NCBI GenBank assembly: GCA_937873395.1
Contig: CALMYH010000002.1
Coordinates: 1,961-65,960, forward strand
DNA from: an uncultured Burkholderiales bacterium
GTDB lineage: Bacteria; Pseudomonadota; Gammaproteobacteria; Burkholderiales; Burkholderiaceae_C
Direction of reading: 5' to 3'
Length of the DNA stretch: 64,000 nt
Part shown: piece by piece, positions 1-64,000 of the stretch
How positions within the stretch are numbered: the first letter of the stretch is position 1
Layout of the letters: each line of letters starts with the position of its first letter
Translations under genes and position numbers: made by a program
The notes under the pieces: model-generated
Databases searched by the model: none
The model's input: the letters and a program-made list of their open reading frames with translations, nothing else
What the model was told of the DNA's origin: nothing

Positions 1-69
1 CTTCTTGATTTCGTCGTCGGACGCGTTCTTGGGGACGCCCAGGACTTCGTAAAAATCGCGTTTGGCCAT
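1..69 (-). CDS. dnaJ: Chaperone DnaJ, N-terminal fragment (runs off the window start)
   Basis: Minus-strand translation from the ATG at 69..67 reads [23 protein letters not shown], a J-domain N-terminus. It lies directly downstream of dnaK. Confidence 0.85.
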
Positions 70-102
70 GGTGGTGATTTCGGGGGTACTGTTGAGCAGA
101 AA

Positions 103-130
103 CGCCGCGCCAGGTTGCCCGGGCGCGGCG
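103..130 (-). terminator. Inter-cistronic hairpin between dnaK and dnaJ (partial terminator or attenuator)
   Basis: A 9-bp inverted repeat CGCCGCGCC / GGCGCGGCG is followed on the minus strand by TTTCTGCTC. Confidence 0.4.
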
Positions 131-158
131 GCGGGGTCAGGCCGTCAGCCCGCGGACA

Positions 159-2093
<1,935 letters not shown>

Positions 2094-2130
2094 GTTGTGC
2101 TCCGAAAGAGGAAGTCTGAAACTGTTCGAA

Positions 2131-2158
2131 AGATGTGGATAAGTCTGGGGATTTCAAG
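2131..2158 (-). promoter_or_regulatory. Sigma-32 (RpoH) type heat-shock promoter for dnaK
   Basis: The minus strand reads CTTGAAA, then 13 nt, then CCACATCT. The consensus is CTTGAAA-N13-15-CCCCATNT. The site is 38 nt upstream of the dnaK ATG. Confidence 0.6.
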
Positions 2159-2209
2159 TGGAGGGGCTGGGGGCACGCCGTGGATGGCACGTGTGCCGCC
2201 GGACGCCGC

Positions 2210-2782
2210 TCACTTCGGGGCCGCCACGGTCACCAGGGCCGGCCGCAGCACGCGCTCGGCGATCAGGTAGCCCTTCTGGAGCACGGCCACCACGGTGTTG
2301 GGCTCCTGGTCGGCGGGGACCATGCTGATGGCCTGGTGCTGGTGCGGGTCGAATTTTTCGCCAGCCGCCGGCGCGATGGCTACCACCTTGTGGCGGGCCA
2401 GGGCGCTCTGCAATTGCTTGAGAGTGGCCTCGGACCCCTCGCGCAGCTGCTGCACGCTGGCTTCCTGGATGGCCAGGCCGGCCTCGAAGCTGTCGAGCAC
2501 CGGCAGCAGGCTTTCGGCAAAGCTCTCGACCGCGAACTTTCGGCTCTTGGCAATTTCCTCATCGGCTCGCCGGCGGGCGTTTTCGGCCTCGGCCTTGGCC
2601 CGCAGGTACTGGTCGGCCAGATCCGCGTTCTGGGCCTTGAGCGTGGCGTTCTCGTGGCTCAACACGTTCAGTGCATCGGCTTCGGCGGCTGCGGCGGCGG
2701 CCAGGGCTTCTTCCGGGCTCACGGCCTCGGTCGCGCCCGGGTTGGCGTGTGCTGGTTGCGGGTCGTTGGGGGTCGGGCTCAT
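2210..2782 (-). CDS. grpE: Nucleotide exchange factor GrpE
   Basis: The ORF 2210..2941 contains the GrpE core ([30 protein letters not shown]). I trimmed the start to the ATG at 2782 (MSPTPNDP) because the upstream extension is low-complexity and overlaps the promoter region. Confidence 0.93.
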
Positions 2783-2835
2783 GCGAATGGTGGGGAATCG
2801 ATGAAAAAACAGGCAGAAATCTGCCGTTCTACGGC

Positions 2836-2863
2836 AGTTGGAGGCAGACTTGGCCTTTTCAAG
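2836..2863 (-). promoter_or_regulatory. Sigma-32-like promoter for grpE
   Basis: The minus strand reads CTTGAAA, then 13 nt, then CTCCAACT, which matches 6 of 8 positions of CCCCATNT. Confidence 0.45.
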
Positions 2864-2939
2864 GGCGATGGGAAAAAAATCGGGGTGCGGGCTGGGGCCA
2901 GGATGGAGACAATCAGGCCTTTTGGCAGGTGGTATCCCC

Positions 2940-3791
2940 ATGAAACTGTTTCGACACGGCCCCGCGGGGGCGGAGCGTCCCGGTCTGGTGGACGCTCAGG
3001 GTGTGTGGCGAGATCTGTCCGGTGTGCTGGACGATCTGCGGCCCGACACGCTGAACCTGGATTCTATGAGCAGGCTGGCCGCGCTTGACACCGGGCGGTT
3101 GCCGGTCCTGCCTGCCGGTACCCGGCTGGGTCCGTGCGTCGGCGGCGTGGGCAACCTGGTCTGCATTGGTCTGAACTACGCCGACCACGCGGCCGAAGCC
3201 GGGCTGAAGCCGCCAGGCCAGCCCATCGTCTTCAACAAACACAACGGCGCCATTGGAGGTCCGAACGACGATATCTGGCTGGCGCCGGGCTCACAGAAGC
3301 TGGACTGGGAGGTCGAACTGGGCGTGGTGATCGGCTCAAAGGCGTTCCATGTCAGTGAGGCGGACGCCCTGCGCCATGTGGCCGGCTACTGCCTGGCCAA
3401 TGACGTGTCCGAGCGTGCCTATCAGATTGAATATGAAGGCCAGTGGACCAAGGGAAAGAGTTATCCCACCCATTGCCCCATCGGCCCCTGGCTGGTGACA
3501 CCCGACGAACTCGGCGATCCGCAGGCGGTGGACCTCTGGCTGGAGGTCAACGGTCAGCGCCGGCAGACGGGCAACACCCGGACCATGATCTTCGGGGTGG
3601 CGCAGATTGTCAGCTACCTGAGCCGGTTCATGGCCTTGCAGCCGGGCGACCTGATACTCACCGGCACCCCGCCGGGCGTGGGCATGGGCATGAAGCCACC
3701 GCTCTACCTGAGGGCCGGTGATGTCGTCACGCTCGGAGGCAGCGGACTGGGTGAGCAGCGTCAGCGTGTGGTCCCCACCCCCGCGGTCTGA
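2940..3791 (+). CDS. Fumarylacetoacetate hydrolase (FAH) family protein
   Basis: The FAH C-terminal domain pattern is present ([26 protein letters not shown]). The start is set at MKLFRHG. Confidence 0.88.
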
Positions 3792-4141
3792 GGCGACGGC
3801 GCCTCGTTGCCGTTGAGCCGGGTCGGGCTGCCGCTGCGCTGCACCTGCTGTTGCCAGCGGGCAGCCACGGGCTGCCAGTCGTGCAGCCTGCGGGCCATGT
3901 CATGACCCAGGGGCGTGAGCCGATACCCGTCTCCCCCGTGCTCCACCAGCCGAGCTGCGCGCAGCTCTTTCAGGCGCGTGTTCAAGGTGTTGGGCGTGGC
4001 GCCCCCTACGCTGTCCTGAAGCAGACGGAAGGTCTGCGGATGGCCGTCGCTCAGGGCCCAGAGCACCCTCATCGCGTAGCGCGACTCCAGCAAGTGCATC
4101 AGTGCATACATGGCCGCGCCGCCTTGGGGTCTGACACTCAT
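3761..4141 (-). CDS. HxlR-like winged-helix transcriptional regulator
   Basis: The segment RVLWALSDGHPQTFRLLQDSVGGATPNTLNTRLKELRAARLVEH fits the HxlR wHTH pattern. The start at MSVRPQ is uncertain, with 4111 as an alternative. Confidence 0.7.
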   Translation of the reverse strand: MSVRPQGGAAMYALMHLLESRYAMRVLWALSDGHPQTFRLLQDSVGGATPNTLNTRLKELRAARLVEHGGDGYRLTPLGHDMARRLHDWQPVAARWQQQVQRSGSPTRLNGNEAPSPQTAGVGTTR

Positions 4142-4351
4142 GGCTTGTCTCCTGCTGGCGTCGTCGCGCCACCTCGCGCCACTATAGGCCAGGAGCGCCC
4201 ACCCATACAGCCCCAGGGTTGGTGTGCGGCGCAGCATTCGGGTTCGAAACCGGGTCTGTGTGGACGGCAGGTCACACAATCGGCCCTGTCGGTGTCAGCA
4301 CCGATTGACGCCGGCCCGGTCTGCAGGCATTGCAGTCGCCCGGAGGCGCGG

Positions 4352-4897
4352 TCAGGACAGGTAGACTTTGCGCAGCAGGCGGATCAGGGTCTGCAATTCA
4401 GAGGCCGACAAGCGGTCGGCGACATCCGCCTCCAACTGGGAGGCTGTGGCCTCGGCGTCTTTCTGCAGGGCCTGGCCGTGCGCCGTGAGGTGCAGCCCCT
4501 GGGCGCGCCGGTCGGTGGGGTGCGGACGCCGTTCGATCAGCCCGCGCTTTTCCAGCGACTTGATCATGCCCACCAGGTTGGGTGGCAGGATGTCGAGCGC
4601 GGCACAGATCTGGCGCGACGTCACGCCCGGGTTGTGGGCGATGACACTGAGCACCGAGAAATCCACCGGTCGCAGGCCATAGGGCGCCATGCGCTGCAAA
4701 AAGACCGAGATGACCGCCAGCGCGGTGCGGCGCGCGTTGTAGCCCAGCAGGGTCTCGAGGTAGGAAGTGTCAACCCTTTCGCACGTTCCGGCAGGTGCCG
4801 CGGTCACCTTGGCGTTCCCGCTGGTACCGGCGAGCTCGGTTCGGGGTTTGGTCGAACGGCTCGATGGACTCAGTCTGGACGTGGCGGTGGACGGCAT
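4352..4897 (-). CDS. MarR family transcriptional regulator
   Basis: The MarR wHTH core is present (FSVLSVIAHNPGVTSRQICAALDILPPNLVGMIKSLEKRGLIERRPHPTDRR). It lies 12 nt downstream of the Crp/Fnr gene on the same strand. Confidence 0.85.
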   Translation of the reverse strand: MPSTATSRLSPSSRSTKPRTELAGTSGNAKVTAAPAGTCERVDTSYLETLLGYNARRTALAVISVFLQRMAPYGLRPVDFSVLSVIAHNPGVTSRQICAALDILPPNLVGMIKSLEKRGLIERRPHPTDRRAQGLHLTAHGQALQKDAEATASQLEADVADRLSASELQTLIRLLRKVYLS

Positions 4898-4909
4898 GTG
4901 GGAAGGATA

Positions 4910-5638
4910 TCACCCGCTGAAGGACGGCCTGGTTGCCGGGGCTGATGTGTCCGGTTGTCTCAGCAGGGTGATGCGTCCATAGCCCAGCCGCACCATGCCT
5001 TCCTTTTCCAGTCGGTTGAGTTCGGCGTTGACTTTCGGTCTCGACGCGTTGAGGGACTGGGCAAACTCCTGCTGGGTCAGGGTGATGGTGATGTGTCCGA
5101 AACGGTCTGGCTGCCCGTTGAAATGGGCGAGTCGCTGCAGTCTCTGGTAGATCCGGGAGCGCAGCGAAGGCAGCAGGTCCGATTCCATCAGCTCGAACAT
5201 CTCGGCCACCCGGGTGGCCAGGCTTCGGATGATGCCCAAGGCCAGATCGGGCTCGTTGTGCAACGTCTTAATCAGGGCCTGCCGGGAGATTTCGAGTGTC
5301 TGGCCTGCTTCTTCACAGACCATGTCGGTGGGGAAGGGCGCTCCGGCCAAGGCCGATGGAACGCCATAGAGTTCGCCGGGGGTGATGCGTCGCAGAAAGA
5401 GCGAATGCCCGTCCACGCTGTTGAGCAGCACCTTGTATTGCCCGCTCAGGCACACGCTGACACTCTCCATCCGCTGGCCGCTTCGCGTCAGTGTATCGCC
5501 CGCTTTCCAGGACCTTCGCAGGCCCACCGCTTCCAGTGTGTGAACCATGGCCTGGTCCAGCACGAAACGATCCAGCGCACGCTTGTGCAGCCAGTGGGAG
5601 GACAGCACATCTTCGGGTAAACCATAGATTGGTGTCAT
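4910..5638 (-). CDS. Crp/Fnr family transcriptional regulator
   Basis: It has a cNMP-binding-like beta-barrel followed by a C-terminal HTH (TQQEFAQSLNASRPKVNAELNRLEKEGMV). It is divergent from the ABC/BMC operon. Confidence 0.85.
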   Translation of the reverse strand: MTPIYGLPEDVLSSHWLHKRALDRFVLDQAMVHTLEAVGLRRSWKAGDTLTRSGQRMESVSVCLSGQYKVLLNSVDGHSLFLRRITPGELYGVPSALAGAPFPTDMVCEEAGQTLEISRQALIKTLHNEPDLALGIIRSLATRVAEMFELMESDLLPSLRSRIYQRLQRLAHFNGQPDRFGHITITLTQQEFAQSLNASRPKVNAELNRLEKEGMVRLGYGRITLLRQPDTSAPATRPSFSG

Positions 5639-5730
5639 CCCCTAGATTGTTACCTGAGAAACAGTTTTGTTCAAGGCATACACCGAATATGCGTCTGCGG
5701 GCTTGAGCTCGATCAACAGGAGACATCAAC

Positions 5731-6726
5731 GTGATCAAGAAACTTGCAATGCGCTGGGCGTCCATGGCCACCATCACCACACTCGCAGCGGCTGCCGCAC
5801 AGGCCCAGCCAGTGGTGCGTTTCCAAGACTATCCCGGCACCGGAAACTTGCTGGTGCGCGTGGCGCAGGCGCAGGGTTTTTGTGAGCAGGCGGGCATCCG
5901 TTGCGAACTGCGCGCCATTCCCGCCGCGCCGCTGGGCATGCAGACCATGTTGTCGGGCGACATCGAAGTGTCGTTTGGTCCGGCCGAGGTGGTGGTTGCC
6001 GCCCTGGCGCGCAAGGCGCCCATCAAAGTCATCGGGGCGGGCTATGTGGACCCGGTCTTCTTTATCGCAGCGGGCATGAAGACCGAGTTGCCGACCGAGG
6101 CCGAAGGCTATCCCGGTGTGGTGAAGTCGTTCAAGGGCAAAAAAATCGGTGTCACCCAGCGCGGCTCGGGCGCCGAGTTCCAGCTGATCGACATGCTGGC
6201 CGACGCCGGGCTGACCGCCAATGACGTGACCATCGTTGCTGTCGGCGCGCCCAATACGGCGTTCCCAGCGCTGACCCAGGGGCAGGTGGATCTGATCATG
6301 ACGTTTCCCCCCGCTGACGGCATGTGCGAAGTACTCAAGGCCTGCCGCGTGGTGATCGACCCGCGCAAAGGCCAGGGCCCCAAAAGCATCCTCGACTCCC
6401 GGGGTGGCGCGGGCGCCATGGCGGTGAAAGCCGACTGGGCAGCGGCCAACCCGGCGTTGGTGGAGAGCGTTCGCAAGATGCTGGCCTTGTCAGATGCCTT
6501 TGTGTCCAACCCGGCCAATTTCGACAGAACGCTGGAGGTGCTGCGCAAGACCTTTGGCCTGCAGTTGCCCAACGCCGATCAGATCGCCGAGGTTTCGTTC
6601 CGGAATTCGATAGGCAACTTCAAGGCCCAGGGAACGGTGCCCGCCATGCAGTCGGTGGCCGACACGATGTTTCAGAACAAGCTGGTGCCCGTGCGCGTGG
6701 ACATGGCCCCCGCCGTGCTGCCTTGA
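5731..6726 (+). CDS. ABC transporter periplasmic substrate-binding protein, NMT1/SsuA/TauA-like
   Basis: A GTG start follows an AGGAGA RBS. There is a signal peptide ending AAAAQAQP. The fold pattern is typical of nitrate/sulfonate/taurine-family binding proteins. Confidence 0.8.
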   Translation: MIKKLAMRWASMATITTLAAAAAQAQPVVRFQDYPGTGNLLVRVAQAQGFCEQAGIRCELRAIPAAPLGMQTMLSGDIEVSFGPAEVVVAALARKAPIKVIGAGYVDPVFFIAAGMKTELPTEAEGYPGVVKSFKGKKIGVTQRGSGAEFQLIDMLADAGLTANDVTIVAVGAPNTAFPALTQGQVDLIMTFPPADGMCEVLKACRVVIDPRKGQGPKSILDSRGGAGAMAVKADWAAANPALVESVRKMLALSDAFVSNPANFDRTLEVLRKTFGLQLPNADQIAEVSFRNSIGNFKAQGTVPAMQSVADTMFQNKLVPVRVDMAPAVLP

Positions 6727-6765
6727 TGCACACGTCACGGACGCAGGAAACCGCCCAGACGCGCC

Positions 6766-7530
6766 ATGATTGACGCCCAACGCATCGATTTGAGCTTCGA
6801 CGGCACCAACCTGGTGTTGCAAGGGGTGGACCTGCATGTCAAAGCCGGCGAGTTTGTGGCGCTGGCGGGCCCCAGTGGTTGCGGCAAGACGACCTTGCTC
6901 AACCTCTGTGCCGGGCTGGTGCCGCTGCCTGCGGGCCAGCACCTGAAGGTGGCCGGCCAGCCGCCCGCGCTGGGCAGTCACGGTGTGGCCTACATGTTGG
7001 CCAGAGACAGCCTGTTTCCCTGGCTCAGCGCACTGGATAACGCCGCCTTCGGGCTGAAGGTACGCGGCATGCCGGTGGCCCAGGCGCGCGAGCGCTCGGC
7101 CGTGATGCTCAAGCGCGTGGGTCTGGGTGGTGCTGAAAACAAGTTGCCCAAAGAGCTCTCGCACGGTATGCGCCAGCGGGTGGCGCTGGCGCGCACCTTT
7201 GCCATGCCCTCGCCACTGCTGCTCATGGACGAACCCTTTGGCGCGCTCGACGCGCAGACCAAGCTGCAGCTGCAGGACCTGTTGCTGCAACTGTGCCAGG
7301 AGGGAGAGCGCACTGTGCTGTTCGTGACCCACGACCTGTCGGAAGCGGTGGCCCTGGCCGATCGGGTGGTGGTGATGTCGTCCAGGCCCGGACGAATCGT
7401 GGCCGACGTGCCGGTGCCACTGCCGCGCCCGCGATCGATTCGCGCCCTGCAGACCAGCGACGACTTCCACCACACCTACACCCGGGTGTGGAAACATCTT
7501 GAAGAAGGATGGGTGCACCATGAAGGCTGA
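6766..7530 (+). CDS. ABC transporter ATP-binding protein (NitT/TauT family, TauB/SsuB-like)
   Basis: It carries Walker A GPSGCGKTT, signature LSHGMRQRVALAR and Walker B LLLMDEPF. Confidence 0.9.
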   Translation: MIDAQRIDLSFDGTNLVLQGVDLHVKAGEFVALAGPSGCGKTTLLNLCAGLVPLPAGQHLKVAGQPPALGSHGVAYMLARDSLFPWLSALDNAAFGLKVRGMPVAQARERSAVMLKRVGLGGAENKLPKELSHGMRQRVALARTFAMPSPLLLMDEPFGALDAQTKLQLQDLLLQLCQEGERTVLFVTHDLSEAVALADRVVVMSSRPGRIVADVPVPLPRPRSIRALQTSDDFHHTYTRVWKHLEEGWVHHEG

Positions 7531-8275
7531 GATGCTTCGCACACTGGCGCAACATGCGCTGTTCGTGACCCTGGTGCTCGGCGCCTGGGAGTGGGGTGCC
7601 AGGGCCGGCCTGATCGACCCGAGCTTTGTCGGCAGCCCGTTGGGCATTGCCCGCTTCACGCTGGAAAACTTCACCAACGCCCGGCTCTGGGGTGACCTGG
7701 TCTGGACGCTCACGGCGGTGTTTGTGTCCTTCGGCATTGGTTCCATGGCTGCCATCGCTGCCGGTCTGGCCTTTGTGACCTGGCCGCGGCTGGACGAGTT
7801 CTGTGAGCCCTACATCGCGGCGCTGAACGTGCTGCCCCGCATTGCGCTGGTGCCCCTTTTCATTCTCTGGTTCGGTCTGGGCCTGGGGTCGAAGATCGCC
7901 ATGGGCGTGTCGCTGACGTTCTTCATCGTGCTGTCCACCACCGTGGCGGGCATCCGCGGTGTCAGCCAGGACCACATCACGCTCACGCGCACGCTGGGCG
8001 CCAGCAGCCGCCAGATGTTCTTCTGGGTCACCTTGCCCGGCGCGGTGCCGGTGCTGTTCTCCGGTCTTCGCCTGGGCCTGATCTACGCCTTTCTGGGCGT
8101 GGTGGGGGCCGAGGTGATTGCATCCGAGCGCGGCCTGGGCCAGCAACTGGCCTACCTGGCCGCGATCTTCAACGTCAACGGTGTGTGGTCGCTGCTGTTC
8201 GACCTTGCAGTGATCGGCGTTCTGATCATGAAGCTCATGAGCTGGCTCGAACGTCGACTGCTGCACTGGCAATAA
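7520..8275 (+). CDS. ABC transporter permease (TauC/SsuC-like)
   Basis: It is a multi-pass membrane protein with the BPD-transporter EAA-like region. The ATG at 7520 overlaps the ATPase stop. The ORF track offers a TTG at 7499 as an alternative start. Confidence 0.85.
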   Translation: MKAEMLRTLAQHALFVTLVLGAWEWGARAGLIDPSFVGSPLGIARFTLENFTNARLWGDLVWTLTAVFVSFGIGSMAAIAAGLAFVTWPRLDEFCEPYIAALNVLPRIALVPLFILWFGLGLGSKIAMGVSLTFFIVLSTTVAGIRGVSQDHITLTRTLGASSRQMFFWVTLPGAVPVLFSGLRLGLIYAFLGVVGAEVIASERGLGQQLAYLAAIFNVNGVWSLLFDLAVIGVLIMKLMSWLERRLLHWQ

Positions 8276-8303
8276 GGCCCCCTTTTTCATCAGGAGATTC
8301 GAT

Positions 8304-9353
8304 ATGAAATTCCGTCACATCCAGGTGGACCCGATGACGCCCACCATCGGCGGCATGGTCAGCGGCGTGGACCTGAACAACACGCGGTCCGAAGATGTCT
8401 ACGAAGAGATCAAGCAGGCCCTGTGGCAGTACGGCGTGGTGTTCTTCCGCAAGCAGGCGCTCAAGCCCGAGGCCTATATTCGCCTGGGGAAAAACTTCGG
8501 CGAAATGGAGCAGCACGAGTTCTTCCCTCATGTCGAAGGGCATCCACAGATCCAGCTGATTTCGCACCAGGGCAACGAGGCACCCGAAACCGACCGCTGG
8601 CACACCGACGTGACCTTCCGCAAGAAGCCGAACATGGTGTCGATTCTGCGCATCACCGACCTGCCACCGGCCGGTGGCGACACCATGTGGATGCACGCCG
8701 GTGCGGCGTTCGACGCGCTCAACCCCGGCCTGCAGCAGATGCTCGAAGGCCTGCAGGCCGATCACGACCTGCCCTGGCATTTCCGCCGCATCAATGTGCA
8801 CGAGCGGCTGGCGCAGCGCGCCTCGGCCAAGAGTGGGATGCTGGTGACCGCCAATGCACAGGAGTGCAAGATGATCGAGAACACGCCCACGGTGACGCAC
8901 CCGGCGGTGATCACGCACCCCTATAACGGCCGCAAAATCCTGTTCGTCAACTCGATCTGGACCAAGCGCCTGCTGGGCATGCACATGGACCTGTCCGAAG
9001 CGCTGCTCAACATGCTCTATGAGTGGGTCAAGAAGCCTGAGTTTATGGTGCGCTTCCGCTGGGAAAAGGACTCGGTGGCCATGTGGGATAACTGCGCCAC
9101 GCAGCACTACGCGGTGTTCGACTACGCGCCGCACTACCGGGCCGGCCAGCGCATGACCTGCGGCAGCTTCGTGCCCTCCTTGCAGCCGACATCGGCCAGC
9201 AGCGCGGCTCAACCTGCGGCCCTGCGCCAGCTGATCGACACGACCCGCCTGCAGGCGGCCAGCCCACAGGAGCGGCAGGCTGTGGACGCGATCTTCAGTG
9301 CCCTCGAGGGTGTTGATCTCAATGCCGTGGCCAACGCCGCGCAGGGCCGTTGA
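8304..9353 (+). CDS. TauD/TfdA-family Fe(II)/2-oxoglutarate-dependent dioxygenase with a ~57-aa C-terminal extension
   Basis: The HxD motif is in RWHTDVTF, the GGDTMW motif is present, and the distal His is in WDNCATQHYA. An AGGAGA RBS precedes the start. The tail after ...MTCGSFVPS has no counterpart in canonical ~280-aa TauD. Confidence 0.9.
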   Translation: MKFRHIQVDPMTPTIGGMVSGVDLNNTRSEDVYEEIKQALWQYGVVFFRKQALKPEAYIRLGKNFGEMEQHEFFPHVEGHPQIQLISHQGNEAPETDRWHTDVTFRKKPNMVSILRITDLPPAGGDTMWMHAGAAFDALNPGLQQMLEGLQADHDLPWHFRRINVHERLAQRASAKSGMLVTANAQECKMIENTPTVTHPAVITHPYNGRKILFVNSIWTKRLLGMHMDLSEALLNMLYEWVKKPEFMVRFRWEKDSVAMWDNCATQHYAVFDYAPHYRAGQRMTCGSFVPSLQPTSASSAAQPAALRQLIDTTRLQAASPQERQAVDAIFSALEGVDLNAVANAAQGR

Positions 9354-9372
9354 AGCCGGAGCCGATGCTGCC

Positions 9373-10869
9373 ATGACCGAACTCAATCCCATTGCCGTGG
9401 GCGACAACGACCTGGCCGCCGTGCAGGAGGCGCGGCAGTTGCTGGCCCAGGCACGACCGGCGGCCGATGCGCTGGCCGGGTGGACGCCCGAGCACGCCAA
9501 GGCGGTGGCCAAGCGGGTGGCGGCCGCCCTGTTGCCGCGCGCCGAGTTCTACGCCGAGTGGGCGGTACGCGAAACCCGTATCGGCAAGGTGGCCGACAAG
9601 GTGGCCAAGAACCATTTCGCCTGCACCCTTACGCCCAGCGCCTGGGACCAGGTGGCCCTGGGCGGTGTGCGCCGCGTTGATGCGCTGCGCATCGTGGAGA
9701 TCGGCCGCCCGGCCGGTGTGGTGGTGGGGCTGTCGAACTCCACCTCGCCGGTGGCCACCATTCTGTTCAAGACCCTGATGTGCCTGATGACGCGCAACGC
9801 TCTGGTGGTGTCGCCGCACCCGGTGGCTCTGGGCTGTTGCACGGCGGTGGTGCGCGAGCTGCAGGCCGCCATCGAGACCGCAGGTGGTCCGACGAATGCG
9901 GTGCAGATACTGACCCGGCCGACGGTCGAGGCCACGGGTGCCCTCATGCGCGACACCCGCACCGACGTGATCCTCGCGACGGGCGGCACGCCCATGGTAC
10001 GCGCCGCCTACGGCTCGGGCAACCCGGCCATCGGGGTGGGTTCGGGCAACGTACCGATCTATGTGGACACCAGCGCCGACTTGAACGATGCGGCGCAGAA
10101 GGTGGTGCTGGCCAAGAACTTCGACCACGGCAGTCCTTGCTCGGCGCCGTCGGTTCTGATGCTGCATGCCGGTATCGCGCAAGCCATGCTGCAAGCGCTG
10201 ACCGCTGCCGGTGCGCATGTGTGCAGCGAGCTCGAGGCCCGGCAGATCCAGGATTACGCTTTTCCGGGTGGCAGGTTCAACGCCAAGGTGGTGGGACGAC
10301 CGGCACACGAAATTGCCAGCGCTGCAGGGGTGACGGTGAGCGCGACCTGCGAGGCGCTTGTGTGCCCCATGGCCCGACCGCAGGCGGGCCACCCCTTGCT
10401 GCGCGAGAAGCTCTCGCCCATTTTGGGCTGTGTGGTGGTGCCGGACATGGCGCAGGCCGTGGACGTGGCCCGCCTGATGCTGCAGAACAGCGGGGGTGGC
10501 CACACCTCGGGCATCTACACCGCCGACGCCACCCAGGCCGTGGCCTGGGGCGCTGCGCTCGATTACTACCGCGTGGTCGTCAACGGCAACACGGTGCTCG
10601 ACAGCACCGGCGACAACACCGGACTGCCCTATACCTTCACCATCGGCACCGGCTACGCCGGCAAGAGTTCGGTGGACTGCAATGTCGGCCCTGAGCTGCT
10701 GGTGAACTGGAAACGGGTGGCCTTTCCGCTGCCCGGTGGCTGGACCGGCGCCATGGCCTCGGGGGCGGCGACTGCCGCTGCCGGTGCCGCTGAGCCGGCC
10801 ATCCTCACACCCGAGCTCTCCGCCATGGTCCTGCGCATCGTGCAGGAAGAACTCGAACACATCCGCTGA
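9373..10869 (+). CDS. CoA-acylating aldehyde dehydrogenase (EutE/PduP-like) with a C-terminal amphipathic tail
   Basis: It has the ALDH fold, with the catalytic Cys context NFDHGSPCSAPSV resembling acetylating ALDHs. The start is set at MTELNP. The C-terminus is a Gly/Ala linker followed by LTPELSAMVLRIVQEELEHIR. Confidence 0.85.
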   Translation: MTELNPIAVGDNDLAAVQEARQLLAQARPAADALAGWTPEHAKAVAKRVAAALLPRAEFYAEWAVRETRIGKVADKVAKNHFACTLTPSAWDQVALGGVRRVDALRIVEIGRPAGVVVGLSNSTSPVATILFKTLMCLMTRNALVVSPHPVALGCCTAVVRELQAAIETAGGPTNAVQILTRPTVEATGALMRDTRTDVILATGGTPMVRAAYGSGNPAIGVGSGNVPIYVDTSADLNDAAQKVVLAKNFDHGSPCSAPSVLMLHAGIAQAMLQALTAAGAHVCSELEARQIQDYAFPGGRFNAKVVGRPAHEIASAAGVTVSATCEALVCPMARPQAGHPLLREKLSPILGCVVVPDMAQAVDVARLMLQNSGGGHTSGIYTADATQAVAWGAALDYYRVVVNGNTVLDSTGDNTGLPYTFTIGTGYAGKSSVDCNVGPELLVNWKRVAFPLPGGWTGAMASGAATAAAGAAEPAILTPELSAMVLRIVQEELEHIR

Positions 10870-10878
10870 AAGCCTGTC

Positions 10879-11493
10879 ATGTCCACTTTGCGCAGCTACA
10901 TCTTTCTGGACCGCTTGCAGCCACAACTGATGTGTTTGCTGGGGTCGACCGCTCGCGGCTTCTTGCCGCGCCACAACGACGCGGCCATGGTCATTGAAGT
11001 GGCACCCGGCATGGACATCGAGTGGCTGACCGACGTGGCCCTGAAGCACGACAACGTCAAACCCGGCAACCTGGTGGTGGAGCGGCAGTTCGGCTACCTG
11101 GAGTTTCACGGCCAGTCCTCGTCATCGGTGAAGTCGGCCGGCGCAGCGGTGCTGGAGGCCATGGGCGTGAGCGAAAAAAGCGCACTCAAGCCCGAGATCC
11201 TGGCGTCCAAGGTGATCGACCGGGTGGACGGCTACCACGCCTTCCTGATCAACCGCAGCAAGTCCGGCAGCATGCTCTTACCCGGCGAGTCGCTCTACAT
11301 CATGGAGATGACCACATCGTCGTACGCGCTGCTGGTGGCCAACGAAGCCGAAAAGGCCGCCAACGTCAAACTCATCGACTGCCGCTTCATGGGGCCTGCC
11401 GGACGTCTGTACCTCTCGGGGGATGCCTCGGACGTGCGCGCCGCCGCTGCGGTGGCCGAGGCTGTGATCCGCGACGCGAGAGGTGGCGTATGA
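10879..11493 (+). CDS. BMC-T shell protein (tandem BMC domains), paralog 1
   Basis: There are two BMC-like repeats. The first contains DVALKHDNVKPG...FGYLEFHGQSSSSVKSAGAAV. The second contains ANEAEKAANVKLID...GRLYLSGDASDVRAAAAVAEA. Confidence 0.85.
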   Translation: MSTLRSYIFLDRLQPQLMCLLGSTARGFLPRHNDAAMVIEVAPGMDIEWLTDVALKHDNVKPGNLVVERQFGYLEFHGQSSSSVKSAGAAVLEAMGVSEKSALKPEILASKVIDRVDGYHAFLINRSKSGSMLLPGESLYIMEMTTSSYALLVANEAEKAANVKLIDCRFMGPAGRLYLSGDASDVRAAAAVAEAVIRDARGGV

Positions 11494-12413
11494 GCGCCGA
11501 GGCCTTGCGCGAGCAGATCCGGGCTCAGGTGCGTACCGCTGTGGCGGCTCACACCGCCCCTGACCAGGGCGCCGCTGTGGCGGCCCTGATGCAGCGCTTT
11601 GAAGCCGGTTACGCCACCGCCAACGCCGAGGCCATCGTGGCCTGCTTTGCGCCCGATGTGGTTTGGGCCCTGCCCGACGCGCGCGTGCTCAACGGGCGCG
11701 CGGCCTGCCTGGCGTTCCTGAAGGAACGCTTTGCCAGCCCCGCAGGCCCGCAATTTGCCGACTCGCGCATGCATGTGCTGGGCCGGACCGTGGTGCAAAA
11801 CTACAAGGTCAGCCTGCCCCTGCCCGGCGGCCAGACGGTCACGCTGGACGGCGCCGACGTGTACCAGATCCGTGACGGGCTGATTGCGCGCAAAGACGCG
11901 TACTGGAAACAGATCGGTGCGGGCAAGCCGGGAACAGCCGCCGCACCGGCGGCCCCGGGCGCGGCATCCGTCGGCGTGGTCGTGCCCTTGCGCGTGGGCA
12001 CAGCCGCTGGCATCCAGGCGCTGAGCGAGCTGTACAAGCGGCTGGCCGCGAGCCCTGCGCTGCTGCAGGCGGCCCAGAACGGTGTGTTGCGCTTTGACTT
12101 GCGCGTGGACGAAGGACATGCGCTGGGCACGTCGGCCATGGCCGCCACCACCGCCATCGGCCCGGCTGCCTGCTGTGAGTCGTGCAAGGCAGGCAAATCC
12201 TGTGATTGCAAAGGCGACCACTGCGATCTGCATGAACACAAGACCGCCGAGGCCGTGCCCGAGCTTCACGGCGTGATCGGCGAGAAATTGCTCAGAACCC
12301 TGCCGCCAGGCGTGAAAACCGTTCGGCTGCATCCCAAGGCGGTCATGACGCCCTTGGGCAAGGATGCACTGCGCAAGCGCGGCATCACCATTGACCGAGG
12401 AGCCCAGCCATGA
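11490..12413 (+). CDS. Uncharacterised BMC-locus protein: N-terminal SnoaL/NTF2-like domain, Pro/Ala linker, Cys/His-rich cluster and a short C-terminal domain
   Basis: ATGA overlaps occur at both ends (11490/11493 and 12410/12413). The NTF2-like segment includes FAPDVVW...DVYQIRDGLIARKDAYW. The cluster reads CCESCKAGKSCDCKGDHCDLHEH. The start lies inside the longer ORF 11022..12413. Confidence 0.7.
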   Translation: MSAEALREQIRAQVRTAVAAHTAPDQGAAVAALMQRFEAGYATANAEAIVACFAPDVVWALPDARVLNGRAACLAFLKERFASPAGPQFADSRMHVLGRTVVQNYKVSLPLPGGQTVTLDGADVYQIRDGLIARKDAYWKQIGAGKPGTAAAPAAPGAASVGVVVPLRVGTAAGIQALSELYKRLAASPALLQAAQNGVLRFDLRVDEGHALGTSAMAATTAIGPAACCESCKAGKSCDCKGDHCDLHEHKTAEAVPELHGVIGEKLLRTLPPGVKTVRLHPKAVMTPLGKDALRKRGITIDRGAQP

Positions 12414-12679
12414 AGACCGGAACCGTGATTGGCCGCATCGTGGCCAGCAAACGCCTGCCCGAGCTGCCTGCGGGTGCCTTGCTGGAGGTGCAGCTGGACT
12501 ACCCCAAAGATGTGGTGGTTTGCTACGACCCATTGGGCTGCGGCATCGGTGAGCGCGTAATGATCACCATCGGCGCGCCCGCGGTCTGGTGGTTTGCGCC
12601 CGCACAGCAGCGCGTGGTGGCCGATGCGCTGATCATCGCTTCGCTCGACAACTACGACACGCCCACGCCCATGCGCTAA
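12410..12679 (+). CDS. BMC-P vertex protein (EutN/CcmL family pentamer)
   Basis: It is 89 aa and begins MKTGTVIGRIVASKRLPELPAGALLEVQ, which fits the EutN/CcmL beta-barrel pattern. Confidence 0.85.
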   Translation: MKTGTVIGRIVASKRLPELPAGALLEVQLDYPKDVVVCYDPLGCGIGERVMITIGAPAVWWFAPAQQRVVADALIIASLDNYDTPTPMR

Positions 12680-12745
12680 GGCTGAAGCCGCACGTTTTTC
12701 CTTTCCCCAACCCGTTGTTTTTCAACTCTTTATCAGGAGACTCTC

Positions 12746-13018
12746 ATGTCACAAGCCATCGGAATGATCGAGACCAAAGGTTATGTCAGCGCCTTCGCTG
12801 CAGCGGACGCCATGGTCAAAGCCGCCAACGTCAACATCGTGGGCAAGAAGGAAGTGGGCGGAGGCCTGGTGGCCATCATCGTCTCGGGCGATGTGGGCGC
12901 GGTCAAGGCTGCCACAGAGGCGGGGGCGGAAGCGGCCGGGGCGATTGGCGAAGTGGTGTCGTGCCACGTCATTCCCCGTCCGCATGCCGACGTGCAGAAG
13001 GCCTTTGACGGCAAGTGA
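12746..13018 (+). CDS. BMC-H hexameric shell protein (PduA/EutM/CcmK type)
   Basis: It has a canonical single BMC domain: [26 protein letters not shown]...[23 protein letters not shown]...HVIPRPH. The RBS AGGAGA is strong. Confidence 0.95.
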
Positions 13019-13056
13019 GCTGTTTCACCCGATAGGACCGTCTGGAAGGAGGCCGC

Positions 13057-13722
13057 ATGGCCACACGCAAACTCCCTGCAGCGTCGGCGCGTCCGGCGGC
13101 CGAGCTGCGGGTCTATCTGACGTTGACCGATCTGCAGGCCCAGTTTTCCTCGTGGATGAGTTCTCCGCTGGGTGCGCGCGGTTATGTCGCGATGCAGGGT
13201 ACCCACTCGCTGTTGGTGGAGATCGCCCCCGGGCTTTCGATCCAGCGGGTGATCGACCTGGCGCTCAAGGCCGAGCCCACCCTGGAGCCTGGCATTCTGG
13301 CGGTGGAGCGGCAGTTTGGCATTCTGGAGCTGCACAGCCAGGACCGCGCTGCGCTGGAGCGCGGGGGACAGGCCATTCTGGACTGGCTGGGTGCCCGGCC
13401 CCAGGACCAGCTGCGCCCGCAACTGCTCTACAGCGACATTCTGGACAACGTGACCGACCAGCACGCGGTGCTGATGAACCGAACCCGCCAGGCCAACATG
13501 GTGCTGCCCGGACAGAACCTGTTGCTGATGGAGGTGGCGCCGGCCCTGTTTGGTGCCCACATGGCCAACGAGGCCGAGAAGGTGGCACCCGATGTGACGC
13601 TGGTGGAGTGCAGCATGATCGGTGCCAGCGGTCGGATGTACCTCAGCGGCAATATGGCCTCGCTGGAAAAGGCCAAGGCCCACGTGGAGCAGTTGCTGCA
13701 GCAGATCCCGGGGCGGGGATAG
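13057..13722 (+). CDS. BMC-T shell protein (tandem BMC domains), paralog 2
   Basis: It has the same architecture as 10879..11493 (VERQFGILELH, ANEAEKVAPDVTLVE...GRMYLSGNMASLEKAKAHVE). It carries an extra ~16-aa N-terminal extension. Confidence 0.85.
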   Translation: MATRKLPAASARPAAELRVYLTLTDLQAQFSSWMSSPLGARGYVAMQGTHSLLVEIAPGLSIQRVIDLALKAEPTLEPGILAVERQFGILELHSQDRAALERGGQAILDWLGARPQDQLRPQLLYSDILDNVTDQHAVLMNRTRQANMVLPGQNLLLMEVAPALFGAHMANEAEKVAPDVTLVECSMIGASGRMYLSGNMASLEKAKAHVEQLLQQIPGRG

Positions 13723-13728
13723 CGTCCC

Positions 13729-14523
13729 TTGAGTGTGCACGCCGCCGCGTTGCCGTGGTCCATGCCTTTATTGTGCACGGCACTGGCGGTGTCGCTGGGT
13801 GCCGGGTTTGTGCGCGGCTTTGCCGGTTTTGGCTACTCGGCCCTGGTGGTTCTGGGTCTGTCTCTGCTGGTCTCGCCCGCCACCGTGGTGCCGGCGGTGC
13901 TGATGCTGGAGGTGATTGCCAGCGCCGGACTGCTTCGAGGCAGCTGGCCGCATGTCGATCGCAGCTGGCTGCGGGCGCTGTCGCTGGGCACCCTGATGGT
14001 GACCCCGCTGGGCATGGTCTGCCTGGCCTGGCTGCCCGAAGGCGTGGCGCGGCTGGGGGTAGGCTGCACGGTCCTGTTGTGTGCTTGCTTTCTTCGTGCC
14101 GCAGGTCACCGTTCCCCGTCCGACAGCGCCGCCTTGCGGGCCGTTGCCGGCGTCGGGGCGGGCTGGCTCAACGGCCTGGCGTCCAGCGGAGGTGTGTGGG
14201 CCGCACTGTGGATGACCGGCGCGGGCGTTCCAGCGGCAGCGATGCGCGCGACCATGGACGTCTTTCTGTTCTCGGGCGGTGTTTACGCCCTGCTGTGGGC
14301 CGCCGCCCTGTCGCTCGGGCAGGACAGCGATCGCCTGCTGAGTTCGGCCACCCTGGGATGGGTCGGTCTGCTGCTGCCCACCATGTGGCTGGGCATGGTC
14401 TGGGGCCGGCGTTGCGTGGCGGCTGTCAACCCCGGCCGGCTGCGCCATCTGGTGCTGAACCTGCTGATCGCGATGGCCAGTGTGGGCGTGTTGCGGGCGC
14501 TGCTGGGGCTGCAGAAGCTGTGA
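13729..14523 (+). CDS. TauE/SafE (TSUP) family sulfite/anion exporter
   Basis: It is a polytopic membrane protein with the glycine-rich motif GAGFVRGFAGFGYS typical of TSUP/TauE. The start codon is uncertain: TTG at 13729, GTG at 13735 or ATG at 13762. Confidence 0.78.
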   Translation: MSVHAAALPWSMPLLCTALAVSLGAGFVRGFAGFGYSALVVLGLSLLVSPATVVPAVLMLEVIASAGLLRGSWPHVDRSWLRALSLGTLMVTPLGMVCLAWLPEGVARLGVGCTVLLCACFLRAAGHRSPSDSAALRAVAGVGAGWLNGLASSGGVWAALWMTGAGVPAAAMRATMDVFLFSGGVYALLWAAALSLGQDSDRLLSSATLGWVGLLLPTMWLGMVWGRRCVAAVNPGRLRHLVLNLLIAMASVGVLRALLGLQKL

Positions 14524-14549
14524 TGGAGACGCCCCGGGTCCCCTGAGCT

Positions 14550-16274
14550 TCAGCCGCGGTCGAGCGTGTCCTGCATCATAGACAGGCGCATGTCGAACTC
14601 GGGCCAGACCCAGCGCCAGAAGCTGGTCTGAGCGGTTTGCCAGCGCGGAGCAACGGCGCCGCCGGCAGCGCCGATGCGCGCCCATGCCCATGCCATGAGC
14701 AGCATCGCCACGGCGCGCAGGAAGTCGTCGGCCAGCCAGTGCGGCAGGTCCGCGGGAGCGTTCTTGGCGGTGGCGCGGGGCAGCAGTCTGGCTTGAAGAA
14801 AGGCGATGAACCGGGTGAGTTCGGTCTTTGCCCGCATGGCTTGTTCGTCATTGCCCAGCTCGGTGCCGAGGTCGGCCAGCAGTTGGCGCAGAGCGGCGCC
14901 GCCGTCGGGCAGGGTCTTGCGCAGCAGCAGGTCGATGGCCTGGATCTCGTTGGTGCCCTCGTAGATCATGGCCACGCGCGCGTCGCGAACCACCTGCTCG
15001 ATGCCCCACTCGCGCACATAGCCGTGGCCACCGAACACCTGCAGGCAGGCGCTGGCGCCATGGAAAGCCTGATCGGTCCAGGCGGCCTTGAGCACGGGCG
15101 TGACCAGCGCGCACCAGCGGCCGGCGGTTTCGCGCCGTTGTGCGTCTGGGTGGTGCTTGATGATGTCCAGCTCGACTGCGGTGCGGTACGCGACCACGCG
15201 GCCAGCGTCGATCCAGGCGCGCTGGGTATCGAGGATGCGGCGCATGGCCGGATGCGCCTCGATGAGATCCGCTTCGCCCGCTTTGGCGTTGCCACCGGGG
15301 GCGCGCATCTGGCGCCGTTCTTTGGCGTAGGTGTCTGCCTTCTGCCAGGCGGCTTCGAGCAGGCCGATGCCCTGCAGGCCCACATGCAGGCGGGCGGCGT
15401 TCATCATCACGAACATCGCGTTCAGGCCTTTGCCCGGCTCGCCGACGATCCAGCCCGGTGCCTCGTCGAAGCGCATGACGCAGGTGGGGCTGCCATGCAG
15501 GCCCATCTTTTCCTCGATGCGTTCGCAGAACACAGCGCTGCGCGTGCTGTCTTCATAAAACTTGGGCACCAGGAACAGCGACAGGCCCTTGGGTCCGGGC
15601 GGACTGTCGGGCAGGCGGGCCAGCACCAGGTGCACGATGTTGTCGGTCAGGTCGTGTTCACCACCGGAGATGAAGATCTTGGTGCCGGACAGCGCGTAGC
15701 GGCCGTCGGCCTGCGGAACCGCCTTGGTGCGGCACAGGCCGAGGTCGGAGCCGGCGTGTGGCTCGGTCAGGCACATGGTGGCCAGCCATTCGCCGGTGGC
15801 GACCTTCTCCAGGTAGGTGGCCTTCAGTTCGTCGGACGCGTGGTGCTTGATGCACTCGTAGGCGCCGTGCAGCAGGCCGGGCGCCATGGTCCAGCCGTGA
15901 TTGGCAGCGCTGAGCATCTCGTACAGCATGGCCTCCAGCACGGCGGGCAGGCCCTGGCCACCGTCTTCCGTGGCACAGGCCAGCGAAGGCCAGCCCGCCT
16001 GCCAGAAGGCTTGATAGGCGTCACGGAAGCCCGGTGGCATGGTGACAGCGCCGCCCCTGAGATGCGCACCGATTTCGTCACCGTCTCGGTTGAGCGGGGC
16101 GACCACTTCGGCCACGAACTTGCCCGACTCCTCCAGCACCTGCTGCATCAGATCGGCGTCGACCTCGGCCCCGTGACCCGAATACTGGGGCAGGGTCTGC
16201 AACTGGGTCGGTGCCTGCAGTGCCTGCTGCAGGATGAAGAACATGTCGTCGGTGCGGGGCTGAAAGTGGTTCAC
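14550..16274 (-). CDS. Long-type acyl-CoA dehydrogenase
   Basis: ACAD motifs are present (CLTEPHAGSDLG, IFISGGEHD, GGHGYVREWGIEQVVRDARVAMIYEGTNEIQ). I chose the GTG at 16274, with the ATG at 16244 as an alternative. The 902-aa ORF is an artefactual upstream read-through across neighbouring genes. Confidence 0.9.
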   Translation of the reverse strand: MNHFQPRTDDMFFILQQALQAPTQLQTLPQYSGHGAEVDADLMQQVLEESGKFVAEVVAPLNRDGDEIGAHLRGGAVTMPPGFRDAYQAFWQAGWPSLACATEDGGQGLPAVLEAMLYEMLSAANHGWTMAPGLLHGAYECIKHHASDELKATYLEKVATGEWLATMCLTEPHAGSDLGLCRTKAVPQADGRYALSGTKIFISGGEHDLTDNIVHLVLARLPDSPPGPKGLSLFLVPKFYEDSTRSAVFCERIEEKMGLHGSPTCVMRFDEAPGWIVGEPGKGLNAMFVMMNAARLHVGLQGIGLLEAAWQKADTYAKERRQMRAPGGNAKAGEADLIEAHPAMRRILDTQRAWIDAGRVVAYRTAVELDIIKHHPDAQRRETAGRWCALVTPVLKAAWTDQAFHGASACLQVFGGHGYVREWGIEQVVRDARVAMIYEGTNEIQAIDLLLRKTLPDGGAALRQLLADLGTELGNDEQAMRAKTELTRFIAFLQARLLPRATAKNAPADLPHWLADDFLRAVAMLLMAWAWARIGAAGGAVAPRWQTAQTSFWRWVWPEFDMRLSMMQDTLDRG

Positions 16275-16303
16275 GGCGGGAGCTTCCGAAAGCGGAGGAG
16301 GGG

Positions 16304-16984
16304 TCAGCGAGGCTTGGCCTCGGCGGCCTTGTCGGGTGAACCCTCCAGGCCGGCCAGCAGCGCCTGGCTGTTGCCGGGGATGACCATCTGGAACTTGCTG
16401 TCGACGGTGGTGTAGTCGAAGTAGCCCATGCGCGCGATGGGCCGGATCTTGAGGACGTCGACCAGGCCGTTGCTGTCGATGTATTGGTCGTCGATGTGGA
16501 TCGCCACCACACGACCGAATACCACGTCCACCGTGCCCATGGGCGGGGTGCCCGGAAAGCGCAGGGTGTTGAGGTATTCGCACTCGAACTGGATGGGTGA
16601 TCCCTTGACGCGCTTGGGCCGAACCCGCCGGCTGTCGAGCTTTTCCAGTCCGGCGCGTTCGAACTCGTCGACGCCGAAGGGCAGTTCTTCGGCGCTGATG
16701 TTGACCGCTTCGCGCAGCTCCCAGGTGGCCATGTTCCAGACGAACTGGCCCATCTGCTCGGCGTTGCGCACCGAGTCCTTGCGCTCCCCCTGGGTGGTCT
16801 GGTTCGCGCTGAACATGACGATCGGCGGGTCGAAGGTCACGTTCTGGAACTGGCTGTAGGGCGCGAGGTTGTCTCGGCCCTGCGCGTCCACGGTGGAGAT
16901 CCAGCCGATGGGGCGAGGCACCACGCACGACTTGAACGGGTCGTGCGGCAGTCCATGGGGTGTCTTGCCGGGTTCGTAGTACAT
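16304..16984 (-). CDS. Flavin reductase-like (FMN-binding split-barrel) protein
   Basis: The segment FKSCVVPRPIGWISTVDAQGRDNLAPYSQF is a typical flavin reductase domain. The start is at MYYEPG. Confidence 0.85.
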   Translation of the reverse strand: MYYEPGKTPHGLPHDPFKSCVVPRPIGWISTVDAQGRDNLAPYSQFQNVTFDPPIVMFSANQTTQGERKDSVRNAEQMGQFVWNMATWELREAVNISAEELPFGVDEFERAGLEKLDSRRVRPKRVKGSPIQFECEYLNTLRFPGTPPMGTVDVVFGRVVAIHIDDQYIDSNGLVDVLKIRPIARMGYFDYTTVDSKFQMVIPGNSQALLAGLEGSPDKAAEAKPR

Positions 16985-17013
16985 GGGCTCGCCTTCGGAA
17001 CTGGGGGTCAGGG

Positions 17014-17997
17014 TCAGCTGTCGGCAGAGAAGCCGATTTCCTTGACGATGCCGCGCCACAGGTCGGCGTCGGCCTTGAGCCAGGCAGCCAACTGGTCGGG
17101 TGTGGACGATTGGGCCTCCATGCCCCGTTGCCCCAGGTTCTCCACCACGCCCGGGTCATTGAGTACCGGTTGCAGATAGGCCGCCGCCCGGCGGCGCACA
17201 TCTTCAGAAGCTGTGCCCGGCAGGAAGAAGCCGAACCACTCCCGCATGGACAGGTCAATGCCTTGCTCCCGGAGCGTGGCTACACCGGGCGTGAACGGGG
17301 TGCGCTGCGGACCGGTGGTGGCGAGCACGCGCAGCCGGCCGGTCTGGATGTGCTGAAGGTAGTCGCCCACGGGCGAACACATGGCCGAGACCTGACCGCC
17401 CAGCAAATCCTGGATGCCGGGGGCCGAGCCGCGGTAAGGCACATGGGTCAGTTCGGTGCCGGTTTTTCGGGCCACCAGCGCGGCCGCCAGATGGGGCATG
17501 GAGCCTGCCCCGGGTGAGCCATAGTTGGCCCGGGAAGGATTGGCTTTGGCCCACGCCAGAAAATCCTTCATGTTTTTCACGCTGTCGGGTACTGCGGGGC
17601 CCACCCCAAAGGCGTGGCTCATGAAGCAGGCCACCGAAACCGGCGCCACATCGTTGATGGTGTAGGGCAGCCGGGCGTAGGTGAAGGGGTAGATCGACAG
17701 CATGGACGATGGGGTCATCAACAACGTGTTCCCGTCGGGCGCGGCGTCCTTGACCGCCGTGATGGCCAGTTGACCGCCAGCGCCGGCGCGGTTCTCAACG
17801 ATCACGTTGCTGGCGTAGCTTCCCCGCAGCCGTTCGGCCACCAGGCGGGCCAGGGCGTCTGTGGTGCCGCCCGGCGGGAATCCGACCAGGATGCGGGCCA
17901 CGTCTCGGTTTTGGGCCAGCGCAGTGAGTGGCAGTCCAACGGCCGAGAAGGCAGCTGCACCCAGAACGGTTTGCGTGAATTGACGACGGTTGCTCAT
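17014..17997 (-). CDS. Bug-family (tripartite tricarboxylate transporter) substrate-binding protein
   Basis: The signal peptide ends ALAQ. It carries the Bug hallmarks VGFPPGGTTD and NRAGAGG. Confidence 0.9.
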   Translation of the reverse strand: MSNRRQFTQTVLGAAAFSAVGLPLTALAQNRDVARILVGFPPGGTTDALARLVAERLRGSYASNVIVENRAGAGGQLAITAVKDAAPDGNTLLMTPSSMLSIYPFTYARLPYTINDVAPVSVACFMSHAFGVGPAVPDSVKNMKDFLAWAKANPSRANYGSPGAGSMPHLAAALVARKTGTELTHVPYRGSAPGIQDLLGGQVSAMCSPVGDYLQHIQTGRLRVLATTGPQRTPFTPGVATLREQGIDLSMREWFGFFLPGTASEDVRRRAAAYLQPVLNDPGVVENLGQRGMEAQSSTPDQLAAWLKADADLWRGIVKEIGFSADS

Positions 17998-18051
17998 GCG
18001 AGTCTCCTTTGGGGGTGGTGATGGTGGTTCGGGCTCTGGCGGCCCTTGCGC

Positions 18052-18471
18052 TCAAGTACACAAAGCCTTGATGTCCTCGGGCACCACGATGGCTTTGATG
18101 CGGTCCGGGTCCTCGGGGTGGCGCATGCAGAACGCGCGGGTTTCCGTGCCTTCGCACAGCACGGTGTCCCCCCGTTTGACCACGTGTTTGTGGATGAACA
18201 CCTTCTCGCGCCATTCGATGACGCTGGTGTGGATTTGCAGCCGCTCGCCGTAGGTGGCGGGCTTCATGAACTTCGTGTTGATTTCCAGCAGCGGCGTGCC
18301 GATGATGCCGGTGGTCTTGACCAGCTCGCGCCAGGGCGGCACGCCGCATTGAACGAAGAAGTTCAGCGACGAGGCGTCCATCCATTTCGAGAAATTGGGA
18401 AAGAAGACGATGCCGGCCGGGTCGCAATCGCCGAACATCACCTCGACTTCATACACAACGGTTTTGCTCAT
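18052..18471 (-). CDS. Hotdog-fold acyl-CoA thioesterase (4HBT/YbgC-like)
   Basis: The segment VEVMFGDCDPAGIVFFPNF has the typical catalytic Asp context. The start is at MSKTVVYE. Confidence 0.85.
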   Translation of the reverse strand: MSKTVVYEVEVMFGDCDPAGIVFFPNFSKWMDASSLNFFVQCGVPPWRELVKTTGIIGTPLLEINTKFMKPATYGERLQIHTSVIEWREKVFIHKHVVKRGDTVLCEGTETRAFCMRHPEDPDRIKAIVVPEDIKALCT

Positions 18472-18481
18472 GGCGTGTCCT

Positions 18482-19246
18482 TCAGCGCGGGGCCATGCGC
18501 AGGGCGCCATCGAGGCGGATCACCTCACCGTTGAGGTGGCCATTGCTGACGATGTGCGCCGCCAGCTGTGCAAACTCCTCGGGCTTGCCCAGGCGCTGCG
18601 GGAAGGGAATGCTCCTGGCCAGCGACTCCTGCACCGGCTCGGGCAGTTCCTTGAGCAGGGGTGTGGCAAACAGGCCGGGCGCGATGGTGCAGACACGGAT
18701 CCCGTGCTGGGCCAGGTCGCGTGCCATGGGCAGTGTCATGCCGACCACACCGGCCTTGGAGGCGCTGTAGGCCTGCTGGCCCACCTGCCCGTCGAACGCA
18801 GCCACGCTGGCGGTGAACACCATCACGCCGCGCTCGCCGTCTTCCATCGGGTCCAGCTTTGCGCAGGCGGAGGCAAACAGCCGGGCGGCGTTGTAGGTGC
18901 CGATCAGGTTGACGTTGATCACGCGCGCAAAGTCGGCCAGCGGGGCGGCGTTGCCGTCCTTGCCGACCACGCGCTTGGCGCTGCCGATGCCGGCGATCTG
19001 CATCAGGATGCGGGCTGGACCGTGGACCGCGGCGGCCTGTTCGATGGCGGCCTGCATGCTGGCTTCGTCGGTCACGTTGCACTGCACGGCCACACCGCCG
19101 ATGTCGGCTGCCACTCGCCTCGCATTTTCGACATTGAGGTCCAGCACCGCGACCTTGGCGCCCAAGCGGGCCAGCTCGCGCGCGGTGGCCTCGCCGAGGC
19201 CCGATCCGCCACCGGTGACGAGGGCAGCATGTCCTTGGATGTTCAT
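18482..19246 (-). CDS. SDR-family 3-hydroxyacyl-CoA dehydrogenase
   Basis: It has the cofactor motif TGGGSGLG and the catalytic YSASKAG. The start is at MNIQGHAALV. Confidence 0.9.
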   Translation of the reverse strand: MNIQGHAALVTGGGSGLGEATARELARLGAKVAVLDLNVENARRVAADIGGVAVQCNVTDEASMQAAIEQAAAVHGPARILMQIAGIGSAKRVVGKDGNAAPLADFARVINVNLIGTYNAARLFASACAKLDPMEDGERGVMVFTASVAAFDGQVGQQAYSASKAGVVGMTLPMARDLAQHGIRVCTIAPGLFATPLLKELPEPVQESLARSIPFPQRLGKPEEFAQLAAHIVSNGHLNGEVIRLDGALRMAPR

Positions 19247-19257
19247 GGGGTGTCCTT

Positions 19258-20505
19258 TCAGGCGTTCATGTTCTCGATCAGCAGGGCGATGCCCTGGCCA
19301 CCGCCCACACAGGCGCTGGAGATGCCGTACTTCAGCCCGCTGCGCTGCAGCTCGCGCGCCAGCGTGAGGGTCAGGCGCACGCCGGTGGCGGCCAGCGGGT
19401 GGCCCAGGGCGATGGCGCCGCCGTTGACGTTGAGCTTGCCGATGTCCATGCCCAGGTCCTTGGCGACCGACAGGGTCTGTGTGCCCTGGGCTTCGTTGAC
19501 CTCGAAGCGGCCGATGTCGTCGAGCTTGAGGCCGGTACGCTCCAGCAGCAGGCGGATGGCGGGCGCCGGTCCGATGCCCATGATCTCGGGCGGCACGCCC
19601 ACCACGGCGGCGGCCACCACGCGAGCCAGCGGTGCCTTGCCCTGTGCCTTGGCGTAGGCGCCCGAACTCACCACACAGGCCGCTGCGGCATCCACCAATG
19701 CCGAGCTGTTGCCACCGGTCTGGACACCGCCCTCGAACACCGGCTTGAGCTTGGCCAGGATCTCGACCGGGGAGATGCGCGGGTGGGTGTCGGTGGCCAG
19801 CTCGGTCACCTTGCCCTGCAGCCGGATGCCGCGCGCCTTGTAACCATCGATCTCGAATTTTTCGGTGACCAGCGGTGCGATCTCGCCGGCCAGGAAGCCG
19901 CTTTCCTGCGCGGCCACCGCCTTGGCAAAGGAGGCCGAGGCGAACTCGTCGACCGACTCGCGGGTGATGCCGTACTTCTTCGCCAGGTTCTCGGCGGTCT
20001 GGATCATGTTGATGCCGGCCGCCGGGTCCTTCAGGGCTTCCCACATGTAGTCCTTGAAGCCCACCGGTGCACCCAGCTTGAAGCCGGTGCGGTGGTCGAA
20101 GGCCGCAATCGGGTTGCGCGTCATGTTCTCGGTGCCCACCACCAGCGCCGCGTCGCACAGGCCGCCGCTGATGTGCTCGCCGGCCTGGCGGAACAGCTCG
20201 AAGCCGGTGCCACAGATGCGCTGCGCCATCAGCGCTGGCACGTTCACCGGCACGCCGGCGTACAGGCCGATGTGGCGCGGCAGGAAGAACTGGTCGAAGT
20301 CGCCGGGCGCCATGTTGCCAGTGACGACCGAGCCGACTTCTTCGGGGCGCGTGCCGGTGCGCGCCAGCGCTTCGCGTGCCACCTTGATGCCCAGATCGGT
20401 GGGCGAGATGTGCCCGAGGGCACCGCAGTAGTCGACCATGGGGGTGCGCACACCGCCGAGGATGACGACATCATCGAATGCGTTGAAGAAGCCTTTGCTG
20501 GCCAT
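19258..20505 (-). CDS. Thiolase (acetyl-CoA C-acyltransferase)
   Basis: Thiolase signatures are present (QRICGTGF, NVNGGAIALGHPLAATG, CVGGGQG). The start is at MASKGFFNAF. Confidence 0.9.
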   Translation of the reverse strand: MASKGFFNAFDDVVILGGVRTPMVDYCGALGHISPTDLGIKVAREALARTGTRPEEVGSVVTGNMAPGDFDQFFLPRHIGLYAGVPVNVPALMAQRICGTGFELFRQAGEHISGGLCDAALVVGTENMTRNPIAAFDHRTGFKLGAPVGFKDYMWEALKDPAAGINMIQTAENLAKKYGITRESVDEFASASFAKAVAAQESGFLAGEIAPLVTEKFEIDGYKARGIRLQGKVTELATDTHPRISPVEILAKLKPVFEGGVQTGGNSSALVDAAAACVVSSGAYAKAQGKAPLARVVAAAVVGVPPEIMGIGPAPAIRLLLERTGLKLDDIGRFEVNEAQGTQTLSVAKDLGMDIGKLNVNGGAIALGHPLAATGVRLTLTLARELQRSGLKYGISSACVGGGQGIALLIENMNA

Positions 20506-20516
20506 GGTGATGCCTT

Positions 20517-22373
20517 TCAGACGCCAGGTTTGATGATGTAGCGCAGCTCGTCGGCGTGCAGCTTGGCCACCGTGTCTGCGCGATGCGACAGCACGGAACG
20601 CTGATTGATGGAGCCCTTGTCGGTGATCTCGCCGCGGTCGATGGTGGGCGGATCGGCCAGCAGGCACAGGCGGGCGATGCGGTTGGCACTGCCGGTCGAT
20701 GCGCGAGCCAGGTCGTCGACCACGGTCTGGAAGTGGGCGAGCACGCCCGGGTCATCCAGCACGTCGTGCAATGAGGCGTCGGCCGGCAGGGAGGCCAGCT
20801 GACGCACGGCCGGGGTCGGGAACACCATGGCGCCGACCTCTTTCATGTTCAGCCCGGTCAGCACCACGTCCTGGATGTAGGGCGCACCGGCGGCGATGAT
20901 CTTGCCGCGCAGCGGACCGACGCTGACAAAGGTGCCGGTGGCGAGCTTGAAGTCCTCGGCGATGCGGCCGTCGAACTTCAGGCCCTGGTGGATGTCGGTT
21001 TCATCGATCCATTTGACGGCATCGCCAGTCTTGAAGAAGCCTTCCTCGTCGAAGGATTCGGCCGTCTCATCCGGCATGCGCCAGTAGCCGGGGGTGATGT
21101 TGGGGCCGCGGTAGCGAACTTCGGTTTTCCCCTCGGTGTCCACCAGCTTGAGTTCCAGACCCGGCGTGGGCAGGCCCAGGTCGCCGGCGCGAACGTTGGG
21201 GCTGGTGACGAAGATGCCGAACGGGCCGGACTCGGTCATGCCCAGGCCGGTGCCCATCACGATGCGTTCACCCACTTCCCGTTCCTGGCTTTCGAACAGG
21301 CTGTCCCAGATGGGTTGGGCCAGCGCCGCACCGGCGTAGAAGAACATGCGCACCTTGGAAAGCAAGGTCTTGCGCAACAGGTCGTCGGTCTTCATGGCGT
21401 TCGCGATCGCCTCGAAGCCGGTAGGCACATTGAAATAGACCGTCGGGGCGATCTCGCGCAGGTTGCGCAGGGTCTCGGCCATCAACGCCGGGGTGGGTTT
21501 GCCGTCGTCGATGTAGAGCGTGCCACCGTTGTAGATGACCATGCCGAAGTTGTGGTTGCCACCGAAGGTGTGGTTCCAGGGCAGCCAGTCCACCAGCACC
21601 AGTTCGCCCTCGGTGAGCACCGGCATCGACTGGGTCATCTGTTGCTGGTTGGCGCACCACATGCGCTGGGTGTTGATGACCGCCTTGGGCATCTTGGTCG
21701 AACCCGAAGTGAACAGGAACTTGACCACCGTGTCGGGGCCGGTGGCTGCCATGGCGGCGTCAACCGCAGGTGTGGCCTCGGTGGCCAGCAGGGCGGCAAA
21801 CGAGGTGGTGGCGCGGCCAGGCACCGTGCCTTCGGTGCACACCAGTTCGACATCCTCGCCGATGGTGGCCAGCATGGCGCGTGCGTAGCGGCTGGCATCG
21901 CTGGCAAACACCAGGCCGGGGGTCAGCGTCTTGACCACATGTTTGAGCTTGTCGAAGTCCTGGCTGATCAGCGAATAGGGCGGTGAGGTCGGGCACCAGG
22001 GAATGCCGACGACCATGCAGCCCAGCGCCAGCAGAGCGTGCTCCAGGTCGTTCTCGCTGAGGATCAGCACCGGGCGTTCGGCCGACAGGCCGCGGTCGAG
22101 CAGGGCCTGCCCGATGCGCCGGGCGGCGTCCAGCGCCTGCGCAAAGCTGATGTGGCGCCAGTCCCCGCTGCTGCCGTCGGCGTTCTTCACGCGCCGGGCA
22201 AACAGGGTCTGGTCGGGGCGCTGCTCGGCCCAGTGGACGAGGCGGTCGGTCAGGCGAGCGGGAAAGGGCGCCAGTTCCTGGTCGGCGACCAGGTAGTGCA
22301 CACCGGTGTTGCCGTCACGCAGCGTGGCGCGGGTGACGCCGAAGGTCAGGGGGCGGTAGTGGGCGGTGCTCAT
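20517..22373 (-). CDS. fcs: Feruloyl-CoA synthetase-like AMP-dependent acyl-CoA ligase
   Basis: It is 618 aa with the AMP-binding motif FTSGSTKMPK. Its length and its C-terminal ADPPTIDRGEITDKGSIN region are typical of Fcs-type ligases. Confidence 0.8.
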   Translation of the reverse strand: MSTAHYRPLTFGVTRATLRDGNTGVHYLVADQELAPFPARLTDRLVHWAEQRPDQTLFARRVKNADGSSGDWRHISFAQALDAARRIGQALLDRGLSAERPVLILSENDLEHALLALGCMVVGIPWCPTSPPYSLISQDFDKLKHVVKTLTPGLVFASDASRYARAMLATIGEDVELVCTEGTVPGRATTSFAALLATEATPAVDAAMAATGPDTVVKFLFTSGSTKMPKAVINTQRMWCANQQQMTQSMPVLTEGELVLVDWLPWNHTFGGNHNFGMVIYNGGTLYIDDGKPTPALMAETLRNLREIAPTVYFNVPTGFEAIANAMKTDDLLRKTLLSKVRMFFYAGAALAQPIWDSLFESQEREVGERIVMGTGLGMTESGPFGIFVTSPNVRAGDLGLPTPGLELKLVDTEGKTEVRYRGPNITPGYWRMPDETAESFDEEGFFKTGDAVKWIDETDIHQGLKFDGRIAEDFKLATGTFVSVGPLRGKIIAAGAPYIQDVVLTGLNMKEVGAMVFPTPAVRQLASLPADASLHDVLDDPGVLAHFQTVVDDLARASTGSANRIARLCLLADPPTIDRGEITDKGSINQRSVLSHRADTVAKLHADELRYIIKPGV

Positions 22374-22424
22374 TTTGTCTCCCGATTCTTGTGTGGGGTG
22401 CCGATGCCGTGGACTGGTCAGGCC

Positions 22425-23210
22425 CTATTTCGAGACTTTCGCGGCCTTGCCCTCCAGGAAGGCGCGCACGCGTTCCTTGGCTTCGGGAGCGGACTGGGCG
22501 ATCGAGGCCATCAGTGCCTCGGTGAACAGGCCGTGATCGGCGGGCTGTTCGGCGATGCGCGGCAGGGCGTGCATGAGCGCGAAATTGGTCATGGGTGCGT
22601 TGGTAGCGATGCGTCCGGCCAGCTCCAGCGCTTTGTCCAGAGCTGTTCCCTGTGGAACCACGTATTGCGACAGACCGATGCGTTCTCCCTCCGCGGCGTT
22701 GTAGACCCGACCGGTCAGCATCATGTCGGCCATTCTGGCGGCACCGATCAGCTTGGGGACACGCACCGAACCACCACCACCGACGAAGATGCCGCGCGTG
22801 CCTTCAGGCAGGGCATAGAAGGTGGATTCGTCGGCCACCCGGATGTGGCAGGCGCTGGCCAGTTCCAGGCCCCCGCCGACGACGGCGCCGTGGAGGGCGG
22901 CCACCACGGGCACGGAGCCTTTCTCGACACAGTCCAGTGCGGCGTGCCACATGCGCGAATGGAACACGCCATCAGATGCGTCGCGCTCGCTCAGTTCCGA
23001 CAGGTCCAGGCCCGCGCAGAAGTGCTCGCCTTCCCCGTCGATCACCGCCGCGCGCACACTTGGCGGGAGGTTCTGGAAGGTGTCTCGGATGGACAGGATC
23101 AACCCGTCATTCAACGCATTGCGCTTGAGCGGTCGGGTCAACCGCACGAGCGCGACCTGCTGTTGGTCACCGACGAGGCTCACGGACAGATCGGGGTTGG
23201 CATTATTCAT
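22425..23210 (-). CDS. Enoyl-CoA hydratase/isomerase (crotonase)
   Basis: The crotonase fold is present (FCAGLDL, GAVVGGGLELA). It does not look like the HCHL/Ech lyase subtype. Confidence 0.88.
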   Translation of the reverse strand: MNNANPDLSVSLVGDQQQVALVRLTRPLKRNALNDGLILSIRDTFQNLPPSVRAAVIDGEGEHFCAGLDLSELSERDASDGVFHSRMWHAALDCVEKGSVPVVAALHGAVVGGGLELASACHIRVADESTFYALPEGTRGIFVGGGGSVRVPKLIGAARMADMMLTGRVYNAAEGERIGLSQYVVPQGTALDKALELAGRIATNAPMTNFALMHALPRIAEQPADHGLFTEALMASIAQSAPEAKERVRAFLEGKAAKVSK

Positions 23211-23249
23211 GGAACAGGGGAAATCTGGCTTGTGGAATTGATGGATTGT

Positions 23250-23265
23250 GGTTATAAACAGTAAC
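23250..23265. promoter_or_regulatory. AT-rich operator-like motif GGTTATAAACAGTAAC (copy 1)
   Basis: It lies in the divergent promoter region between the hydratase operon and the amidohydrolase gene. It is nearly identical to 26890..26906. Confidence 0.5.
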
Positions 23266-23273
23266 TAAATCAA

Positions 23274-23297
23274 GAGTTGATCGATGGCCATCAACTC
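23274..23297. promoter_or_regulatory. Inverted repeat GAGTTGAT-N8-ATCAACTC
   Basis: The 8-bp arms are perfect. The repeat sits 40 nt upstream of the amidohydrolase ATG. Confidence 0.4.
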
Positions 23298-23336
23298 AGT
23301 GTTTTCCCCTAGTGCCGACCACAACGAGGAGCTCAG

Positions 23337-24200
23337 ATGGATCATCAGAACCTGATCGCGATCGACATCCACACCCACGCCGAGGTGAGCTGCTGGAACC
23401 CGTTCGACAACTACGGCGAGGAATACGACCGCGCGGCCGACAAGTATTTCGGCAGCGACCGCCGCCCCACCATTGCAGAGACCATCGCCTACTATCGCGA
23501 GCGCAAGATCGGGCTGGTGATGTTCACCGTGGACAGCGAGAGCAAACTGGGTCGCCGACGTATTCCCAACGAGGAGATCGCGCAGGCCGCGCGCGAGAAC
23601 AGCGACATGATGATGGCGTTTGCCAGCATCGACCCGCACAAGGGCAAGATGGGCGCGCGCGAGGCCGAGCGCCTGATCAAGGAAGAAGGCGTCAAGGGCT
23701 TCAAGTTCCATCCCACGGTGCAGGGCTACCACCCCTACGACAAGATGGCCTGGCCGATCTACGAGGTGATCAACGCGCACAAGCTGCCGGCCATCTTCCA
23801 CACCGGCCACAGCGGCATCGGCAGCGGCATGCGCTGCGGCGGCGGGCTGCGCCTGGAGTACAGCAACCCCATGCACCTGGACGATGTGGCGATCGACTTC
23901 CCGGACATGCAGATCGTCATGGCGCACCCCAGCTTCCCCTGGCAGGACGAGGCGCTGTCGGTCGCCACGCACAAGCCCAACGTCTGGATCGACCTGAGCG
24001 GCTGGAGCCCGAAGTACTTTCCCAAGCAGCTGGTGCAGTACGCCAACACGCTGCTGAAGGACCGCATCCTCTTCGGCAGCGACTACCCCCTGATCACCCC
24101 CGAGCGCTGGATGAAGGACTTCGAGGTGGCCGGCTTCAAGCCCGAGGTGATGCCCGGCATCCTCAAGGGCAATGCGGTGCGCCTGCTGGGTCTGGCCTGA
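23337..24200 (+). CDS. Amidohydrolase-2 family metal-dependent hydrolase (possible beta-ketoacyl-CoA-cleaving enzyme of the hydroxycinnamate pathway)
   Basis: The HxH motif is in IDIHTHAE and further metal ligands lie in later strands. It is divergent from the fcs operon. Confidence 0.8.
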   Translation: MDHQNLIAIDIHTHAEVSCWNPFDNYGEEYDRAADKYFGSDRRPTIAETIAYYRERKIGLVMFTVDSESKLGRRRIPNEEIAQAARENSDMMMAFASIDPHKGKMGAREAERLIKEEGVKGFKFHPTVQGYHPYDKMAWPIYEVINAHKLPAIFHTGHSGIGSGMRCGGGLRLEYSNPMHLDDVAIDFPDMQIVMAHPSFPWQDEALSVATHKPNVWIDLSGWSPKYFPKQLVQYANTLLKDRILFGSDYPLITPERWMKDFEVAGFKPEVMPGILKGNAVRLLGLA

Positions 24201-24218
24201 CGCGCCAGGCGCTGGGCT

Positions 24219-25187
24219 TCAGAGGTCCAGCACCAGGCGCGCGCTCTTGGAGCGAGAGCAGCAGGGCAGGAACTGGTCGTTGGCGGCCTGTTCCTCGTCG
24301 GTCAGGTACTGGTCGCGGTGGTCGGGCGTGCCCGTCTTCACGCCGGTCAGGCAGGTGCCGCACACGCCCTGTTCGCAGGACATGGGAATGTCCAGTCCGG
24401 CCGCCAGCAGGGCGGCCAGTGCACTCTGGTCCGCGCGCACGGGAATGACGCGGCCGCTGCTGGCCAGCTCCAGCTCGAAACTGCCGTCGTCCGTGCGGTC
24501 CACCGGGGCCGCGGCGAAGTACTCGCGGTGCAGGCGTTCTTCGGGCCAGCCGGCGCCGCGACCGGCGTTCAGCACCGCATCCATGAAACCCTGCGGCCCG
24601 CACACATAGAGGTGGGTGCCGGTGGGCGCCTGCGTCAGTGTGGCGGCGATGTCCAGCTTTTGCGCCGCCTCGCCGTCGTCGAAGTGGTGCTGCACACGGT
24701 CGGCGTAGGCCGACGCGGCGAGGATTTCCACAAAGGGCGTGCGCTCGCGCGAGCGGGTGCAATGGTGCAGGGTGAACGAGCCGCCGCTTTGCGCCAGTTG
24801 TTCGGCCATGGCCCACAGCGGCGTGATGCCGATGCCACCGGCCAGCAGCAGGTGGTGGGGTGCTGAGGGCGCCAGTTCGAAGTGGTTGCGCGGCGCGCTG
24901 ATGGACAGTTCGGTGCCCACGCTCAGCGCGTCGTGCACCGCCTGCGAGCCGCCGCGCGAGGCCGCATCGCGCAGCACCGCGATGCGGTAGACACCCGCGT
25001 CGCCCGGCGGGTTGCACAGCGAATATTGCCGGATCAACCCCCCCGGCAGGTGCAGGTCGATGTGGGCGCCGGCCGTGAAGGCGGGCAGCGCGCCGCCATC
25101 GGCCGCCACCAGGTCCAGGCCGATGATGTCCAGCGCCTCGCTGCGGCGGGCCGCCACGCGCGCCGCGATCAGCGCCGTATCGCTCAT
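24219..25187 (-). CDS. vanB: Vanillate O-demethylase oxidoreductase subunit (FMN/NAD-binding plus plant-type 2Fe-2S)
   Basis: It has RQYSLCN, LLAGGIGITP and the C-terminal motif CEQGVCGTCLT...LPCCS. The start at 25187 overlaps the vanA stop by 4 nt. Confidence 0.9.
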   Translation of the reverse strand: MSDTALIAARVAARRSEALDIIGLDLVAADGGALPAFTAGAHIDLHLPGGLIRQYSLCNPPGDAGVYRIAVLRDAASRGGSQAVHDALSVGTELSISAPRNHFELAPSAPHHLLLAGGIGITPLWAMAEQLAQSGGSFTLHHCTRSRERTPFVEILAASAYADRVQHHFDDGEAAQKLDIAATLTQAPTGTHLYVCGPQGFMDAVLNAGRGAGWPEERLHREYFAAAPVDRTDDGSFELELASSGRVIPVRADQSALAALLAAGLDIPMSCEQGVCGTCLTGVKTGTPDHRDQYLTDEEQAANDQFLPCCSRSKSARLVLDL

Positions 25188-26224
25188 GCCGCCACGCCTT
25201 GCTCGTTGGCCAGGATGCGATCGATCAGCTTGCGCGACTGCACGCCACCCGCATCGATGTTGAGCATCAGCAGCTTGCGCTCGGGGAAGGCGCTGAGGTT
25301 CTTCTGCTGGCGCTCCAGCATCTCCAGGTCTTCCGCGAAGATCTTGCCCTGGCCTTCGCGGATCTGCTCGGTCAGGCTGGCGTCGGCCGGCTTGAACTTG
25401 CGCGCCATGCCCCAGAAGTAGTGCATGGAGGTGTCGGTTTCCGGGGTGATGAAATCCACCACCCAGCTGGCGGCCTTCACCGCGTCGGGCGCGGCGTAGC
25501 CCCCGTGGCCGGCCAGGGCCACGCCCACTTCGATCATGACGTGGCTGGGCGGCGTGAAGTGGCAGATCTGCCAGCGGTCCACCGGCTGGTCGTCGGGCAG
25601 GCCGTTCATGCGCAGGGCCATCTTCCAGAACGGCGGTGCCTCGATGCCCTCCATGAAGCGCTCGGTGATCACGTGCTCGCCCTCGACGCGGGTCTTGCAG
25701 GGCACCTCGTCGATTTCCTTCTGTCCGATGCTGTTGCTGTGCACATAGGTCTCGTGCGTCAGGTCCATCAGGTTGTCGATCATGAGCCGGTAGTCGCAGG
25801 CGATGTGGTACAGGCCACCGCCGTAACCGAAGGCCGGGTTGCCCATCCACTCGAAGGCCGGCACCAGGGCCACGTCGGCCTGGGTGGCATCACCCGGCCA
25901 GACCCAGACGAAGCCGTGCGCCTCGTGCACCGGGTAGCTGCCGATGGCCGGAAACCCCCGAACCCGCTGGCAGGGCATGGACACGGTCTTGCCATCGCTG
26001 CCCATGGCCAGGCCGTGGTAGCCGCAGACCAGGGTGTTGCCCTGCACGAAACCCAGCGACAAGGGTGCGCCGCGGTGGGGGCAGAAGTCTTCCACCGCCG
26101 CGACCTGGCCGGCGCTGTTGCGAAAGAAGGCCATGGCCCGGTTGCAGATGCGCCGGCCCAGCGGGCGTTCGGTGCCGACCTCGTCACTGCGGGCGGCCAC
26201 GTACCAGGTATTGAGGGGAAACAT
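25184..26224 (-). CDS. vanA: Vanillate O-demethylase oxygenase subunit (Rieske)
   Basis: It has the Rieske motif CPHRGAPL...CGYHG and the mononuclear iron region DNLMDLTHETYVH. The start is at MFPLNTWY, with GGAG 11 nt upstream. Confidence 0.9.
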   Translation of the reverse strand: MFPLNTWYVAARSDEVGTERPLGRRICNRAMAFFRNSAGQVAAVEDFCPHRGAPLSLGFVQGNTLVCGYHGLAMGSDGKTVSMPCQRVRGFPAIGSYPVHEAHGFVWVWPGDATQADVALVPAFEWMGNPAFGYGGGLYHIACDYRLMIDNLMDLTHETYVHSNSIGQKEIDEVPCKTRVEGEHVITERFMEGIEAPPFWKMALRMNGLPDDQPVDRWQICHFTPPSHVMIEVGVALAGHGGYAAPDAVKAASWVVDFITPETDTSMHYFWGMARKFKPADASLTEQIREGQGKIFAEDLEMLERQQKNLSAFPERKLLMLNIDAGGVQSRKLIDRILANEQGVAA

Positions 26225-26252
26225 GAGGGGGGTCTCCACGGGTGGATGGTTA

Positions 26253-26270
26253 CATTCAGTATACTGAATG
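26253..26270. promoter_or_regulatory. Perfect 18-bp palindrome CATTCAGTATACTGAATG upstream of vanA
   Basis: The sequence is its own reverse complement. It sits between the MarR stop (26312) and the vanA start (26224). Confidence 0.55.
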
Positions 26271-26311
26271 ATATGAAAGTGTAGGCGTGCTGCTCGCCTT
26301 CGCCAAGGGGT

Positions 26312-26767
26312 TCAGGCCTCGGGTTTTCCCTCGGGGTGTTCAGGGGCGACGCCGGTGAACTTGGCCAGCAGCCGCACGAACTCGGTCTGTTCGTCGGGAG
26401 TGAGTGTCTCCAGCAGGCGCTCGTACATGGGGTCAACCCGCGGCAGCATATCGGCCAGCACGGCCTGTCCTTCGGGCGTCAGGTGAAGGCTGCGCTGGCG
26501 CCGGGCCAGCAGTTCGCGCACGATCCAGCCCTTGGTCTCCAGCCGGGAGGCAATGTCGGCCGTGGTGGAGGTGTCCAGCGCCACCTGTTCGGCCAGGGTC
26601 ACCTGGTCGATGCCAGGGCTGGCCTCCAGAGCCCGCAGCACGGCGTACTGCACCGGCGTGACCTGTCGTCCGTGCACCTCATGGAAGGTGGCCACGGCCA
26701 ATTGGTGGGCGCGCCGGATCAGGTGACCGGGTTCGTCCAGCAGTTGTCGGTCGAAACGGTGTGTCAC
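26312..26767 (-). CDS. MarR family transcriptional regulator
   Basis: It has a GTG start. The wHTH reads VTPVQYAVLRALEASPGIDQVTLAEQVALDTSTTADIASRLETKGWIVR. Confidence 0.85.
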   Translation of the reverse strand: MTHRFDRQLLDEPGHLIRRAHQLAVATFHEVHGRQVTPVQYAVLRALEASPGIDQVTLAEQVALDTSTTADIASRLETKGWIVRELLARRQRSLHLTPEGQAVLADMLPRVDPMYERLLETLTPDEQTEFVRLLAKFTGVAPEHPEGKPEA

Positions 26768-26889
26768 GGGGCCGGAGCATACGGGATCGGGGGATACACC
26801 TCTGATGATCGTCCATCAGGACGCGCAATGATGAGGTCGGGAAGACCTTGTGTCATAGGGTTTATCCCCATGGGAATTGCCGATTCAAT

Positions 26890-26906
26890 GGTTATAAACA
26901 ATAACC
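26890..26906. promoter_or_regulatory. AT-rich operator-like motif GGTTATAAACAATAACC (copy 2)
   Basis: It forms the inverted repeat GGTTAT-N5-ATAACC. It lies between the divergent MarR and dctP1 genes. Confidence 0.5.
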
Positions 26907-26975
26907 AAGAGCCTGATGGCGGCTCGTCCGTCCTGTCAAGGACATTTGTGGTTCACCCATTCACCGGAGACTCCG

Positions 26976-28007
26976 ATGGCTTCATGGAAATTCAATATCG
27001 CCGCATTGGCCCTGGCTGCCTCGTCCAGCATGGGCGCCTTCGCTCAGGAGGTCACCCTGCGCTTTCACCAGTTCCTGCCGCCACAGGGCACCGTGCCTTC
27101 CAGGGCCATCCTGCCCTGGGCTGAAAAAGTCGAGAAGGAGTCCAACGGCCGCATCAAGGTCCAGATGTTCAGCTCCATGCAGCTTGGCGGCACGCCGCCC
27201 CAGTTGTTCGACCAGGCCCGTGACGGGGTGGTGGACATCGTGTGGACGTTGCAGGGCTACACACCCGGACGCTTCCCCAAGACCGAAGTCTTCGAGCTTC
27301 CATTCATGGCCGGACTGTCTGCGGAAAAGACATCCCGCGCCCTCTGGGACTATGTGCAGAAGAACGCGATGGACGAGTACCGCGACGTGCATGTGCTGGC
27401 CTTTCATACCCATGGACCGGGCCTGTTTCACACCAAACAGCCGGTGACCGGACTGGAGAGCCTGCGTGGCATGAAGATCCGGGGCGGCACCCGCATCGTC
27501 AACAACATGCTGACCAAGCTCGGCGCCACGCCGGTGGGCATGCCGGTGCCGGCGGTGACGGAGGCGCTGTCCAAGGGAGTGCTGGATGGCACCACCATCC
27601 CCTGGGAGGTCGCGCCGGCCCTGAAGGTGCAGGAGCTGGTCAAGAACCACACCAGCTTTGCGGGTGACCGTGCGCTGTACGTGACCACCTTTGTCGTGGC
27701 GATGAACAAGTCCGCGTACAACCGGTTGCCGGCGGACCTCAAGAAGGTCATCGACAACAACTCTGGGCCCGAGATGGGCGCCATGTTTGCGCGCACCCAG
27801 GACGAAGGGGATGTTCGCGGTCGCCAGCTGGCCCAGCAGGCCGGCAACAACATCGTGGCGCTGGACGAGACCGAGACCCGTCGCTGGAGGGAGACGGCCG
27901 CGTCGGTGGAGGCGGACTGGATCGCTGAGATGCAGCGCCGAGGTATCGATGGCGCCAAGCTGTTGGCCGACGCCAAGGCCTTGATCGCCGAGCACGAAAA
28001 GAAGTGA
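26976..28007 (+). CDS. dctP: TRAP transporter substrate-binding protein (DctP family), paralog 1
   Basis: The signal peptide ends GAFAQE. The DctP-family pattern is present. A GGAGA RBS precedes the start. Confidence 0.88.
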   Translation: MASWKFNIAALALAASSSMGAFAQEVTLRFHQFLPPQGTVPSRAILPWAEKVEKESNGRIKVQMFSSMQLGGTPPQLFDQARDGVVDIVWTLQGYTPGRFPKTEVFELPFMAGLSAEKTSRALWDYVQKNAMDEYRDVHVLAFHTHGPGLFHTKQPVTGLESLRGMKIRGGTRIVNNMLTKLGATPVGMPVPAVTEALSKGVLDGTTIPWEVAPALKVQELVKNHTSFAGDRALYVTTFVVAMNKSAYNRLPADLKKVIDNNSGPEMGAMFARTQDEGDVRGRQLAQQAGNNIVALDETETRRWRETAASVEADWIAEMQRRGIDGAKLLADAKALIAEHEKK

Positions 28008-28281
28008 TGCCGGTCGGGTGCGGCTGCGGGAACGTCTCCGTGGCCGCGTCTCATCGCAAGCTGCCGGTCGCCACGCAGCTCAGCGAGGCTTGATCTCCTG
28101 TTTTTCTCCAATTGGTGAGTAGGCTTATCAAGTTCGCCGGAATAAATCTGAGTCCATGCCGTTTTGCTATAGCTGAAAGTGCCTTGTGCGTCTTTGCCTG
28201 GGCCGTGTCCGGACGCACAGTGACGGCGGGCTTCGTTCGAAGCCGCTACCGCTTGCGCACCCCCAACTGAAGGAGACTCTC

Positions 28282-29328
28282 ATGAAACCCAACCCCCTTG
28301 CCCGCCGTGCCCTGATCACCCTGGCCTCCATGTCCGCCCTGTTGTCGGTCACGGCCGTCCAGGCCCAGCAGACCTTCACCTTGCGTCTGCACCAGATGCT
28401 GCCGGCCCAGGCGGTCATTCCGTCTCAGGCCATCACGCCTTGGGCCCAGAAGGTTGAGGCCGAGTCCAACGGTCGCATCAAGGTGCAGATGTTCCACTCG
28501 ATGCAATTGGGCGGCACGCCGCCCCAGCTGTTCGACCAGGCCCGCGACGGTGTGGCCGACATCACATGGACGGTGCTGGGTTACACACCGGGTCGCTTCA
28601 ACAAGGCGGAGGTTTTCGAGCTGCCGTTCATGTGTCAAGGGGGCGGAGAAAAATGCTCGCGCGCCTTCCATGAATTTGTCGAGACACATGCCGCCGACGA
28701 GTTCCGCTCGGTCAAGCTGCTGGCCGCCCATACCCATGGACCTGGTCTGTTTCACACCAGGCAGCCAGTCACCGGTCTGGAGAGCCTGCGCGGCATGAAG
28801 GTTCGTGGCGGCTCCCGGGTGGTCAACAACATGCTGACCAAGCTGGGAGCGACCCCGGTGGGAATGCCCGTGCCGGCGGTCACCGAAGCCCTGTCCAAAG
28901 GCGTGATCGAAGGCACCACCATTCCCTGGGAGGTTGTCCCCCCATTGAAGGTGCACGAACTGGTGAAAAACCACACCACGTTCGCTGGCAGTGCGGGTCT
29001 TTACACCCAGACCTTTGCCTTCTCGATGAACCGCGCCGCCTACGACAAGTTGCCTGACGACCTGAAGAAGGTCATTGACAACAACTCTGGCGTCGAGACG
29101 GCGGCCTTGTTCGGTCGCGCCATGGACGAAGGCGACAGGGTGGGACGCGACCTCGCGGTCAGGGCCGGCAACACCATCGTGGCGTTGGATATGGCCGAAA
29201 CCCAGCGCTGGCGCCGCACGGCGGCGACCGTGGAGGCCGACTGGGTCAGGGAGATGTCCGGCAAGGGCTTGGACGGTGCCCGCCTGGTCAAAGAAGCGCA
29301 GGCCCTGATCGCCAAGCACGCCCGATGA
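28282..29328 (+). CDS. dctP: TRAP transporter substrate-binding protein (DctP family), paralog 2
   Basis: The signal peptide ends AVQAQQ. It aligns colinearly with paralog 1 and shares long identical blocks, for example IKVQMF.SMQLGGTPPQLFDQARDGV. Confidence 0.88.
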   Translation: MKPNPLARRALITLASMSALLSVTAVQAQQTFTLRLHQMLPAQAVIPSQAITPWAQKVEAESNGRIKVQMFHSMQLGGTPPQLFDQARDGVADITWTVLGYTPGRFNKAEVFELPFMCQGGGEKCSRAFHEFVETHAADEFRSVKLLAAHTHGPGLFHTRQPVTGLESLRGMKVRGGSRVVNNMLTKLGATPVGMPVPAVTEALSKGVIEGTTIPWEVVPPLKVHELVKNHTTFAGSAGLYTQTFAFSMNRAAYDKLPDDLKKVIDNNSGVETAALFGRAMDEGDRVGRDLAVRAGNTIVALDMAETQRWRRTAATVEADWVREMSGKGLDGARLVKEAQALIAKHAR

Positions 29329-29454
29329 GTCGCGAAGGGCCGCGAGAAAGCCCAACCGTTTCTATAGGTGAAATCAGTTTAACTATAAGAAACTCTGGGT
29401 TATAGTCGCGCGGCCCGCGATGCCTCGCCAGGCCGATACCGACCTTGGGAGACA

Positions 29455-30009
29455 ATGGCCACTGCAGCCTCAGAACACCGGAACACGATGATTGCCTTTG
29501 TTTACCGACTATCCAAATGGACCGCCATCCTTGGGGGTGTCCTGCTGCTGGCCCTGACCCTCATGGTCGTGGTCAGCGTGGCAGGTCGAGCCCTGATCGA
29601 TTTCGGGTTCAAACCCGTGCCGGGAGACTTTGAACTGGTCGAGATGGGCATCGGCATCGCGGTGTTCTTCTTCCTGCCCTGGTGCTACGTGCGGGGCAGT
29701 CATGCCACGGTGGATCTGCTGTACATGCATGCGCCAGGCTGGTTCAGGCGTTTCATCAACATTCTGAGCGACGTGTTGATGCTGGCTGTGTGGCTCATCC
29801 TGACCTGGCGCCTGTGGGAAGGCATGCTGGAAAAGAAGGAGTACATGGAGACGACCTTCATCCTGCTGATGCCGGTCTGGTGGGCCTATGCCCTGTGTTT
29901 TGTCGGGGCGGTCGTGGGCTGCCTCTGTTATGTCGCCCGCACCCTGACGCAGCTGGGCATATTCTCCGAGCCTGAAGGCTGGGCGGTCGACGGCAGCGCG
30001 GGGCATTGA
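29455..30009 (+). CDS. dctQ: TRAP transporter small permease (DctQ)
   Basis: It is a membrane protein of four predicted TM segments, immediately upstream of dctM. Confidence 0.85.
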   Translation: MATAASEHRNTMIAFVYRLSKWTAILGGVLLLALTLMVVVSVAGRALIDFGFKPVPGDFELVEMGIGIAVFFFLPWCYVRGSHATVDLLYMHAPGWFRRFINILSDVLMLAVWLILTWRLWEGMLEKKEYMETTFILLMPVWWAYALCFVGAVVGCLCYVARTLTQLGIFSEPEGWAVDGSAGH

Positions 30010-30012
30010 GTC

Positions 30013-31329
30013 ATGAGCAATATTGAACTGGCCCTGTGGTCTTTCCCGATCCTGCTGTTTCTGATCTTTGTGCGTATCCCGATCGGACTGGCCATGCTGG
30101 TCTGCGGTCTGGGCGGTGCCTGGATGGTCTATGGCAATTACATGCCGATTCTCAACCAGCTCAAGCAGGTCACCTACAGCACCTTCTCGAACTACTCGCT
30201 GTCCGTGATCCCGCTGTTCCTGCTCATGGGGCAGTTCGCGGCGCTGGGCGGCCTGTCCCAGGCCCTGTTCAAGGCCGCCGAGGCCTGGATCGGGCACCGC
30301 AAGGGCGGTGTGGCCATGGCGGCCGTCGGCGCTTGTGCCGGTTTTGGTGCCATCTGTGGTTCGTCGCTGGCCACCGCCGCCACCATGGGCCAGGTGGCTT
30401 TGCCCGAGCTCAAGCGCGCCGGTTATGCGGGCGGCATCTCCACCGCCTGTCTGGCGGCGGGCGGCACGCTGGGCATCCTGATTCCGCCGTCGGTGGTGTT
30501 GGTGATCTACGCCATCCTGACCGAGCAGAACATCGCCAAGCTGTTTCTGGCGGCCTTCGTGCCGGGCTTGCTGGCGGCCATCGGCTACATGATCGTGATT
30601 GCCATCTATGCGCGACTGAAGCCCCAGGAAATGGGCAGCATGCCCCCGATGCCCATGAAAGAGCGCCTGGTGGCCACGGCCAAGGTCTGGCCGGTGCTGG
30701 TGATTTTTCTGGCGGTGGTCGGCGGCATCTACACCGGCATCTTCACGCCCACCGAGGGGGCGGCCGTGGGTGCCTTCGGCACCGGGCTGGCGGCCTGGTT
30801 CAGTGGGGGCCTCAATCGGAAGACCTTGCTGGGCGCCATTCTGGGCACGGCCGCCGCCACCGGCATGATCTACATGATCGTGCTGGGCGCCGGGGTCTAC
30901 AACACCTTCCTGGCGCTGTCCCAGCTGCCACAGGAAGCCGCCAACATCGTCGGCAGCTGGGATGTCAATCCCATCATGATCATGGTGGCGATTCTGGTGC
31001 TGTACGTGATTCTGGGCTGCTTCATGGATTCGCTGTCCATGATTCTGCTGACCATCCCGGTGTTCTTTCCCATCGTCTCGGTGCTGGACTTCGGTCTGTC
31101 ACCTGAGGAGCTCGCGATCTGGTTCGGTATTCTGGTGCTGATCGTGGTGGAGGTGGGGCTCATCACGCCACCGGTGGGCATGAACCTGTTCGTGATCAAC
31201 TCGCTGTCCAAGGACACGCCCATCACACACACTTACAAGGCGGTCATGCCCTTCGTGGCCAGCGACCTGATCCGCACCGGCATTCTGCTGATGTTCCCGG
31301 GCATCGTGTTGTTCGTGTTGCGGCTGTGA
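30013..31329 (+). CDS. dctM: TRAP transporter large permease (DctM)
   Basis: It is a 438-aa polytopic membrane protein with the typical DctM pattern. Confidence 0.9.
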   Translation: MSNIELALWSFPILLFLIFVRIPIGLAMLVCGLGGAWMVYGNYMPILNQLKQVTYSTFSNYSLSVIPLFLLMGQFAALGGLSQALFKAAEAWIGHRKGGVAMAAVGACAGFGAICGSSLATAATMGQVALPELKRAGYAGGISTACLAAGGTLGILIPPSVVLVIYAILTEQNIAKLFLAAFVPGLLAAIGYMIVIAIYARLKPQEMGSMPPMPMKERLVATAKVWPVLVIFLAVVGGIYTGIFTPTEGAAVGAFGTGLAAWFSGGLNRKTLLGAILGTAAATGMIYMIVLGAGVYNTFLALSQLPQEAANIVGSWDVNPIMIMVAILVLYVILGCFMDSLSMILLTIPVFFPIVSVLDFGLSPEELAIWFGILVLIVVEVGLITPPVGMNLFVINSLSKDTPITHTYKAVMPFVASDLIRTGILLMFPGIVLFVLRL

Positions 31330-32252
31330 AGCAAGAGCCGGTCCCTGGACTGCGTATCGGCCTGATCGGCTATGGCGAGGTTGGGCGCATTTTTTCGGCA
31401 GGCCTGAAAACAGGCGCCGCCTGGATAGGCGCCTGGGATCTCCAGTTTGCCGACCCCCGGTCGGGCCAGCAGGCCCTGTCCCACGCTGCCGAAAGCGGTG
31501 TGTCTGCCTGTGACGGTGTGGCTCGCCTTTGCGCGCAGACCGAACTGCTGATCTCGGCCGTGACGGCCAGCAACACCCTGGCTGTCGCCGAAGCCGTGGC
31601 GCAGCATGTTCGGCCAGGAACCTGGGTGCTCGATCTCAATTCGGCCTCTCCCGGTACCAAGCAACGGGCCGCAGACCTGGTCGACACGGCTGGCGGGCGC
31701 TACGTGGAGGCCGGTGTCATGACATCGGTGCCGCCCTACGGCATCCGCGTGCCCATGCTGATCGGTGGGCCACATGCGGCGGATCTGCAGCCCTTGCTGG
31801 CGCGCCTGGGCATGGACTCGCGGGTGGTCAGCGATCGCCTGGGGGTGGCATCGGCCACCAAGATGTGCCGCAGTGTGATGATCAAGGGGCTGGAAGCCCT
31901 GATCATCGAAAGCTACACCACGGCGCGTCACTATGGTGTCGAGGAGGCCATGATCGCCACCTTGCAGGAGACATTCCCGGGGATCGACTGGACGAAGCAG
32001 GGGGCTTACTTCTTCAGCCGGGTTGCCCAACACGGCCGACGCCGTGCCGAAGAAATGCGCGAGGTGGCCCACACGGTGCGCGAGGCGGGGTTCGAGCCCT
32101 GGATGTCCGAGGCCATTGCCCGCAAACACGACTGGATGGCCGAACAGGCACGGACCGGACACTTCGCGGGTCTGGGCGGTTCGCCGGACTGGCAGGCTTT
32201 TGCGGACGCGCTGCTGGCGGCCAGGCCGGCGGCCAACGACCCGCTGACCTGA
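31326..32252 (+). CDS. NAD(P)-dependent oxidoreductase (6-PGDH-type NAD-binding domain with a DUF1932-like C-terminus)
   Basis: It has the Rossmann motif IGLIGYGEVG. The GTG start overlaps the dctM stop. Confidence 0.75.
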   Translation: MKQEPVPGLRIGLIGYGEVGRIFSAGLKTGAAWIGAWDLQFADPRSGQQALSHAAESGVSACDGVARLCAQTELLISAVTASNTLAVAEAVAQHVRPGTWVLDLNSASPGTKQRAADLVDTAGGRYVEAGVMTSVPPYGIRVPMLIGGPHAADLQPLLARLGMDSRVVSDRLGVASATKMCRSVMIKGLEALIIESYTTARHYGVEEAMIATLQETFPGIDWTKQGAYFFSRVAQHGRRRAEEMREVAHTVREAGFEPWMSEAIARKHDWMAEQARTGHFAGLGGSPDWQAFADALLAARPAANDPLT

Positions 32253-32297
32253 TCGCCTGGCTGTAGCTGCTGCCCCGGGGAATCCTGGGCAGGCGCT

Positions 32298-33227
32298 TCA
32301 GGGACTGTTCTGCGGTTGCGCGCGACTCCCGATCGACAACCAGGTCTGGCGGATCAGCTCCAGCGCCCGCTGGTGCGTCAGCGTGGTTGGCCGAAGCGAA
32401 CTGGTGGCGGTGCTCAGCCGCGTGCGCAGCACCGGGTCGACCACCACCCGTGTGCGGTAGGCCGACGGCCGCACCGAGCTTTCGACCGCGTTGCGCGAGA
32501 GCAGGGCAGCGCCCACGCCGTCGGCCACCAGGTCCAGGATGGCCGACACACCGTCGATCTCCAGAATGACCTGCGGCCGGCACCCGATGTTCGCCATTTC
32601 GGCCTCGACCAGCATGCGCACGGCATTGGGCCGACTCGGAATCACCAGCGGGAGTGTCGCCACCTCGGCCAGTTCGATGGGTGGCGCGGGAGGATCCTCG
32701 GCCAGGCCGGCGGGCCGGGCCTGCACCAGCAGGAGCTCCTCCTCCACCAGTGGCTGGCTGTCGATTTCCTCGATGGGCGGCGCGTTGTACAGCACCGCCA
32801 TGTCCAGCCGTCCGGTGCGCAGCCAGTCGATCATGGTGACGGACAGGGCTTCGCTGATCGACAGGCTGGCTTCGGGCAGGTGCTGCCGAAAAGCCCGGGT
32901 CAGGGGCACGGTGAGCACCCGGGCCACGCTGGGCGGCAGGCCGATGGCCACGCGGCCGGCGAGCGCGCCGCGCACGCGGCCCAGCTCCTCGCGGGCGCGT
33001 TCGACCTGGTGCAGGATGCCGCGCCCATGTTCCAGCAGCAGGCGGCCCGCCTCGGTCGGCACTGCGCCGCGGCCATTGCGCACCAGCAGGTTCTGGCGCA
33101 GCTCCACCTCCAGCAGGCGCACCTGGCGCGACAGGGCCGGCTGGGCCACGTCCAGGGCCAGGGCGGCGCGGGTGAAACTGCCCAGCTCGGCCACCCGGAC
33201 AAAGTATTCCAGCTGTTTCAGGTCCAT
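32298..33227 (-). CDS. LysR family transcriptional regulator
   Basis: The N-terminal HTH reads MDLKQLEYFVRVAELGSFTRAALALDVAQPALSRQVRLLE. It is divergent from the protocatechuate 4,5-cleavage operon. Confidence 0.9.
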   Translation of the reverse strand: MDLKQLEYFVRVAELGSFTRAALALDVAQPALSRQVRLLEVELRQNLLVRNGRGAVPTEAGRLLLEHGRGILHQVERAREELGRVRGALAGRVAIGLPPSVARVLTVPLTRAFRQHLPEASLSISEALSVTMIDWLRTGRLDMAVLYNAPPIEEIDSQPLVEEELLLVQARPAGLAEDPPAPPIELAEVATLPLVIPSRPNAVRMLVEAEMANIGCRPQVILEIDGVSAILDLVADGVGAALLSRNAVESSVRPSAYRTRVVVDPVLRTRLSTATSSLRPTTLTHQRALELIRQTWLSIGSRAQPQNSP

Positions 33228-33246
33228 GTGAGCCGGGTTTCAGATA

Positions 33247-33265
33247 TAGCAAAAGCGAATGGCTA
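33247..33265. promoter_or_regulatory. LysR-type T-N11-A box (TAGC-N11-GCTA)
   Basis: An inverted tetranucleotide with an 11-nt spacer lies in the LysR / lig-operon divergent intergenic region. Confidence 0.45.
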
Positions 33266-33316
33266 ATAGTACGGTATTCCTCTTGTGAACTGGATGGGCC
33301 CGGCGACAATGCAGTC

Positions 33317-34045
33317 ATGAGGACCGATACCGCCACCGCTGCGCCTTCCGGGCAGGACGCCCTGCGCGGCATCTCGTCCATGGCCACACGGCAATTGCTG
33401 GCCGATCTCGTGCAGGACTGGGCCGGCCGGGGCCTGCCCGTCGGCATCGAGTCGGTCGGCGGGGTCGATGCCGCTCGCCGTGTCATGGCCAACGAAGCCT
33501 TTGACCTGGTGGTACTCGCCTCCGACGCCATCGACCGGCTCATGATTGCCGGCAAACTGCTGCCGGGCAGCCGTGTCGACGTGGTGCATTCGGGGGTGTC
33601 GGTTGCCGTACGCGCCGGTCAGGCCCTGCCCGACATCGCGACCGAGGCAGACCTGAGGCAGACCGTCCAGGCGGGCGGGCGCATCGGTTTTTCGACCGGC
33701 CCCAGCGGTGTGGCCCTGCAGCAGCTGTTCACCACCTGGGGCCTGGCCGACGCGCTGGCCGGGCGTCTGGTGCAGGCACCCGCGGGTGTGCCCGTGGCCA
33801 CTTTGGTGGCCCGTGGCGAGGTGGACCTGGGCTTCCAGCAGCTCAGCGAACTGCTTCATGTGCCGGGCATCACCATCGTCGGTCCCATGCCGCCCGAGGT
33901 GGCCATCGTGACCACCTTCAGCGCCGCGGTCTGCGCCACCTGCACCGACCCGGCGCGGCAGGCGGCCACCCGGGCCTTCATCGACTTCATGGCGTCGCCC
34001 GAGTGCAGCGCAGCCAAGCAGCGCCAGGGCATGGAGCCCGCCTGA
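33317..34045 (+). CDS. Periplasmic-binding-protein-fold (ModA-like) protein without a signal peptide
   Basis: It shows a type-II PBP-like pattern (GISSMATRQLL, GFSTGPSG, VDLGFQQ). No hydrophobic leader is visible. It is the first gene of the lig-like operon. Confidence 0.65.
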   Translation: MRTDTATAAPSGQDALRGISSMATRQLLADLVQDWAGRGLPVGIESVGGVDAARRVMANEAFDLVVLASDAIDRLMIAGKLLPGSRVDVVHSGVSVAVRAGQALPDIATEADLRQTVQAGGRIGFSTGPSGVALQQLFTTWGLADALAGRLVQAPAGVPVATLVARGEVDLGFQQLSELLHVPGITIVGPMPPEVAIVTTFSAAVCATCTDPARQAATRAFIDFMASPECSAAKQRQGMEPA

Positions 34046-34094
34046 CCCTATCCCACCAACCCAAGCCGATCGCACCCCCGCCACGGAGCCCCGC

Positions 34095-35141
34095 ATGAGC
34101 CTGCAACAACCCCTGATCATCGACTGCCATGGCCACTACACCACGGCCCCCAAGGCCCTGGAGAACTGGCGCAACCAGCAGATTGCCGGCATCAAGGACC
34201 CGGCGCTCATGCCCAAAGTGGCCGACCTGAAGATCAGCGACGACGAACTTCGCGAGTCGATCGAGACCAACCAGCTCAGGCTGATGAAGGAGCGCGGCTC
34301 CGACATCACCATCTTCAGCCCACGCGCCAGCTTCATGGCCCACCACATCGGCGATTTCAACGTGTCGTCCACCTGGGCGGCCATCTGCAACGAACTCTGC
34401 TATCGCGTCTCCCAGCTGTTCCCGGACCATTTCGTGCCGGCCGCCATGCTGCCGCAGAGCCCGGGCGTCGATCCGGCGACCTGCATTCCCGAGCTGGAGA
34501 AGTGCGTCAAGGAATACGGCAACGTCGGCATCAACCTGAACCCCGATCCGTCGGGCGGCCACTGGACCAGCCCGCCGCTGACCGACCGCCACTGGTACCC
34601 CATCTACGAAAAGATGGTCGAGCACGACATCCCCGCCATGATCCACGTCAGCACCAGCTGCAACGCGTGCTTCCACACCACGGGTGCTCACTACATCAAC
34701 GCCGACACCACGGCCATCATGCAGCTGATCCAGGGTGACCTGTTCAAGGACTTCCCGACACTCAGGTTCATCATCCCGCACGGCGGCGGCGCCGCGCCCT
34801 ACCACTGGGGCCGCTACCGCGGTCTGGCGCAGGAAATGAAAAAGCCGCTGCTGCAGGACCACCTGCTGAACAACGTGTTCTTCGACACCTGCGTCTACCA
34901 CCAGCCCGGCATCGACCTGCTGACCAAGGTGATTCCGGTGGGCAACATCCTGTTCGCCTCGGAAATGATCGGCGCCGTGCGCGGCATCGACCCCGAGACC
35001 GGCCACTACTACGACGACACCAAGCGCTATGTGCAGGCCACGGCCAACCTGAGTGACGAGCAACGCTACCAGGTGTACGAAGGCAACGCGCGCCGCGTGT
35101 TCCCGCGCCTGGATGCCCGTCTGAAGTTGCAAGGAAGGTAA
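34095..35141 (+). CDS. ligJ: 4-oxalomesaconate hydratase
   Basis: It is an amidohydrolase-2 protein with IIDCHGHY. Its length and operon position match LigJ/PmdE. Confidence 0.85.
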
Positions 35142-35171
35142 CTTCCAGGCAGACCACCAAGGTCTGTGGTG

Positions 35172-35245
35172 GGTGTGCGTTTTGCGTAGGTCAAGGAGGA
35201 GCCCGCGAAGCGGGCGGGGGACACGAAGCAAAACGCGCGCACACC
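35172..35245 (+). repeat. Long imperfect hairpin in the ligJ-ligK spacer
   Basis: GGTGTGCGTTTTGC pairs with GCAAAACGCGCGCACACC. These enclose the inner hairpin GCCCGC-GAA-GCGGGC. Confidence 0.5.
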
Positions 35246-35274
35246 GCAGGCCCCTCACCAACGGAGAAAACAAC

Positions 35275-35958
35275 ATGTACGAACTGGGCGTTGTCTACCG
35301 CAACATCACCCGCGCCGACCGTGCGGCCGCCGACGGCCTGGCCGCGCTGGGCTCGGCCACGGTGCACGAAGCCATGGGCCGCGTCGGCCTGATGAAGCCC
35401 TATATGCGGCCGATCCAGACCGGCGTGCAGGTCTCGGGCACGGCCGTGACGGTGCTGCTGCAGCCCGGCGACAACTGGATGATGCATGTGGCCGCCGAGC
35501 AGATCCAGCCCGGCGACATCGTGGTGGCCACCGTGACCGCCGAGTGCAGCGACGGTTACTTCGGCGACCTGCTGGCCACCAGCTTCCAGGCGCGCGGTGC
35601 TCGGGCGCTGATCATCGAGGCCGGTGTGCGCGACGTGAAGACGCTCAAGGAGATGAACTTCCCGGTATGGAGCCGCTACATCTCGTCCAAGGGAACGATC
35701 AAGGCGACGCTGGGTTCGGTGAACATCCCCGTTGTCTGTGCCGGTGCGCTGGTGACGCCAGGTGATGTGATCGTGGCCGACGACGATGGGGTGGTGTGTG
35801 TGCCGGCTGCGCGCGCGGCCGAGACGCTGGCTGCGGCCATCAAGCGCGAGAGTTTCGAGGGTGAGAAGCGCCAGAAGCTGGCCAGCGGCGTGCTGGGTCT
35901 GGACATGTACAAGATGCGTGAGCCCCTGGCCGCCGCTGGCCTGCGCTATATCGATTGA
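35275..35958 (+). CDS. ligK: 4-carboxy-4-hydroxy-2-oxoadipate aldolase / oxaloacetate decarboxylase (RraA-like fold)
   Basis: It begins [11 protein letters not shown] and contains GDNWMMH. Its position matches LigK/PmdF. A GGAGA RBS precedes the start. Confidence 0.88.
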
Positions 35959-35966
35959 GAGGCTGC

Positions 35967-36899
35967 ATGAGCAAACCCACATCAGGTGACTTCACCAAGA
36001 CCTCTGGCTGGCTGGACTGGTACACCGACCCGTCCCAGCCCCGCTTCCGATTGCCCGCGGGCGCGGTGGATGCGCATTGCCACGTGTTCGGCCCGGGCGC
36101 CGAGTTTCCCTACGCGCTCGAGCGCAAGTACACGCCGTGTGATGCCAGCAAGCACGAGCTGTTTGCCTTGCGCGACCACCTGGGCTTTGCCCGCAACGTG
36201 ATCGTGCAGGCCACCTGCCATGGCGCCGACAACCGCGCCATGGTCGACGCCTGCCTGGCCAGCCGCGGCAAGGCGCGGGGCGTGGCCACCGTCAGGCGGT
36301 CGGTCACCGACGAAGAACTGCAGGCCCTGCATGCTGCCGGCGTGCGCGGCGTGCGCTTCAACTTCGTCAAGCGCCTGGTGGACTTCACGCCCAAGGACGA
36401 GCTGATGGAGATCGCCGGCCGCATTGCCCGGCTGGGCTGGCACGTGGTGATCTACTTCGAAGCGGTGGACCTGCCCGAGCTCTGGGACTTTTTCACCGCG
36501 TTGCCCACCACCGTGGTGGTGGACCACATGGGCCGCCCCGACGTGAGCAAGCCCATCGACGGCCCCGAGTTCCAGCTGTTCCTGAAATTCATGCGCGAGC
36601 ACGGCAACGTCTGGAGCAAGGTCAGCTGCCCCGAGCGCCTGTCGGTCACCGGGCCGAAGGCGCTGAACGGTGAGCAGGCCGCCTATCAGGATGTGGTGCC
36701 CTTCGCGCGCCAGGTGGTCGAGCAGTTCCCCGACCGCGTGCTCTGGGGCACCGACTGGCCACACCCCAACCTGAAGGATCACATGCCCGACGACGGCCTG
36801 TTGGTGGACTTCATTCCGCAGATTGCACCGACGGTCGAGCTGCAGCGCAAGCTGCTGGTGATCAACCCCATGAAACTCTACTGGCCTGAGGAGGTCTGA
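35967..36899 (+). CDS. ligI: 2-pyrone-4,6-dicarboxylate hydrolase
   Basis: It is an amidohydrolase-fold lactonase (AVDAHCHVFGP, WGTDWPHP). Confidence 0.88.
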   Translation: MSKPTSGDFTKTSGWLDWYTDPSQPRFRLPAGAVDAHCHVFGPGAEFPYALERKYTPCDASKHELFALRDHLGFARNVIVQATCHGADNRAMVDACLASRGKARGVATVRRSVTDEELQALHAAGVRGVRFNFVKRLVDFTPKDELMEIAGRIARLGWHVVIYFEAVDLPELWDFFTALPTTVVVDHMGRPDVSKPIDGPEFQLFLKFMREHGNVWSKVSCPERLSVTGPKALNGEQAAYQDVVPFARQVVEQFPDRVLWGTDWPHPNLKDHMPDDGLLVDFIPQIAPTVELQRKLLVINPMKLYWPEEV

Positions 36900-36900
36900 C

Positions 36901-38222
<1,322 letters not shown>

Positions 38223-38234
38223 AGGAATCCCATC

Positions 38235-39185
38235 ATGACCATCAAAGTCGCTCTCGCCGGTGCTGGCGCCTTCGGCATCAAGCACCTGGACGGCATCAGG
38301 AACATCCCCGATGTCGAGGTCGTCTCCCTGATCAGCCGCGACCTGGCCAAGACGCAGGAAGTGGCCGACAAGTACGGCATCCGGCACGTGACCACCGATC
38401 TGGCCGACAGCCTGGCCATCAAGGAGGTGGACGCCGTCATCCTCTGCACGCCCACGCAGATGCACGCCGCCCAGTCCAAGGCCTGTCTGGAGGCCGGCAA
38501 GCATGTGCAGGTGGAGATTCCTCTGTGCGACATCCTGGCCGAAGGCGAAGAGGTGGTGGCGCTGCAGAAGCAGACCGGCCTGGTGGCCATGTGCGGCCAC
38601 ACCCGCCGTTTCAACCCCAGCCATCAGTTTGTCCACAAGAAGATCCAGGCTGGCGAGTTCAACATCCAGCAGATGGATGTGCAGACCTATTTCTTCCGCC
38701 GCACCAACATGAACGCCCTGGGCCAGCCGCGCAGCTGGACCGACCACCTGCTGTGGCACCACGCCGCCCACACGGTGGACCTGTTCGCCTACCAGTGCGG
38801 CAGCCCGATCGTGAAGGCCAACGCCGTCCAGGGACCTATCCACCCGACCCTGGGCATTGCCATGGACATGAGCATCCAGCTCAAGGCCGCCAACGGCGCC
38901 ATCTGCACGCTGAGCCTGTCCTTCAACAACGACGGTCCGCTGGGCACTTTCTTCCGCTACATCGGCGACACCGCGACCTACATCGCGCGCTACGACGACC
39001 TGTTCAACGGCAAGGACGAAAAAATCGACGTGTCCAAGGTGGACGTGTCCATGAACGGCATCGAGCTGCAGGACCGCGAGTTCTTCGCCGCCATCCGCGA
39101 GGGCCGCGAGCCCAACGCCAGCGTGGCCCAGGTGCTTCCGTGCTACCAGGTGCTCAATGACCTTGAGCAGCAGCTGAACGCCTGA
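38235..39185 (+). CDS. ligC: 4-carboxy-2-hydroxymuconate-6-semialdehyde dehydrogenase (Gfo/Idh/MocA family)
   Basis: It has the N-terminal Rossmann motif VALAGAGAFG. Its position after ligAB matches LigC/PmdC. Confidence 0.85.
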   Translation: MTIKVALAGAGAFGIKHLDGIRNIPDVEVVSLISRDLAKTQEVADKYGIRHVTTDLADSLAIKEVDAVILCTPTQMHAAQSKACLEAGKHVQVEIPLCDILAEGEEVVALQKQTGLVAMCGHTRRFNPSHQFVHKKIQAGEFNIQQMDVQTYFFRRTNMNALGQPRSWTDHLLWHHAAHTVDLFAYQCGSPIVKANAVQGPIHPTLGIAMDMSIQLKAANGAICTLSLSFNNDGPLGTFFRYIGDTATYIARYDDLFNGKDEKIDVSKVDVSMNGIELQDREFFAAIREGREPNASVAQVLPCYQVLNDLEQQLNA

Positions 39186-39200
39186 TTCCCTATCATCTGT

Positions 39201-39240
39201 CCCAGCGGCCCCACGCCACCGGCTGGGGCCTTTGTCGTTT
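39201..39240 (+). terminator. Probable rho-independent terminator after ligC
   Basis: A GC-rich stem (CCCAGC...GCTGGG, or GGCCCCA...TGGGGCC) is followed by TTTGTCGTTT. Confidence 0.5.
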
Positions 39241-39255
39241 CAGGAGAGCCCACCC

Positions 39256-40257
39256 ATGCAACAACGCCAACTTGGCCCCTTCAGCGTCAGCGCCATCGGC
39301 CTGGGCTGCATGAACATCTGCCACGCCTATGGCGCACCGGCCACGGAGGCCGAAGCCGAACGCCTGCTGCTGACCGCGCTGGACGCCGGCGTCACCCACT
39401 TCGACACCGCCGCCCTGTACGGCTTTGGCGTGAGCGAAACCCTGGTCGGCAAGTTCCTGTCCAAGCACCGATCCAGGTTCACCCTGGCCAGCAAGTGCGG
39501 CATGACCGGCGTGCCCAACGAGCAGGGTGTGAAGGTGCGGGTCATCGACGGCCGGCCGGCCACCCTCAAGGACACCTGCGAAGAGGCCCTGCAGCGCCTG
39601 CAAACGGAGGTGATCGACCTGTACTACCTGCACCGCTGGGACAAGCAGGTCCCTATCGAGGACAGCGTGGGCGCGCTGGCCGATCTGGTGCGCGAAGGCA
39701 AGATCCGCAGCGTCGGCCTGTCCGAGGTGTCGGCCGCCACCCTGCGCAAGGCCCACGCGGTGCACCCCATGGCCGCGCTGCAGACCGAGTATTCGCTCTG
39801 GACGCGCAACCCCGAGATTGCGGTGCTGCAGGCCTGCCGCGAGCTGGGCGTGAGCTTTGTGGCCTTCAGCCCGGTGGCCAGGGGTTTCCTGTGCGGCCCC
39901 ATGGACGTGAACGCGCTGGACGCCAAGGACATCCGTCGCACCATGCCGCGTTTCTCGCCCGAAAACTATGCGAAGAACGCCGCCCTGCTGCCGGCCTACC
40001 ACGCCATCGCAGCCGAGGTCGGCTGCACCCCATCGCAGCTGGCCATCGCCTGGCTGCTGCATCAGGGCGAAGACATCCTGCCCATCCCCGGCACGCGCAG
40101 CGTCGAGCACCTGATGGACGATCTGGGTGCGGCCGACGTGAAGCTGGCGGCCGATGTGCTGGCCCGGCTCGACGCGCTCATCAACCAGCACACCGTGCAC
40201 GGCGACCGGTACAACGAGCAGGCCAACCGCGAGGTCGATACCGAAACCTTCGGCTGA
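39256..40257 (+). CDS. Aldo/keto reductase
   Basis: AKR motifs are present (GLGCM, FDTAALYG). The start is at MQQRQLG after an AGGAGA RBS. Confidence 0.88.
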   Translation: MQQRQLGPFSVSAIGLGCMNICHAYGAPATEAEAERLLLTALDAGVTHFDTAALYGFGVSETLVGKFLSKHRSRFTLASKCGMTGVPNEQGVKVRVIDGRPATLKDTCEEALQRLQTEVIDLYYLHRWDKQVPIEDSVGALADLVREGKIRSVGLSEVSAATLRKAHAVHPMAALQTEYSLWTRNPEIAVLQACRELGVSFVAFSPVARGFLCGPMDVNALDAKDIRRTMPRFSPENYAKNAALLPAYHAIAAEVGCTPSQLAIAWLLHQGEDILPIPGTRSVEHLMDDLGAADVKLAADVLARLDALINQHTVHGDRYNEQANREVDTETFG

Positions 40258-40466
40258 GCCTCTGGGGGCAGGTCGGCGCAGATACAGGTCGAATGCCATG
40301 GCTGGGTTCTGCCTGGCCAGACTCGCAGCAGCGGGCCGGTGGATCGGCCGATGATGTTTTACATCCTGCAACAGGTTTGACGTGACGTGCAGAACTCTGG
40401 CGCATGCCTTGGACTTTAATGACGGCATGGGGCTGCGCACCGTGGCCCCGCCACCAGGAGAAAACC

Positions 40467-40961
40467 ATGCCAGCGGCTTCCATGACCCTGCAGGCTCTGT
40501 TGCGACAGCAGGGCGCACGAACCTCCGACTGGGCTCGCGTTCTGGCCACCGGTGCGCTGGTGGCAGGTGCCTGGGCGATGTCGGTGGCCCTGGCGCCGGC
40601 ACAGGCCAGGGATGTCTATTTCTCGATCGGGGTGCAGGCCCCCGGCGTCTCGGTGGGGGTGAGCAACGCACCGCCGGTGGTGTACCACCCACCGGTGGTG
40701 GTGCACTATCCTCCACCAGTGGTCCACTATCGACCGCCTGTGGTCCATTACCCGCCCGCCGTGGTGGTTCATCCGGCACCGGTCTACTACCACCCTAGGC
40801 CGGTGGTGGTGTACTCGCAGCCGGCCGTGCCGATCGGCCGTCCGGTGGTGGTCGTGCCTCAGCCGGTGTACCACGAGCGGCCTCGGCACCCTGGTCACCG
40901 TCACGGGCATCACAAGGGTGATCGGCACCACAAGCACCACGGCCCACACTACCGCTACTGA
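40467..40961 (+). CDS. Secreted PXPV-repeat, His-rich protein
   Basis: The signal peptide ends ALAPAQA. It has tandem PPVV(V)HY-type repeats and a C-terminal tail RPRHPGHRHGHHKGDRHHKHHGPHYRY. An AGGAGA RBS precedes the start. Confidence 0.7.
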   Translation: MPAASMTLQALLRQQGARTSDWARVLATGALVAGAWAMSVALAPAQARDVYFSIGVQAPGVSVGVSNAPPVVYHPPVVVHYPPPVVHYRPPVVHYPPAVVVHPAPVYYHPRPVVVYSQPAVPIGRPVVVVPQPVYHERPRHPGHRHGHHKGDRHHKHHGPHYRY

Positions 40962-41005
40962 TTTCCACGGTCGGCCCGCGGGCGTGTGGTGTCAACCCGA
41001 AGGGT

Positions 41006-41836
41006 TTACATCGCCTTGAAGCGGTGAGCGTAAAGCCGGCTGACCGTCCAGGTTTCGGTGCGCCCTGTGAGCCTGAGATGCAGCCTTCCCTGATGGTCGC
41101 GCTCCACACGATCGATGGCTGTCGCATTCACCACGGTCCCCCGATGGATCTGCCAGAAGCGTTGGGCACTCAGGCGCGGCAGCAGTTCTTTCAGTGGGGT
41201 CCGTATCAGGACTTCGCCGTCGGCGGTGAGCACGCGCACGTATTTGTCGGCCGCCTCGAAAGCCAGCACCTCGTCCACCGGAACGAATCGGATCTGGGAC
41301 CCGACACCGGCCTGGATCAGGGTGAGGGGCTCGGCCACCGGCACCGCTGTCAGGGCGCCTGGCGCCATCAACTGGCGCAGCTGATGCAGGGTGTGCTCCA
41401 GGGGGTCCGCCCCGCTGCGGGGCACGTGGTCAGTGCCTGGGCCTGATGCCCGCCACTGCAGCTGTTGCTGCAGCCGAAGAACGGTTTGCCGAAGCCTCAG
41501 TGCCTGCACGGGCTTGAGCAGGTAGTCGACGGCCTGTGCCTCGAAGGCCTGCAGCGCGTACTGGTCGTAGGCGGTGACAAAGACGATCAACGGGAAAGGT
41601 CCTGAAGCAGGCCATTCTTCCGCCAGTTCGGCGGCCGCTTCCAGTCCGGTTTGCCCGGGCATGCGGATGTCGAGAAAGAGGACGTCAGGCATGAGCGCCA
41701 GAGACTGCGAGACCGCCTGCTGCCCATCGCCCACGCTGGCCAGTATGGACAAATCCGGCCATGCCTGTGCCAGTTCGGTCTTCAGCGCGAGCGCCAGCAG
41801 GGGCTCGTCTTCGGCAATCAGGGCGGAGGCTTTCAT
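41006..41836 (-). CDS. LytTR/AlgR-family response regulator
   Basis: It has a receiver domain (AEDEPLL...LFLDIRMPG) and a C-terminal LytTR domain (FVPVDEVLAFEAADKYVRV...FWQIHRG). Confidence 0.9.
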   Translation of the reverse strand: MKASALIAEDEPLLALALKTELAQAWPDLSILASVGDGQQAVSQSLALMPDVLFLDIRMPGQTGLEAAAELAEEWPASGPFPLIVFVTAYDQYALQAFEAQAVDYLLKPVQALRLRQTVLRLQQQLQWRASGPGTDHVPRSGADPLEHTLHQLRQLMAPGALTAVPVAEPLTLIQAGVGSQIRFVPVDEVLAFEAADKYVRVLTADGEVLIRTPLKELLPRLSAQRFWQIHRGTVVNATAIDRVERDHQGRLHLRLTGRTETWTVSRLYAHRFKAM

Positions 41837-41846
41837 GGGTGTGGCT

Positions 41847-42974
41847 TCAAGGGTTGGGCGCGGGCAGATACAGGTGGATCCGGGTACCCTGGCCAGGCTG
41901 GCTTTCTACCTCCATCCGACCCTTGCCGGGCAAACTTTCAAGGCGTTCCCTCACCTGGGACAGGCCGAAGCCTCCGTTGGCCGATCGGGGGGGCGTCGGT
42001 CCGATGTCCATCCCCACGCCGGTGTCGTTCACCTCGATCTTCAGTTCTCGATCGTCGTCTGCGGTGGCGGCCACGGTGATTTCGCCACCTTCCAGCCTGG
42101 GTTCGAGACCATGGCGGATGGCGTTCTCCACCAGTGGCTGCAGCAGCAGGGGCGGCACGCCCCGGCGTGCCAGGGCTTCGGGCAGGATCAGTTGGTAGCG
42201 CAGGCGCGGACCCATGCGAACGGACATGAGTTCCAGGTAGTCATGCAGTCGTTCGAACTCGTCGGCCAGGGTGTGGCCGCCAGCATGGGCATCGGTGCGG
42301 GATGCCGTGAGCGTGGCACGCAGGTAGTCGCCCAGCCGGTCGAGCATGGCCACGGCGCGTGGGGGGTCGGTCTGGATCAGCACCCGCAGGTTGGCCAGTG
42401 TGTTGAACAGCATGTGGGGCTCAAGCTGCGTTTCCAGCAGTTTCAGGCGCGCTTCGGTGGCCTGTCGCTCCATCTCGCGGCCTTTCTCGCGCTGGTAGAA
42501 GAAAGCCAGAAACGCCAGGCTGATGCCCAGGGACGACAGCAGCACGCCCCAGAACCGTGTGGGGGACCGCAAGATCAGCGGCAGGGTGGACTGCTGGCTG
42601 TAGAGGTCGCCGATTCCGGTGCCCATCACGTAGCCCAGCACAGTGCCGGAAAACAGGAACAGGACCATGCGGGGTGAGAGTGCCCAGTAGTGAGGGCCGA
42701 AGGTCCCCAGCCAGCGGTGGGCTGCAATGCGCAGCGCGTCGGCGCAGAACCAGATGCAGGTGCTGATGGCGTAGGAGTAGACCAGAGAGGCACCAAACGA
42801 GTGGCCTTTCTGGCTGTAGGCGTAGAGCCCGAGGAAAAAAGCCACTGCCCAGACGATCATTCCCCGGCGCAGCAGGCCCGCGCGTGCATCGGTCGGGATC
42901 CAGCGGATCAGGCGTTCGGTCAAAGGGAGGTCAGGGTTCATGCCAGCAGACAGGGAGCGGGTTGATTCTGGCAT
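41847..42974 (-). CDS. LytS/YehU-type sensor histidine kinase
   Basis: It has N-terminal TM helices, the His_kinase motif QLEPHMLFNTLANL and an HATPase region (LQPLVENAIRHG). The start is ambiguous: 42974, 42980 or 42941. Confidence 0.8.
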   Translation of the reverse strand: MPESTRSLSAGMNPDLPLTERLIRWIPTDARAGLLRRGMIVWAVAFFLGLYAYSQKGHSFGASLVYSYAISTCIWFCADALRIAAHRWLGTFGPHYWALSPRMVLFLFSGTVLGYVMGTGIGDLYSQQSTLPLILRSPTRFWGVLLSSLGISLAFLAFFYQREKGREMERQATEARLKLLETQLEPHMLFNTLANLRVLIQTDPPRAVAMLDRLGDYLRATLTASRTDAHAGGHTLADEFERLHDYLELMSVRMGPRLRYQLILPEALARRGVPPLLLQPLVENAIRHGLEPRLEGGEITVAATADDDRELKIEVNDTGVGMDIGPTPPRSANGGFGLSQVRERLESLPGKGRMEVESQPGQGTRIHLYLPAPNP

Positions 42975-42990
42975 GCGCATCTGCTGGCGG

Positions 42991-43314
42991 TCAGTCTCGC
43001 CCGGATGCCCGGGGCCCACGCGGTTGGGCGCGCAAGGCCTGGCGTTCGCGCTCGGTCAGGCGCTCCCGCAGGCTGCTGCCGGGGCCAATGCCATACACAC
43101 CCACGCCGTGCATCATCAGGCCAAACCCCCAGCCCACGGCAGGCCAGACCATCCAGGTCTTGCCCTGGCTCAAGGCCAGCAGGCCCAGACCGGCGATGAC
43201 CACGGCATACACGAAGGCGTGGGTGTAAAAGCCGAGCTTGGCACCGGCACGCCGGCGGGCAATGCGCTCCAGGTCTGCGGGCAGATCGGGCTGGGTGTGG
43301 GGGGAGCTGTTCAT
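42991..43314 (-). CDS. 2TM-domain small membrane protein
   Basis: It is 107 aa with two hydrophobic helices (FYTHAFVYAVVIAGLGLL, WPAVGWGFGLMMHGVGVYG). It is the first gene of the LytS/LytTR operon. Confidence 0.7.
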   Translation of the reverse strand: MNSSPHTQPDLPADLERIARRRAGAKLGFYTHAFVYAVVIAGLGLLALSQGKTWMVWPAVGWGFGLMMHGVGVYGIGPGSSLRERLTERERQALRAQPRGPRASGRD

Positions 43315-43402
43315 GATGGGTTCCGATGGGGGAGGGCGGGAGGAATGATGCGGCGATCGGGCCAGCAGCCCAAGCGCTGTGCGACGGAATGCCGGCGACG
43401 GG

Positions 43403-43434
43403 CGTGAAATGATGGGGGGCGGTCGTGAAATGAT
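43403..43434. promoter_or_regulatory. Direct repeat CGTGAAATGAT x2 with 21-nt phasing (candidate LytTR binding site)
   Basis: Identical 11-mers occur at 43403..43413 and 43424..43434. They lie in the divergent intergenic region between the 2TM-LytS-LytTR operon and the efflux operon. Confidence 0.5.
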
Positions 43435-43572
43435 CCGGACCTGGTGCGATCCTCACCAACGCCGGGGAACCCGCCAGTTCAGATCCGGTCGATACCGGGT
43501 GCATCTTTTCTTTACCCGGCGTTTGCCAGTCCTTGATCGACCCGCCTTCAAAGTGTTCCGTGCCTTCCTACA

Positions 43573-45186
43573 ATGGGTGCCATGACCCGAAAAATCTGGC
43601 TTTCTGTCTTTGTGCTGGTGGTGCTGAGCGTGGTGGCTGGCTGGTGGTGGACGCGCAAGGATGCCAGTCCCGCCCAGCAGTATCGGACCGCCCTGATCGA
43701 ACGCGGCGGTCTGCAGGCTTCCGTTTCAGCCAGTGGGACGGTGAATCCGGTCACGCAGGTGTCGGTCGGCACCCAGGTGTCCGGCCAGATCCGCGAAATC
43801 CATGTCGACTTCAACGACGAGGTGCGGGCGGGTCAGCTGATCGCCGAAATCGACCCCGAGACCTTCGAGTACCGGGTGCGCTCGGCGCAGGCCGATCTCG
43901 ACGCGGCCCGGGCCAGTGTGCTCACCGCCCAGGCCAATGCGGCCGCCACACGGGCCAATGTCTCGCGGGCGCAGACCGAGCTGGCCGAAGCGCGGCGGGT
44001 GCACGAACGCAACCTGCAGCTGGTGGCCCAGGGCTTCATCTCCCAGAGTGAGGCCGACCGGACCCAGGCGGCGCTGACTGCGGCCCAGGAGTCGCTCAAG
44101 TCGTCCGAGGCCCTGGCGGCCGTGAGTGAAGCCCAGATCCGCAGTGCCCAGGCCACGGTGGCCCAGCGCGAGTCGTCGCTGGCGCAGGCGCGGGTGGACC
44201 TGGGTCGCACCCGCATCACCTCGCCGGTGGATGGCATCGTCATCAAGCGTGCGGTCGAGCGGGGGCAGACCGTGGCCGCCAGCCTGCAGGCGCCCGAGTT
44301 GTTCGTGATTGCCCAGAACCTGGCCGACATGCAGGTCGATGCCAGCATCGACGAGGCCGACGTGGGGCGCATCCGTTCGGGCCAGTCGGTCAGCTTCACC
44401 GTCGACGCCTTTCCGGGGCAGACCTTCGACGGTGTCGTGCACCAGGTGCGCAAGGCGGCGCAGAATGTCTCCAACGTCGTCACCTACACGGCGGTGATCG
44501 GTTTTGCCAACACCAGCGGGCGCCTGTTGCCGGGCATGACCGCCAACGTGCGCGTGGTGACCGATGCCCGTGACGACGTGCTGAAGGTGCCGAACGCCGC
44601 CCTGCGCGTGCGGATTGCCGGTGTCGAGCCGGCGCCGGCGGCCGGCGGGACGGCAGCGCCTGCGCCCAACGGACCGGCGCCCGCGCCCTCGACTGCACCG
44701 GCAGGTCGGGGCCCGATGGCCGAGTTCCGCAACCGGGTGGTGAGCGAGCTGACCCTGCGCCCCGAGCAGGTCGAGAAGGTCGACGCGCTGATGGCCGCGG
44801 CCGGTCCCCGGTTCATGGCCTTGCGGGAGCTTGACGAGGCGGCGCGCGCCCGGGCGCGCGACCGCATCGTGGCCGACCTCAGGGCCGCCATCGCTGATCT
44901 GCTCGACGAGGGGCAGCGGCCCCGTTATGCCGCCCTGGTGGCCGAAGCCGCCGGGCGCCAGACCACCCGTGGGCGTCTCTTCCTGCTGGGCAGCGATGGC
45001 CGACCGGTGGCCTTCGACGTGCGCCTGGGCATCAGCGATGGCACGGCCACCGAGCTGGTGGTGACGCCGGGCGCTCCGGGCTCGGAGGTGCTGACCGAGG
45101 GCGCCCGCGTCATCACGGCGGTGACCGGTACGCCCACCTCGGGCGCCCCCCGCACCACGGCGCCGGGACCCCGGCTGCCGTTCTGA
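43573..45186 (+). CDS. HlyD/MacA-family periplasmic adaptor with a large internal insertion
   Basis: It has an N-terminal TM anchor, a coiled-coil hairpin, lipoyl and beta-barrel motifs (ITSPVDGIV, VSFTVDAFPG). About 125 extra residues lie before the membrane-proximal domain. The ATG at 43582 is an alternative start. Confidence 0.85.
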   Translation: MGAMTRKIWLSVFVLVVLSVVAGWWWTRKDASPAQQYRTALIERGGLQASVSASGTVNPVTQVSVGTQVSGQIREIHVDFNDEVRAGQLIAEIDPETFEYRVRSAQADLDAARASVLTAQANAAATRANVSRAQTELAEARRVHERNLQLVAQGFISQSEADRTQAALTAAQESLKSSEALAAVSEAQIRSAQATVAQRESSLAQARVDLGRTRITSPVDGIVIKRAVERGQTVAASLQAPELFVIAQNLADMQVDASIDEADVGRIRSGQSVSFTVDAFPGQTFDGVVHQVRKAAQNVSNVVTYTAVIGFANTSGRLLPGMTANVRVVTDARDDVLKVPNAALRVRIAGVEPAPAAGGTAAPAPNGPAPAPSTAPAGRGPMAEFRNRVVSELTLRPEQVEKVDALMAAAGPRFMALRELDEAARARARDRIVADLRAAIADLLDEGQRPRYAALVAEAAGRQTTRGRLFLLGSDGRPVAFDVRLGISDGTATELVVTPGAPGSEVLTEGARVITAVTGTPTSGAPRTTAPGPRLPF

Positions 45187-45190
45187 GGGC

Positions 45191-45900
45191 GTGCGCATGG
45201 CGTTGATCGAAGCCCGCGATCTGGTCAAGACCTACCGGATGGGGGACCAGGCCGTTCATGCCCTCGATGGGGTGTCGGTGGATATCGAGGCGGGCGAGTT
45301 CGTGGCCATCATGGGTGCCTCGGGTTCCGGCAAGTCCACCCTGATGAACATCCTGGGTTGTCTGGATCGGCCCGACAGCGGCCAGTACCGGCTGGCCGGC
45401 GAGGCGGTGGATGGCATGAGCGGCGATGCCCTGGCGGGCGTGCGCAACCGGCGTATCGGTTTTGTCTTCCAGCAGTTCAACCTGTTGCCGCGCACCAGCG
45501 CGCTGGAGAACGTCGAACTGCCCATGGTCTACGCCGGTGTGCCGACGGCCGAGCGGCGCCGGCGGGCTCTGGAGGCACTGCAGCGGGTGGGTCTTGCCGA
45601 GCGCAGCGCGCACTCACCCGCGGAGCTGTCGGGAGGACAACAGCAGCGGGTGGCCATTGCCCGCGCGCTGGTCAACCAGCCGCAGCTGATCCTGGCCGAT
45701 GAACCCACGGGCGCGCTGGACACCCGCACCAGCGAGGACATCATGCGCCTGCTGACCGAACTCAACCGCCAGGGCATCACCGTGGTGCTCGTCACCCACG
45801 AACACGACATCGCGGCCTGGACCCGTCGGCGCCTGGTGTTCCGGGACGGCCGCATTGTGGAAGATGTGCGCCAGCAGCCGCAGCACGAAGGGGTGCCGGC

Positions 45901-45904
<4 letters not shown>
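45191..45904 (+). CDS. ABC transporter ATP-binding protein (MacB/LolD-like)
   Basis: It has Walker A GASGSGKST, signature LSGGQQQRVAIARAL and Walker B ILADEPTG. The start is the GTG at 45191 or the ATG at 45197. Confidence 0.9.
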
Positions 45905-47125
<1,221 letters not shown>

Positions 47126-47133
<8 letters not shown>

Positions 47134-47722
47134 ACGGACCGTGGTGTCCCGACGCCGCTACCTCATCGGTGGCGCGGTGGGTGGCTCGGCCGTGTTGGGA
47201 TGGTTGGCGGGCTGTGCCTGGCCTTCTCCCACGGTCCGAACGGTGCGGGTTTCCGAGGCCCGGATGGCGGAGCGCCTGGCCCGTCAGTTTCCCTACACCT
47301 ACCGGCATCTGGACCTGCTGGAGTGGCACCTGAGCAACCCCTGGCTGCGTCTGATTCCCCACGAGAACCGCCTGGCCACGCGGCTGGATGTCGCGGTGGG
47401 CCTGCTGGAGGGTCGCCAGCGGGAGCGCCAGGGCACCGTGACGTTCAGCTATGGTCTGCTCCTGGACATGTCTGACCGCAGCTTGCGACTGCGCGACATC
47501 CGCCTCGACGCCCTGGAAGTTCCGGGTTTGTCGGGTCTGGCGGCCAGCCTGACGCAGCGGCTGACGGGGGCCCTTCTGGAAGAACGTTTTCGGGAACTGG
47601 TGGTGCATCGCCTGAGCGACGACGATGTGCGCAGCGCGCGCGGCTGGGGCTACGAGCCGGGCGATCTTCGGGTCGTGCCCGGTGGCCTGGAACTGGAGTT
47701 GCGTCCGATACGTCGCTCCTGA
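47126..47722 (+). CDS. DUF1439-like lipoprotein
   Basis: The lipobox is LAGC. The start overlaps the permease stop. Confidence 0.65.
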
Positions 47723-47839
47723 CGGTGGCTGGGCAGGGTGCCGCCGCAGGGGCTCACTGCGGCTACGATAGTCCTTTTCTTTCGCAGGGCAGGAGCCGCT
47801 GCCCACCTCTCGTTCTTCCCCCTCCCCATTCCTCCCTCT

Positions 47840-48670
47840 ATGGATATTGCATTGCTGATCAAGGCCGCCATCATGGGCGTGGTGGAGGGCTTGACCGAGT
47901 TCCTCCCGATTTCGTCAACGGGACACCTGATCCTGACGGCCACGCTGTTGCGTTGGGAGGGTGAAAAAGTCAAGCTTTTCGAGGTGGTCATTCAGACCGG
48001 CGCCATCCTGGCCATCGTGTCGCTCTACATCGAGCGCCTGTGGCACACCCTGATCGGACTGCCCCGGGACCGCACGGCTCAACGCTTTGCATCGAACGTC
48101 CTGATCGGTTTTCTGCCCGCGGCCGTTGCCGGCGTGCTGTTCATCGACGTCATCAAGGGGGTGCTGTTCTCGCCGCTGGTGGTGGCCATGGGTTTCATCG
48201 CTGGCGGACTGGTGATTCTCTGGGCCGAGCGCCTCCAATCGCGAGGTGCGGTGTCGAAGGTGGACGACGTGGACCGGGTGCGGTGGACCGACGCCCTGAA
48301 AGTGGGGCTCATCCAGTGCACGGCCCTGGTGCCGGGTGTCAGCCGTTCGGGCGCCACCATCATCGGGGCCATGCTGGTGGGCTTCAACCGCAAGACCGCG
48401 ACCGAGTTCAGCTTCTTCCTGGCCATTCCGATGCTGTTCGGGGCGGCGGCCTACGATCTCTACAAGAACCACCACCTGCTGGGACGGGAGGACCTGCCGG
48501 TGTTTGCTGTGGGGCTGGTGGTGTCGTGGGTCTCCGCCTGGGTCAGCGTGCGATGGCTGTTGCGCTTTGTCGGGCATCACAGCTTTGTGCCCTTTGCCTG
48601 GTACCGCATCGCGTTCGGGCTGTTGATCATCGTCACAGCCTATGGTGGCTGGGTGGACTGGACGGGTTGA
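47840..48670 (+). CDS. uppP: Undecaprenyl-diphosphate phosphatase
   Basis: The BacA motifs [15 protein letters not shown] and [10 protein letters not shown] are present. Confidence 0.92.
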
Positions 48671-48683
48671 GGATGTCGAGGTC

Positions 48684-49943
48684 ATGGGCAAGCTGCTGAT
48701 CCCCTTGTCGTCGCTGCTCAGCGGCGTCGGCCTGTTGGTGGTCGGCGTGGGCTTGCTGTTTTCGGTGGTCGGACTGAGGGCGGGACTGGCCGATTTTTCC
48801 GGTCTGACGCTGGGCCTGGTGATGTCCGCCTATTTCGCAGGCTTTGTCCTGGGTACCTACGTCTGCCCGGTCGTCATCCGCCGCGTGGGTCATATCCGCG
48901 CCTTTGCAGCCATGGCGTCGGTGGCCTCGACCATGCCCATCCTCCACGCACTGTGGATCGACCCCTGGTTCTGGGGCGTTCTTCGATTGATCACGGGGGT
49001 GTGTCTGGTGGGGCTCTACATGGTGGTGGAAAGCTGGTTGAACGCGCTGGCACCCAACGACCAGCGGGGCAAGGTGTTTGCCGCCTACATGTCGGTCAAT
49101 TTCGTCGCACTGGCTCTGGGACAATGGCTGATTCTGGTGGGCGACCGCCTGGGCTTTGTGCCTTTTGCCATGGTGTCGGTGATGTTTTCTTTTGCCTTGC
49201 TGCCGATCACCTTGACGCCGGTGGAAGAGCCTGAACCTGTGGAGGCTCCGGTGTTGAGCCTGCGCAAGCTGTACGAGGCGTCGCCGCTGGGAACGGCCGC
49301 TGCCTTTGTCTCGGGCGTGCTTAACGGCACCTTCTTTGGCATGGGTGCGCTGTACGCGCAGGGCGTGGGGTTCAGTGACACCGGCGTGGCGGCCTTCATG
49401 GCCGCCACGATTCTTGGTGGTGCGGTGTTCCAGTGGCCGGTCGGCCATTATTCCGACCGGCACGACCGGCGCCTGGTGCTGTTCTGGGTCTGTACGGCCG
49501 CCTCGGTGCTGGCAGGACTTTCGCTGCTCCTGCTGACCCTTCCGCACGGGGCGCTGACGCTGCTGGGGCTGTTCTACGGTGGGCTGGTGTTCACCATCTA
49601 CGGGCTGGGTGTGGCACACGTCAACGATGTGATCGATTCATCGCGCCTGCTCGAGTTCACGGGCGGGCTGTTGCTGGTGCACGGCGCCGGTGCCGCGCTG
49701 GGTCCGACCGTTGGCGGTGTGGTGATGGACCAGTTCGGTGCCGCCAGTCTGATGCCCTTCTTTGGCTTTGTGCTGGCGGCGCTTGCGCTCTACACGATCA
49801 AGCGCATGCGGGTGGCACCACCCGTTCCCGAGGAGGCCAAGGCCGAGTATGTGGTGATGGGGGGTGGCTCTCAGGCGGTGCTCCAGATGGATCCCAGGAC
49901 CAGCCCGGAATCCGAAGGAGATGGCCCACACCGGCTGCCGTGA
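48684..49943 (+). CDS. MFS transporter
   Basis: It shows a 12-TM pattern. The start is at MGKLLIPL. Confidence 0.8.
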   Translation: MGKLLIPLSSLLSGVGLLVVGVGLLFSVVGLRAGLADFSGLTLGLVMSAYFAGFVLGTYVCPVVIRRVGHIRAFAAMASVASTMPILHALWIDPWFWGVLRLITGVCLVGLYMVVESWLNALAPNDQRGKVFAAYMSVNFVALALGQWLILVGDRLGFVPFAMVSVMFSFALLPITLTPVEEPEPVEAPVLSLRKLYEASPLGTAAAFVSGVLNGTFFGMGALYAQGVGFSDTGVAAFMAATILGGAVFQWPVGHYSDRHDRRLVLFWVCTAASVLAGLSLLLLTLPHGALTLLGLFYGGLVFTIYGLGVAHVNDVIDSSRLLEFTGGLLLVHGAGAALGPTVGGVVMDQFGAASLMPFFGFVLAALALYTIKRMRVAPPVPEEAKAEYVVMGGGSQAVLQMDPRTSPESEGDGPHRLP

Positions 49944-49988
49944 TGAGGGGCCGGTGCCAGGGATACCCGGCGGGTCGGCGCGCAGAGG

Positions 49989-51932
49989 TCAGCGCCCGGA
50001 AGGGTTCGAGTCCGGCGCGTCCACCGGGGGAACGCTGAAGCAGAAGGTGGCTCCCTGGCCGGGTGCGCTGTTGGCCTGCAGGGTGCCGCCATGGCGCAGC
50101 ACGATCCGGTGCGCTGTGGCCAGTCCGATGCCCAGGCCGCTGAACTCGTGGGGCTGGTGCAGCCGCTGGAAAGGCTGGAACAGTTTCTCGGCACGGCTCA
50201 TGTCGAAGCCCGAACCGTTGTCGGCCACACAAAACCGGGTCTCGCGTTCGTCCTGGCGCGCGTACATCCGTATGCGGGCTTCCGGCGTCGCCTCGGTGTA
50301 TTTCCAGGCGTTGTGCAGCAGGTTCTGCAGCAGGGCCTCCATCAGGGAGGGGTCTGCAGACACGACGAGATCGGGTTCGACCGTCCAATCGACCGGACGG
50401 CGGGGCGACTCGGCCGCCAGCTCTTCCAGCAGGCGGGTGGCCATCTGACTGAGGTTGACGGGCTGGCGCTGCAGTTCACCCCGCCCCACCTGGGCCAGCT
50501 TGAGCAGGCCGTCAATCAGAAGGCCCATCTTTCGGCTCGCCTGCTTGATGCGATCCAGGTGTTTTCGGCTGGCGCCATCGAGCGAGGGGTTGTCTTCTTC
50601 CAGCGCCTGGGCAAAGCCGTTGATCAGTCGCAAAGGCGAGCGCAGATCGTGCGCGACGGCATAGGAATAGCTCTCCAGCTCATCGTAGGCCGCCTTGAGT
50701 TCGCGGGTTCTTTCTCGGATGCGTTGCTCCAGCGAGGCGTTCAGGCGCTGGATCTGGCGCTCGGCCTTTTTGCGCTCGGTGACGTCCTGTGTGACACCGA
50801 ATGCACGCACGGCCCGGCCTTCGGCGTCCCGTTCAAAGTCGGCACGGACGCTGAACCAGCGATCCTCGCCATCGATGCGTGCCCGGTAGCTCGAGTTGTA
50901 CGGGCGCACGCCTTTGATGGCGTCCGTCCAGTCCTGCAGGATGCGGTCGCGATCGGGCGGGACCACCAGGGCCATCAGGTCCGGTCCGGTGAATTCGGCC
51001 CAGGGCAGACCCAGCTGACGGTGCGAGTTGTCCAGCGTCCGGAACCGGTTGGCCGCGACGTCGGCCTCCCAGCTGGCCAACCCGGCCAGGGCGTGGGCCT
51101 GCTTCAGCAAGCGCTCGCTGTCGCGCAGGGCGGCCTCGGCCGTCTTGATGGCCGAAATGTCCTGCACCACAGACACGAAGTAGTCCGGCACATCCGGTGC
51201 CCGGCGCACCAGCGCCACAGTCAGGTGAACCCACAGCACCTGACCGTCCTTGCGGAGGTAGCGCTTCTCGATCGAATAGCGGTCGCGTTCCCCCCTCAGG
51301 GTCTGCTGCAGCAGAGCCTCGTCCGGCACGATGTCGTCCGGATGGGTGAAGTCCTGGAAACGCATGCTCAGCAGTTCTTGCTCGGTGTAGCCCAGCATCC
51401 GGCAGAAAGTCTGGTTCACCAGCATGAGTCTGCCATGCTGATCCACCTGCGTGATGCCGGCGGCGGCATGTTCGAAGGTGTCGCGAAAACGCTTGCGGCT
51501 GGCCTGCAGCTCGTCGTGCAACTCGCGCAGGCGCAGGTTCTGACCCTGCATCCACCAGATGGCGCCCACCACGACCAGCTGGGTCAGGAAATGCCAGAGA
51601 TTGAGCCAGAAGGCTTCGAGCGGGTTCTGGAAAGCGAAGGAGCCGTAGGGCTCGACCATGAAGAAGTTGACCAGCACCATGCCAAGCACCGTGCTGGTCA
51701 TGCCGGCGGCAAAGCCGCCATAGAGAGCGGAGATGGCGGCGGCCAGGGACACCGTGATGAACCGCCCGCCCGACTCGGCGGGTGCCAGGGCCAGACGCAA
51801 CCAGGCCGCCAGCAGGGTCAGGGCGATGGCCACAGCCAGCCTGAGCCAGACACTGTGTCTGGACGGATGCCAGTTCCACAGGCGCGCCCATGCGCGGCGG
51901 CGCTCGGGCAGGACGGTCGGCGGTGGTTTCAT
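49989..51932 (-). CDS. Membrane-anchored PAS/PAS sensor histidine kinase
   Basis: It has an N-terminal TM region (DUF4118-like), two PAS domains, the HisKA motif YAVAHDLRSPL and an HATPase domain (GLGIGLATAHRIV). Confidence 0.88.
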   Translation of the reverse strand: MKPPPTVLPERRRAWARLWNWHPSRHSVWLRLAVAIALTLLAAWLRLALAPAESGGRFITVSLAAAISALYGGFAAGMTSTVLGMVLVNFFMVEPYGSFAFQNPLEAFWLNLWHFLTQLVVVGAIWWMQGQNLRLRELHDELQASRKRFRDTFEHAAAGITQVDQHGRLMLVNQTFCRMLGYTEQELLSMRFQDFTHPDDIVPDEALLQQTLRGERDRYSIEKRYLRKDGQVLWVHLTVALVRRAPDVPDYFVSVVQDISAIKTAEAALRDSERLLKQAHALAGLASWEADVAANRFRTLDNSHRQLGLPWAEFTGPDLMALVVPPDRDRILQDWTDAIKGVRPYNSSYRARIDGEDRWFSVRADFERDAEGRAVRAFGVTQDVTERKKAERQIQRLNASLEQRIRERTRELKAAYDELESYSYAVAHDLRSPLRLINGFAQALEEDNPSLDGASRKHLDRIKQASRKMGLLIDGLLKLAQVGRGELQRQPVNLSQMATRLLEELAAESPRRPVDWTVEPDLVVSADPSLMEALLQNLLHNAWKYTEATPEARIRMYARQDERETRFCVADNGSGFDMSRAEKLFQPFQRLHQPHEFSGLGIGLATAHRIVLRHGGTLQANSAPGQGATFCFSVPPVDAPDSNPSGR

Positions 51933-52090
51933 TCAGGAAAAAAGCCCGGGAGCACCGGACGGGCGGCGCTATCCCCCCAGCGGGAACAGACATTCCTGTT
52001 TATACGGTTTCCCTGGCTCCCCCATTGTGAGGGAAAGCGAGCGGGATGCAGCGCATTTCTGATGATCGGATCCAGGTGTGTGGACGGGAC

Positions 52091-52927
52091 CTAGCGGGCC
52101 ATGGCCTGCAACACCTGGTCGATGGCTGCAGCGGTGTCCTGGGGTTTCTCCATCGGGAACAGGTGGCTGCCCTCAAGCATCAGAAGGCGCTCAGGGTGCG
52201 GACCGACCAGTTTTCGCGTCATGGTCATCCCCACCTGTTGCATCTCCAGCGAGCGCGTACCCCCGATGAAGCCCACCGGACACTGCAGCGGATGCCGCCG
52301 CAACAGGCGGTCCAGATTGTGGGGCAGGGTGTTGTAGATGCGTGTCTCGATGTCACGATCGAAGGAAAGCACGCGGCGGCTCCCCTGGGGCGTCGATTCG
52401 TCGTGGGTGCCCAGCGCGATGTAGTCGCGAAGCACCTGGGGGTCCCAGCGGGCGAAGGCCTTTTTGTGGGCAAAGTGTTCGAAGGCAGACCCGGCGTCCG
52501 GCCACTGGTTGCGTCGGCGCCGGCTCACCTTGCCGGGCGACACCGAGCCGACCAACTGGGTGCGCTTGATCAGCTCGAGTGTGCGTGCGCGCCAGCCGCC
52601 CAGCACGGGCGAGTCGATCAGGAGCACACCACGCACCGGGTGGCCGCCCAGCATGGGGTGGCGGGCTGCACACATCAGGCTCAGAAAGCCACCCAGCGAG
52701 TGCCCCACCAGCCAGGCACCCTGTCCGTGGCGTTCGATTTCGGGGGCTGCGAAATCGGCCAGCTGCTGCACCAGGTGGGGCCAGTTGCTGGTCACCGGGT
52801 AGCGCGGGTCGTGACCGAACTTTTCGACCGCCCTCACGGCGTGGCCGCGCGAACGCAGGCTGCGAAACAGCATGCCATAGGTGCTGGCAGGGAAGCTGTT
52901 GGCGTGGGAGAAGATGATGAGAGACAT
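52091..52927 (-). CDS. Alpha/beta hydrolase
   Basis: The nucleophile elbow GHSLGG is present. Confidence 0.8.
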   Translation of the reverse strand: MSLIIFSHANSFPASTYGMLFRSLRSRGHAVRAVEKFGHDPRYPVTSNWPHLVQQLADFAAPEIERHGQGAWLVGHSLGGFLSLMCAARHPMLGGHPVRGVLLIDSPVLGGWRARTLELIKRTQLVGSVSPGKVSRRRRNQWPDAGSAFEHFAHKKAFARWDPQVLRDYIALGTHDESTPQGSRRVLSFDRDIETRIYNTLPHNLDRLLRRHPLQCPVGFIGGTRSLEMQQVGMTMTRKLVGPHPERLLMLEGSHLFPMEKPQDTAAAIDQVLQAMAR

Positions 52928-52973
52928 GGCGACAAGAGGCTGAAAAGAGCCCAGCGACCGTGCGTGAACCGGC

Positions 52974-53804
52974 TCAGATGAGCTTCTCCTGCGCGTTGCG
53001 GATTTTCTGCAAGGGTCTTTGCCGGCCCTGGTTCTCGCACATCAGGGGGACCTCGGTGTGGCTGCCGTCCCAGGTGGGGTGCTCGATGCCGTCGAAAACC
53101 TCGCGCAATTTCCGGCCCCAGGTGCTGCGGACCATCTGGAAGTAGGGGTTGCTGTCGTCGATGCAGGTGATCTTGTCACTCTGCAGCGCGTTGGCCTCGT
53201 AGACCGCCAGGTCCAGCGGCAGGCCGACCGAGAGGTTGGATTTGAGGGTCGAGTCCATCGACACCAGGACACATTTGGCAGCCTCGTCGAGTGGAGTCTC
53301 GGGGGTGATGACGCGGTCGAGCACGGGTTTCCCGTACTTGGATTCGCCGATCTGGAAAAACGGGGTTTCGGCGGTGGCCTCGATGAAGTTGCCGGCCGAG
53401 TAGACCTGGAACAGGCGCATGCCCTCGCCCTTGACCTGGCCGCCGAAGATCATGGAGACATTGAACTCGACCCCGGAGCGTTTGAGCGCCTCGCCGTCGC
53501 GGTTGTAGACGTGGCGCACGGCCGAGCCCAGCACCCGTGCGGCGTCGAACATGCTCGGCGCGTTCCAGATGGTGAGTGGCTCACCGCCGTCGGGGTCCTG
53601 GAGCTTTTCCACCTGCAGGATTTCGCGCACCGACTGCGAGATGCTCAGGTTACCGGCCGACAGCAGGCACATGAAGCGATCGCCCGGCTTTTCGTAGACG
53701 ATCATCTTGCGGAAGGTGCTGATCTGGTCCAGTCCCGCGTTGGTGCGGGAGTCGGACAGGAACACCAGGCCGGCCTTGAGCTTGACAGCAACGCAGTAGG
53801 TCAT
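52974..53804 (-). CDS. Anbu-type proteasome beta-subunit homolog (peptidase T1 family)
   Basis: It begins [24 protein letters not shown], so Thr2 would be the N-terminal nucleophile. It has the T1-family pattern. Its start overlaps the mutS stop. Confidence 0.8.
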
Positions 53805-56431
53805 GATTTTTCAGCGAGTTTCTTGAGAGAGTAGAGCTGTTCCAGCGCTTCGCGCGGACTCAGGGTGTCGGGGTCGATGGTGGCCAGCGCGACCAGCACC
53901 GGGGGTGTCTCGGGTTCGGGCGCGGCCGGCGGGGGCGCGAACAGGTCGACCTGCACCCGGCTGTTTTCGCTGTGGGCCTCCAGTGCCGCCAGAGCGTGTT
54001 TCGCGTGCTGCACCACAGCCGAAGGTACACCGGCCAGACGGGCGACCTGGATGCCGTAGCTGCGGCTGGCGGGGCCGGGTTCGATCTGGTGCAAAAAGAC
54101 GATGCCGCTCTTGCCACCACCCTCGACCGCACTCACGTGCACGTTGACCGCGCTGTGGTGGGTGGCCGGAAACTCGGTGAGCTCGAAGTAGTGGGTGGCG
54201 AACAGGGCAAAGCAGCGCGCCTTGTCGTGCAGGTGGGTGGCGATACCCCCGGCCAGGGCCAGGCCGTCGAAGGTCGAGGTGCCACGGCCAATCTCGTCCA
54301 TCAGCACCAGACTTTGTGGTGTGGCGGCATGCAGGATCTGAGCGGCTTCAGTCATCTCGACCATGAAGGTGGACTGCGCGTTGGCCAGGTCGTCGGCCGC
54401 ACCGATGCGCGTGTGGATGGCGTCGATGGGCCCCAGGCGGCAGCTGGCGGCCGGCACGTAACTGCCCATGCTGGCCAGCAGCACGATCACCGCCACCTGG
54501 CGCATGTAGGTGCTCTTGCCGCCCATGTTGGGGCCGGTGATGACCTGCATGCGCTGCTTGCCGCCCAGCACCGTGTCGTTGGCGATGAAGCTGCCACCTG
54601 TGGTTTCATTCAGGCGGGCTTCAACCACGGGATGGCGGCCGGCGCGGATCTCGATGCAGGGCTCGGGGGTGAATGTGGGTTCGCTCCAGTTCAGCGTCAG
54701 CGAGCGCTCGGCCAGGGCGCAAAGCGCGTCCAGCGAGGCCATGGCGCGGGCTAGGCGGGTGAGAGGGTCGATGAAGGCCTGGAGTTCGTCCAGCAGGTGC
54801 TCGTAGAGCCACTTCTCCCGCGCCAGTGCCCGTTCCTGGGCCGACAGGGCCTTGTCCTCGAAAGCCTTGAGTTCGGGGGTGATGAAACGCTCGGCGTTCT
54901 TCAGCGTCTGGCGGCGCCGGTAGTCGTCGGGCACCTTGTCGACCTGGCCCTGGGTCACCTCGATGTAGAAGCCGTGCACCTTGTTGTACTGCACGCGCAG
55001 GTTGGCGATGCCGGTGCGCTCCCGTTCGCGCGTTTCCAGCTCGATCAGGAAGCCGTCGCAATTGGTCTGGATGGCGCGCAGCTCGTCCAGCTCGGTGTCG
55101 AAGCCGTCGGCCATCACGCCGCCATCGCGGATGAGCGCGGCAGGCTCAGGGCGGATGGCCTGGGTCAGCCGTTCAGCGCAGCCCACAGGGGGTGTCAGGT
55201 CGAGGGCCAGCTGTTGGAGCAAGGTTGGAGGGTTCGATCCCAATCCCAGGTCCAGTGACAGGGCCAGCTGGCCGGCCCGGACCAGTGTCTGCGTCAGGCC
55301 AACGAGTTCGCGGGGACGGACCTGGCGCAGCGCGATGCGGGCGGTGATGCGCTCGACGTCGCTGGCGCCTTTGAGCTCGCGGCGCAGGGTCTGCCAGAGG
55401 CCGGAACGCAGCACCCCGAGGGCAGCCAGGCGCTCACGGGCCTGGCTTCGGTCGCGTCGGGGCTCCAGCATCCATTGGCGCAGCGCGCGGCTGCCCATGC
55501 CGGTGTGGCAGGTGTCCAGCAGCGAGAACAGGGTGGGGCTGTTCTCGCCGCGAAGGGTGTGGGTGAGCTCCAGGTTGCGCCGGGTGTTGGCTGGCAGGTC
55601 GATCCGTTCGCCACTGCGTGCGATCTGCAGGCTTCTGATGTGGCTGAGCGCTCGGCCTTGGGTGTGCTCGGCGTAGGCGAGCAATGCGGCGGCGGCGGCG
55701 TGCGCGTCCTTGAGGTCTTGTGCGTCCCAGGCGGCCAGGCTGACGGCCTGCAGCTGTTCCAGCAGTTTACGCTCGCCCAGGGCGGTGTCAAAGGCCCAGG
55801 CGGGCCGCACCACGGCGACACAGCGTTGTCCGTCGGGCAGGGGCAGCGCCGCCACGGCATGGACGGCCTTCTCGAACGAGGGGGAGACTTCGGCGCTGTA
55901 CAGCATCTCACCCGGAGCGATGCGGGCGACCCAGTCGGCCAGCTCGTCGCTGGCGCATTGGGCGAGGAACACGATGCCTTGCGTGACCGACATCCAGGCC
56001 AGGCCGAGGCCGGTACGCGGGCCGGGGTGCACGGCCATGACCCACGCCTCGGTCTTGTCGGACAGAAGCTCGCTGTCGGTCAGGGTGCCGGGCGTCACTA
56101 CCCGCACCACCTTGCGCTCGACCGGCCCCTTGGCGCTGGCCACGTCACCCACCTGTTCGGCAATGGCCACCGATTCGCCCAGCTTGATCAGCCGCGCCAG
56201 GTAGCTGTCGACCGAATGGAAAGGAACCCCCGCCATCACCACCGGTTCCCCGGCCGACTGGCCGCGCTGGGTCAGGGTGATGTCCAGCAGCCGGGCGGCC
56301 TTCTCGGCATCACCGTAGAAGAGCTCGTAGAAGTCACCCATCCGGTAAAACACCAAGGTGTGCGGAAATCCGGCCTTGATGGCCAGATATTGCTGCATCA
56401 TCGGGGTGTGTCTGTCCAGTGGCGCGCTCAA
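53801..56431 (-). CDS. mutS: DNA mismatch repair protein MutS
   Basis: It has a TTG start. The N-terminus reads [16 protein letters not shown]...[11 protein letters not shown], and Walker A is GPNMGGKST. Confidence 0.97.
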
Positions 56432-56519
56432 TGGGGACTCGTCGGGTTGCCTGAAAACCAGGCAGAGACTGTATCAGTTCGCATGGCCGCCCCCGCCCCA
56501 GTTTTATTCCGAACCCTCC

Positions 56520-59500
56520 ATGACCTCTCCGGAGATCGCCCAGGTGCCCGGGACCGAGCACCCGAACAAGGCCGCCAATGGCGCGCAGGCGTGCCTTCCC
56601 CCGCTGGATCTGCTGTTCCTGTCGGCACCGCTTCCGCTGGCCCTGACCCGGCGTTCCGATGGCCAGTTGCTGGCGGTCAACGATGCCTGGGTCCGGTTCA
56701 CAGGTGTGGGGCGGGAGCAGGCACAGGGACAGACCACCCTGTCCCTGTCTCACTGGATGAGCGGGGAACAGCGCCAGCGCTACCTGGCCGCGCTGGATGC
56801 CGGTGAATCCGTCTTCACCTATGAGAACTATGGTCGGAAAGGCCGGCGTGTGCGTCTGCACACCACCCTCCTGGAACACCAGGGCGAGGCGATGCTGCTG
56901 GTGAGCCTGCAGGACATCACGCGCGAGCACGAAGCGGAGCAGCGCCTGATCGAGGCCAACCGGCGACTGCAGCAGCAGGTGGAATTGCACGAGGCCACCG
57001 AACGCCTGGCGCGCGTGGGGCACTGGACTGTTCCGGAAGACGAGGAGCAGGTGGTCTGGTCCCGGGGGCTGCGGGCCATTGTGGGTGTCGATCCGGATGA
57101 GGAGCTGAACCGTGATCAGGCCCGCGCCATCCTCCATGAAGACGACCGGGCTGCCTGGCTGGCGGCGCGCGAAGCCATGGATGGTCGCGTGATCGAGTTC
57201 CGTGTCTGGACCCGGCAGGGAGAGATGCGCTGGGTGCGCTCGCGCATGAGCCACACCCTGGTCCGTGGCAACCCGCAGACCGATTTCGGCATCGTGCAGG
57301 ACATCACGGCTGAAAAGCTGGCCCTGGATGCCGCGGCCGAAAAGGCCGAGTTCGTGCGCCAGATTGCGGCCCGGGTGCCTGGTCTGATCTACCAGGCTCG
57401 ACTGCGTCCGGACGGACGCAGCGAAATTCCTTTCGTCAACAACGCGGTCCATGGCATGCTTGAACTGGCGCCCGAGGACTTGCGCCGAGACGCCCGGCTG
57501 CTCTTTCAGAGGGTGCATCCGGAAGACCGTACGGCGGTCGAAAAGGCCTTGGCTGTGTCGGCCCGGGAGCTCACGCCCTGGCGCCAGCGTTATCGGGCGG
57601 TCCTGCCCAAAGGCGGCGTGCGCTGGTACAGCGTCGAGGCCGTGCCACAGGCCGAGCCGGACGGATCCGTTCTTTGGCATGGTTTCACCACGGATGTCAC
57701 GGAAAGCCACCGTGCCAGTGAGCAGCTGCTGGCCCAGCACCGCATGCTGGAGGCCATCCGCCAGGCTCAGGCGTCCTACATCGACTCGCGCGACCGGACG
57801 CAGGTCTTCGACGCCTTGTTGCAGACCGTGCTCGAACTGACCGGCAGTGCCTATGGCTTCTTGGGTGAGGTGTTGCGCGATGCCGACGGACAGCCCTACC
57901 TGGTGACCCATGCGCTGAGCGACATCGCCTGGGACGACCACTCCCGGGCGCAGATGCAGAAGCACCGGGTCGAGGGCATGGCGTTCCGCAACCTGCAGAC
58001 GCTGTTCGGAGAGGTGATGACGACCGGGGAGGTGGTGATCGCCAACCGTCCGTCCGCAGACCCCCGCTCCGGGGGCATACCGCCAGGCCATCCCTCGCTC
58101 GAGGCGTTCATGGGCATCCCGGTGCATGTGGGTGAACAGCTGGTGGCCATGGTTGGTCTGGCCAACCGGCCGGTTGGGTACGCAGAGGCGGACATCGAGT
58201 TCCTGCGACCCCTGCTGGCCACCCTGGGGCAGCTGGTACTGGCCTTGCGCCAGCAAATCGAGCAGGCTCAGACCCTTCGGATACTGGAGTCGACCAGCGC
58301 CGAACTGGTACGCCAGCGCGAATCGCTGCAGATCACGCTCGACAGCATGTCGCAGGGCATCAGCCTGGTCGACAGCGACCGCCGCACCGTGGTTTACAAC
58401 CGGCGCCTGCTGGAGTTGCTGGACCTGCCCGAGAGCCTGATGGCTTCGCAGCCAACGCATGAACAGGTCGTGCAGTTCCAGGAAGGAGCGGGGTGATTTT
58501 GGCCCTGACCTGTCGTTGGTCGGTGACTCCGAGGTCCGCAGCTACATCGAACGCAACGACAACATGTGGGTGCCCGAGCTGTATTTGCGCCGCACCCGCC
58601 AAGGGCGTGTGCTTGAAATCCGCTCCCGCAAGCTGGGCGGCGGGGGCATGGTGCGCACCTACAGCGATGTCACGTCCTACGTGCACGCCCAGGAGCAGCT
58701 CACCGAGGAGCGCCAGCGCCTGTCCTGGGTGCTGGAGGCCACCCGGCCCGGGATCTGGGAGTTCGACCACCGCAATCAGGTGTTCAAGATCGACGACCGC
58801 TGGGCGGGCATGCTGGGATATGCCGTCTGCGAGCTCGAACCCCTGTCCGAAGACACCTGGCGCCGGCTCACCCATCCTGACGATCTGCCGCGGATCGACG
58901 CCGCCCTTCGACGCCACATCGCCGGCGAGACCAGCTACTACGAATGCGACATCCGGATGCGGCACAAGCTGGGGCACTGGGTCTGGATCAATGACCGCGC
59001 CCGTGTCCACCGGCGTGACCCGGACGGCATGGCCCTTTACATGTCCGGCACCCACATCGACATCACCGAACGCGTGCTGGCCCAGGAGCAGGTCAAGGCC
59101 CTCAATGCCACGCTGGAGCAGCGCGTGCGGGAGCGCACCGCTGCACTCGAACGCTCCATGCGCGACATGGAGACCATCTCCTACTCGATTGCCCACGACC
59201 TGCGGGCACCCCTGCGGGCAGTGAACGGCTTTGCCTCCCTGATTGCGGAGCAGGGCGAAGCCATCGGGCCGGTCAACCACGAGATGTTCCTGCGCATCTC
59301 CCGCGCCTCGCGCAACATGGGTCAGATGATCACCGACATGCTGGAGTTGCTGCGCGTGGTCCGGGTCGATCTGAACACCGTACCGGTGGATCTGGCACCC
59401 TTGGCGCGGCGCGTGGCCGACTCCCTGGCGCCCGGCATGCAACCGTCCGATCTGGAGTGCGGACCCTTGCCGCCGGTGATGGGCGACGCCACCCTGCTGC

Positions 59501-59814
59501 ACCAGGTGCTGTCCAACCTGCTGGATAACGCCATCAAATACGCCCAACCGGGCACACGACCCACCGTCGAACTGGGTTACGACGCGGTCAAGGCCGCCTA
59601 CTACCTGAAGGACGGCGGTATCGGCTTCGACATGTCACGTGCCGGCAAGCTGTTCGGGCTGTTCCAGCGCATGCACCTCGCCACCAACGTGCCCGGCACC
59701 GGCGTCGGGCTGGCCATTGTGGCCCGCATCATCGAGCGGCACGGTGGGCGCATCTGGGCCGAGTCCACGCCGGGCCAGGGCAGCACCTTCTGGTGGACGC
59801 TGCCAGCGGCCTGA
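56520..59814 (+). pseudogene. Soluble multi-PAS/GAF sensor histidine kinase interrupted by a +1 frameshift near 58490
   Basis: ORF 56358..58496 ends inside a PAS domain (...THEQVVQFQEGAG*). The same domain continues in the +1 frame of ORF 58459..59814 (...RGDFGPDLSLVGDSEVRSYIERN...MVRTYSDVTSY). A G4 run lies at 58490..58493. Confidence 0.7.
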
Positions 59815-59857
59815 ACCGGCGGACCGAGGCCTGCCGGGCCAGCGCGCGAAAGCGCTC

Positions 59858-60784
59858 TCAGAATGGTGCGTTTTCGGCGGCCGGCGGCAAGTCGTCGCTC
59901 GGTTTCGCCGCTGCGGCCTCGGCTTCTGCGGCTGGGGCTCGGCTCTGGCGAACAGCCGCCTTGTCGCCTGCGCTGGCGAACTTGCTGTATTTGCCGACCA
60001 CGCCCACCAGCTGGCCGTAGATGCGCGGGTTGGCGGCCAGGCATTCCTTCTGCTCCAGAAAGTCCGCTTCACCGGTGAAGTTGCCGATCAGGCCGCCGGC
60101 TTCGGTCACCAGCAGGGCACCGGCGGCCACGTCCCAGGGCGACAGGCCCATTTCGAAGAAGCCGTCGGAGAAACCGGCGGCCACATAGGCCAAGTCGAGC
60201 GCCGCCGAACCCGGGCGGCGCACGCCAGCGCAGCGCGGCATCACGTCGCCCAGCATCTTCAGGTAGGTCTGGAAGGCATCGCCCGGTCGGAAGGGAAAGC
60301 CGGTGCTCAGCAGGCAGTCGCGCAGCGCCGTGCGTTTGGCGACCCGGATGCGGCGTTCGTTGAGGTAGGCGCCACGGCCCCGGGTGGCGCAGAACAGGTC
60401 GTTGCGGGTCGGGTCGTAGATGACCGCCTGCTCCAGCCGGCCCTTGACCATCAGCGCAATGCTGACGCAGTAGACCGGAAAGCCATGGATGAAGTTGGTG
60501 GTGCCATCCAGCGGATCGATGATCCAGATGTGCTCTTTGTCGCGGCCTTTGCCGTCACGCCGTCCGGACTCCTCGGCCCAGATGCCGTGATCCGGGTAGG
60601 CGGTCAGCAGAGTCTCGATGATGGCCTGCTCGGCCGCGTGGTCGACTTCGGTGACGAAATCGTTGGTCTGCTTGGCCGACACCCGGACCGACTCAACATC
60701 GAGGGCGGCGCGGTTGATGATGGCGCCGGCGGCGCGGGCGGCCTTGATGGCCACGTTGAGCATGGGGTGGAGGCTGGACGACAT
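59858..60784 (-). CDS. suhB: Inositol monophosphatase family protein SuhB
   Basis: The motifs [12 protein letters not shown] and DLAYVAAG are present. The start is at MSSSLHP. It carries a ~44-aa Ala/Pro-rich C-terminal tail. Confidence 0.9.
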
Positions 60785-60943
60785 GAATTGTGTTCCTGGG
60801 CCGTGCCTGGCGGACACGGCATGGGATGAAGAGCGAAACGGAAACGCCCCGGCGATGCGGGGCGACGACAATACACAGATTCTACCGGCCCCGGACCCTA
60901 TGTGTGGGGCTTTTTTGCCATTGTCCGCTTTGTCCGTCACACC

Positions 60944-61705
60944 ATGCGCACCCGGTTCATCCTGATCGAAACCAGCCACGCCGGCAATGTGGGCGGCACT
61001 GCCCGCGCCCTCAAGGTCATGGGTTTCGATGACCTGGTCCTGGTGGCGCCCCGATGGGCCAATGTGCTGCGGCGCGAGGAAACCATCCAGCGCGCCAGCG
61101 GGGCCACCGACGTGCTGGCCGCTGCCCGTATCGTCGACACCCTGGACGAGGCCCTGGACGGCATCAGCCACCTGTGCGCCACGGCCATGACGCCGCGCGA
61201 CTTCGGCCCGCCGACCCGGTCGCCGCGCGAGCACTTCCAGCAGTTGCTGGCTGATGGTCCGGCAGAGGCCGAAGGCGGTGCCTCAGCCCGTCCTGCTGGC
61301 ATCGCGTTCCTGTTCGGGTCCGAGCGATTCGGCATGCGCAACGAGGATGTCTACCGCTGCCACGTTTGCCTGAGCATTCCGACCAACCCTGGCTTTGGCT
61401 CGCTCAATCTGGCGGCGGCGGTGCAGCTTATTGCCTACGACTGGCGCCTGGCCCTGGGGGGATTCGGCGGGTCGACGGCGCAGCCTGTGCGTCCGGCGGC
61501 CGACGCGGCTGCGGTCAGCGGCATGCTGGCCCACCTGGAGCAGGCGCTGGTGGCGATCGACTTTCTCGACCCGTCCGCGCCCAAGAAGCTCATGCCACGC
61601 TTGAACCAGATGTTCAACCGCGCTGCATTGCAGGAAGAGGAAATCCACATTCTCCGTGGTGTGGCCAAGGCCATGCTGGAGACCGCCGCCAGGTCCAGGC
61701 GGTAG
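60944..61705 (+). CDS. trmJ: SpoU-family tRNA 2'-O-methyltransferase (TrmJ-like)
   Basis: It has [23 protein letters not shown] and the C-terminal SPOUT knot motifs SLNLAAAV. It is divergent from suhB. Confidence 0.85.
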
Positions 61706-61734
61706 ACTGCAAGCCCAACCCGAACCCAAAGAAC

Positions 61735-62508
61735 ATGTTTGCCCGCCTCCGCTCCGACATCCAGTGCATCCTTGAGCGCGACCCTGCCGCGCGCAGCACC
61801 TGGGAGGTCATCACCTGCTACCCCGGCCTGCATGCCATCTGGCTGCACCGGCCGGCGCACTGGTGCTGGAACCACGGGCTCAAGTGGCTGGGGCGTTTCA
61901 TCTCGCACCTGGCCCGCTGGTTGACGGGTATCGAGATCCACCCGGGTGCGAAGATCGGCGAGCGGGTCTTTTTCGATCATGCCATGGGCACGGTGGTGGG
62001 TGAGACCGCCGAAATCGGCGACGGTTGCACCATCTACCAGGGCGTCACCCTGGGCGGGACTTCGCTCTACAAGGGCACCAAGCGGCACCCCACACTGGGC
62101 CGTGACGTGGTGGTGAGCGCGGGCGCCAAGGTGCTGGGCGGCTTCGAGGTGGGCGACGGCGCCAAGATCGGCAGCAATGCGGTGGTCATCAAGCCAGTGC
62201 CGGCGGGCGCCACAGCGGTCGGCATACCGGCGCGCATCATCCCGAGCAAGCAGGGGGAAAGTGCCGACGTCACCGAAGAAACCAAGCCCAAGTTCCAGGC
62301 CTACGGCATCACGCAGGAAGACGACCCGCTGTCACAGGCCATGCGCGGCCTGATCGACAAGACGGGCAGCCAGGAACACCAGATCGCGCTGCTCTGGCAG
62401 GCGATCGAAAAGCTGGCCTGTGCCCAGCGCGGCGACTGCGTGCCCGACGACGCGGCGCGGGAAGAACACTTCGAGGCCGACAAGCTCAATCAGCTGGTCG
62501 GCAAGTGA
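61735..62508 (+). CDS. cysE: Serine O-acetyltransferase
   Basis: It contains ILERDPAA and hexapeptide repeats ([17 protein letters not shown]). Confidence 0.9.
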
Positions 62509-62985
62509 TCAGTGTTGGTGGCCGTGGGCCCCGTGGGCATGGCCGTGCGCGATTTCCTCGGCTGAGGCCGCACGCACTTCCAGCACCTTGAGTTGCAGGG
62601 TGAGGGTCTGGCCGGCCAGCGGGTGGTTGCCGTCCAGATGCACCACCGGCCCTTTGATCTTGACCACGTTGAACACCGCTTGCCGACCCTGGTCGTCCGT
62701 ACCCTGCAACTGTCCGCCTACCTTCACGCCCGGTGGAAAGTCGCTGCGTGCAATGGTCGTCACCAGCGATTCGTCGCGTTCACCGAAGGCATCGTCCGGC
62801 GGCAGGGTGACGGTGGCCTGGTAGCCGGCCGCCTGTCCTTCCAGCGCCTTTTCGATGCCGGGCAGGGTGTTGCCGTAGCCGCCATGCAGGTAAGAGCGCG
62901 GGGTCTTGCCATCTTCCAGCAGTCTGCCATGGGCGTCAGTGGCGCGGAAGCTGAGGGTGACGACGGTGTCTTTGGTGATGTTCAT
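62509..62985 (-). CDS. slyD: FKBP-type peptidyl-prolyl isomerase SlyD with a His-rich tail
   Basis: It has FKBP and IF-domain patterns. The C-terminus reads HGHAHGAHGHQH. The start is at MNITKDT. Confidence 0.88.
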   Translation of the reverse strand: MNITKDTVVTLSFRATDAHGRLLEDGKTPRSYLHGGYGNTLPGIEKALEGQAAGYQATVTLPPDDAFGERDESLVTTIARSDFPPGVKVGGQLQGTDDQGRQAVFNVVKIKGPVVHLDGNHPLAGQTLTLQLKVLEVRAASAEEIAHGHAHGAHGHQH

Positions 62986-63005
62986 TCGGATGTCCCGGAA
63001 GGTAC

Positions 63006-63605
63006 TCAGCGCACGGGGCGGATGGCCGATTTCGGTCGAAACGCCTTGCAGATCTCGTCGTGGGTCTCCAGGTAGGGACCACCGATGAGGTCGATGCAGT
63101 AGGGCACGGCGGCGAAGATGCCGCCCACACGCACCGAGCCATCGGGGTTGCGGGCGCCTTCCAGCGTTTCGGCAATGGCCTTGGGCTGGCCGGGCAGGTT
63201 GATGATCAGGCTGCGGTCCCGCACGACGGCCACCTGGCGCGAGAGGATGGCGGTGGGGACAAAAGCCAGGCCGATCTGGCGCATCTGTTCGCCAAAGCCG
63301 GGCATTTCCTTGTGGGCCACGGCCAAGGTGGCTTCGGGTGTGACGTCCCTCAGGGCGGGGCCGGTGCCGCCGGTGGTCAGGACCAGAGCGCAACCCGCGT
63401 TCACCAGTTCGATCAGGGTCTGGCTGATGAGGGCCTGCTCGTCGGGGATCAGGCGGGGCTCGAAATGGATCGGGTTCTTCAGGGCCCGGGTCAGCCAGTC
63501 CTGCAGGGCGGGCAGGCCCTTGTCTTCGTAGACCCCGCTGCTGGCGCGGTCGCTGATGGACACGATGCCGATGCGCACGGGGTCGAAGCTGGTGTGCTCG
63601 CTCAT
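63006..63605 (-). CDS. mog: Molybdopterin adenylyltransferase MogA
   Basis: It contains IGIVSISDRAS and LVLTTGGTGPALRD. The start overlaps the stop of the upstream gene. Confidence 0.88.
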   Translation of the reverse strand: MSEHTSFDPVRIGIVSISDRASSGVYEDKGLPALQDWLTRALKNPIHFEPRLIPDEQALISQTLIELVNAGCALVLTTGGTGPALRDVTPEATLAVAHKEMPGFGEQMRQIGLAFVPTAILSRQVAVVRDRSLIINLPGQPKAIAETLEGARNPDGSVRVGGIFAAVPYCIDLIGGPYLETHDEICKAFRPKSAIRPVR

Positions 63606-64000
63606 GGGGTGGTTTCCTCGCCGGTGTCCTTGTCGTCGCCAACCTCGCGCTCGGCCAGGGCAGCACGCACGATCTGGAAGATCTCGCGGTAGGCGCGGCC
63701 GTGGCGCTGGGCTTCGCCTGGACGTTCCTGGGCGGCGCTGGCCTGGGCGTCCTTGCGGGCCTGGCGAATCAGCGTACGCAAGTGCTGGACATCGGCGTCC
63801 GGGTGCGTGTCCAGCCAGTCGGTCAGGGCGCCGTCGTCCAGGATCAGTCGGTCGCGCCATTGTTCGGCCTGGTGCAGGGCCAGGGTTTCTCGGGCCGAGG
63901 GCTTGCGCTGTTCTTCCAGCGTCGCCTCGACATCGGCGATGACCTCGGGTTCCAGGGCGCGCATGAGCTTGCCGATGAACTGCATCTGCCGGCGCCGGCC
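63602..64000 (-). CDS. yjgA: Ribosome-associated protein YjgA/DarP (DUF615), N-terminus outside the window
   Basis: The segment GRRRQMQFIGKLMR...HPDADVQHLRTLIRQARKD matches the YjgA pattern. The frame stays open to the window end. Confidence 0.8.
   Translation of the reverse strand, partial: GRRRQMQFIGKLMRALEPEVIADVEATLEEQRKPSARETLALHQAEQWRDRLILDDGALTDWLDTHPDADVQHLRTLIRQARKDAQASAAQERPGEAQRHGRAYREIFQIVRAALAEREVGDDKDTGEETTP

Follow-up and report, generated by a model that had tools for sequence, protein, structure and literature searches.

The window, a 64,000-nucleotide stretch of DNA, carries eleven co-directional open reading frames between positions 5731 and 14523, all on the forward strand and all recovered at these coordinates in an ORF check (Table 1). 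They encode an SsuA/TauA-like ABC importer, a TauD/TfdA-family dioxygenase, an acylating aldehyde dehydrogenase (ALDH), a BMC-Tdp shell protein, a protein that we call X, the shell proteins BMC-P, BMC-H and a second BMC-Tdp, and a TauE/SafE-family protein. Matches to Pfam, NCBIfam and PDB entries agree with the families named in the original prediction: the profiles PF00936, PF03319, PF02668, PF00171, PF01925 and PF12680 all found their counterparts, and the second BMC-T alone had no Pfam match. Only two ATGA overlaps are present (T1/X, 11490-11493, and X/P, 12410-12413), rather than the "several" that had been described. Gaps elsewhere in the operon are 6 to 66 nt. AGGAG motifs that resemble Shine-Dalgarno sites stand ahead of the SBP, TauD, BMC-H and T2 genes. 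Third-position GC lies between 0.76 and 0.86 in each operon gene, as expected of real coding sequence in a genome of 65% GC. Furthermore, the gene order recurs identically in dozens of genomes and is thus not due to chance.

Table 1. Genes and sequence elements of the locus (positions in the window)
Feature	Position	Strand	Match or remark
Divergent Crp/Fnr-family regulator	4910..5638	-	Pfam: cNMP-binding domain, HTH_Crp_2
Dyad-symmetric element TTGTTACCTGAGAAACA, candidate regulator site	5647..5663		Regulator/operon intergenic region; putative function
FNR/CRP-type box TTGAGCTCGATCAA	5703..5716		About 15 nt 5' of first gene's start codon; putative function
Periplasmic substrate-binding protein (SBP), NMT1/SsuA-like	5731..6726	+	Pfam NMT1, 3e-14
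ABC transporter ATPase	6766..7530	+	Pfam ABC_tran, 9e-26
ABC transporter permease	7499..8275	+	Pfam BPD_transp_1, 2e-24
TauD/TfdA-family Fe(II)/2-oxoglutarate dioxygenase, proposed signature enzyme and cargo	8304..9353	+	Pfam TauD PF02668, 9e-57
Dioxygenase C-terminal extension (residues 307-349), candidate encapsulation peptide	9222..9350	+	Follows disordered linker, ~289-306
CoA-acylating ALDH, EutE/AdhE type	9373..10869	+	Pfam Aldedh PF00171, 6e-22
ALDH C-terminal amphipathic helix LTPELSAMVLRIVQEELEHIR, candidate encapsulation peptide	10804..10866	+	Linker plus helix
T1, BMC-Tdp, orthologue of M. smegmatis MSM0275	10879..11493	+	PDB 5l39, 4e-71
Protein X	11490..12413	+	Pfam SnoaL_2 PF12680, 2e-16, N-terminal 140 residues only
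BMC-P pentamer (vertex) protein	12410..12679	+	Pfam EutN_CcmL PF03319, 3e-13
BMC-H hexamer protein	12746..13018	+	Pfam BMC, 1.4e-26
T2, second BMC-Tdp, orthologue of M. smegmatis MSM0271	13057..13722	+	PDB 5suh, 2e-69
TauE/SafE-family membrane protein, putative sulfite/anion exporter	13729..14523	+	Pfam TauE PF01925, 2e-20

All four shell proteins have their best match in the RMM shell of Mycobacterium smegmatis. T1 contains one Pfam BMC domain (PF00936, 1.5e-8) and matches the NCBIfam model CcmP (1e-64). T2 has no Pfam match at E ≤ 0.01, but given its 37% identity with T1, its match to MSM0271 and its CcmP match (3e-51), both can be taken as double-stacking BMC-Tdp proteins. BMC-P is closest to MSM0273 (5l37, 1e-12), and the best natural PDB match of BMC-H, whose translation contains KAAN and PRPH motifs, is MSM0272 (5l38, 2e-33). 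As read from alignments and an AlphaFold model, protein X consists of an N-terminal helix (residues 3-20), a SnoaL/NTF2-like domain with a ketosteroid-isomerase fold (27-142), a small alpha/beta domain (163-206), a Cys-rich insert (228-250) and, at the C-terminus, a domain with an AVxTPLxxDxxRxxGI motif (257-302). AAUM loci, too, have the X core between T1 and P.

We compared 80 species-representative loci retrieved from genomes by shell similarity, counting a locus as TauD-type when TauD lies within 4 kb upstream of T1. In 46 of the 80, TauD is directly 5' of the ALDH gene, and none of these 46 has an APH kinase or aminotransferase; this is the extent to which linkage of TauD, ALDH and shell genes, which the original prediction proposed to survey, is kept among these species-level genomes. 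Another 22 have the canonical AAUM APH kinase and/or phospholyase-type aminotransferase, in no case with TauD. The other 12 are either truncated (six) or have neither enzyme type (six), so that TauD and AAUM enzymes occur together in none of the 80. The conserved core is TauD-ALDH-T-X-P-H-T. In a Pfam-verified AAUM comparator (L085), the order is APH kinase, class-III aminotransferase, ALDH, T1, X, P, H and T2; the dioxygenase of the window occupies the exact place of the kinase and aminotransferase. This bears on whether the locus could be an ordinary aminoacetone/aminopropanol AAUM/RMM1 microcompartment that merely adjoins an unrelated sulfur-scavenging cassette of the tauABCD kind. Such loci are indeed typed as RMM1, stand-alone Crp-SBP-ABC-permease-dioxygenase cassettes exist, and sulfur acquisition is the role of most Fe/2OG dioxygenases that cleave sulfonates (PMC12951627). 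However, no TauD-type locus examined contains an APH kinase, class-III aminotransferase or short-chain dehydrogenase; the dioxygenase-ALDH junction is kept down to 45% dioxygenase identity across three proteobacterial classes; and the dioxygenase has a context-specific tail (see below). In addition, the ALDH and shell genes branch with the dioxygenase type, TauD-type loci standing apart from AAUM-type loci in a simple ALDH+T1+T2 neighbour-joining tree, drawn without support values. The mutual exclusivity of the two enzyme sets and the tree contradict an unrelated neighbour, which we regard as very improbable.

The locus is a known RMM1/AAUM shell type in which the usual aldehyde-making enzymes have been swapped for a TauD-family dioxygenase, in the signature-enzyme position directly 5' of the acylating ALDH, as had been proposed. 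An "incomplete core" (MIC) class, also suggested, does not apply: the shell, ALDH and X are RMM1 orthologues, and the BMC catalogue of Sutter 2021, which nowhere mentions TauD, types such loci from Limnohabitans and Ramlibacter as RMM1/AAUM. We found no paper linking TauD to a microcompartment in the searchable literature, which agrees with the claim of a novel signature enzyme, although the ARO microcompartment provides a precedent for an O2-dependent dioxygenase (PMC10470539). The TauD variant occurs in dozens of bacteria from fresh water and the sea, and is not described as such in the papers and catalogues that can be searched.

The dioxygenase aligns with the E. coli TauD structure (2e-60), including the Fe, 2-oxoglutarate and sulfonate ligands, and the core of its AlphaFold model has a pLDDT of ~90. 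Relative to E. coli TauD, the sulfonate-binding residues are kept, whereas the amine-binding residues are not. The positions that we take to bind the taurine amine, Y73, N95 and S158, are changed (Y73F, N95T, S158H). Across 18 aligned clade relatives, there is no change in the Fe ligands H99, D101 and H255, in R266, which binds 2-oxoglutarate, or in H70 and R270, which bind the sulfonate (E. coli numbering; sulfonate roles from PMC12951627). A sulfonate substrate is something we infer, and our best guess, as yet unproven, is a small organosulfonate other than taurine.

A dioxygenase-based microcompartment might instead act on an alkyl sulfate, choline-O-sulfate or some other sulfate ester (AtsK/Rv3406-type), on a phosphonate, on a carboxylate with an ether link (TfdA/RdpA-type) or on an N-alkyl compound, releasing an aldehyde with sulfate, phosphate, phenol or amine rather than sulfite. 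The dioxygenase scores below the NCBI TauD equivalog cut-off (254.8 vs 313), RdpA-type ether-cleaving enzymes match at 9e-54, nearly as well as TauD (AtsK, 2e-34), some replacements at the amine site are aromatic, and an Arg invariant in the clade replaces E. coli N97. Since the Arg that corresponds to R270 is known to bind the anionic group in these enzymes generally, it does not separate sulfonates from other anions. Most loci lack TauE, and the AraC regulators adjoining the L002 and L005 loci have a DJ-1/PfpI domain, a type that often responds to quaternary amines. Against this, H70 and R270 are invariant together, taurine dioxygenases are the best structural and profile matches, the SBP is nearest to SsuA-family sulfonate binders, and TauE/SafE is retained beside the shell genes in three diverged members of one sub-lineage, the window's sequence included. 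We consider a non-sulfonate substrate unlikely, but a possibility of some weight.

The importer fits a small organic anion without naming one. The SBP reaches 71.6 bits against SsuA_fam (cut-off 163.5) and 27 against the TauA equivalog (cut-off 304), with a weak PDB match to SsuA (2x26). The ATPase is best matched by TauB (202 bits, cut-off 357), and the permease, which possibly starts at ATG 7520 or 7532 instead, falls below cut-off for SaoP, TauC and SsuC. Because the transporter and dioxygenase all score under the TauABCD equivalog cut-offs, "TauABC-like", as the importer had been called, holds for family only. Nor is an ABC importer a fixed part of these loci: alphaproteobacterial loci have a TRAP system and Variovorax an MFS transporter, both, like the SsuA-like system, compatible with a small organic anion. 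TauE had been read as the main pointer to sulfite. Its gene begins 6 nt past the T2 stop, with a convergent gene next, and its product has no NCBIfam match. TauE occurs directly 3' of T2 in two metagenome relatives (64-67% identity) and in none of the 80 species-representative loci. It is a lineage-specific addition outside the conserved core, so the sulfite link is weak beyond the window's own sub-lineage.

ATG 9373 is the most probable start codon of the ALDH; a start at GTG 9298 would overlap the TauD gene. The ALDH aligns with the acetylating ALDH structure 5j78 (8e-85), FDHGSPC against FDYGTIC with the catalytic Cys conserved. NCBIfam places it in the acetylating EutE/AdhE-type group (acetylating ALDH 340 bits, SauS 282 bits, both under cut-off). 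Its C-terminal linker and helix are shared with AAUM-type ALDHs (..EIRRIILEELR..), and the helix's hydrophobic moment, 0.51, is at the top of the range of values along this protein.

The dioxygenase too ends in a tail, modelled as a low-confidence linker followed by helices at residues 307-317, 321-334 and 339-348. A linker and conserved C-terminal helix are present in all 48 shell-linked dioxygenases examined; 45 have the motif E[RKQ]xA[VMI]x[AT][VIL]FxA[LI], and the remaining three have variant helices. The tail is missing from the five relatives that make up the shell-less comparison set (P0016, P0018, P0053, P0090 and P0100), whose neighbourhoods lack BMC genes. With the tail in every shell-linked copy and in none of these five, the dioxygenase is probably encapsulated cargo. 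It could also remain in the cytoplasm, with ALDH alone in the shell scavenging inward-diffusing aldehyde and the tail serving oligomerisation, regulation or docking on the shell exterior. O2, Fe(II) and 2-oxoglutarate would be more simply supplied there, the tail is moderately amphipathic (hydrophobic moment 0.39, ~95th percentile of its own protein), and encapsulation is a sequence-based prediction. Moreover, the enzyme evidently works without a compartment where shell-less cassettes occur: the SBP-ABC-permease-dioxygenase cassette persists in L003 (P0016) and on the P0018 contig, in L003 with the Crp gene too. Confinement of the tail to shell-linked copies and its linker-plus-short-helix architecture, as expected for an encapsulation peptide, argue otherwise, and a metabolosome would miss its usual purpose if the aldehyde arose outside the shell. 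We find a cytoplasmic dioxygenase improbable.

We favour, with moderate confidence, an RMM1-type microcompartment in which the TauD-family dioxygenase replaces aminopropanol kinase and phospholyase and the substrate is most likely a C2-C3 organosulfonate. [quoted passage not shown] The SsuA-like ABC system would import a small anion, most likely such a sulfonate other than taurine, and C-terminal linker-plus-helix peptides would recruit dioxygenase and ALDH. Inside, the dioxygenase would consume O2 and 2-oxoglutarate as it hydroxylates the carbon adjoining the sulfonate, with succinate and CO2 as by-products, and the alpha-hydroxysulfonate would collapse to aldehyde and sulfite. Co-encapsulated ALDH would at once convert the aldehyde to acyl-CoA and NADH; sulfite would leave the shell and, in the window's lineage, be exported by TauE/SafE. 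We infer encapsulation, substrate identity, sulfite release and the supply of 2-oxoglutarate, CoA and NAD+. Note that the locus encodes no phosphotransacylase, alcohol dehydrogenase or CoA- or NAD+-recycling enzyme, and that 2-oxoglutarate, O2 and succinate must cross the shell if the dioxygenase is encapsulated.

Control of the operon is probably exerted by the divergent Crp-family regulator, in which no N-terminal Cys cluster is seen. Regulators vary among related loci; in betaproteobacterial relatives a divergent Crp-family gene adjoins the cassette whether shell genes are present or absent. The dyad element appears at the equivalent position as ATTGTCACATCAGAAACAAT in Limnohabitans and TTGTCAGACATACGACAA in Ramlibacter, and also in shell-less L003. 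Where the window has its FNR/CRP-type box, Limnohabitans loci carry TTGACGGTGATCAA.

The operon (5731-14523) consists of 11 open reading frames on the + strand with third-position GC values of 0.76 to 0.86. The proposed 11-gene co-directional operon is confirmed, with small corrections. Overlaps of the ATGA type occur at two junctions (T1/X at 11490 and X/P at 12410), and the remaining gaps measure 6 to 66 nt. The operon adjoins a divergent regulator gene on its upstream side and a convergent acyl-CoA dehydrogenase gene on its downstream side. A consensus promoter scan found no promoter, a consensus terminator scan found nothing meaningful, and the window gave no matches in Rfam or tRNA scans. 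The intergenic region between regulator and operon (5639-5730) holds two dyad-symmetric elements that are conserved in related loci, at 5647-5663 and 5703-5716. The first of them reads TTGTTACCTGAGAAACA and is also present in a shell-less sister cassette, L003. The second is an FNR/CRP-like box, TTGAGCTCGATCAA, about 15 nt 5' of the first start codon.

Genes of the operon and of its upstream flank (flank genes other than the Crp-family regulator at window 159-4897). SBP, substrate-binding protein; ALDH, aldehyde dehydrogenase; X, the protein encoded between T1 and BMC-P.
Feature	Position	Strand	Evidence
DnaK	159-2093	-	
GrpE	2210-2941	-	
Fumarylacetoacetate-hydrolase family gene	2838-3791	+	
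MarR regulator	4352-4897	-	
Crp-family regulator	4910-5638	divergent	
NMT1/SsuA-like SBP, ABC ATPase, permease	first three operon genes	+	profile searches
TauD/TfdA-family dioxygenase	8304-9353	+	PF02668, 9e-57
Acylating ALDH, EutE/AdhE-type	operon	+	profile searches
T1, 204 aa, BMC-domain protein	operon	+	profile searches
Protein X, 307 aa, residues 1-140 = SnoaL_2	11490-12413	+	profile searches
BMC-P (EutN_CcmL)	operon	+	Pfam PF03319, 3.4e-13
BMC-H	operon	+	Pfam PF00936, 1.4e-26
T2, 221 aa	operon	+	no Pfam match; 37% identical to the 204-aa T1
TauE/SafE-family membrane protein	last operon gene	+	PF01925, 73.9 bits against a cut-off of 32.6

The shell and core of the operon are assignable, by sequence, to the RMM1/AAUM (aminoacetone utilisation) type of microcompartment. 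The predicted shell set is borne out in full: BMC-H and BMC-P match the BMC and EutN_CcmL profiles, and T1 and T2 are both double-stacking BMC-Tdp proteins, T2 by its structure match. The best solved relatives of the two are the Mycobacterium smegmatis RMM proteins MSM0275 (4e-71) and MSM0271 (2e-69), followed by CcmP, CsoS1D and Haliangium BMC-T proteins. [quoted passage not shown] The ALDH gene lies directly upstream of T1 and the gene for protein X between T1 and BMC-P, which is the arrangement that marks RMM1 (X alignments A1 and A3; gene order of L085, a canonical AAUM locus). The window thus shares with the M. smegmatis RMM1/AAUM locus (MSMEG_0271-0276) the order ALDH-T1-X-P-H-T2, the C-terminal helix of the ALDH and protein X itself. 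Both also lack phosphotransacylase and alcohol dehydrogenase genes. In the window, no gene for either enzyme turned up in the operon or in the part of its flanks that was scanned, leaving the metabolosome core incomplete; they were likewise not seen in L085, and the description of RMM1 in the Sutter 2021 catalogue names no recycling enzymes (PMC8217296).

This kind of locus has already been catalogued as RMM1, because loci of the same kind from Limnohabitans, Polaromonas and Ramlibacter carry that label. Among the 140 RMM1 loci of the catalogue, the shell trees list Limnohabitans II-D5 H663_01235 as rmmT1, with 204 aa and 'bmcType=RMM1 (main)' (PMC8217296). The same label is given to Limnohabitans MMS-10A-160 and 63ED37-2, to Polaromonas C04, and to UC35_13405 (rmmT1) and UC35_13425 (rmmT2) of Ramlibacter 43961 (PMC8217296). 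In the Ramlibacter solisilvae locus (L001) the gene order is that of the window and T1 has 205 aa, the length of the catalogued rmmT1; the gap between the rmmT1 and rmmT2 tags fits T1-X-P-H-T2 if tags step by five. The suggestion that the locus belongs to one of the uncharacterised 'incomplete core' classes does not hold. Hydrogenophaga and Methylibium entries had pointed to one of these, MIC1, which includes Comamonadaceae genomes; we rejected it on shell composition, ALDH tail, absence of pfam02866 and catalogue labels: the window has one BMC-H and two BMC-Tdp proteins, its ALDH ends in a helix, and it encodes no pfam02866 protein. The terms 'taurine', 'TauD', 'pfam02668', 'pfam01925' and 'pfam12680' do not occur in the full text of Sutter 2021 or its 18 supplementary files.

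The front end of RMM1-type loci is most often a TauD-family dioxygenase in the relatives closest to the window. We scanned one genome per bacterial species with an alignment of T1, which returned at least 495 stretches encoding relatives, and typed the contents of the best 80 loci by tblastn and ORF clustering. The survey substantiates the proposed co-occurrence of TauD-family and shell genes: a TauD-family gene lies directly upstream of the ALDH gene, with neither an APH kinase nor a class-III aminotransferase, in 46 of these 80 loci. Another 22 carry the AAUM enzymes and no TauD (21 with both kinase and aminotransferase; one with the aminotransferase only). Six of the 80 are truncated upstream, and six have neither front end within 10 kb. 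Tblastn with the APH, aminotransferase and dehydrogenase proteins of L085 matched the 22 AAUM-type loci and none of the fetched TauD-type loci. The database for this search comprised the fetched loci; in the window itself the AAUM enzymes were checked by Pfam, and no APH kinase, class-III aminotransferase or short-chain dehydrogenase was found among the 11 operon proteins and 16 other flanking ORFs within 159-26239. L085 (Dongia, verified by Pfam) reads ABC importer, short-chain dehydrogenase, AraC, APH, Aminotran_3, ALDH, T1, X, P, H, T2. The window dioxygenase therefore occupies the exact position of the AAUM kinase and phospholyase-type aminotransferase. Where RMM1/AAUM has an APH-family kinase, a class-III aminotransferase-type phospholyase and a short-chain dehydrogenase, the window type has a tailed TauD-family dioxygenase instead. 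TauD-type loci also differ from RMM1/AAUM in their importer, in an X that often bears a SnoaL domain, and in their separate ALDH and shell branches.

That separation is seen in a neighbour-joining tree of concatenated ALDH, T1 and T2, in which TauD-type loci stand apart from AAUM-type loci and fall into two clades, a large one with Beta- and Alphaproteobacteria and a small one with Variovorax, Comamonas and Alcanivorax. The TauD-type variant is widespread in freshwater Limnohabitans, other Comamonadaceae, and marine and sponge-associated Alphaproteobacteria. Its carriers include Limnohabitans, Hydrogenophaga, Rhodoferax, Rubrivivax, Ramlibacter, Variovorax and Comamonas, as well as Chachezhania (presumably Rhodobacterales), Rhodospirillaceae MAGs (one labelled 'Spongia_Bin9') and an Alcanivorax MAG. 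The window T1 is up to 98% identical to many Limnohabitans T1 proteins (93-98% across Limnohabitans-type loci), and, among the best 80 of at least 495 stretches in the genome scan, the locus as a whole is closest to that of a MAG labelled Hydrogenophaga (L033). These similarities place the window in the Comamonadaceae. The closest clusters of the dioxygenase hold hundreds of metagenome sequences. The junction between dioxygenase and ALDH is preserved down to 45-47% dioxygenase identity.

The dioxygenase retains the residues for iron, 2-oxoglutarate and sulfonate binding, and differs from E. coli TauD at positions around the taurine amine. Its PF02668 match scores 193 bits against a cut-off of 27. 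Window residues H100, D102, H268 and R279 align with H99, D101, H255 and R266 of E. coli TauD (2e-60) and are invariant in A2, an alignment with 18 relatives. Conserved relative to the E. coli enzyme are the iron ligands H99/D101/H255, the 2-oxoglutarate-binding R266, V102, H70 and R270. H70, R270, the iron ligands and R266 are also invariant in the 18 relatives, the comparison for V102 being with E. coli TauD only. H70 and R270 of E. coli TauD engage the sulfonate (PMC12951627). The positions of E. coli Y73, N95 and S158 are replaced in the window protein by F, T and H, respectively; we take these three to be the residues that bind the taurine amine. Where E. coli TauD has N97, the window clade invariably has Arg. 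None of the four Tau-like proteins reaches the cut-off of its NCBIfam equivalog model (TauA 27.3 against 304, TauB 202 against 357, TauC 91 against 342, TauD 254.8 against 313).

In our best reading, the substrate would be a C2-C3 organosulfonate, though not taurine, and its cleavage would yield sulfite and an aldehyde that is trapped as an acyl-CoA. The dioxygenase also matches RdpA-type (9e-54) and AtsK (2e-34) structures, and its substrate may instead be a sulfate ester, an ether carboxylate or another anion. No SqoD or sulfoquinovose dioxygenase chain is among its 32 PDB sequence matches.

A C-terminal extension on the dioxygenase is associated with the shell genes. Compared with E. coli TauD, the window protein has about 65 additional residues. 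In A2 the extension consists of a linker, variable in length and poorly conserved, and behind it a conserved helix, which reads ..SPQERQAVDAIFSALEGVDLNAV.. in the window. The strict tail motif is present in 45 of the 48 shell-linked dioxygenases extracted, and the other three have variant helices in the same place. In the AlphaFold2 model (mean pLDDT 83, core about 90) a low-confidence linker at about 289-306 precedes helices at 307-317, 321-334 and 339-348. Five relatives that are 47-72% identical to the window protein have no extension (P0016, P0018, P0053, P0090 and P0100), and their fetched neighbourhoods contain no BMC genes. The locus of P0016 (L003) retains the Crp-SBP-ABC-permease-dioxygenase cassette, and the contig of P0018 the SBP-ABC-permease-dioxygenase genes, both with neither ALDH nor shell. 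Near these shell-less cassettes (L003 7394-10990 and the P0018 contig) is a class-V aminotransferase gene (PF00266), which could represent an alternative, non-compartmentalised fate of the aldehyde, such as glyoxylate to glycine.

The ALDH has a tail of the same architecture. Its C-terminus is a linker and an amphipathic helix, ELSAMVLRIVQEELEHIR, with a hydrophobic moment of 0.51, and a tail of this kind (EIRRIILEELR) is also found on AAUM-type ALDHs. Encapsulation peptides are typically short amphipathic helices behind a linker of low conservation; at the sequence level both enzymes have this architecture, and the two tails are candidate targeting signals. The case for the dioxygenase as the aldehyde-generating signature enzyme combines its conserved position next to shell genes with its context-specific tail, and aldehyde formation is predicted from the chemistry of the family. 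The ALDH is closest to acetylating acetaldehyde dehydrogenases: its catalytic Cys aligns with that of the acetylating ALDH PDB 5j78 (8e-85), and its top NCBIfam models are acetylating ALDHs.

Protein X links the window to AAUM loci and shows the most variation within the TauD type. Because the matches listed in a profile search with X for the mycobacterial counterpart (the best 120 of 512) were filled by close freshwater homologues, the link to AAUM was drawn through X-like ORFs in the AAUM loci of the genome scan. These ORFs occupy the same position (cluster 17) and share a core of about 160 residues: a helix at the N-terminus, a small alpha/beta domain, a variable linker and a C-terminal domain with the motif AVxTPLxxDxxRxxGI. 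A SnoaL/NTF2-like domain is located at the N-terminus of X in the window and in most Limnohabitans loci. In alphaproteobacterial X (L005 13193-14029) it is inserted mid-protein, and the X proteins of Ramlibacter and Variovorax have no such domain. These look like two independent fusions, and the difference in fusion point suggests that the SnoaL domain is functionally tied to the TauD-type variant. A Cys-rich loop, CCESCKAGKSCDCKGDHCDLHEH (window about 12171-12239, residues 228-250), contains six Cys and a His and is nearly invariant in Limnohabitans-type X; in Ramlibacter it is reduced to two Cys, and the loop is absent from Variovorax and alphaproteobacterial X. It may form a metal or Fe-S site. 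The AlphaFold model of X is confident for the SnoaL and C-terminal domains only. A fold search with this model returned only ketosteroid-isomerase or polyketide-cyclase folds, all for the SnoaL part, and no match to the conserved C-terminal domain. We infer that X is an organising or accessory cargo protein.

The importer and TauE lie outside the conserved core; synteny with relatives runs from the regulator to the stop codon of T2 and no further in either direction. Beside the core, most Betaproteobacteria have an SsuA-like ABC importer (two lineages), the alphaproteobacterial group has a TRAP DctPQM system and Variovorax has an MFS transporter, all of which suit a small organic anion. Among Limnohabitans loci, dioxygenases that are about 90% identical adjoin either of two clearly distinct importer lineages, with SBPs about 80% or about 48% identical to that of the window (SBP, ABC and permease of L007, L014, L015, L017-L020 and L024 compared with those of L008-L012, L021 and L022). 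Because such similar dioxygenases adjoin differing importers, the transporter module seems to be exchanged independently of the enzyme and shell.

TauE is restricted to the lineage of the window. The prediction of a TauE sulfite exporter in the operon stands as far as family (PF01925) and position are concerned, and fails as a general feature of such loci, since no TauE homologue is present in the 80 related genome loci. Its gene directly follows T2 for two of the three closest TauE homologues with fetched neighbourhoods, the window's own protein aside (L088 and L090). The metagenome locus L088 has an organisation identical to that of the window (MarR-Crp-SBP-ABC-permease-TauD-ALDH-T1-SnoaL~X-P-H-T2-TauE), and L090 is a shorter contig. 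The MarR-Crp pair is thus upstream in L088 as well as in the window. The window TauE is 64-67% identical to those of L088 and L090, and gene-by-gene comparison with L088 gives 78-99% for the other genes. No NCBIfam model matches TauE, and its homologues are named only 'uncharacterized membrane protein YfcA'. Its absence from the 80 loci and its place after T2 in L088 and L090 thus suggest a lineage-specific addition kept at its position, which lends mild support, in the window lineage only, to a predicted link with sulfite or another anion.

The window genes resemble several known systems in part. Like E. coli TauABCD, they place an NMT1-type ABC importer beside a PF02668 dioxygenase with conserved Fe, 2-oxoglutarate and sulfonate ligands. 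They differ from TauABCD in sub-cut-off scores for all four proteins, in changed taurine-amine residues and in the Crp-family regulator that adjoins the operon, and do not constitute an orthologous set. The coupling of the dioxygenase to an acylating ALDH and a shell points to carbon use, not only sulfur scavenging. The glycyl-radical C-S lyase route of Bilophila and Desulfovibrio is reported to convert a C2 sulfonate to an aldehyde and sulfite, and both papers on it mention microcompartments (PMC6453916, PMC6386719). The likeness is by analogy only: that route is anaerobic, oxygen-sensitive radical chemistry, whereas the shell here is of the RMM1 type, and none of the 11 operon proteins has a Pfam match to a glycyl-radical enzyme. 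The sulfoquinovose dioxygenase SqoD, which depends on Fe(II) and 2-oxoglutarate, breaks a C-S bond in such a way that the carbon is freed for assimilation and sulfite is released; its description makes no link to a microcompartment, and neither Arg nor His contributes to its sulfonate binding (PMC12951627).

The ARO microcompartment of Actinobacteria provides a precedent for an oxygenase in such a system, with an O2-dependent dioxygenase as first enzyme, an aldehyde dehydrogenase and a reactive intermediate (PMC10470539). Its ring-opening oxygenase (pfam02900) acts on 2-aminophenol or catechol and is not 2-oxoglutarate-dependent, its shell proteins are very divergent, and the ARO type is confined to Actinobacteria (PMC10470539). 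The Sutter 2021 catalogue records no encapsulation peptide on ARO proteins (PMC8217296). Given this precedent, 'first aerobic oxygenase microcompartment' would be too strong a claim. In the full-text literature searched, a scope that takes in few subscription journals, we found no report of a TauD-family enzyme or any Fe(II)/2-oxoglutarate dioxygenase as microcompartment cargo. To our knowledge, a 2-oxoglutarate-dependent oxygenase has been reported inside no characterised metabolosome.

In its workings the system resembles a metabolosome; its shell belongs to the RMM1 lineage, but the enzymes that define AAUM are missing. We give an even chance to the fuller proposal, that it represents a new metabolosome class inside catalogued RMM1, in which an encapsulated Fe(II)/2-oxoglutarate dioxygenase would aerobically cleave the C-S bond of an organosulfonate and the carbon would pass through an aldehyde to an acyl-CoA. 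The comparative evidence for the TauD-type variant itself is consistent across the loci compared. In the proposed mechanism, 2-oxoglutarate and O2 would enter the shell, and succinate, CO2 and sulfite would leave it, with the two BMC-Tdp proteins as obvious candidates for this traffic. Aldehyde and bisulfite could recombine to alpha-hydroxysulfonate adducts, which is a possible reason for encapsulation, and immediate capture of the aldehyde by the ALDH might pull the reaction forward.

If this proposal is true, the RMM1 shell-ALDH-X unit is a chassis on which front ends that generate aldehydes have been exchanged, each bringing an encapsulation peptide of its own, and the RMM1/AAUM catalogue type would split into functionally different organelles. 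Such natural swapping of signature enzymes on a fixed shell and ALDH chassis would be useful for engineering. An enzyme that needs O2, Fe(II) and 2-oxoglutarate and releases succinate and CO2 also raises questions of shell permeability and gated BMC-Tdp proteins. Limnohabitans is a prominent genus of freshwater bacterioplankton. Most sulfonate-cleaving Fe/2-oxoglutarate dioxygenases are thought to serve sulfur acquisition (PMC12951627), while a dioxygenase and an acylating ALDH in one compartment suggest carbon assimilation from organosulfonates. Both substrate and encapsulation are directly testable, with cultured carriers at hand (Limnohabitans planktonicus II-D5, Ramlibacter solisilvae, Variovorax sp. 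PBL-E5 and Chachezhania sediminis).

Downstream of the operon, on the opposite strand, 14550-26239 holds a beta-oxidation-like cluster (acyl-CoA dehydrogenase, flavin reductase, TctC receptor, 4HBT thioesterase, thiolase, AMP-dependent ligase and enoyl-CoA hydratase) and, beyond it, genes for an Amidohydro_2 protein and a Rieske VanA-like oxygenase. The ORF at 14550-17258 (902 aa) is over-extended, its dehydrogenase domains beginning near residue 373.

We also sought a third recurrent front end in the six RMM1-type loci with neither type within 10 kb (including L057 6894-8363, L061 4126-5376, L060 7667-8323 and L080 3376-8190). Upstream of ALDH these encode a DAO-type FAD oxidoreductase, a DUF1989 protein or a large NAD-glutamate dehydrogenase; because each candidate occurs in a single locus, no third type is established. 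Two loci of the survey carry the names of gut bacteria. The 'Akkermansia muciniphila' MAG (L025) has a Limnohabitans-like T1 that is 97% identical to that of the window, and the 'Bifidobacterium breve' MAG (L079) has an AAUM-type locus with a T1 61% identical to it; both are most likely mis-binned or mislabelled contigs.

Follow-up and report, generated by a model that had tools for sequence, protein, structure and literature searches.

Encapsulation peptides (EPs) of microcompartment (BMC) enzymes are defined by a terminal amphipathic helix, a poorly conserved disordered linker and a BMC context (PMC8217296; PMC12339742), and they also mediate cargo–cargo bundles (PMC12339742). RMM1/AAUM1, the aminoacetone/1-amino-2-propanol utilisation BMC of Mycobacterium smegmatis, has a shell with a single BMC-H, a single BMC-P and two different BMC-T(dp) proteins (PMC8217296, supplementary file 6). 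The catalogue of BMC loci assigns the shell proteins of Limnohabitans, Ramlibacter and Polaromonas to RMM1 as well (PMC8217296). The isethionate sulfite-lyase BMC of Bilophila wadsworthia is described as enclosing a C–S cleavage that yields sulfite and an aldehyde (PMC8667426). A literature search returned no paper connecting TauD with BMCs, and neither TauD nor PF02668 occurs in the text supplementary files of the catalogue.

A TauD-Family Dioxygenase Encoded among Transporter and Shell Genes

The window, a stretch of 64,000 nucleotides from an uncultured Burkholderiales bacterium (contig CALMYH010000002.1), contains an operon in which genes of a sulfonate-type importer, a dioxygenase and BMC shell proteins follow one another. 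Its features, together with the matches on which their naming is based, are the following:

4910..5638, minus strand: Crp/FNR-family regulator, divergent from the operon (Pfam cNMP_binding and HTH_Crp_2)
5731..6726, plus strand: periplasmic substrate-binding protein, SsuA/TauA-like, NMT1 family (Pfam NMT1, NMT1_2)
6766..7530, plus strand: ABC transporter ATPase, best match of the taurine/sulfonate type (Pfam ABC_tran)
7499..8275, plus strand: ABC transporter permease, TauC/SsuC-like (Pfam BPD_transp_1)
8304..9170, plus strand: TauD/TfdA-family Fe(II)/2-oxoglutarate dioxygenase core, aa 1–289 (Pfam TauD, aa 8–284)
9171..9221, plus strand: low-complexity Ala/Pro/Ser-rich linker, aa 290–306 (composition, length variation, low pLDDT)
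9222..9350, plus strand: conserved C-terminal 43-aa module, aa 307–349 (no indels, AF2 helices, exclusive to one clade)
9373..10869, plus strand: acylating (CoA-dependent) aldehyde dehydrogenase, AldDH (Pfam Aldedh; NCBIfam EutE, AdhE and SauS-type acylating dehydrogenases)
10879..11493, plus strand: BMC-T(dp) shell protein 1, CcmP/CsoS1D-like tandem BMC (Pfam BMC; NCBIfam CcmP, E 1e-64)
11490..12413, plus strand: conserved protein X with an inserted SnoaL-like domain (only Pfam SnoaL_2, aa 35–134)
12410..12679, plus strand: BMC-P pentamer (vertex) protein (Pfam EutN_CcmL)
12746..13018, plus strand: BMC-H hexamer shell protein (Pfam BMC, E 1e-26; NCBIfam EutM-like)
13057..13722, plus strand: BMC-T(dp) shell protein 2 (NCBIfam CcmP, E 3e-51; homologues with Pfam CsoS1D_N)
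13729..14523, plus strand: TauE/SafE-family sulfite exporter, a membrane protein and the last gene of the operon (PF01925 TauE)

The NCBIfam matches of the transporter subunits all stayed under the respective cut-offs: SsuA_fam as the best for the substrate-binding protein, the taurine ABC ATP-binding subunit as the best for the ATPase, and SaoP, TauC and SsuC for the permease. The match of the exporter to PF01925 is significant (E 2e-20, 73.9 bits vs a cut-off of 32.6). A Crp/FNR-family regulator gene also lies upstream in the related loci L086–L090 and L092, and the homologues of the first BMC-T(dp) protein are named rmmT1 in the published catalogue.

Two neighbours of the dioxygenase carry terminal helices of their own. 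AldDH ends in a linker followed by an amphipathic helix, LTPELSAMVLRIVQEELEHIR (at about 10804–10866), whose hydrophobic moment of 0.45 is reached by 4% of shuffled sequences and whose ..hxxhhxEEL.. motif was found in 11 of the 11 related loci examined. In protein X, the amphipathic helix is N-terminal (MSAEALREQIRAQVRTAV); the protein also has a stretch rich in Cys and, C-terminally, a ..AVMTPLGKDALRKRGITI.. motif. A counterpart of it lies between BMC-T1 and BMC-P in all 10 related loci with enough sequence to cover that region; the homologue search placed protein X in a small unannotated family and, at the sensitivity of that search, gave no link to actinobacterial RMM1. The AldDH linker with its helix and the N-terminal helix of protein X were present in every locus examined, and such extensions follow the usual pattern of metabolosome cargo.

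The dioxygenase itself is encoded by the ORF 8304..9353 on the plus strand, the product of which has 349 aa. Pfam TauD (PF02668) covers aa 8–284 (E 9e-57, 193.4 bits vs a cut-off of 27), and in phmmer the E. coli TauD protein (283 aa) aligns with residues 5–286. The AF2 model (mean pLDDT 91) has E. coli TauD as its best Foldseek match (TM 0.93, normalised to the target; 36% identity), and the fold is common to the window enzyme and to E. coli TauD and AtsK, an alkyl-sulfate dioxygenase. The Fe triad H100-x-D102...H268 is complete, in agreement with the first-pass annotation, which had described the HxD motif and the distal His as intact, and the 2OG/sulfonate residues T127, R279 and R283 are kept. 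In the alignment, H100, D102, H268, T127 and R279 correspond to H99, D101, H255, T126 and R266 of E. coli TauD, and these five residues do not change across the homologue sets A1 and A3. The Fe triad, the 2OG ligands and the sulfonate-binding Arg and His are thus shared with E. coli TauD and AtsK. The window enzyme differs from E. coli TauD in the positions Y73 (F74), N95 (T96) and S158 (H159), the residues that hold the amine of taurine in the 1OS7 structure. It scored 254.8 bits with the taurine dioxygenase equivalog NF007104 of NCBIfam, under the cut-off of 313. By sequence, the enzyme is assigned to the TauD/TfdA family (PF02668) but not to taurine dioxygenase proper.

The Tail Consists of a Flexible Linker and a Conserved 43-aa Module

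The tail spans aa 290–349, about 60 aa beyond the catalytic domain, which ends at aa 284 according to Pfam and at aa 286 in the alignment with E. coli TauD. The extension noticed in the first-pass annotation at 9180–9350 (aa 293–349) therefore lies past the end of the core. A Foldseek search found no counterpart of the tail in any solved TauD-family structure, in line with the earlier statement that canonical TauD lacks it; the linker and the module are additions of the window enzyme relative to E. coli TauD and AtsK.

The linker had been described as rich in Ser, Ala and Pro, and its composition (A 19%, P 13%, S 10%) bears this out. In type-1 homologues the linker measures 15–60 aa; it cannot be aligned between subclades, and it forms the stretch of minimum pLDDT in the AF2 model, with residues 299–302 below 50.

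The module behaves quite differently from the linker. It occurs without indels in at least 44 homologues, the cores of which are 42–91% identical to the window enzyme, and it follows the consensus hhDxxRhxxxSxxERxAVxAhFxAhxxhDLxxhAxxAxxx, in which A20, V21, A23, F25, A27 and L33 are near-invariant. Three helices are predicted in it, at about 9213–9257, 9264–9308 and 9318–9347; the full-length AF2 model places the tail helices at residues 304–308, 313–318, 321–335 and 339–348. The pLDDT of the module is 78–92 in that model, and over both models its helices reach 78–95. Folded by itself, the module again gives three helices with a pLDDT of 85.5, and therefore the confidence of its prediction is independent of the core. 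A Foldseek search of the PDB with the module model, which is too small for this purpose, gave no matches, and a Pfam scan of the tail sequences (E<=10) returned nothing except one match to Sigma70_r4 under the threshold. This match occurred in a single homologue, and the assignment of the tail to that family was rejected.

The conservation of the tail exceeds chance. It shows a one-sided helical periodicity, with 3% of shuffles attaining the conservation moment of helix 2 and 4% that of helix 3. The hydrophobic moments are less distinctive: that of helix 2 is 0.39, a value equalled by 8% of shuffles, and that of helix 3 is 0.13, whereas the bona fide EP of PduP has a moment of 0.23, which is also low. 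The tail helices are thus comparable to some genuine EPs in this respect, but not significantly above shuffled sequences. It should be noted that the first-pass annotation had seen two amphipathic segments. The helical prediction held, on what appears to be a disordered tether, but the helices are three in number, including a further C-terminal one (NAVANAAQGR) that had been missed, and their amphipathicity is only moderate. The architecture it had proposed, a flexible linker followed by one short amphipathic helix, had to be given up in favour of a linker and a conserved three-helix module of fixed length.

Two subclades carry a partial module, consisting either of helix 3 only (..ELDLDQVVAYARRR) or of helices 1 and 2 only. 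As these subclades too are linked to BMC genes, no single element of the module is universal. An ORF artefact or read-through was considered for the tail and rejected, since its conservation at the protein level spans Beta- and Alphaproteobacteria.

The Tail Co-Occurs with BMC Genes

The distribution of the module was examined with a profile HMM. Among all ORFs of 89 loci and of the window, it matched only the C-termini of TauD proteins, and among 1.84 billion representative proteins it gave 10 matches, every one a TauD protein or a TauD fragment. The module is exclusive to one TauD clade; being on no other protein in either set, it is not a tag shared by the proteins of the locus.

The gene directly 3' of the tailed TauD encodes the acylating AldDH in 13 of 13 distinct loci (the window, L001–L006, L008, L018, L086, L087, L088/89 and L091). 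Shell genes are visible in 12 of these; the contig of the remaining one, L001, stops within the AldDH gene. Meanwhile, seven relatives inside the tailed clade (P0016, P0018, P0023, P0039, P0053, P0056 and P0090; 42–72% identity) have no tail, and neither AldDH (0/7) nor shell genes (0/7) were found beside them, the contig of P0039 stopping about 1 kb past TauD. Several of the seven retain the upstream Crp and ABC transporter genes. The neighbour-joining tree places six of them at several positions within the tailed clade, which implies that the tail and the BMC genes were lost together repeatedly. No shell genes were seen among 70 more distant TauD loci.

The tail therefore co-occurs strictly with BMC genes among the loci examined, the counts being drawn from phylogenetically correlated loci. 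A tail common in TauD homologues from genomes lacking BMC genes would have spoken against the first-pass annotation, but no such pattern was seen among the loci examined: the in-clade relatives without BMC genes have no tail. The proposal made there, that the dioxygenase is BMC cargo, is strongly supported by the comparison of genomes, in which every BMC-linked TauD examined bears a tail.

Proposed Role of the Tail and Alternative Explanations

We consider it probable that the tail serves, in dependence on the BMC, as a domain for cargo targeting or assembly and that the TauD-family dioxygenase is the aldehyde-generating signature enzyme of the microcompartment. The cargo-targeting role is well supported by the comparison of loci, and the dioxygenase is likely the cargo enzyme of a hitherto undescribed microcompartment that would degrade sulfonates aerobically. 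From the co-occurrence, the module may bind the shell. We infer encapsulation, what the module binds, which substrate is used and which way the metabolites flow as follows. The ABC system would bring in an organosulfonate, which the dioxygenase, enclosed in a shell of one BMC-H, one BMC-P and two BMC-T(dp) proteins, would split with O2 and 2-oxoglutarate into sulfite and an aldehyde. The co-encapsulated acylating AldDH would convert the aldehyde to acyl-CoA, and the sulfite would leave via TauE. The flexible linker would give the 43-aa module the reach to bind its partner, for which the inner shell surface, the C-terminal helix of AldDH, the N-terminal helix of protein X and other copies of the module are candidates. 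The model for such a module would be EPs, which co-aggregate cargo and tether it to the shell.

The same observations could be read as an improbable variant, in which the module is a docking domain for AldDH or protein X that serves aldehyde channelling and makes no contact with the shell, encapsulation being driven by the helices of AldDH and protein X. Two properties of the module together suggest a specific protein partner, its restriction to TauD and a conservation much above that of ordinary EPs; moreover, AldDH and protein X bear the more canonical single amphipathic helices, and cargo–cargo bundling by EPs is known (PMC12339742). A docking domain fits less well with the variation of the TauD tail, which may lack helices 1 and 2 or helix 3, whereas the AldDH helix keeps much the same motif. 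As TauD would remain BMC cargo, this reading falls under the main explanation as one of its forms. A tail that is intrinsic to the enzyme, acting in oligomerisation, stability or regulation with no targeting role and merely co-inherited with the BMC operon, is quite unlikely in our view. TauD enzymes are oligomeric, the module is a compact helical structure of high AF2 confidence, and its small conserved residues A20, A23 and A27 suggest tight helix packing. However, the presence of the core makes no difference to the pLDDT of the module, its tether is disordered with a four-fold range of lengths, and solved TauD-family enzymes function without a tail. The tail was lost repeatedly, exactly alongside the BMC genes, while the enzyme and the transporter were kept.

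We give hardly any credence to the possibility that a helix-turn-helix nucleic-acid-binding motif resembling sigma-70 region 4 survives in the module as a remnant or is mimicked by it. The pattern LSxxERxAVxxhF..LDLxxIA resembles that fold in its first two helices, and the tail of one homologue matched Sigma70_r4 (E 0.08, 12.9 bits), but this score lies under the cut-off of 24.1 and the tail of the window enzyme gave no such match. The module also stops where the recognition helix should start, Foldseek finds nothing for it, and a Crp-type regulator is already encoded separately.

Returning to the cargo-targeting domain, the chances appear evenly balanced that the module represents a new class of BMC cargo-targeting domains, folded and enzyme-specific, unlike simple amphipathic EPs, and that it defines an undescribed aerobic "sulfonate metabolosome". 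If so, Fe(II)/2OG dioxygenases, which need O2, iron and 2-oxoglutarate inside the shell, would be a new class of metabolosome signature enzymes, and aerobic organosulfonate desulfonation a new BMC substrate class, with the shell confining both sulfite and a reactive aldehyde. Proteobacterial loci listed today as RMM1/AAUM1 would then have the wrong function assigned to them, and a function could be offered for the "RMM1" loci of abundant freshwater Comamonadaceae (Limnohabitans, Rhodoferax, Ramlibacter, Variovorax, Hydrogenophaga) and of some Alphaproteobacteria. It would also raise the question of how 2OG, succinate, O2 and sulfite pass through an RMM1-type shell with two BMC-T(dp) pores. For engineered shells, a conserved module of fixed length might be a more specific and possibly orthogonal tag than generic amphipathic EPs, and the natural relatives without tail and BMC genes are ready-made controls.

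Comparison with Known Systems

The tail resembles the EPs of metabolosome enzymes (N-terminal in PduP, PduD and EutC, C-terminal in CcmN) in being an extension at the enzyme terminus, outside the catalytic domain, on a linker that is flexible and little conserved. It is likewise predicted to be helical and may share a conserved apolar face, and its locus contains shell genes in an operon whose AldDH also bears an extension. It departs from the canonical EP, which is one short helix some 18 residues long (15–20 being expected), in its fixed 43 aa and three predicted helices. Furthermore, canonical EPs are conserved in their hydrophobic pattern only, whereas the sequence of the module is strongly conserved, and the module occurs on a single enzyme family and has no sequence similarity to other proteins. 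Judged by its sequence features, the tail has the position and the context of an EP without being a canonical one.

The shell inventory of the window is identical to that of RMM1/AAUM1. In both systems AldDH occurs without PTAC or alcohol dehydrogenase, which holds for the window operon and for L086–L091 alike. Meanwhile, no (S)-1-amino-2-propanol kinase, class-III aminotransferase/phospholyase, short-chain dehydrogenase, amino-acid permease or GntR regulator was found among the ORFs scanned at window positions 159–29328, and these RMM1 amino-alcohol pathway enzymes are also absent from the Pfam lists for the flanks of L086–L089 and L091. The amino-alcohol enzymes are replaced in the window by the TauD-family dioxygenase, the sulfonate-type ABC importer and the TauE sulfite exporter, and the regulator is of the Crp type instead of GntR.

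With the Bilophila wadsworthia BMC, the window locus would share an enclosed C–S cleavage giving sulfite and an aldehyde, its own version being proposed from the genes. The Bilophila system works anaerobically, with a glycyl-radical enzyme in a GRM-type shell, whereas the window encodes a dioxygenase dependent on O2 and 2OG together with a shell of the RMM1 type.

Organization of the dioxygenase operon

The tailed TauD-family dioxygenase is encoded together with bacterial microcompartment (BMC) shell proteins as follows:

4910-5638 (-), Crp-type regulator, divergent from the operon
5731-6726 (+), SsuA/TauA-like binding protein
6766-7530 (+), ABC ATPase
7499-8275 (+), ABC permease
8304-9353 (+), tailed dioxygenase
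9373-10869 (+), acylating aldehyde dehydrogenase (AldDH)
10879-11493 (+), BMC-T(dp), first
11490-12413 (+), conserved protein X with an inserted SnoaL domain
12410-12679 (+), BMC-P
12746-13018 (+), BMC-H
13057-13722 (+), BMC-T(dp), second
13729-14523 (+), TauE/SafE-family sulfite exporter (PF01925, E 2e-20), final operon gene

An importer of sulfonate type together with a sulfite exporter fits a desulfonation pathway, and the exporter supports sulfite release by the putative encapsulated reaction.

Elsewhere in the window, DnaK/Hsp70 is encoded at 159-2093 (-) (E 4e-266). The overlapping ORF 249-2270 (+) matched Pfam PF10712, 'NAD-specific glutamate dehydrogenase' (E 2e-220), a family that corresponds to the antisense frame of hsp70, so this ORF is almost certainly spurious. 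The region 24219-26239 (-) encodes an oxygenase of the Rieske/VanA type (25184-26239) and a reductase that has Fer2 and NAD-binding domains (24219-25850). Two TRAP binding proteins of the DctP type are encoded beside them, at 26916-28007 and at 28186-29328. This group looks like an aromatic O-demethylase-like cluster with no relation to the tailed dioxygenase.

Catalytic core and C-terminal tail of the dioxygenase

The ORF 8304..9353 (+) encodes a protein of 349 aa, in which Pfam matched the TauD/TfdA domain (PF02668) at aa 8-284 (E 9e-57) and phmmer aligned E. coli TauD (283 aa) to residues 5-286. The AlphaFold2 model built from 60 homologues (mean pLDDT 91) had E. coli and Pseudomonas TauD as its best structural matches in Foldseek (36% identity; target-normalised TM 0.91-0.93). 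The residues H100, D102, and H268 of the iron triad, the 2OG ligands T127 and R279, and the sulfonate-binding R283 and H71 are all kept. The first-pass annotation had described an intact HxD motif and distal His, followed at 9180..9350 by an extension that TauD ordinarily lacks. This description was confirmed: the extension (aa 293-349) lies beyond both alignments, and Foldseek found no counterpart of it in any solved relative (all ~250-300 aa).

The comparison of homologues from a 5.8-billion-protein collection showed that the tail consists of a linker and a module. The linker is Ser/Ala/Pro-rich, as proposed earlier (A 19%, P 13%, S 10%), is 15 to 60 aa long in the 44 sequences with the full module, and is the least confident part of the model (residues 299-302, pLDDT <50). 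The module spans 43 aa up to the C-terminus without a single indel (consensus hhDxxRhxxxSxxERxAVxAhFxAhxxhDLxxhAxxAxxx). Its residues D6, R9, E17, A20, V21, A23, F25, A27, and L33 are nearly invariant, although the catalytic cores are down to 42-50% identity with the window's enzyme.

In the full-length model, tail helices were predicted at 304-308, 313-318, 321-335, and 339-348 (block pLDDT 90, 92, 81, and 78, respectively). The module folded alone gave three helices (7-12, 15-29, and 33-42) and a pLDDT of 85.5. As this is similarly confident, the confidence of the module is independent of the core, and the pLDDT values with and without the core gave no sign of the module docking back onto it in the models. 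The first-pass annotation had listed two amphipathic-helix segments; a further C-terminal helix is predicted, and the classical hydrophobic moments are only moderate. Conservation along the helices is periodic at 100 degrees, and just 3% (helix 2) and 4% (helix 3) of shuffles were equally periodic, which indicates a probable conserved interaction face.

When every ORF of at least 40 aa from the 64-kb window and from 89 other loci was searched with the module HMM, the matches were confined to TauD C-termini. Among 1.84 billion representative proteins, the module profile had only 10 matches at E<=0.001: seven inspected sequences were TauD or TauD fragments, one was a full-length tailed TauD found already among the homologues, and two aligned just over short or repeated partial stretches. 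The Pfam search of the tails gave a single sub-threshold match (Sigma70_r4, in one homologue), and the module gave no Foldseek match. The module is an invention of one clade and not a shared domain.

Three tail architectures were found on BMC-linked TauDs: the full module, the linker with helix 3, and helices 1 and 2. The BMC-linked helix-3-only subclade (proteins P0020, P0022, P0024-P0028, P0030, and P0031; loci L087-L089) carries a linker and ..ELDLDQVVAYARRR, which aligns residue for residue with module helix 3 at an equal distance from the C-terminus. The lineage of proteins P0112 and P0114 (locus L091) has helices 1 and 2 only (..FLDGSKVERMDIQQQTAIKQLFASV); P0112, the member checked, is BMC-linked, with a TRAP transporter replacing the ABC system. 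As these partial tails are still BMC-linked, no single tail element is universal, which argues for an interaction that would be modular and multivalent rather than one fixed epitope.

Association of the tail with BMC genes

The scan of 185,579 species genomes yielded 80 TauD loci. AldDH lies immediately downstream in all eight tailed loci (L001-L006, L008, and L018), whose hosts are Limnohabitans, Rhodoferax, Comamonas, other Burkholderiales, Chachezhania, and one alphaproteobacterial MAG. Shell genes are visible in seven of them; the sequence of L001 stops inside AldDH. Queries with tail, AldDH, SnoaL, and shell sequences matched nothing in 70 of the 72 other loci; of the remaining two, one gave a SnoaL match only and the other a weak AldDH match only. 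Exact-sequence look-ups provided a Ramlibacter locus (L086) and three further BMC-linked loci.

AldDH and shell genes are lacking in all seven tail-less relatives that fall within the tailed clade (P0016, P0018, P0023, P0039, P0053, P0056, and P0090, with 72, 70, 68, 62, 60, 52, and 49% identity to the window's enzyme, respectively), several of which still have the same Crp and ABC transporter genes ahead of TauD. Six of the seven were included in a neighbour-joining tree built from the catalytic cores and branched from the tailed clade in several different places, which implies that the tail and the BMC were lost together, repeatedly. This comparison gives the strongest evidence that the function of the tail depends on the microcompartment. 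A tail common in TauDs of BMC-less genomes, named earlier as the observation against the cargo reading, was not found: the tail occurs together with the AldDH and shell genes, and the seven tail-less relatives are without both.

Other putative cargo proteins

AldDH carries, at its C-terminus, a variable linker and an amphipathic helix with the pattern ..hxxhhxEEL.. (11/11 loci examined); for the window's helix, LTPELSAMVLRIVQEELEHIR, 4% of shuffles reach the hydrophobic moment of 0.45. In every case (window, L002-L006, L008, L018, L086-L088, and L091), protein X is encoded between the first BMC-T and BMC-P. It starts with an amphipathic helix and has a conserved central domain, a variable stretch rich in Cys (in the window, CCESCKAGKSCDCKGDHCDLHEH), and the motif ..AV(I/M)TPLA(R/K)D..G(I/V).I.. 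towards its C-terminus. The SnoaL-like insertion is present in Limnohabitans-type loci and L018 and missing elsewhere, where the protein is 143-176 aa long. The family has few members (24 matches in a homologue search) and no annotation, and X is possibly a scaffold or adaptor. The terminal helices of AldDH and X look like canonical encapsulation peptides (EPs), and the locus follows the metabolosome rule of terminal extensions on core enzymes.

Substrate and proposed pathway

The substrate may be a sulfonate other than taurine, because the window's enzyme scores 254.8 against the NCBIfam taurine dioxygenase family, under the cut-off of 313, and Y73, N95, and S158 of E. coli TauD, which contact the amino group of taurine, are replaced (Y73->F74, N95->T96, S158->H159). 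In loci L088 and L089, genes for acyl-CoA dehydrogenase, thiolase, and hydratase/3-hydroxyacyl-CoA dehydrogenase come immediately after the shell genes, in the same orientation (9372-13928 in L088). In the window, beta-oxidation genes adjoin the operon downstream:

14550-16400 (-), acyl-CoA dehydrogenase
19258-20667 (-), thiolase
20517-22373 (-), acyl-CoA synthetase
22425-23210 (-), enoyl-CoA hydratase

These genes hint, with low confidence, at an aliphatic sulfonate giving fatty acyl-CoA, and there are hints of further oxidation of the acyl-CoA product.

In the pathway considered most likely, for which we infer encapsulation, binding partner, and substrate alike, an organosulfonate would be imported and cleaved to sulfite and an aldehyde by the dioxygenase in the shell. 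AldDH would trap the aldehyde as acyl-CoA and TauE would export the sulfite, while the tail would tether the dioxygenase to the shell and/or other cargo during assembly. The tail-less relatives in nature are usable controls.

Comparison with known microcompartments

EPs are terminal amphipathic helices of ~15-20 residues with a poorly conserved linker, found in a BMC context (PMC8217296, PMC12339742). The dioxygenase tail shares their position, linker, and BMC context and is predicted to be helical, with moderate amphipathicity, but it is not a single short helix and its conservation is far above that of a typical EP. Of the original proposal that an EP makes the dioxygenase a BMC cargo, the cargo status is well supported by comparative genomics, whereas the EP architecture is only approximate.

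The literature searched in full text yielded no paper linking TauD to BMCs, and TauD, taurine, and PF02668 are not mentioned in the text or searched supplements of the 2021 BMC catalogue. A link to sulfonates is known for a single described BMC, the isethionate lyase system of Bilophila, which is anaerobic and of the glycyl-radical type (PMC8667426). The shell inventory of the window matches RMM1/AAUM1, the aminoacetone/1-amino-2-propanol utilisation type, and the 2021 catalogue places shell proteins of Limnohabitans, Ramlibacter, and Polaromonas in RMM1 (PMC8217296). Unlike in AAUM, its defining amino-alcohol enzymes are absent from the dioxygenase operon and the related loci. The locus would represent a metabolosome whose shell is of the RMM1 type, with a new signature enzyme and a folded, unusual targeting module.

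Follow-up and report, generated by a model that had tools for sequence, protein, structure and literature searches.

The ORFX gene and its reading frame

The window analysed here, a stretch of 64,000 nucleotides, contains an operon at 5731..14523 in which an open reading frame, designated ORFX, is placed between two bacterial microcompartment (BMC) shell genes:

10879..11493, + strand: BMC-T, tandem, CcmP-like (NCBIfam E=1e-64), with a 4-nt overlap with the ORFX start
11490..12413, + strand: ORFX, 307 aa, translated with no internal stops
12410..12679, + strand: BMC-P pentamer gene (EutN_CcmL E=3e-13), with a 4-nt overlap with the ORFX stop

Both overlaps are of the ATGA form; the ORFX start at 11490 reads ...gcgtATGAgcgcc and the BMC-P start at 12410 reads ...agccATGAagacc. 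An earlier note on this DNA had proposed this frame and these overlaps, and the sequence, the codon-position GC content and the start sites of homologues agree in confirming them. More specifically, GC at third codon positions (GC3) is 0.74-0.88 in the ORFX frame from 11479 to 12378, and all close ORFX homologues start at the same methionine (MS[AT][DE]ALREQIR). A longer frame at 11022..12413, whose use the note had named as a possible objection, was rejected because GC3 upstream is low (0.44 in the proposed extension across 11022-11489, against 0.82-0.94 in the BMC-T frame) and because the homologues share the start methionine. The overlaps do show co-translation with the shell genes; the additional proposal of stoichiometric co-production does not follow, since such coupling is uninformative on stoichiometry. 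A promoter and terminator scan of 4800..14800 found no site inside the operon, and the only two terminator-like sites (5011 and 5417) both lie upstream of its first gene. A gene for a MarR-type regulator is found upstream at 4352..4897.

Host locus and conservation of gene order

The shell set of the window consists of single BMC-H and BMC-P genes and two distinct BMC-T(dp) genes, which matches RMM1 as given in the supplement of Sutter 2021, where Limnohabitans shell proteins are also listed as RMM1. The same catalogue names no 'TAU' type: neither the paper nor its supplements contain an entry for taurine, TauD or SnoaL, and it is under RMM1 that the shell genes of Limnohabitans appear. The window locus does not carry the amino-alcohol enzyme signature of RMM1/AAUM loci (class III aminotransferase/phospho-lyase, kinase and SDR), and encodes instead a dioxygenase of the TauD family together with a TauABC-like transporter; the aminotransferase version of the locus is represented by L041. 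Both TauD and the acylating aldehyde dehydrogenase (AldDH) have C-terminal extensions past their catalytic domains that are candidate encapsulation peptides, the helicity of these tails being read from sequence rather than predicted and their hydrophobic moments not being significant. The host locus would enclose within a shell a dioxygenase of the TauD family that depends on O2 and Fe(II), and a literature search returned no paper describing either the ORFX protein or a TauD microcompartment.

ORFX has 466 homologues, among which the full-length relatives are 68-83% identical. The order BMC-T, ORFX homologue (X), BMC-P, BMC-H, BMC-T is strict in about 37 Comamonadaceae genome loci, and the same shell order recurs in the distant contexts that reach past BMC-P, namely the aminotransferase-type L041 and the TauD-type L046, L047 and L049. 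On the shorter contigs L045, L048, L053 and L054, X and BMC-P or X alone is visible. Taken over all contexts, X lies directly upstream of BMC-P in the window and in L001-L037, L039, L041, L044, L046, L047, L049, L051, L053 and L054, and the start/stop overlaps are retained. The conservation in syntenic loci on which the note had made its proposal depend is thus found in the Comamonadaceae and in the distant contexts recovered. Its view that this combination of domains is not a known BMC component has to be revised: the core of the protein occurs regularly in shell operons of the RMM1/AAUM type.

Modular architecture of ORFX

ORFX is made up of five conserved modules with variable, disordered linkers between them:

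11490..11549, + strand: N-terminal helix, aa 1-20, MSAEALREQIRAQVRTAVAA; candidate encapsulation/signal peptide
11568..11912, + strand: SnoaL/NTF2-like domain, aa 27-141; accessory insertion recognized by Pfam, AF2 and Foldseek
11913..11975, + strand: Pro/Ala-rich variable linker, aa 142-162; pLDDT <50, mean identity 0.45, length varies
11976..12107, + strand: middle module, aa 163-206, VVVPLRVG...LRFDLRVDE; beta-alpha-alpha-beta, clade identity 88%
12108..12170, + strand: variable spacer, aa 207-227; pLDDT <50, length differs by more than 20 residues among close homologues
12171..12239, + strand: Cys6His2 cluster CCxxCx5CxCx4CxxHxH, aa 228-250, CCESCKAGKSCDCKGDHCDLHEH; putative metal/redox site
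12252..12398, + strand: C-terminal PduM-like module, aa 255-303, ...GVIGEKLL...VRLHPKAVMTPLGKDALRKRGITI; pLDDT 91-97, clade identity 89%

Within the clade, mean pairwise identity is 79-89% in the modules and 33-58% in the linkers. The AF2 model built from a diverse alignment folds two of the modules with confidence and leaves the linkers disordered, as judged by pLDDT. The four parts described earlier (a SnoaL_2 domain, a Pro/Ala linker, a Cys/His cluster and a C-terminal module) are all present. Two further conserved modules had been missed, the N-terminal helix and the beta-alpha-alpha-beta module.

Members of 143-202 aa have no SnoaL domain, and several of these also lack the cluster, but all keep the helix and both the middle and C-terminal modules. 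What the whole family shares is a core of three parts, namely the N-terminal helix, the middle module and a 45-aa module at the C-terminus, with the universally conserved part lying in the C-terminal 165 residues; the family can do without either the SnoaL domain or the Cys6His2 loop. The middle module is present in all family members and is modeled with a pLDDT of 91-96, and it has no match in Pfam or the PDB. Searches of Pfam and NCBIfam with the ORFX C-terminal half and with its last 56 residues gave nothing at E<=10, and a PDB sequence search with aa 160-307 gave no match. The family profile returned one spurious 14-bit match from the PDB, and the best Foldseek match of the confident aa 144-307 model to the PDB (E=0.45) is not meaningful.

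The N-terminal helix is modeled at aa 3-19 and has a mean pairwise identity of 84%, with a variable stretch flanking it. It is retained in the SnoaL-less forms of L035 and L036 and, as MNxExLRxQIR, in distant members. Residues 1-21 of ORFX align to residues 1-21 of PduM with an hhalign score of 17.2 (decoys 11.2±2.1), a marginal result in that 3 of 100 decoys score as high. The ORFX helix is weakly amphipathic: its hydrophobic moment of 0.41 on the Eisenberg scale is equaled by 21% of shuffled sequences and is not significant; that of PduM is 0.72.

The SnoaL/NTF2-like domain

Pfam places SnoaL_2 at aa 35-134 (E=2e-16; 60.8 bits against a cut-off of 27), with DUF4440 (E=2e-9), SnoaL_3 and SnoaL_4 also matching, while all NCBIfam subfamily matches of the domain fall under their cut-offs. 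The domain is modeled with a pLDDT of about 70-90, and Foldseek relates it to ketosteroid isomerase (KSI), limonene epoxide hydrolase and putative cyclases in the PDB (E~3e-8; target TM 0.74-0.84). By sequence, its best PDB matches are uncharacterised proteins at E~0.007. The fold, an alpha+beta cone, is thus the one common to the SnoaL/NTF2 superfamily (KSI, limonene epoxide hydrolase, the SnoaL cyclases and the CaMKII association domain); the ORFX domain differs in being inserted in a BMC structural protein, in its variable copy number and in that no catalytic residues could be assigned to it.

Homologues of ORFX carry 0, 1 or 2 copies of this domain, with none in 50 of the 224 family sequences and two in 2 of the 224. 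The 201-202 aa X proteins of L035 and L036 are without it in a gene order that is the same as in the window, and no separate SnoaL gene occurs there within 10 kb. The SnoaL-less P0154 shares 73% identity with the core of the window protein, indicating that this form is nested among SnoaL-bearing ones. The domain is retained in the distant member P0136 (44% identical), and a free-standing SnoaL-domain homologue (38% identical) is found in L038.

The Cys6His2 cluster

Across 19 aligned sequences there is no variation at C228, C229, C232, C238, C240, C245, H248 or H250, and the cluster as a whole, modeled as a low-confidence loop, has a clade identity of 79%. Among the 224 family sequences the full C6H2 pattern occurs in 195, CCxxCx5CxC only in 15, and fewer or no ligands in 14. 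Its loss in distant members is stepwise, from C5 to CxC to none, and it is absent from P0141 (L047) and P0146 (L049), both in TauD loci. A Pfam scan of aa 144-307 matched no family, including none with a known Fe-S or Zn spacing. The BMC-P of Cys-bearing lineages also has two loop cysteines, a co-variation that is confounded by phylogeny.

Similarity of the C-terminal module to PduM

Outside the SnoaL domain, no Pfam family other than PDU_like (PF15953) is matched repeatedly among members, and this match always runs C-terminus to C-terminus. Positions 113-153 of its 153 are matched by four distant members (E=0.06-0.1) and by the family consensus (E=2.6e-4). These scores (12.9-13.8 bits for the distant members, 19.4-21.4 for the consensus) stay below the gathering score of 27 bits, and genuine PduM reaches 208. 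The window ORFX has no PF15953 match at E<=0.1, and its C-terminal half has none at E<=10. In profile-profile comparison, hhalign aligns the C-terminal module to the PduM alignment with a probability of 84% (E=7e-6; 81% with 24 sequences). The score of 39.1 stands about 11 SD above 150 column-shuffled decoys (12.7±2.3, maximum 20.3), and the reversed alignment scores 13.6. The PduM query was validated by its 208 bits against PF15953 and by 96% identity to a database PduM. A profile search with the SnoaL-less alignment was dominated by close relatives and did not reach PduM.

The global alignment of ORFX and PduM is colinear. With the C-terminus removed, the middle region has no significant local match to PduM ~25-115, and the global score is 10.4 against 2.9±2.4 for decoys, with 1 of 100 as high. 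Judged by these profile comparisons, only about 45 residues are demonstrably PduM-like. The two proteins are alike in plan, each with an N-terminal helix, a middle region and, at the C-terminus, a module of some 45 aa whose end reads ...V-T-[PA]-[LM]-[AG]-[RK]-[DE]-x-[AL]-x-x-R-x-I-x-[LI], and SnoaL-less X proteins (143-202 aa) are comparable in length to PduM (163 aa). The genes are also alike in position, pduM being directly upstream of pduN (BMC-P) in Salmonella (L052). The E, T and P of the module are invariant throughout the X family, whereas PduM has TA in place of the invariant TP. Furthermore, PduM is without the SnoaL domain, the Pro/Ala linkers and the Cys/His cluster, and it belongs to the propanediol compartment of Salmonella and Klebsiella with its B12 diol dehydratase, while ORFX is encoded with an RMM1-type shell and a TauD-family dioxygenase.

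Co_AT_N is a TPLA-motif N-terminal extension of some PduO-type adenosyltransferases, and the earlier note had seen in the ORFX C-terminus a resemblance to the N-terminus of Eut-type adenosyltransferases. This was not reproduced: Co_AT_N (PF12557) gave no Pfam match at E<=10 to ORFX, its C-terminus, 13 members or the consensus, in searches where the HMMER filters drop most matches above E~0.1. The match obtained is to the PduM C-terminus instead. Co_AT_N, a short module likewise of BMC-associated proteins, shares with the ORFX module a T-P-x-A motif followed by a basic/hydrophobic stretch. The note had also allowed for assignment to a well-known family unrelated to BMCs, and, the SnoaL domain apart, the one profile match obtained is with a protein of BMCs.

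Possible role of ORFX

Taken together, ORFX is probably a non-enzymatic structural linker of the microcompartment, the RMM1-type counterpart of PduM, in which modules are arranged as beads on a string. Among the three functions offered earlier, that of a cargo scaffold is the best supported, because the C-terminal module resembles that of PduM, a shell-cargo linker. Residues 1-23 of PduM are an amphipathic signal sequence, and loss of PduM uncouples the shell from the cargo core (PMC12108088, PMC9132943). By analogy, the N-terminal helix of ORFX would insert into the cargo core alongside the helical tails at the C-termini of TauD and AldDH, and the folded middle and C-terminal modules would contact the shell or a shell-bound partner, so that ORFX would tie cargo to shell in assembly. 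The SnoaL domain, between helix and core, most likely serves for self-association (valency) or for binding a small molecule, and the Cys6His2 loop, between the middle and C-terminal modules, most likely binds metal, either as structural Zn or as Fe-S/Fe, or forms redox-sensitive cross-links. Because the binding partners of PduM are structurally undefined, this mechanism draws on genetics and imaging done in a different system. The strong purifying selection on the SnoaL domain (87% clade identity) and on the cluster means that each does something specific, which a pure linker leaves unexplained.

Two alternative explanations assign the main function to one of these additions. ORFX could be an encapsulated enzyme whose SnoaL/NTF2 domain acts on a pathway intermediate (such as an aminoaldehyde or its sulfite adduct) while the rest only targets and anchors it inside the compartment. 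The conservation of the domain across the clade and in P0136, its fold, shared with isomerases, hydrolases and cyclases, and its position after an encapsulation-peptide-like helix, as in cargo enzymes, are in keeping with such a role. However, L035 and L036 have the same gene order without the domain or a nearby substitute, copy number varies from none to two with the SnoaL-less P0154 nested among SnoaL-bearing forms, no catalytic signature could be assigned, and universal conservation sits in the C-terminal part of the protein. An enzymatic ORFX thus appears unlikely, and the dispensability of the domain argues against the essential second enzyme on aldehyde or sulfite that had been suggested. 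We also regard as improbable a metal or redox module in which the Cys6His2 cluster binds Fe(II), Fe-S, Zn or Cu and either supplies or protects the TauD Fe(II) center or relays electrons, despite the eight invariant ligand residues within 23 residues, a partner enzyme that is an Fe(II)/2-oxoglutarate dioxygenase and the paired loop cysteines of BMC-P. Both known NAD+ regeneration systems are reported absent from RMM/AAUM loci (PMC11626177), and it is this lack of a known NAD+ recycling system in RMM-type loci that makes an electron relay relevant. Against it, TauD-type loci exist with a cluster-free X, which argues against an obligatory Fe chaperone for the dioxygenase; the cluster decays in distant members, its spacing corresponds to none of the Fe-S or Zn families known in Pfam, there is no domain for flavin or NAD(H), and phylogeny confounds the co-variation with BMC-P.

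It is very improbable that ORFX acts in the cytosol as a regulator or chaperone and is encoded among shell genes by chance. Binding of nucleic acid by the basic C-terminus (KRGITIDRG, KTVRLHPK) is conceivable in principle, and EutK sets a precedent, being encoded in a BMC locus and carrying a nucleic-acid-binding domain. However, the overlapping position between shell genes is invariant across distant lineages, Pfam finds no helix-turn-helix or other regulator match, the similarity to PduM points to a structural role, and the locus already has its MarR-type regulator.

A broader form of the linker reading, which is decidedly speculative and rather unlikely as a whole, is that PduM and RMM1-type X make up one widespread shell-cargo linker family, in which X of the Comamonadaceae TauD compartments has become a carrier of a Cys6His2 cofactor, with the NTF2 domain as its multimeriser. 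The shared 45-aa C-terminal module would then be a docking element, possibly onto the pentamer encoded by the neighboring gene, and an Fe/Fe-S center in the cluster might buffer Fe(II) for the dioxygenase/aldehyde dehydrogenase pair or pass electrons from it.

PduM is among the least understood metabolosome structural proteins, and a PduM-related module that occupies the same place in the operon of an unrelated compartment type would make the PduM-type linker a more general element of assembly. A 2025 paper describes PduM as without known homologues outside Pdu compartments (PMC12108088). The functional core of such a linker would narrow to about 45 residues, which would be useful both for mechanism and for synthetic compartments, and the natural range of X proteins, which vary from none to two SnoaL domains and in whether the cluster is there, is a ready set of variants for probing both additions.

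Looser likenesses are found in other compartments. PduK's C-terminal extension is Cys-rich, with a putative Fe-S motif on a shell protein, and it resembles the ORFX cluster in being a Cys-rich stretch, seemingly without structure, on a minor structural protein of a BMC; this likeness is one of description, and spacing and carrier protein both differ. Similarly, the carboxysome and metabolosome scaffolds CcmM/CcmN, CsoS2 and the PduB N-terminus are modular, linker-rich bridges between cargo and shell, encoded together with shell genes, with which ORFX has no sequence relationship, its modules being different and without Rubisco-binding repeats. The function of the PduK extension is given as unknown, and PduM itself has been likened to CcmM/CcmN (PMC9132943).

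Genomic context and gene model

The 307 residues of ORFX are the translation of 11490..12413 (+), within an operon (5731..14523) that brings together a TauABC-like transporter, a TauD-family dioxygenase, an acylating aldehyde dehydrogenase (AldDH), an RMM1-type microcompartment shell and a TauE sulfite exporter. A scan for terminator-like and promoter-like sites returned none inside the operon.

Genes of the operon (window positions, strand)
5731..6726, +, NMT1/TauA-like binding protein
6766..7530, +, ABC ATPase
7499..8275, +, permease
8304..9353, +, TauD-family Fe(II)/2-oxoglutarate dioxygenase
to 10869, +, acylating aldehyde dehydrogenase
10879..11493, +, BMC-T (tandem-BMC, CcmP-like)
11490..12413, +, ORFX
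12410..12679, +, BMC-P (EutN/CcmL pentamer)
12746..13018, +, BMC-H
13057..13722, +, second BMC-T
13729..14523, +, TauE sulfite exporter

The ATG of ORFX overlaps the TGA of the upstream BMC-T gene, its own TGA overlaps the ATG of the BMC-P gene, third-position GC is 0.74-0.88 throughout, and the position of the start methionine is common to all homologues. Thus the ORF, frame and two-sided coupling match the description in an earlier note made from the sequence by eye, which is confirmed here and extended. A possible upstream extension (11022-11489, ORFX frame) was rejected, as its third-position GC is just 0.44 and the coding frame there is that of BMC-T.

With one BMC-H, one BMC-P and two BMC-T(dp), the shell is of the RMM1/AAUM type, and Limnohabitans shell proteins are listed as RMM1 in the catalogue of Sutter 2021, which makes no mention of taurine, TauD or SnoaL; a literature search turned up no publication that connects a TauD enzyme with a microcompartment. 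Both TauD and AldDH carry extensions past their catalytic domains, and these C-terminal tails look like encapsulation peptides, their helicity being taken from reading the sequence and their hydrophobic moments not being significant. The longest AldDH ORF begins at a GTG and shares 56 nt with the 3' end of TauD (9298..9372); since profiles of the family match from about aa 36-43 onward, translation probably starts at the ATG near 9373 (MTELNPIAV...).

Conservation and distribution

ORFX has 466 database relatives, the full-length ones being 68-83% identical and carrying no annotation beyond "NTF2 family" or "ketosteroid isomerase-like". A genome scan recovered 40 loci in Limnohabitans, Hydrogenophaga and other Comamonadaceae, and tblastn of all window proteins placed the genes in the order transporter, TauD, AldDH, BMC-T, X (the ORFX homologue), BMC-P, BMC-H, second BMC-T in essentially all sufficiently long loci. 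The TauE/SafE gene (13729..14523), directly after the second BMC-T, had a tblastn match in 0 of the 40, many of which reach 8-9 kb downstream, and appears specific to the lineage of the window. In one contig (L049, 278..2645) BMC-T, X and BMC-P come straight after TauD without an intervening AldDH. In another (L019, 16139..17103), about 4 kb downstream of the main shell cluster, BMC-H and BMC-T2 occur a second time, with 96% and 89% identity to their window counterparts. A complete Comamonadaceae-type locus (69-97% protein identity) also occurs in a MAG labelled Akkermansia muciniphila (L014, CALQKH020000010.1), probably a binning or labelling error.

The shell proteins are 93-99% identical across related loci; the linkers of ORFX, which alternate with conserved modules, lower its overall conservation below theirs. 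More specifically, mean pairwise identity is 0.84 in the N-terminal helix, 0.87 in the SnoaL domain, 0.88 in the middle module, 0.79 in the Cys/His cluster and 0.89 in the C-terminal module, and 0.33-0.58 in the linkers.

A conserved core with a PduM-like C-terminal module

With close homologues only, AlphaFold2 modelled the SnoaL domain confidently and little else. A diverse alignment of the X core (A4) gave a mean pLDDT of 79.6 for aa 144-307, with two confident modules, aa 163-206 (beta-alpha-alpha-beta, pLDDT 91-96) and aa 255-303 (short strands and two helices, pLDDT 91-97), joined in the model by a disordered spacer bearing the Cys/His cluster. A Foldseek search of the PDB gave no analogue of either module (best E=0.45).

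Just 26 proteins were recovered when 1.8 billion representatives were searched sensitively with aa 160-307; some of them have 143-195 aa, 27-54% identity and the same three-part core of N-terminal helix, middle module and C-terminal module, which is universal in the X family. In distant members X lies immediately upstream of BMC-P, both in TauD-type loci and in one that carries a class III aminotransferase with AldDH, the enzyme set classical for RMM1. Far from being a one-off fusion, X thus belongs to the regular make-up of this type of shell operon.

One recurrent Pfam family, PF15953 (PDU_like, that is, PduM, the shell-cargo linker of the Pdu microcompartment), emerged when 13 diverse members were scanned at a permissive threshold; the last 40 residues of four of them align to HMM positions 113-153 of 153 (E=0.06-0.1). 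The consensus of the C-terminal module matches at E=2.6e-4 and 21.4 bits, under the 27-bit cut-off; ORFX does not reach the PF15953 threshold and should not be filed in that family. In profile-profile comparison with an alignment of 18 genuine PduM sequences, the C-terminal 43-44 columns aligned C-terminus to C-terminus (score 39.1, probability 84% and 81%, E about 1e-5), against 12.7±2.3 (maximum 20.3) for 150 column-shuffled decoys and 13.6 for the reversed alignment. With the C-terminus removed, the best local alignment paired residues 1-21 with 1-21 (17.2; 3/100 decoys as high), and the global colinear alignment scored 10.4 against 2.9±2.4 (1/100 as high). These scores make a C-terminal module common to X and PduM well supported, and a common N-terminal helix marginal; for the middle region they fall short of establishing homology. 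This tested resemblance replaces one to adenosyltransferases suggested in the earlier note. The gene order is also mirrored, as pduM lies directly upstream of the pentamer gene pduN.

Function of ORFX

Loss of PduM partly separates shells from cargo (PMC12108088; PMC9132943), and its residues 1-23 are reported to serve as a signal sequence that suffices for targeting (PMC12108088). The best-supported reading of ORFX is that of a PduM-like shell-cargo linker or scaffold of an RMM1-type compartment enclosing a TauD-family dioxygenase. It builds on the operon position and coupling, the modular architecture, the universal core and the PduM-similar C-terminal module. The N-terminal helix would target the cargo core, and the folded modules would make contact with the shell or with a partner bound to it. 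ORFX would represent a structural protein of the PduM type from a system other than Pdu, extended by an inserted SnoaL domain and a Cys/His cluster.

A scaffold was among the roles suggested earlier and is now favoured; the other two, a second enzyme and an Fe chaperone, are weakened by natural variants. An enzymatic role would reside in the SnoaL domain, which gives generic matches to ketosteroid isomerases, epoxide hydrolases and putative cyclases (Foldseek, E about 3e-8). In L035 and L036, two loci whose gene order is unchanged, X has 201-202 aa: this domain is absent, and the N-terminal helix (MNTDALREQIR...) and the whole region from aa ~160 on are retained. Two database proteins contain two SnoaL domains; the copy number 0/1/2 is 50/172/2 among 224 family sequences, a sample biased by the way it was collected. 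The SnoaL domain is accessory, and a role in valency or oligomerisation, or in ligand binding, suits its variable copy number better than essential catalysis would; the domain is strongly conserved wherever it occurs, so it may still have a specific function. In L038 (about 1215..1582), beside TRAP-transporter-like membrane genes, a separate gene encodes a SnoaL protein of about 120 aa; it is 38% identical to the ORFX domain, shares its KDAYWKQI ending and is a candidate for the source family of the insertion.

The chaperone role would rest on the Cys/His cluster, CCxxCx5CxCx4CxxHxH, which is nearly invariant in the Comamonadaceae clade (195/224 sequences), a further 15 keeping CCxxCx5CxC alone. 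It matched no Pfam family and was modelled by AlphaFold2 as a low-confidence loop; for this Cys6His2 loop, metal binding or redox-sensitive linking is the most likely role. More distant X members have a CxC remnant or zero cysteines, and two cysteine-free members adjoin TauD (L047, L049), so the cluster is no general requirement of TauD encapsulation. The linker, SnoaL and Cys/His readings are not mutually exclusive.

The pentamers of cysteine-bearing X lineages have two loop cysteines, VC[YF]DPLGCG (12410..12679 in the window; L046, L044, L051, L053, L054), and the loop is ALDGxGxG, with no cysteines, in the two TauD lineages with cysteine-free X. The cysteines of X and the pentamer may thus co-vary, in a small sample confounded by phylogeny; in one further pentamer (L041) only the second loop cysteine is present.
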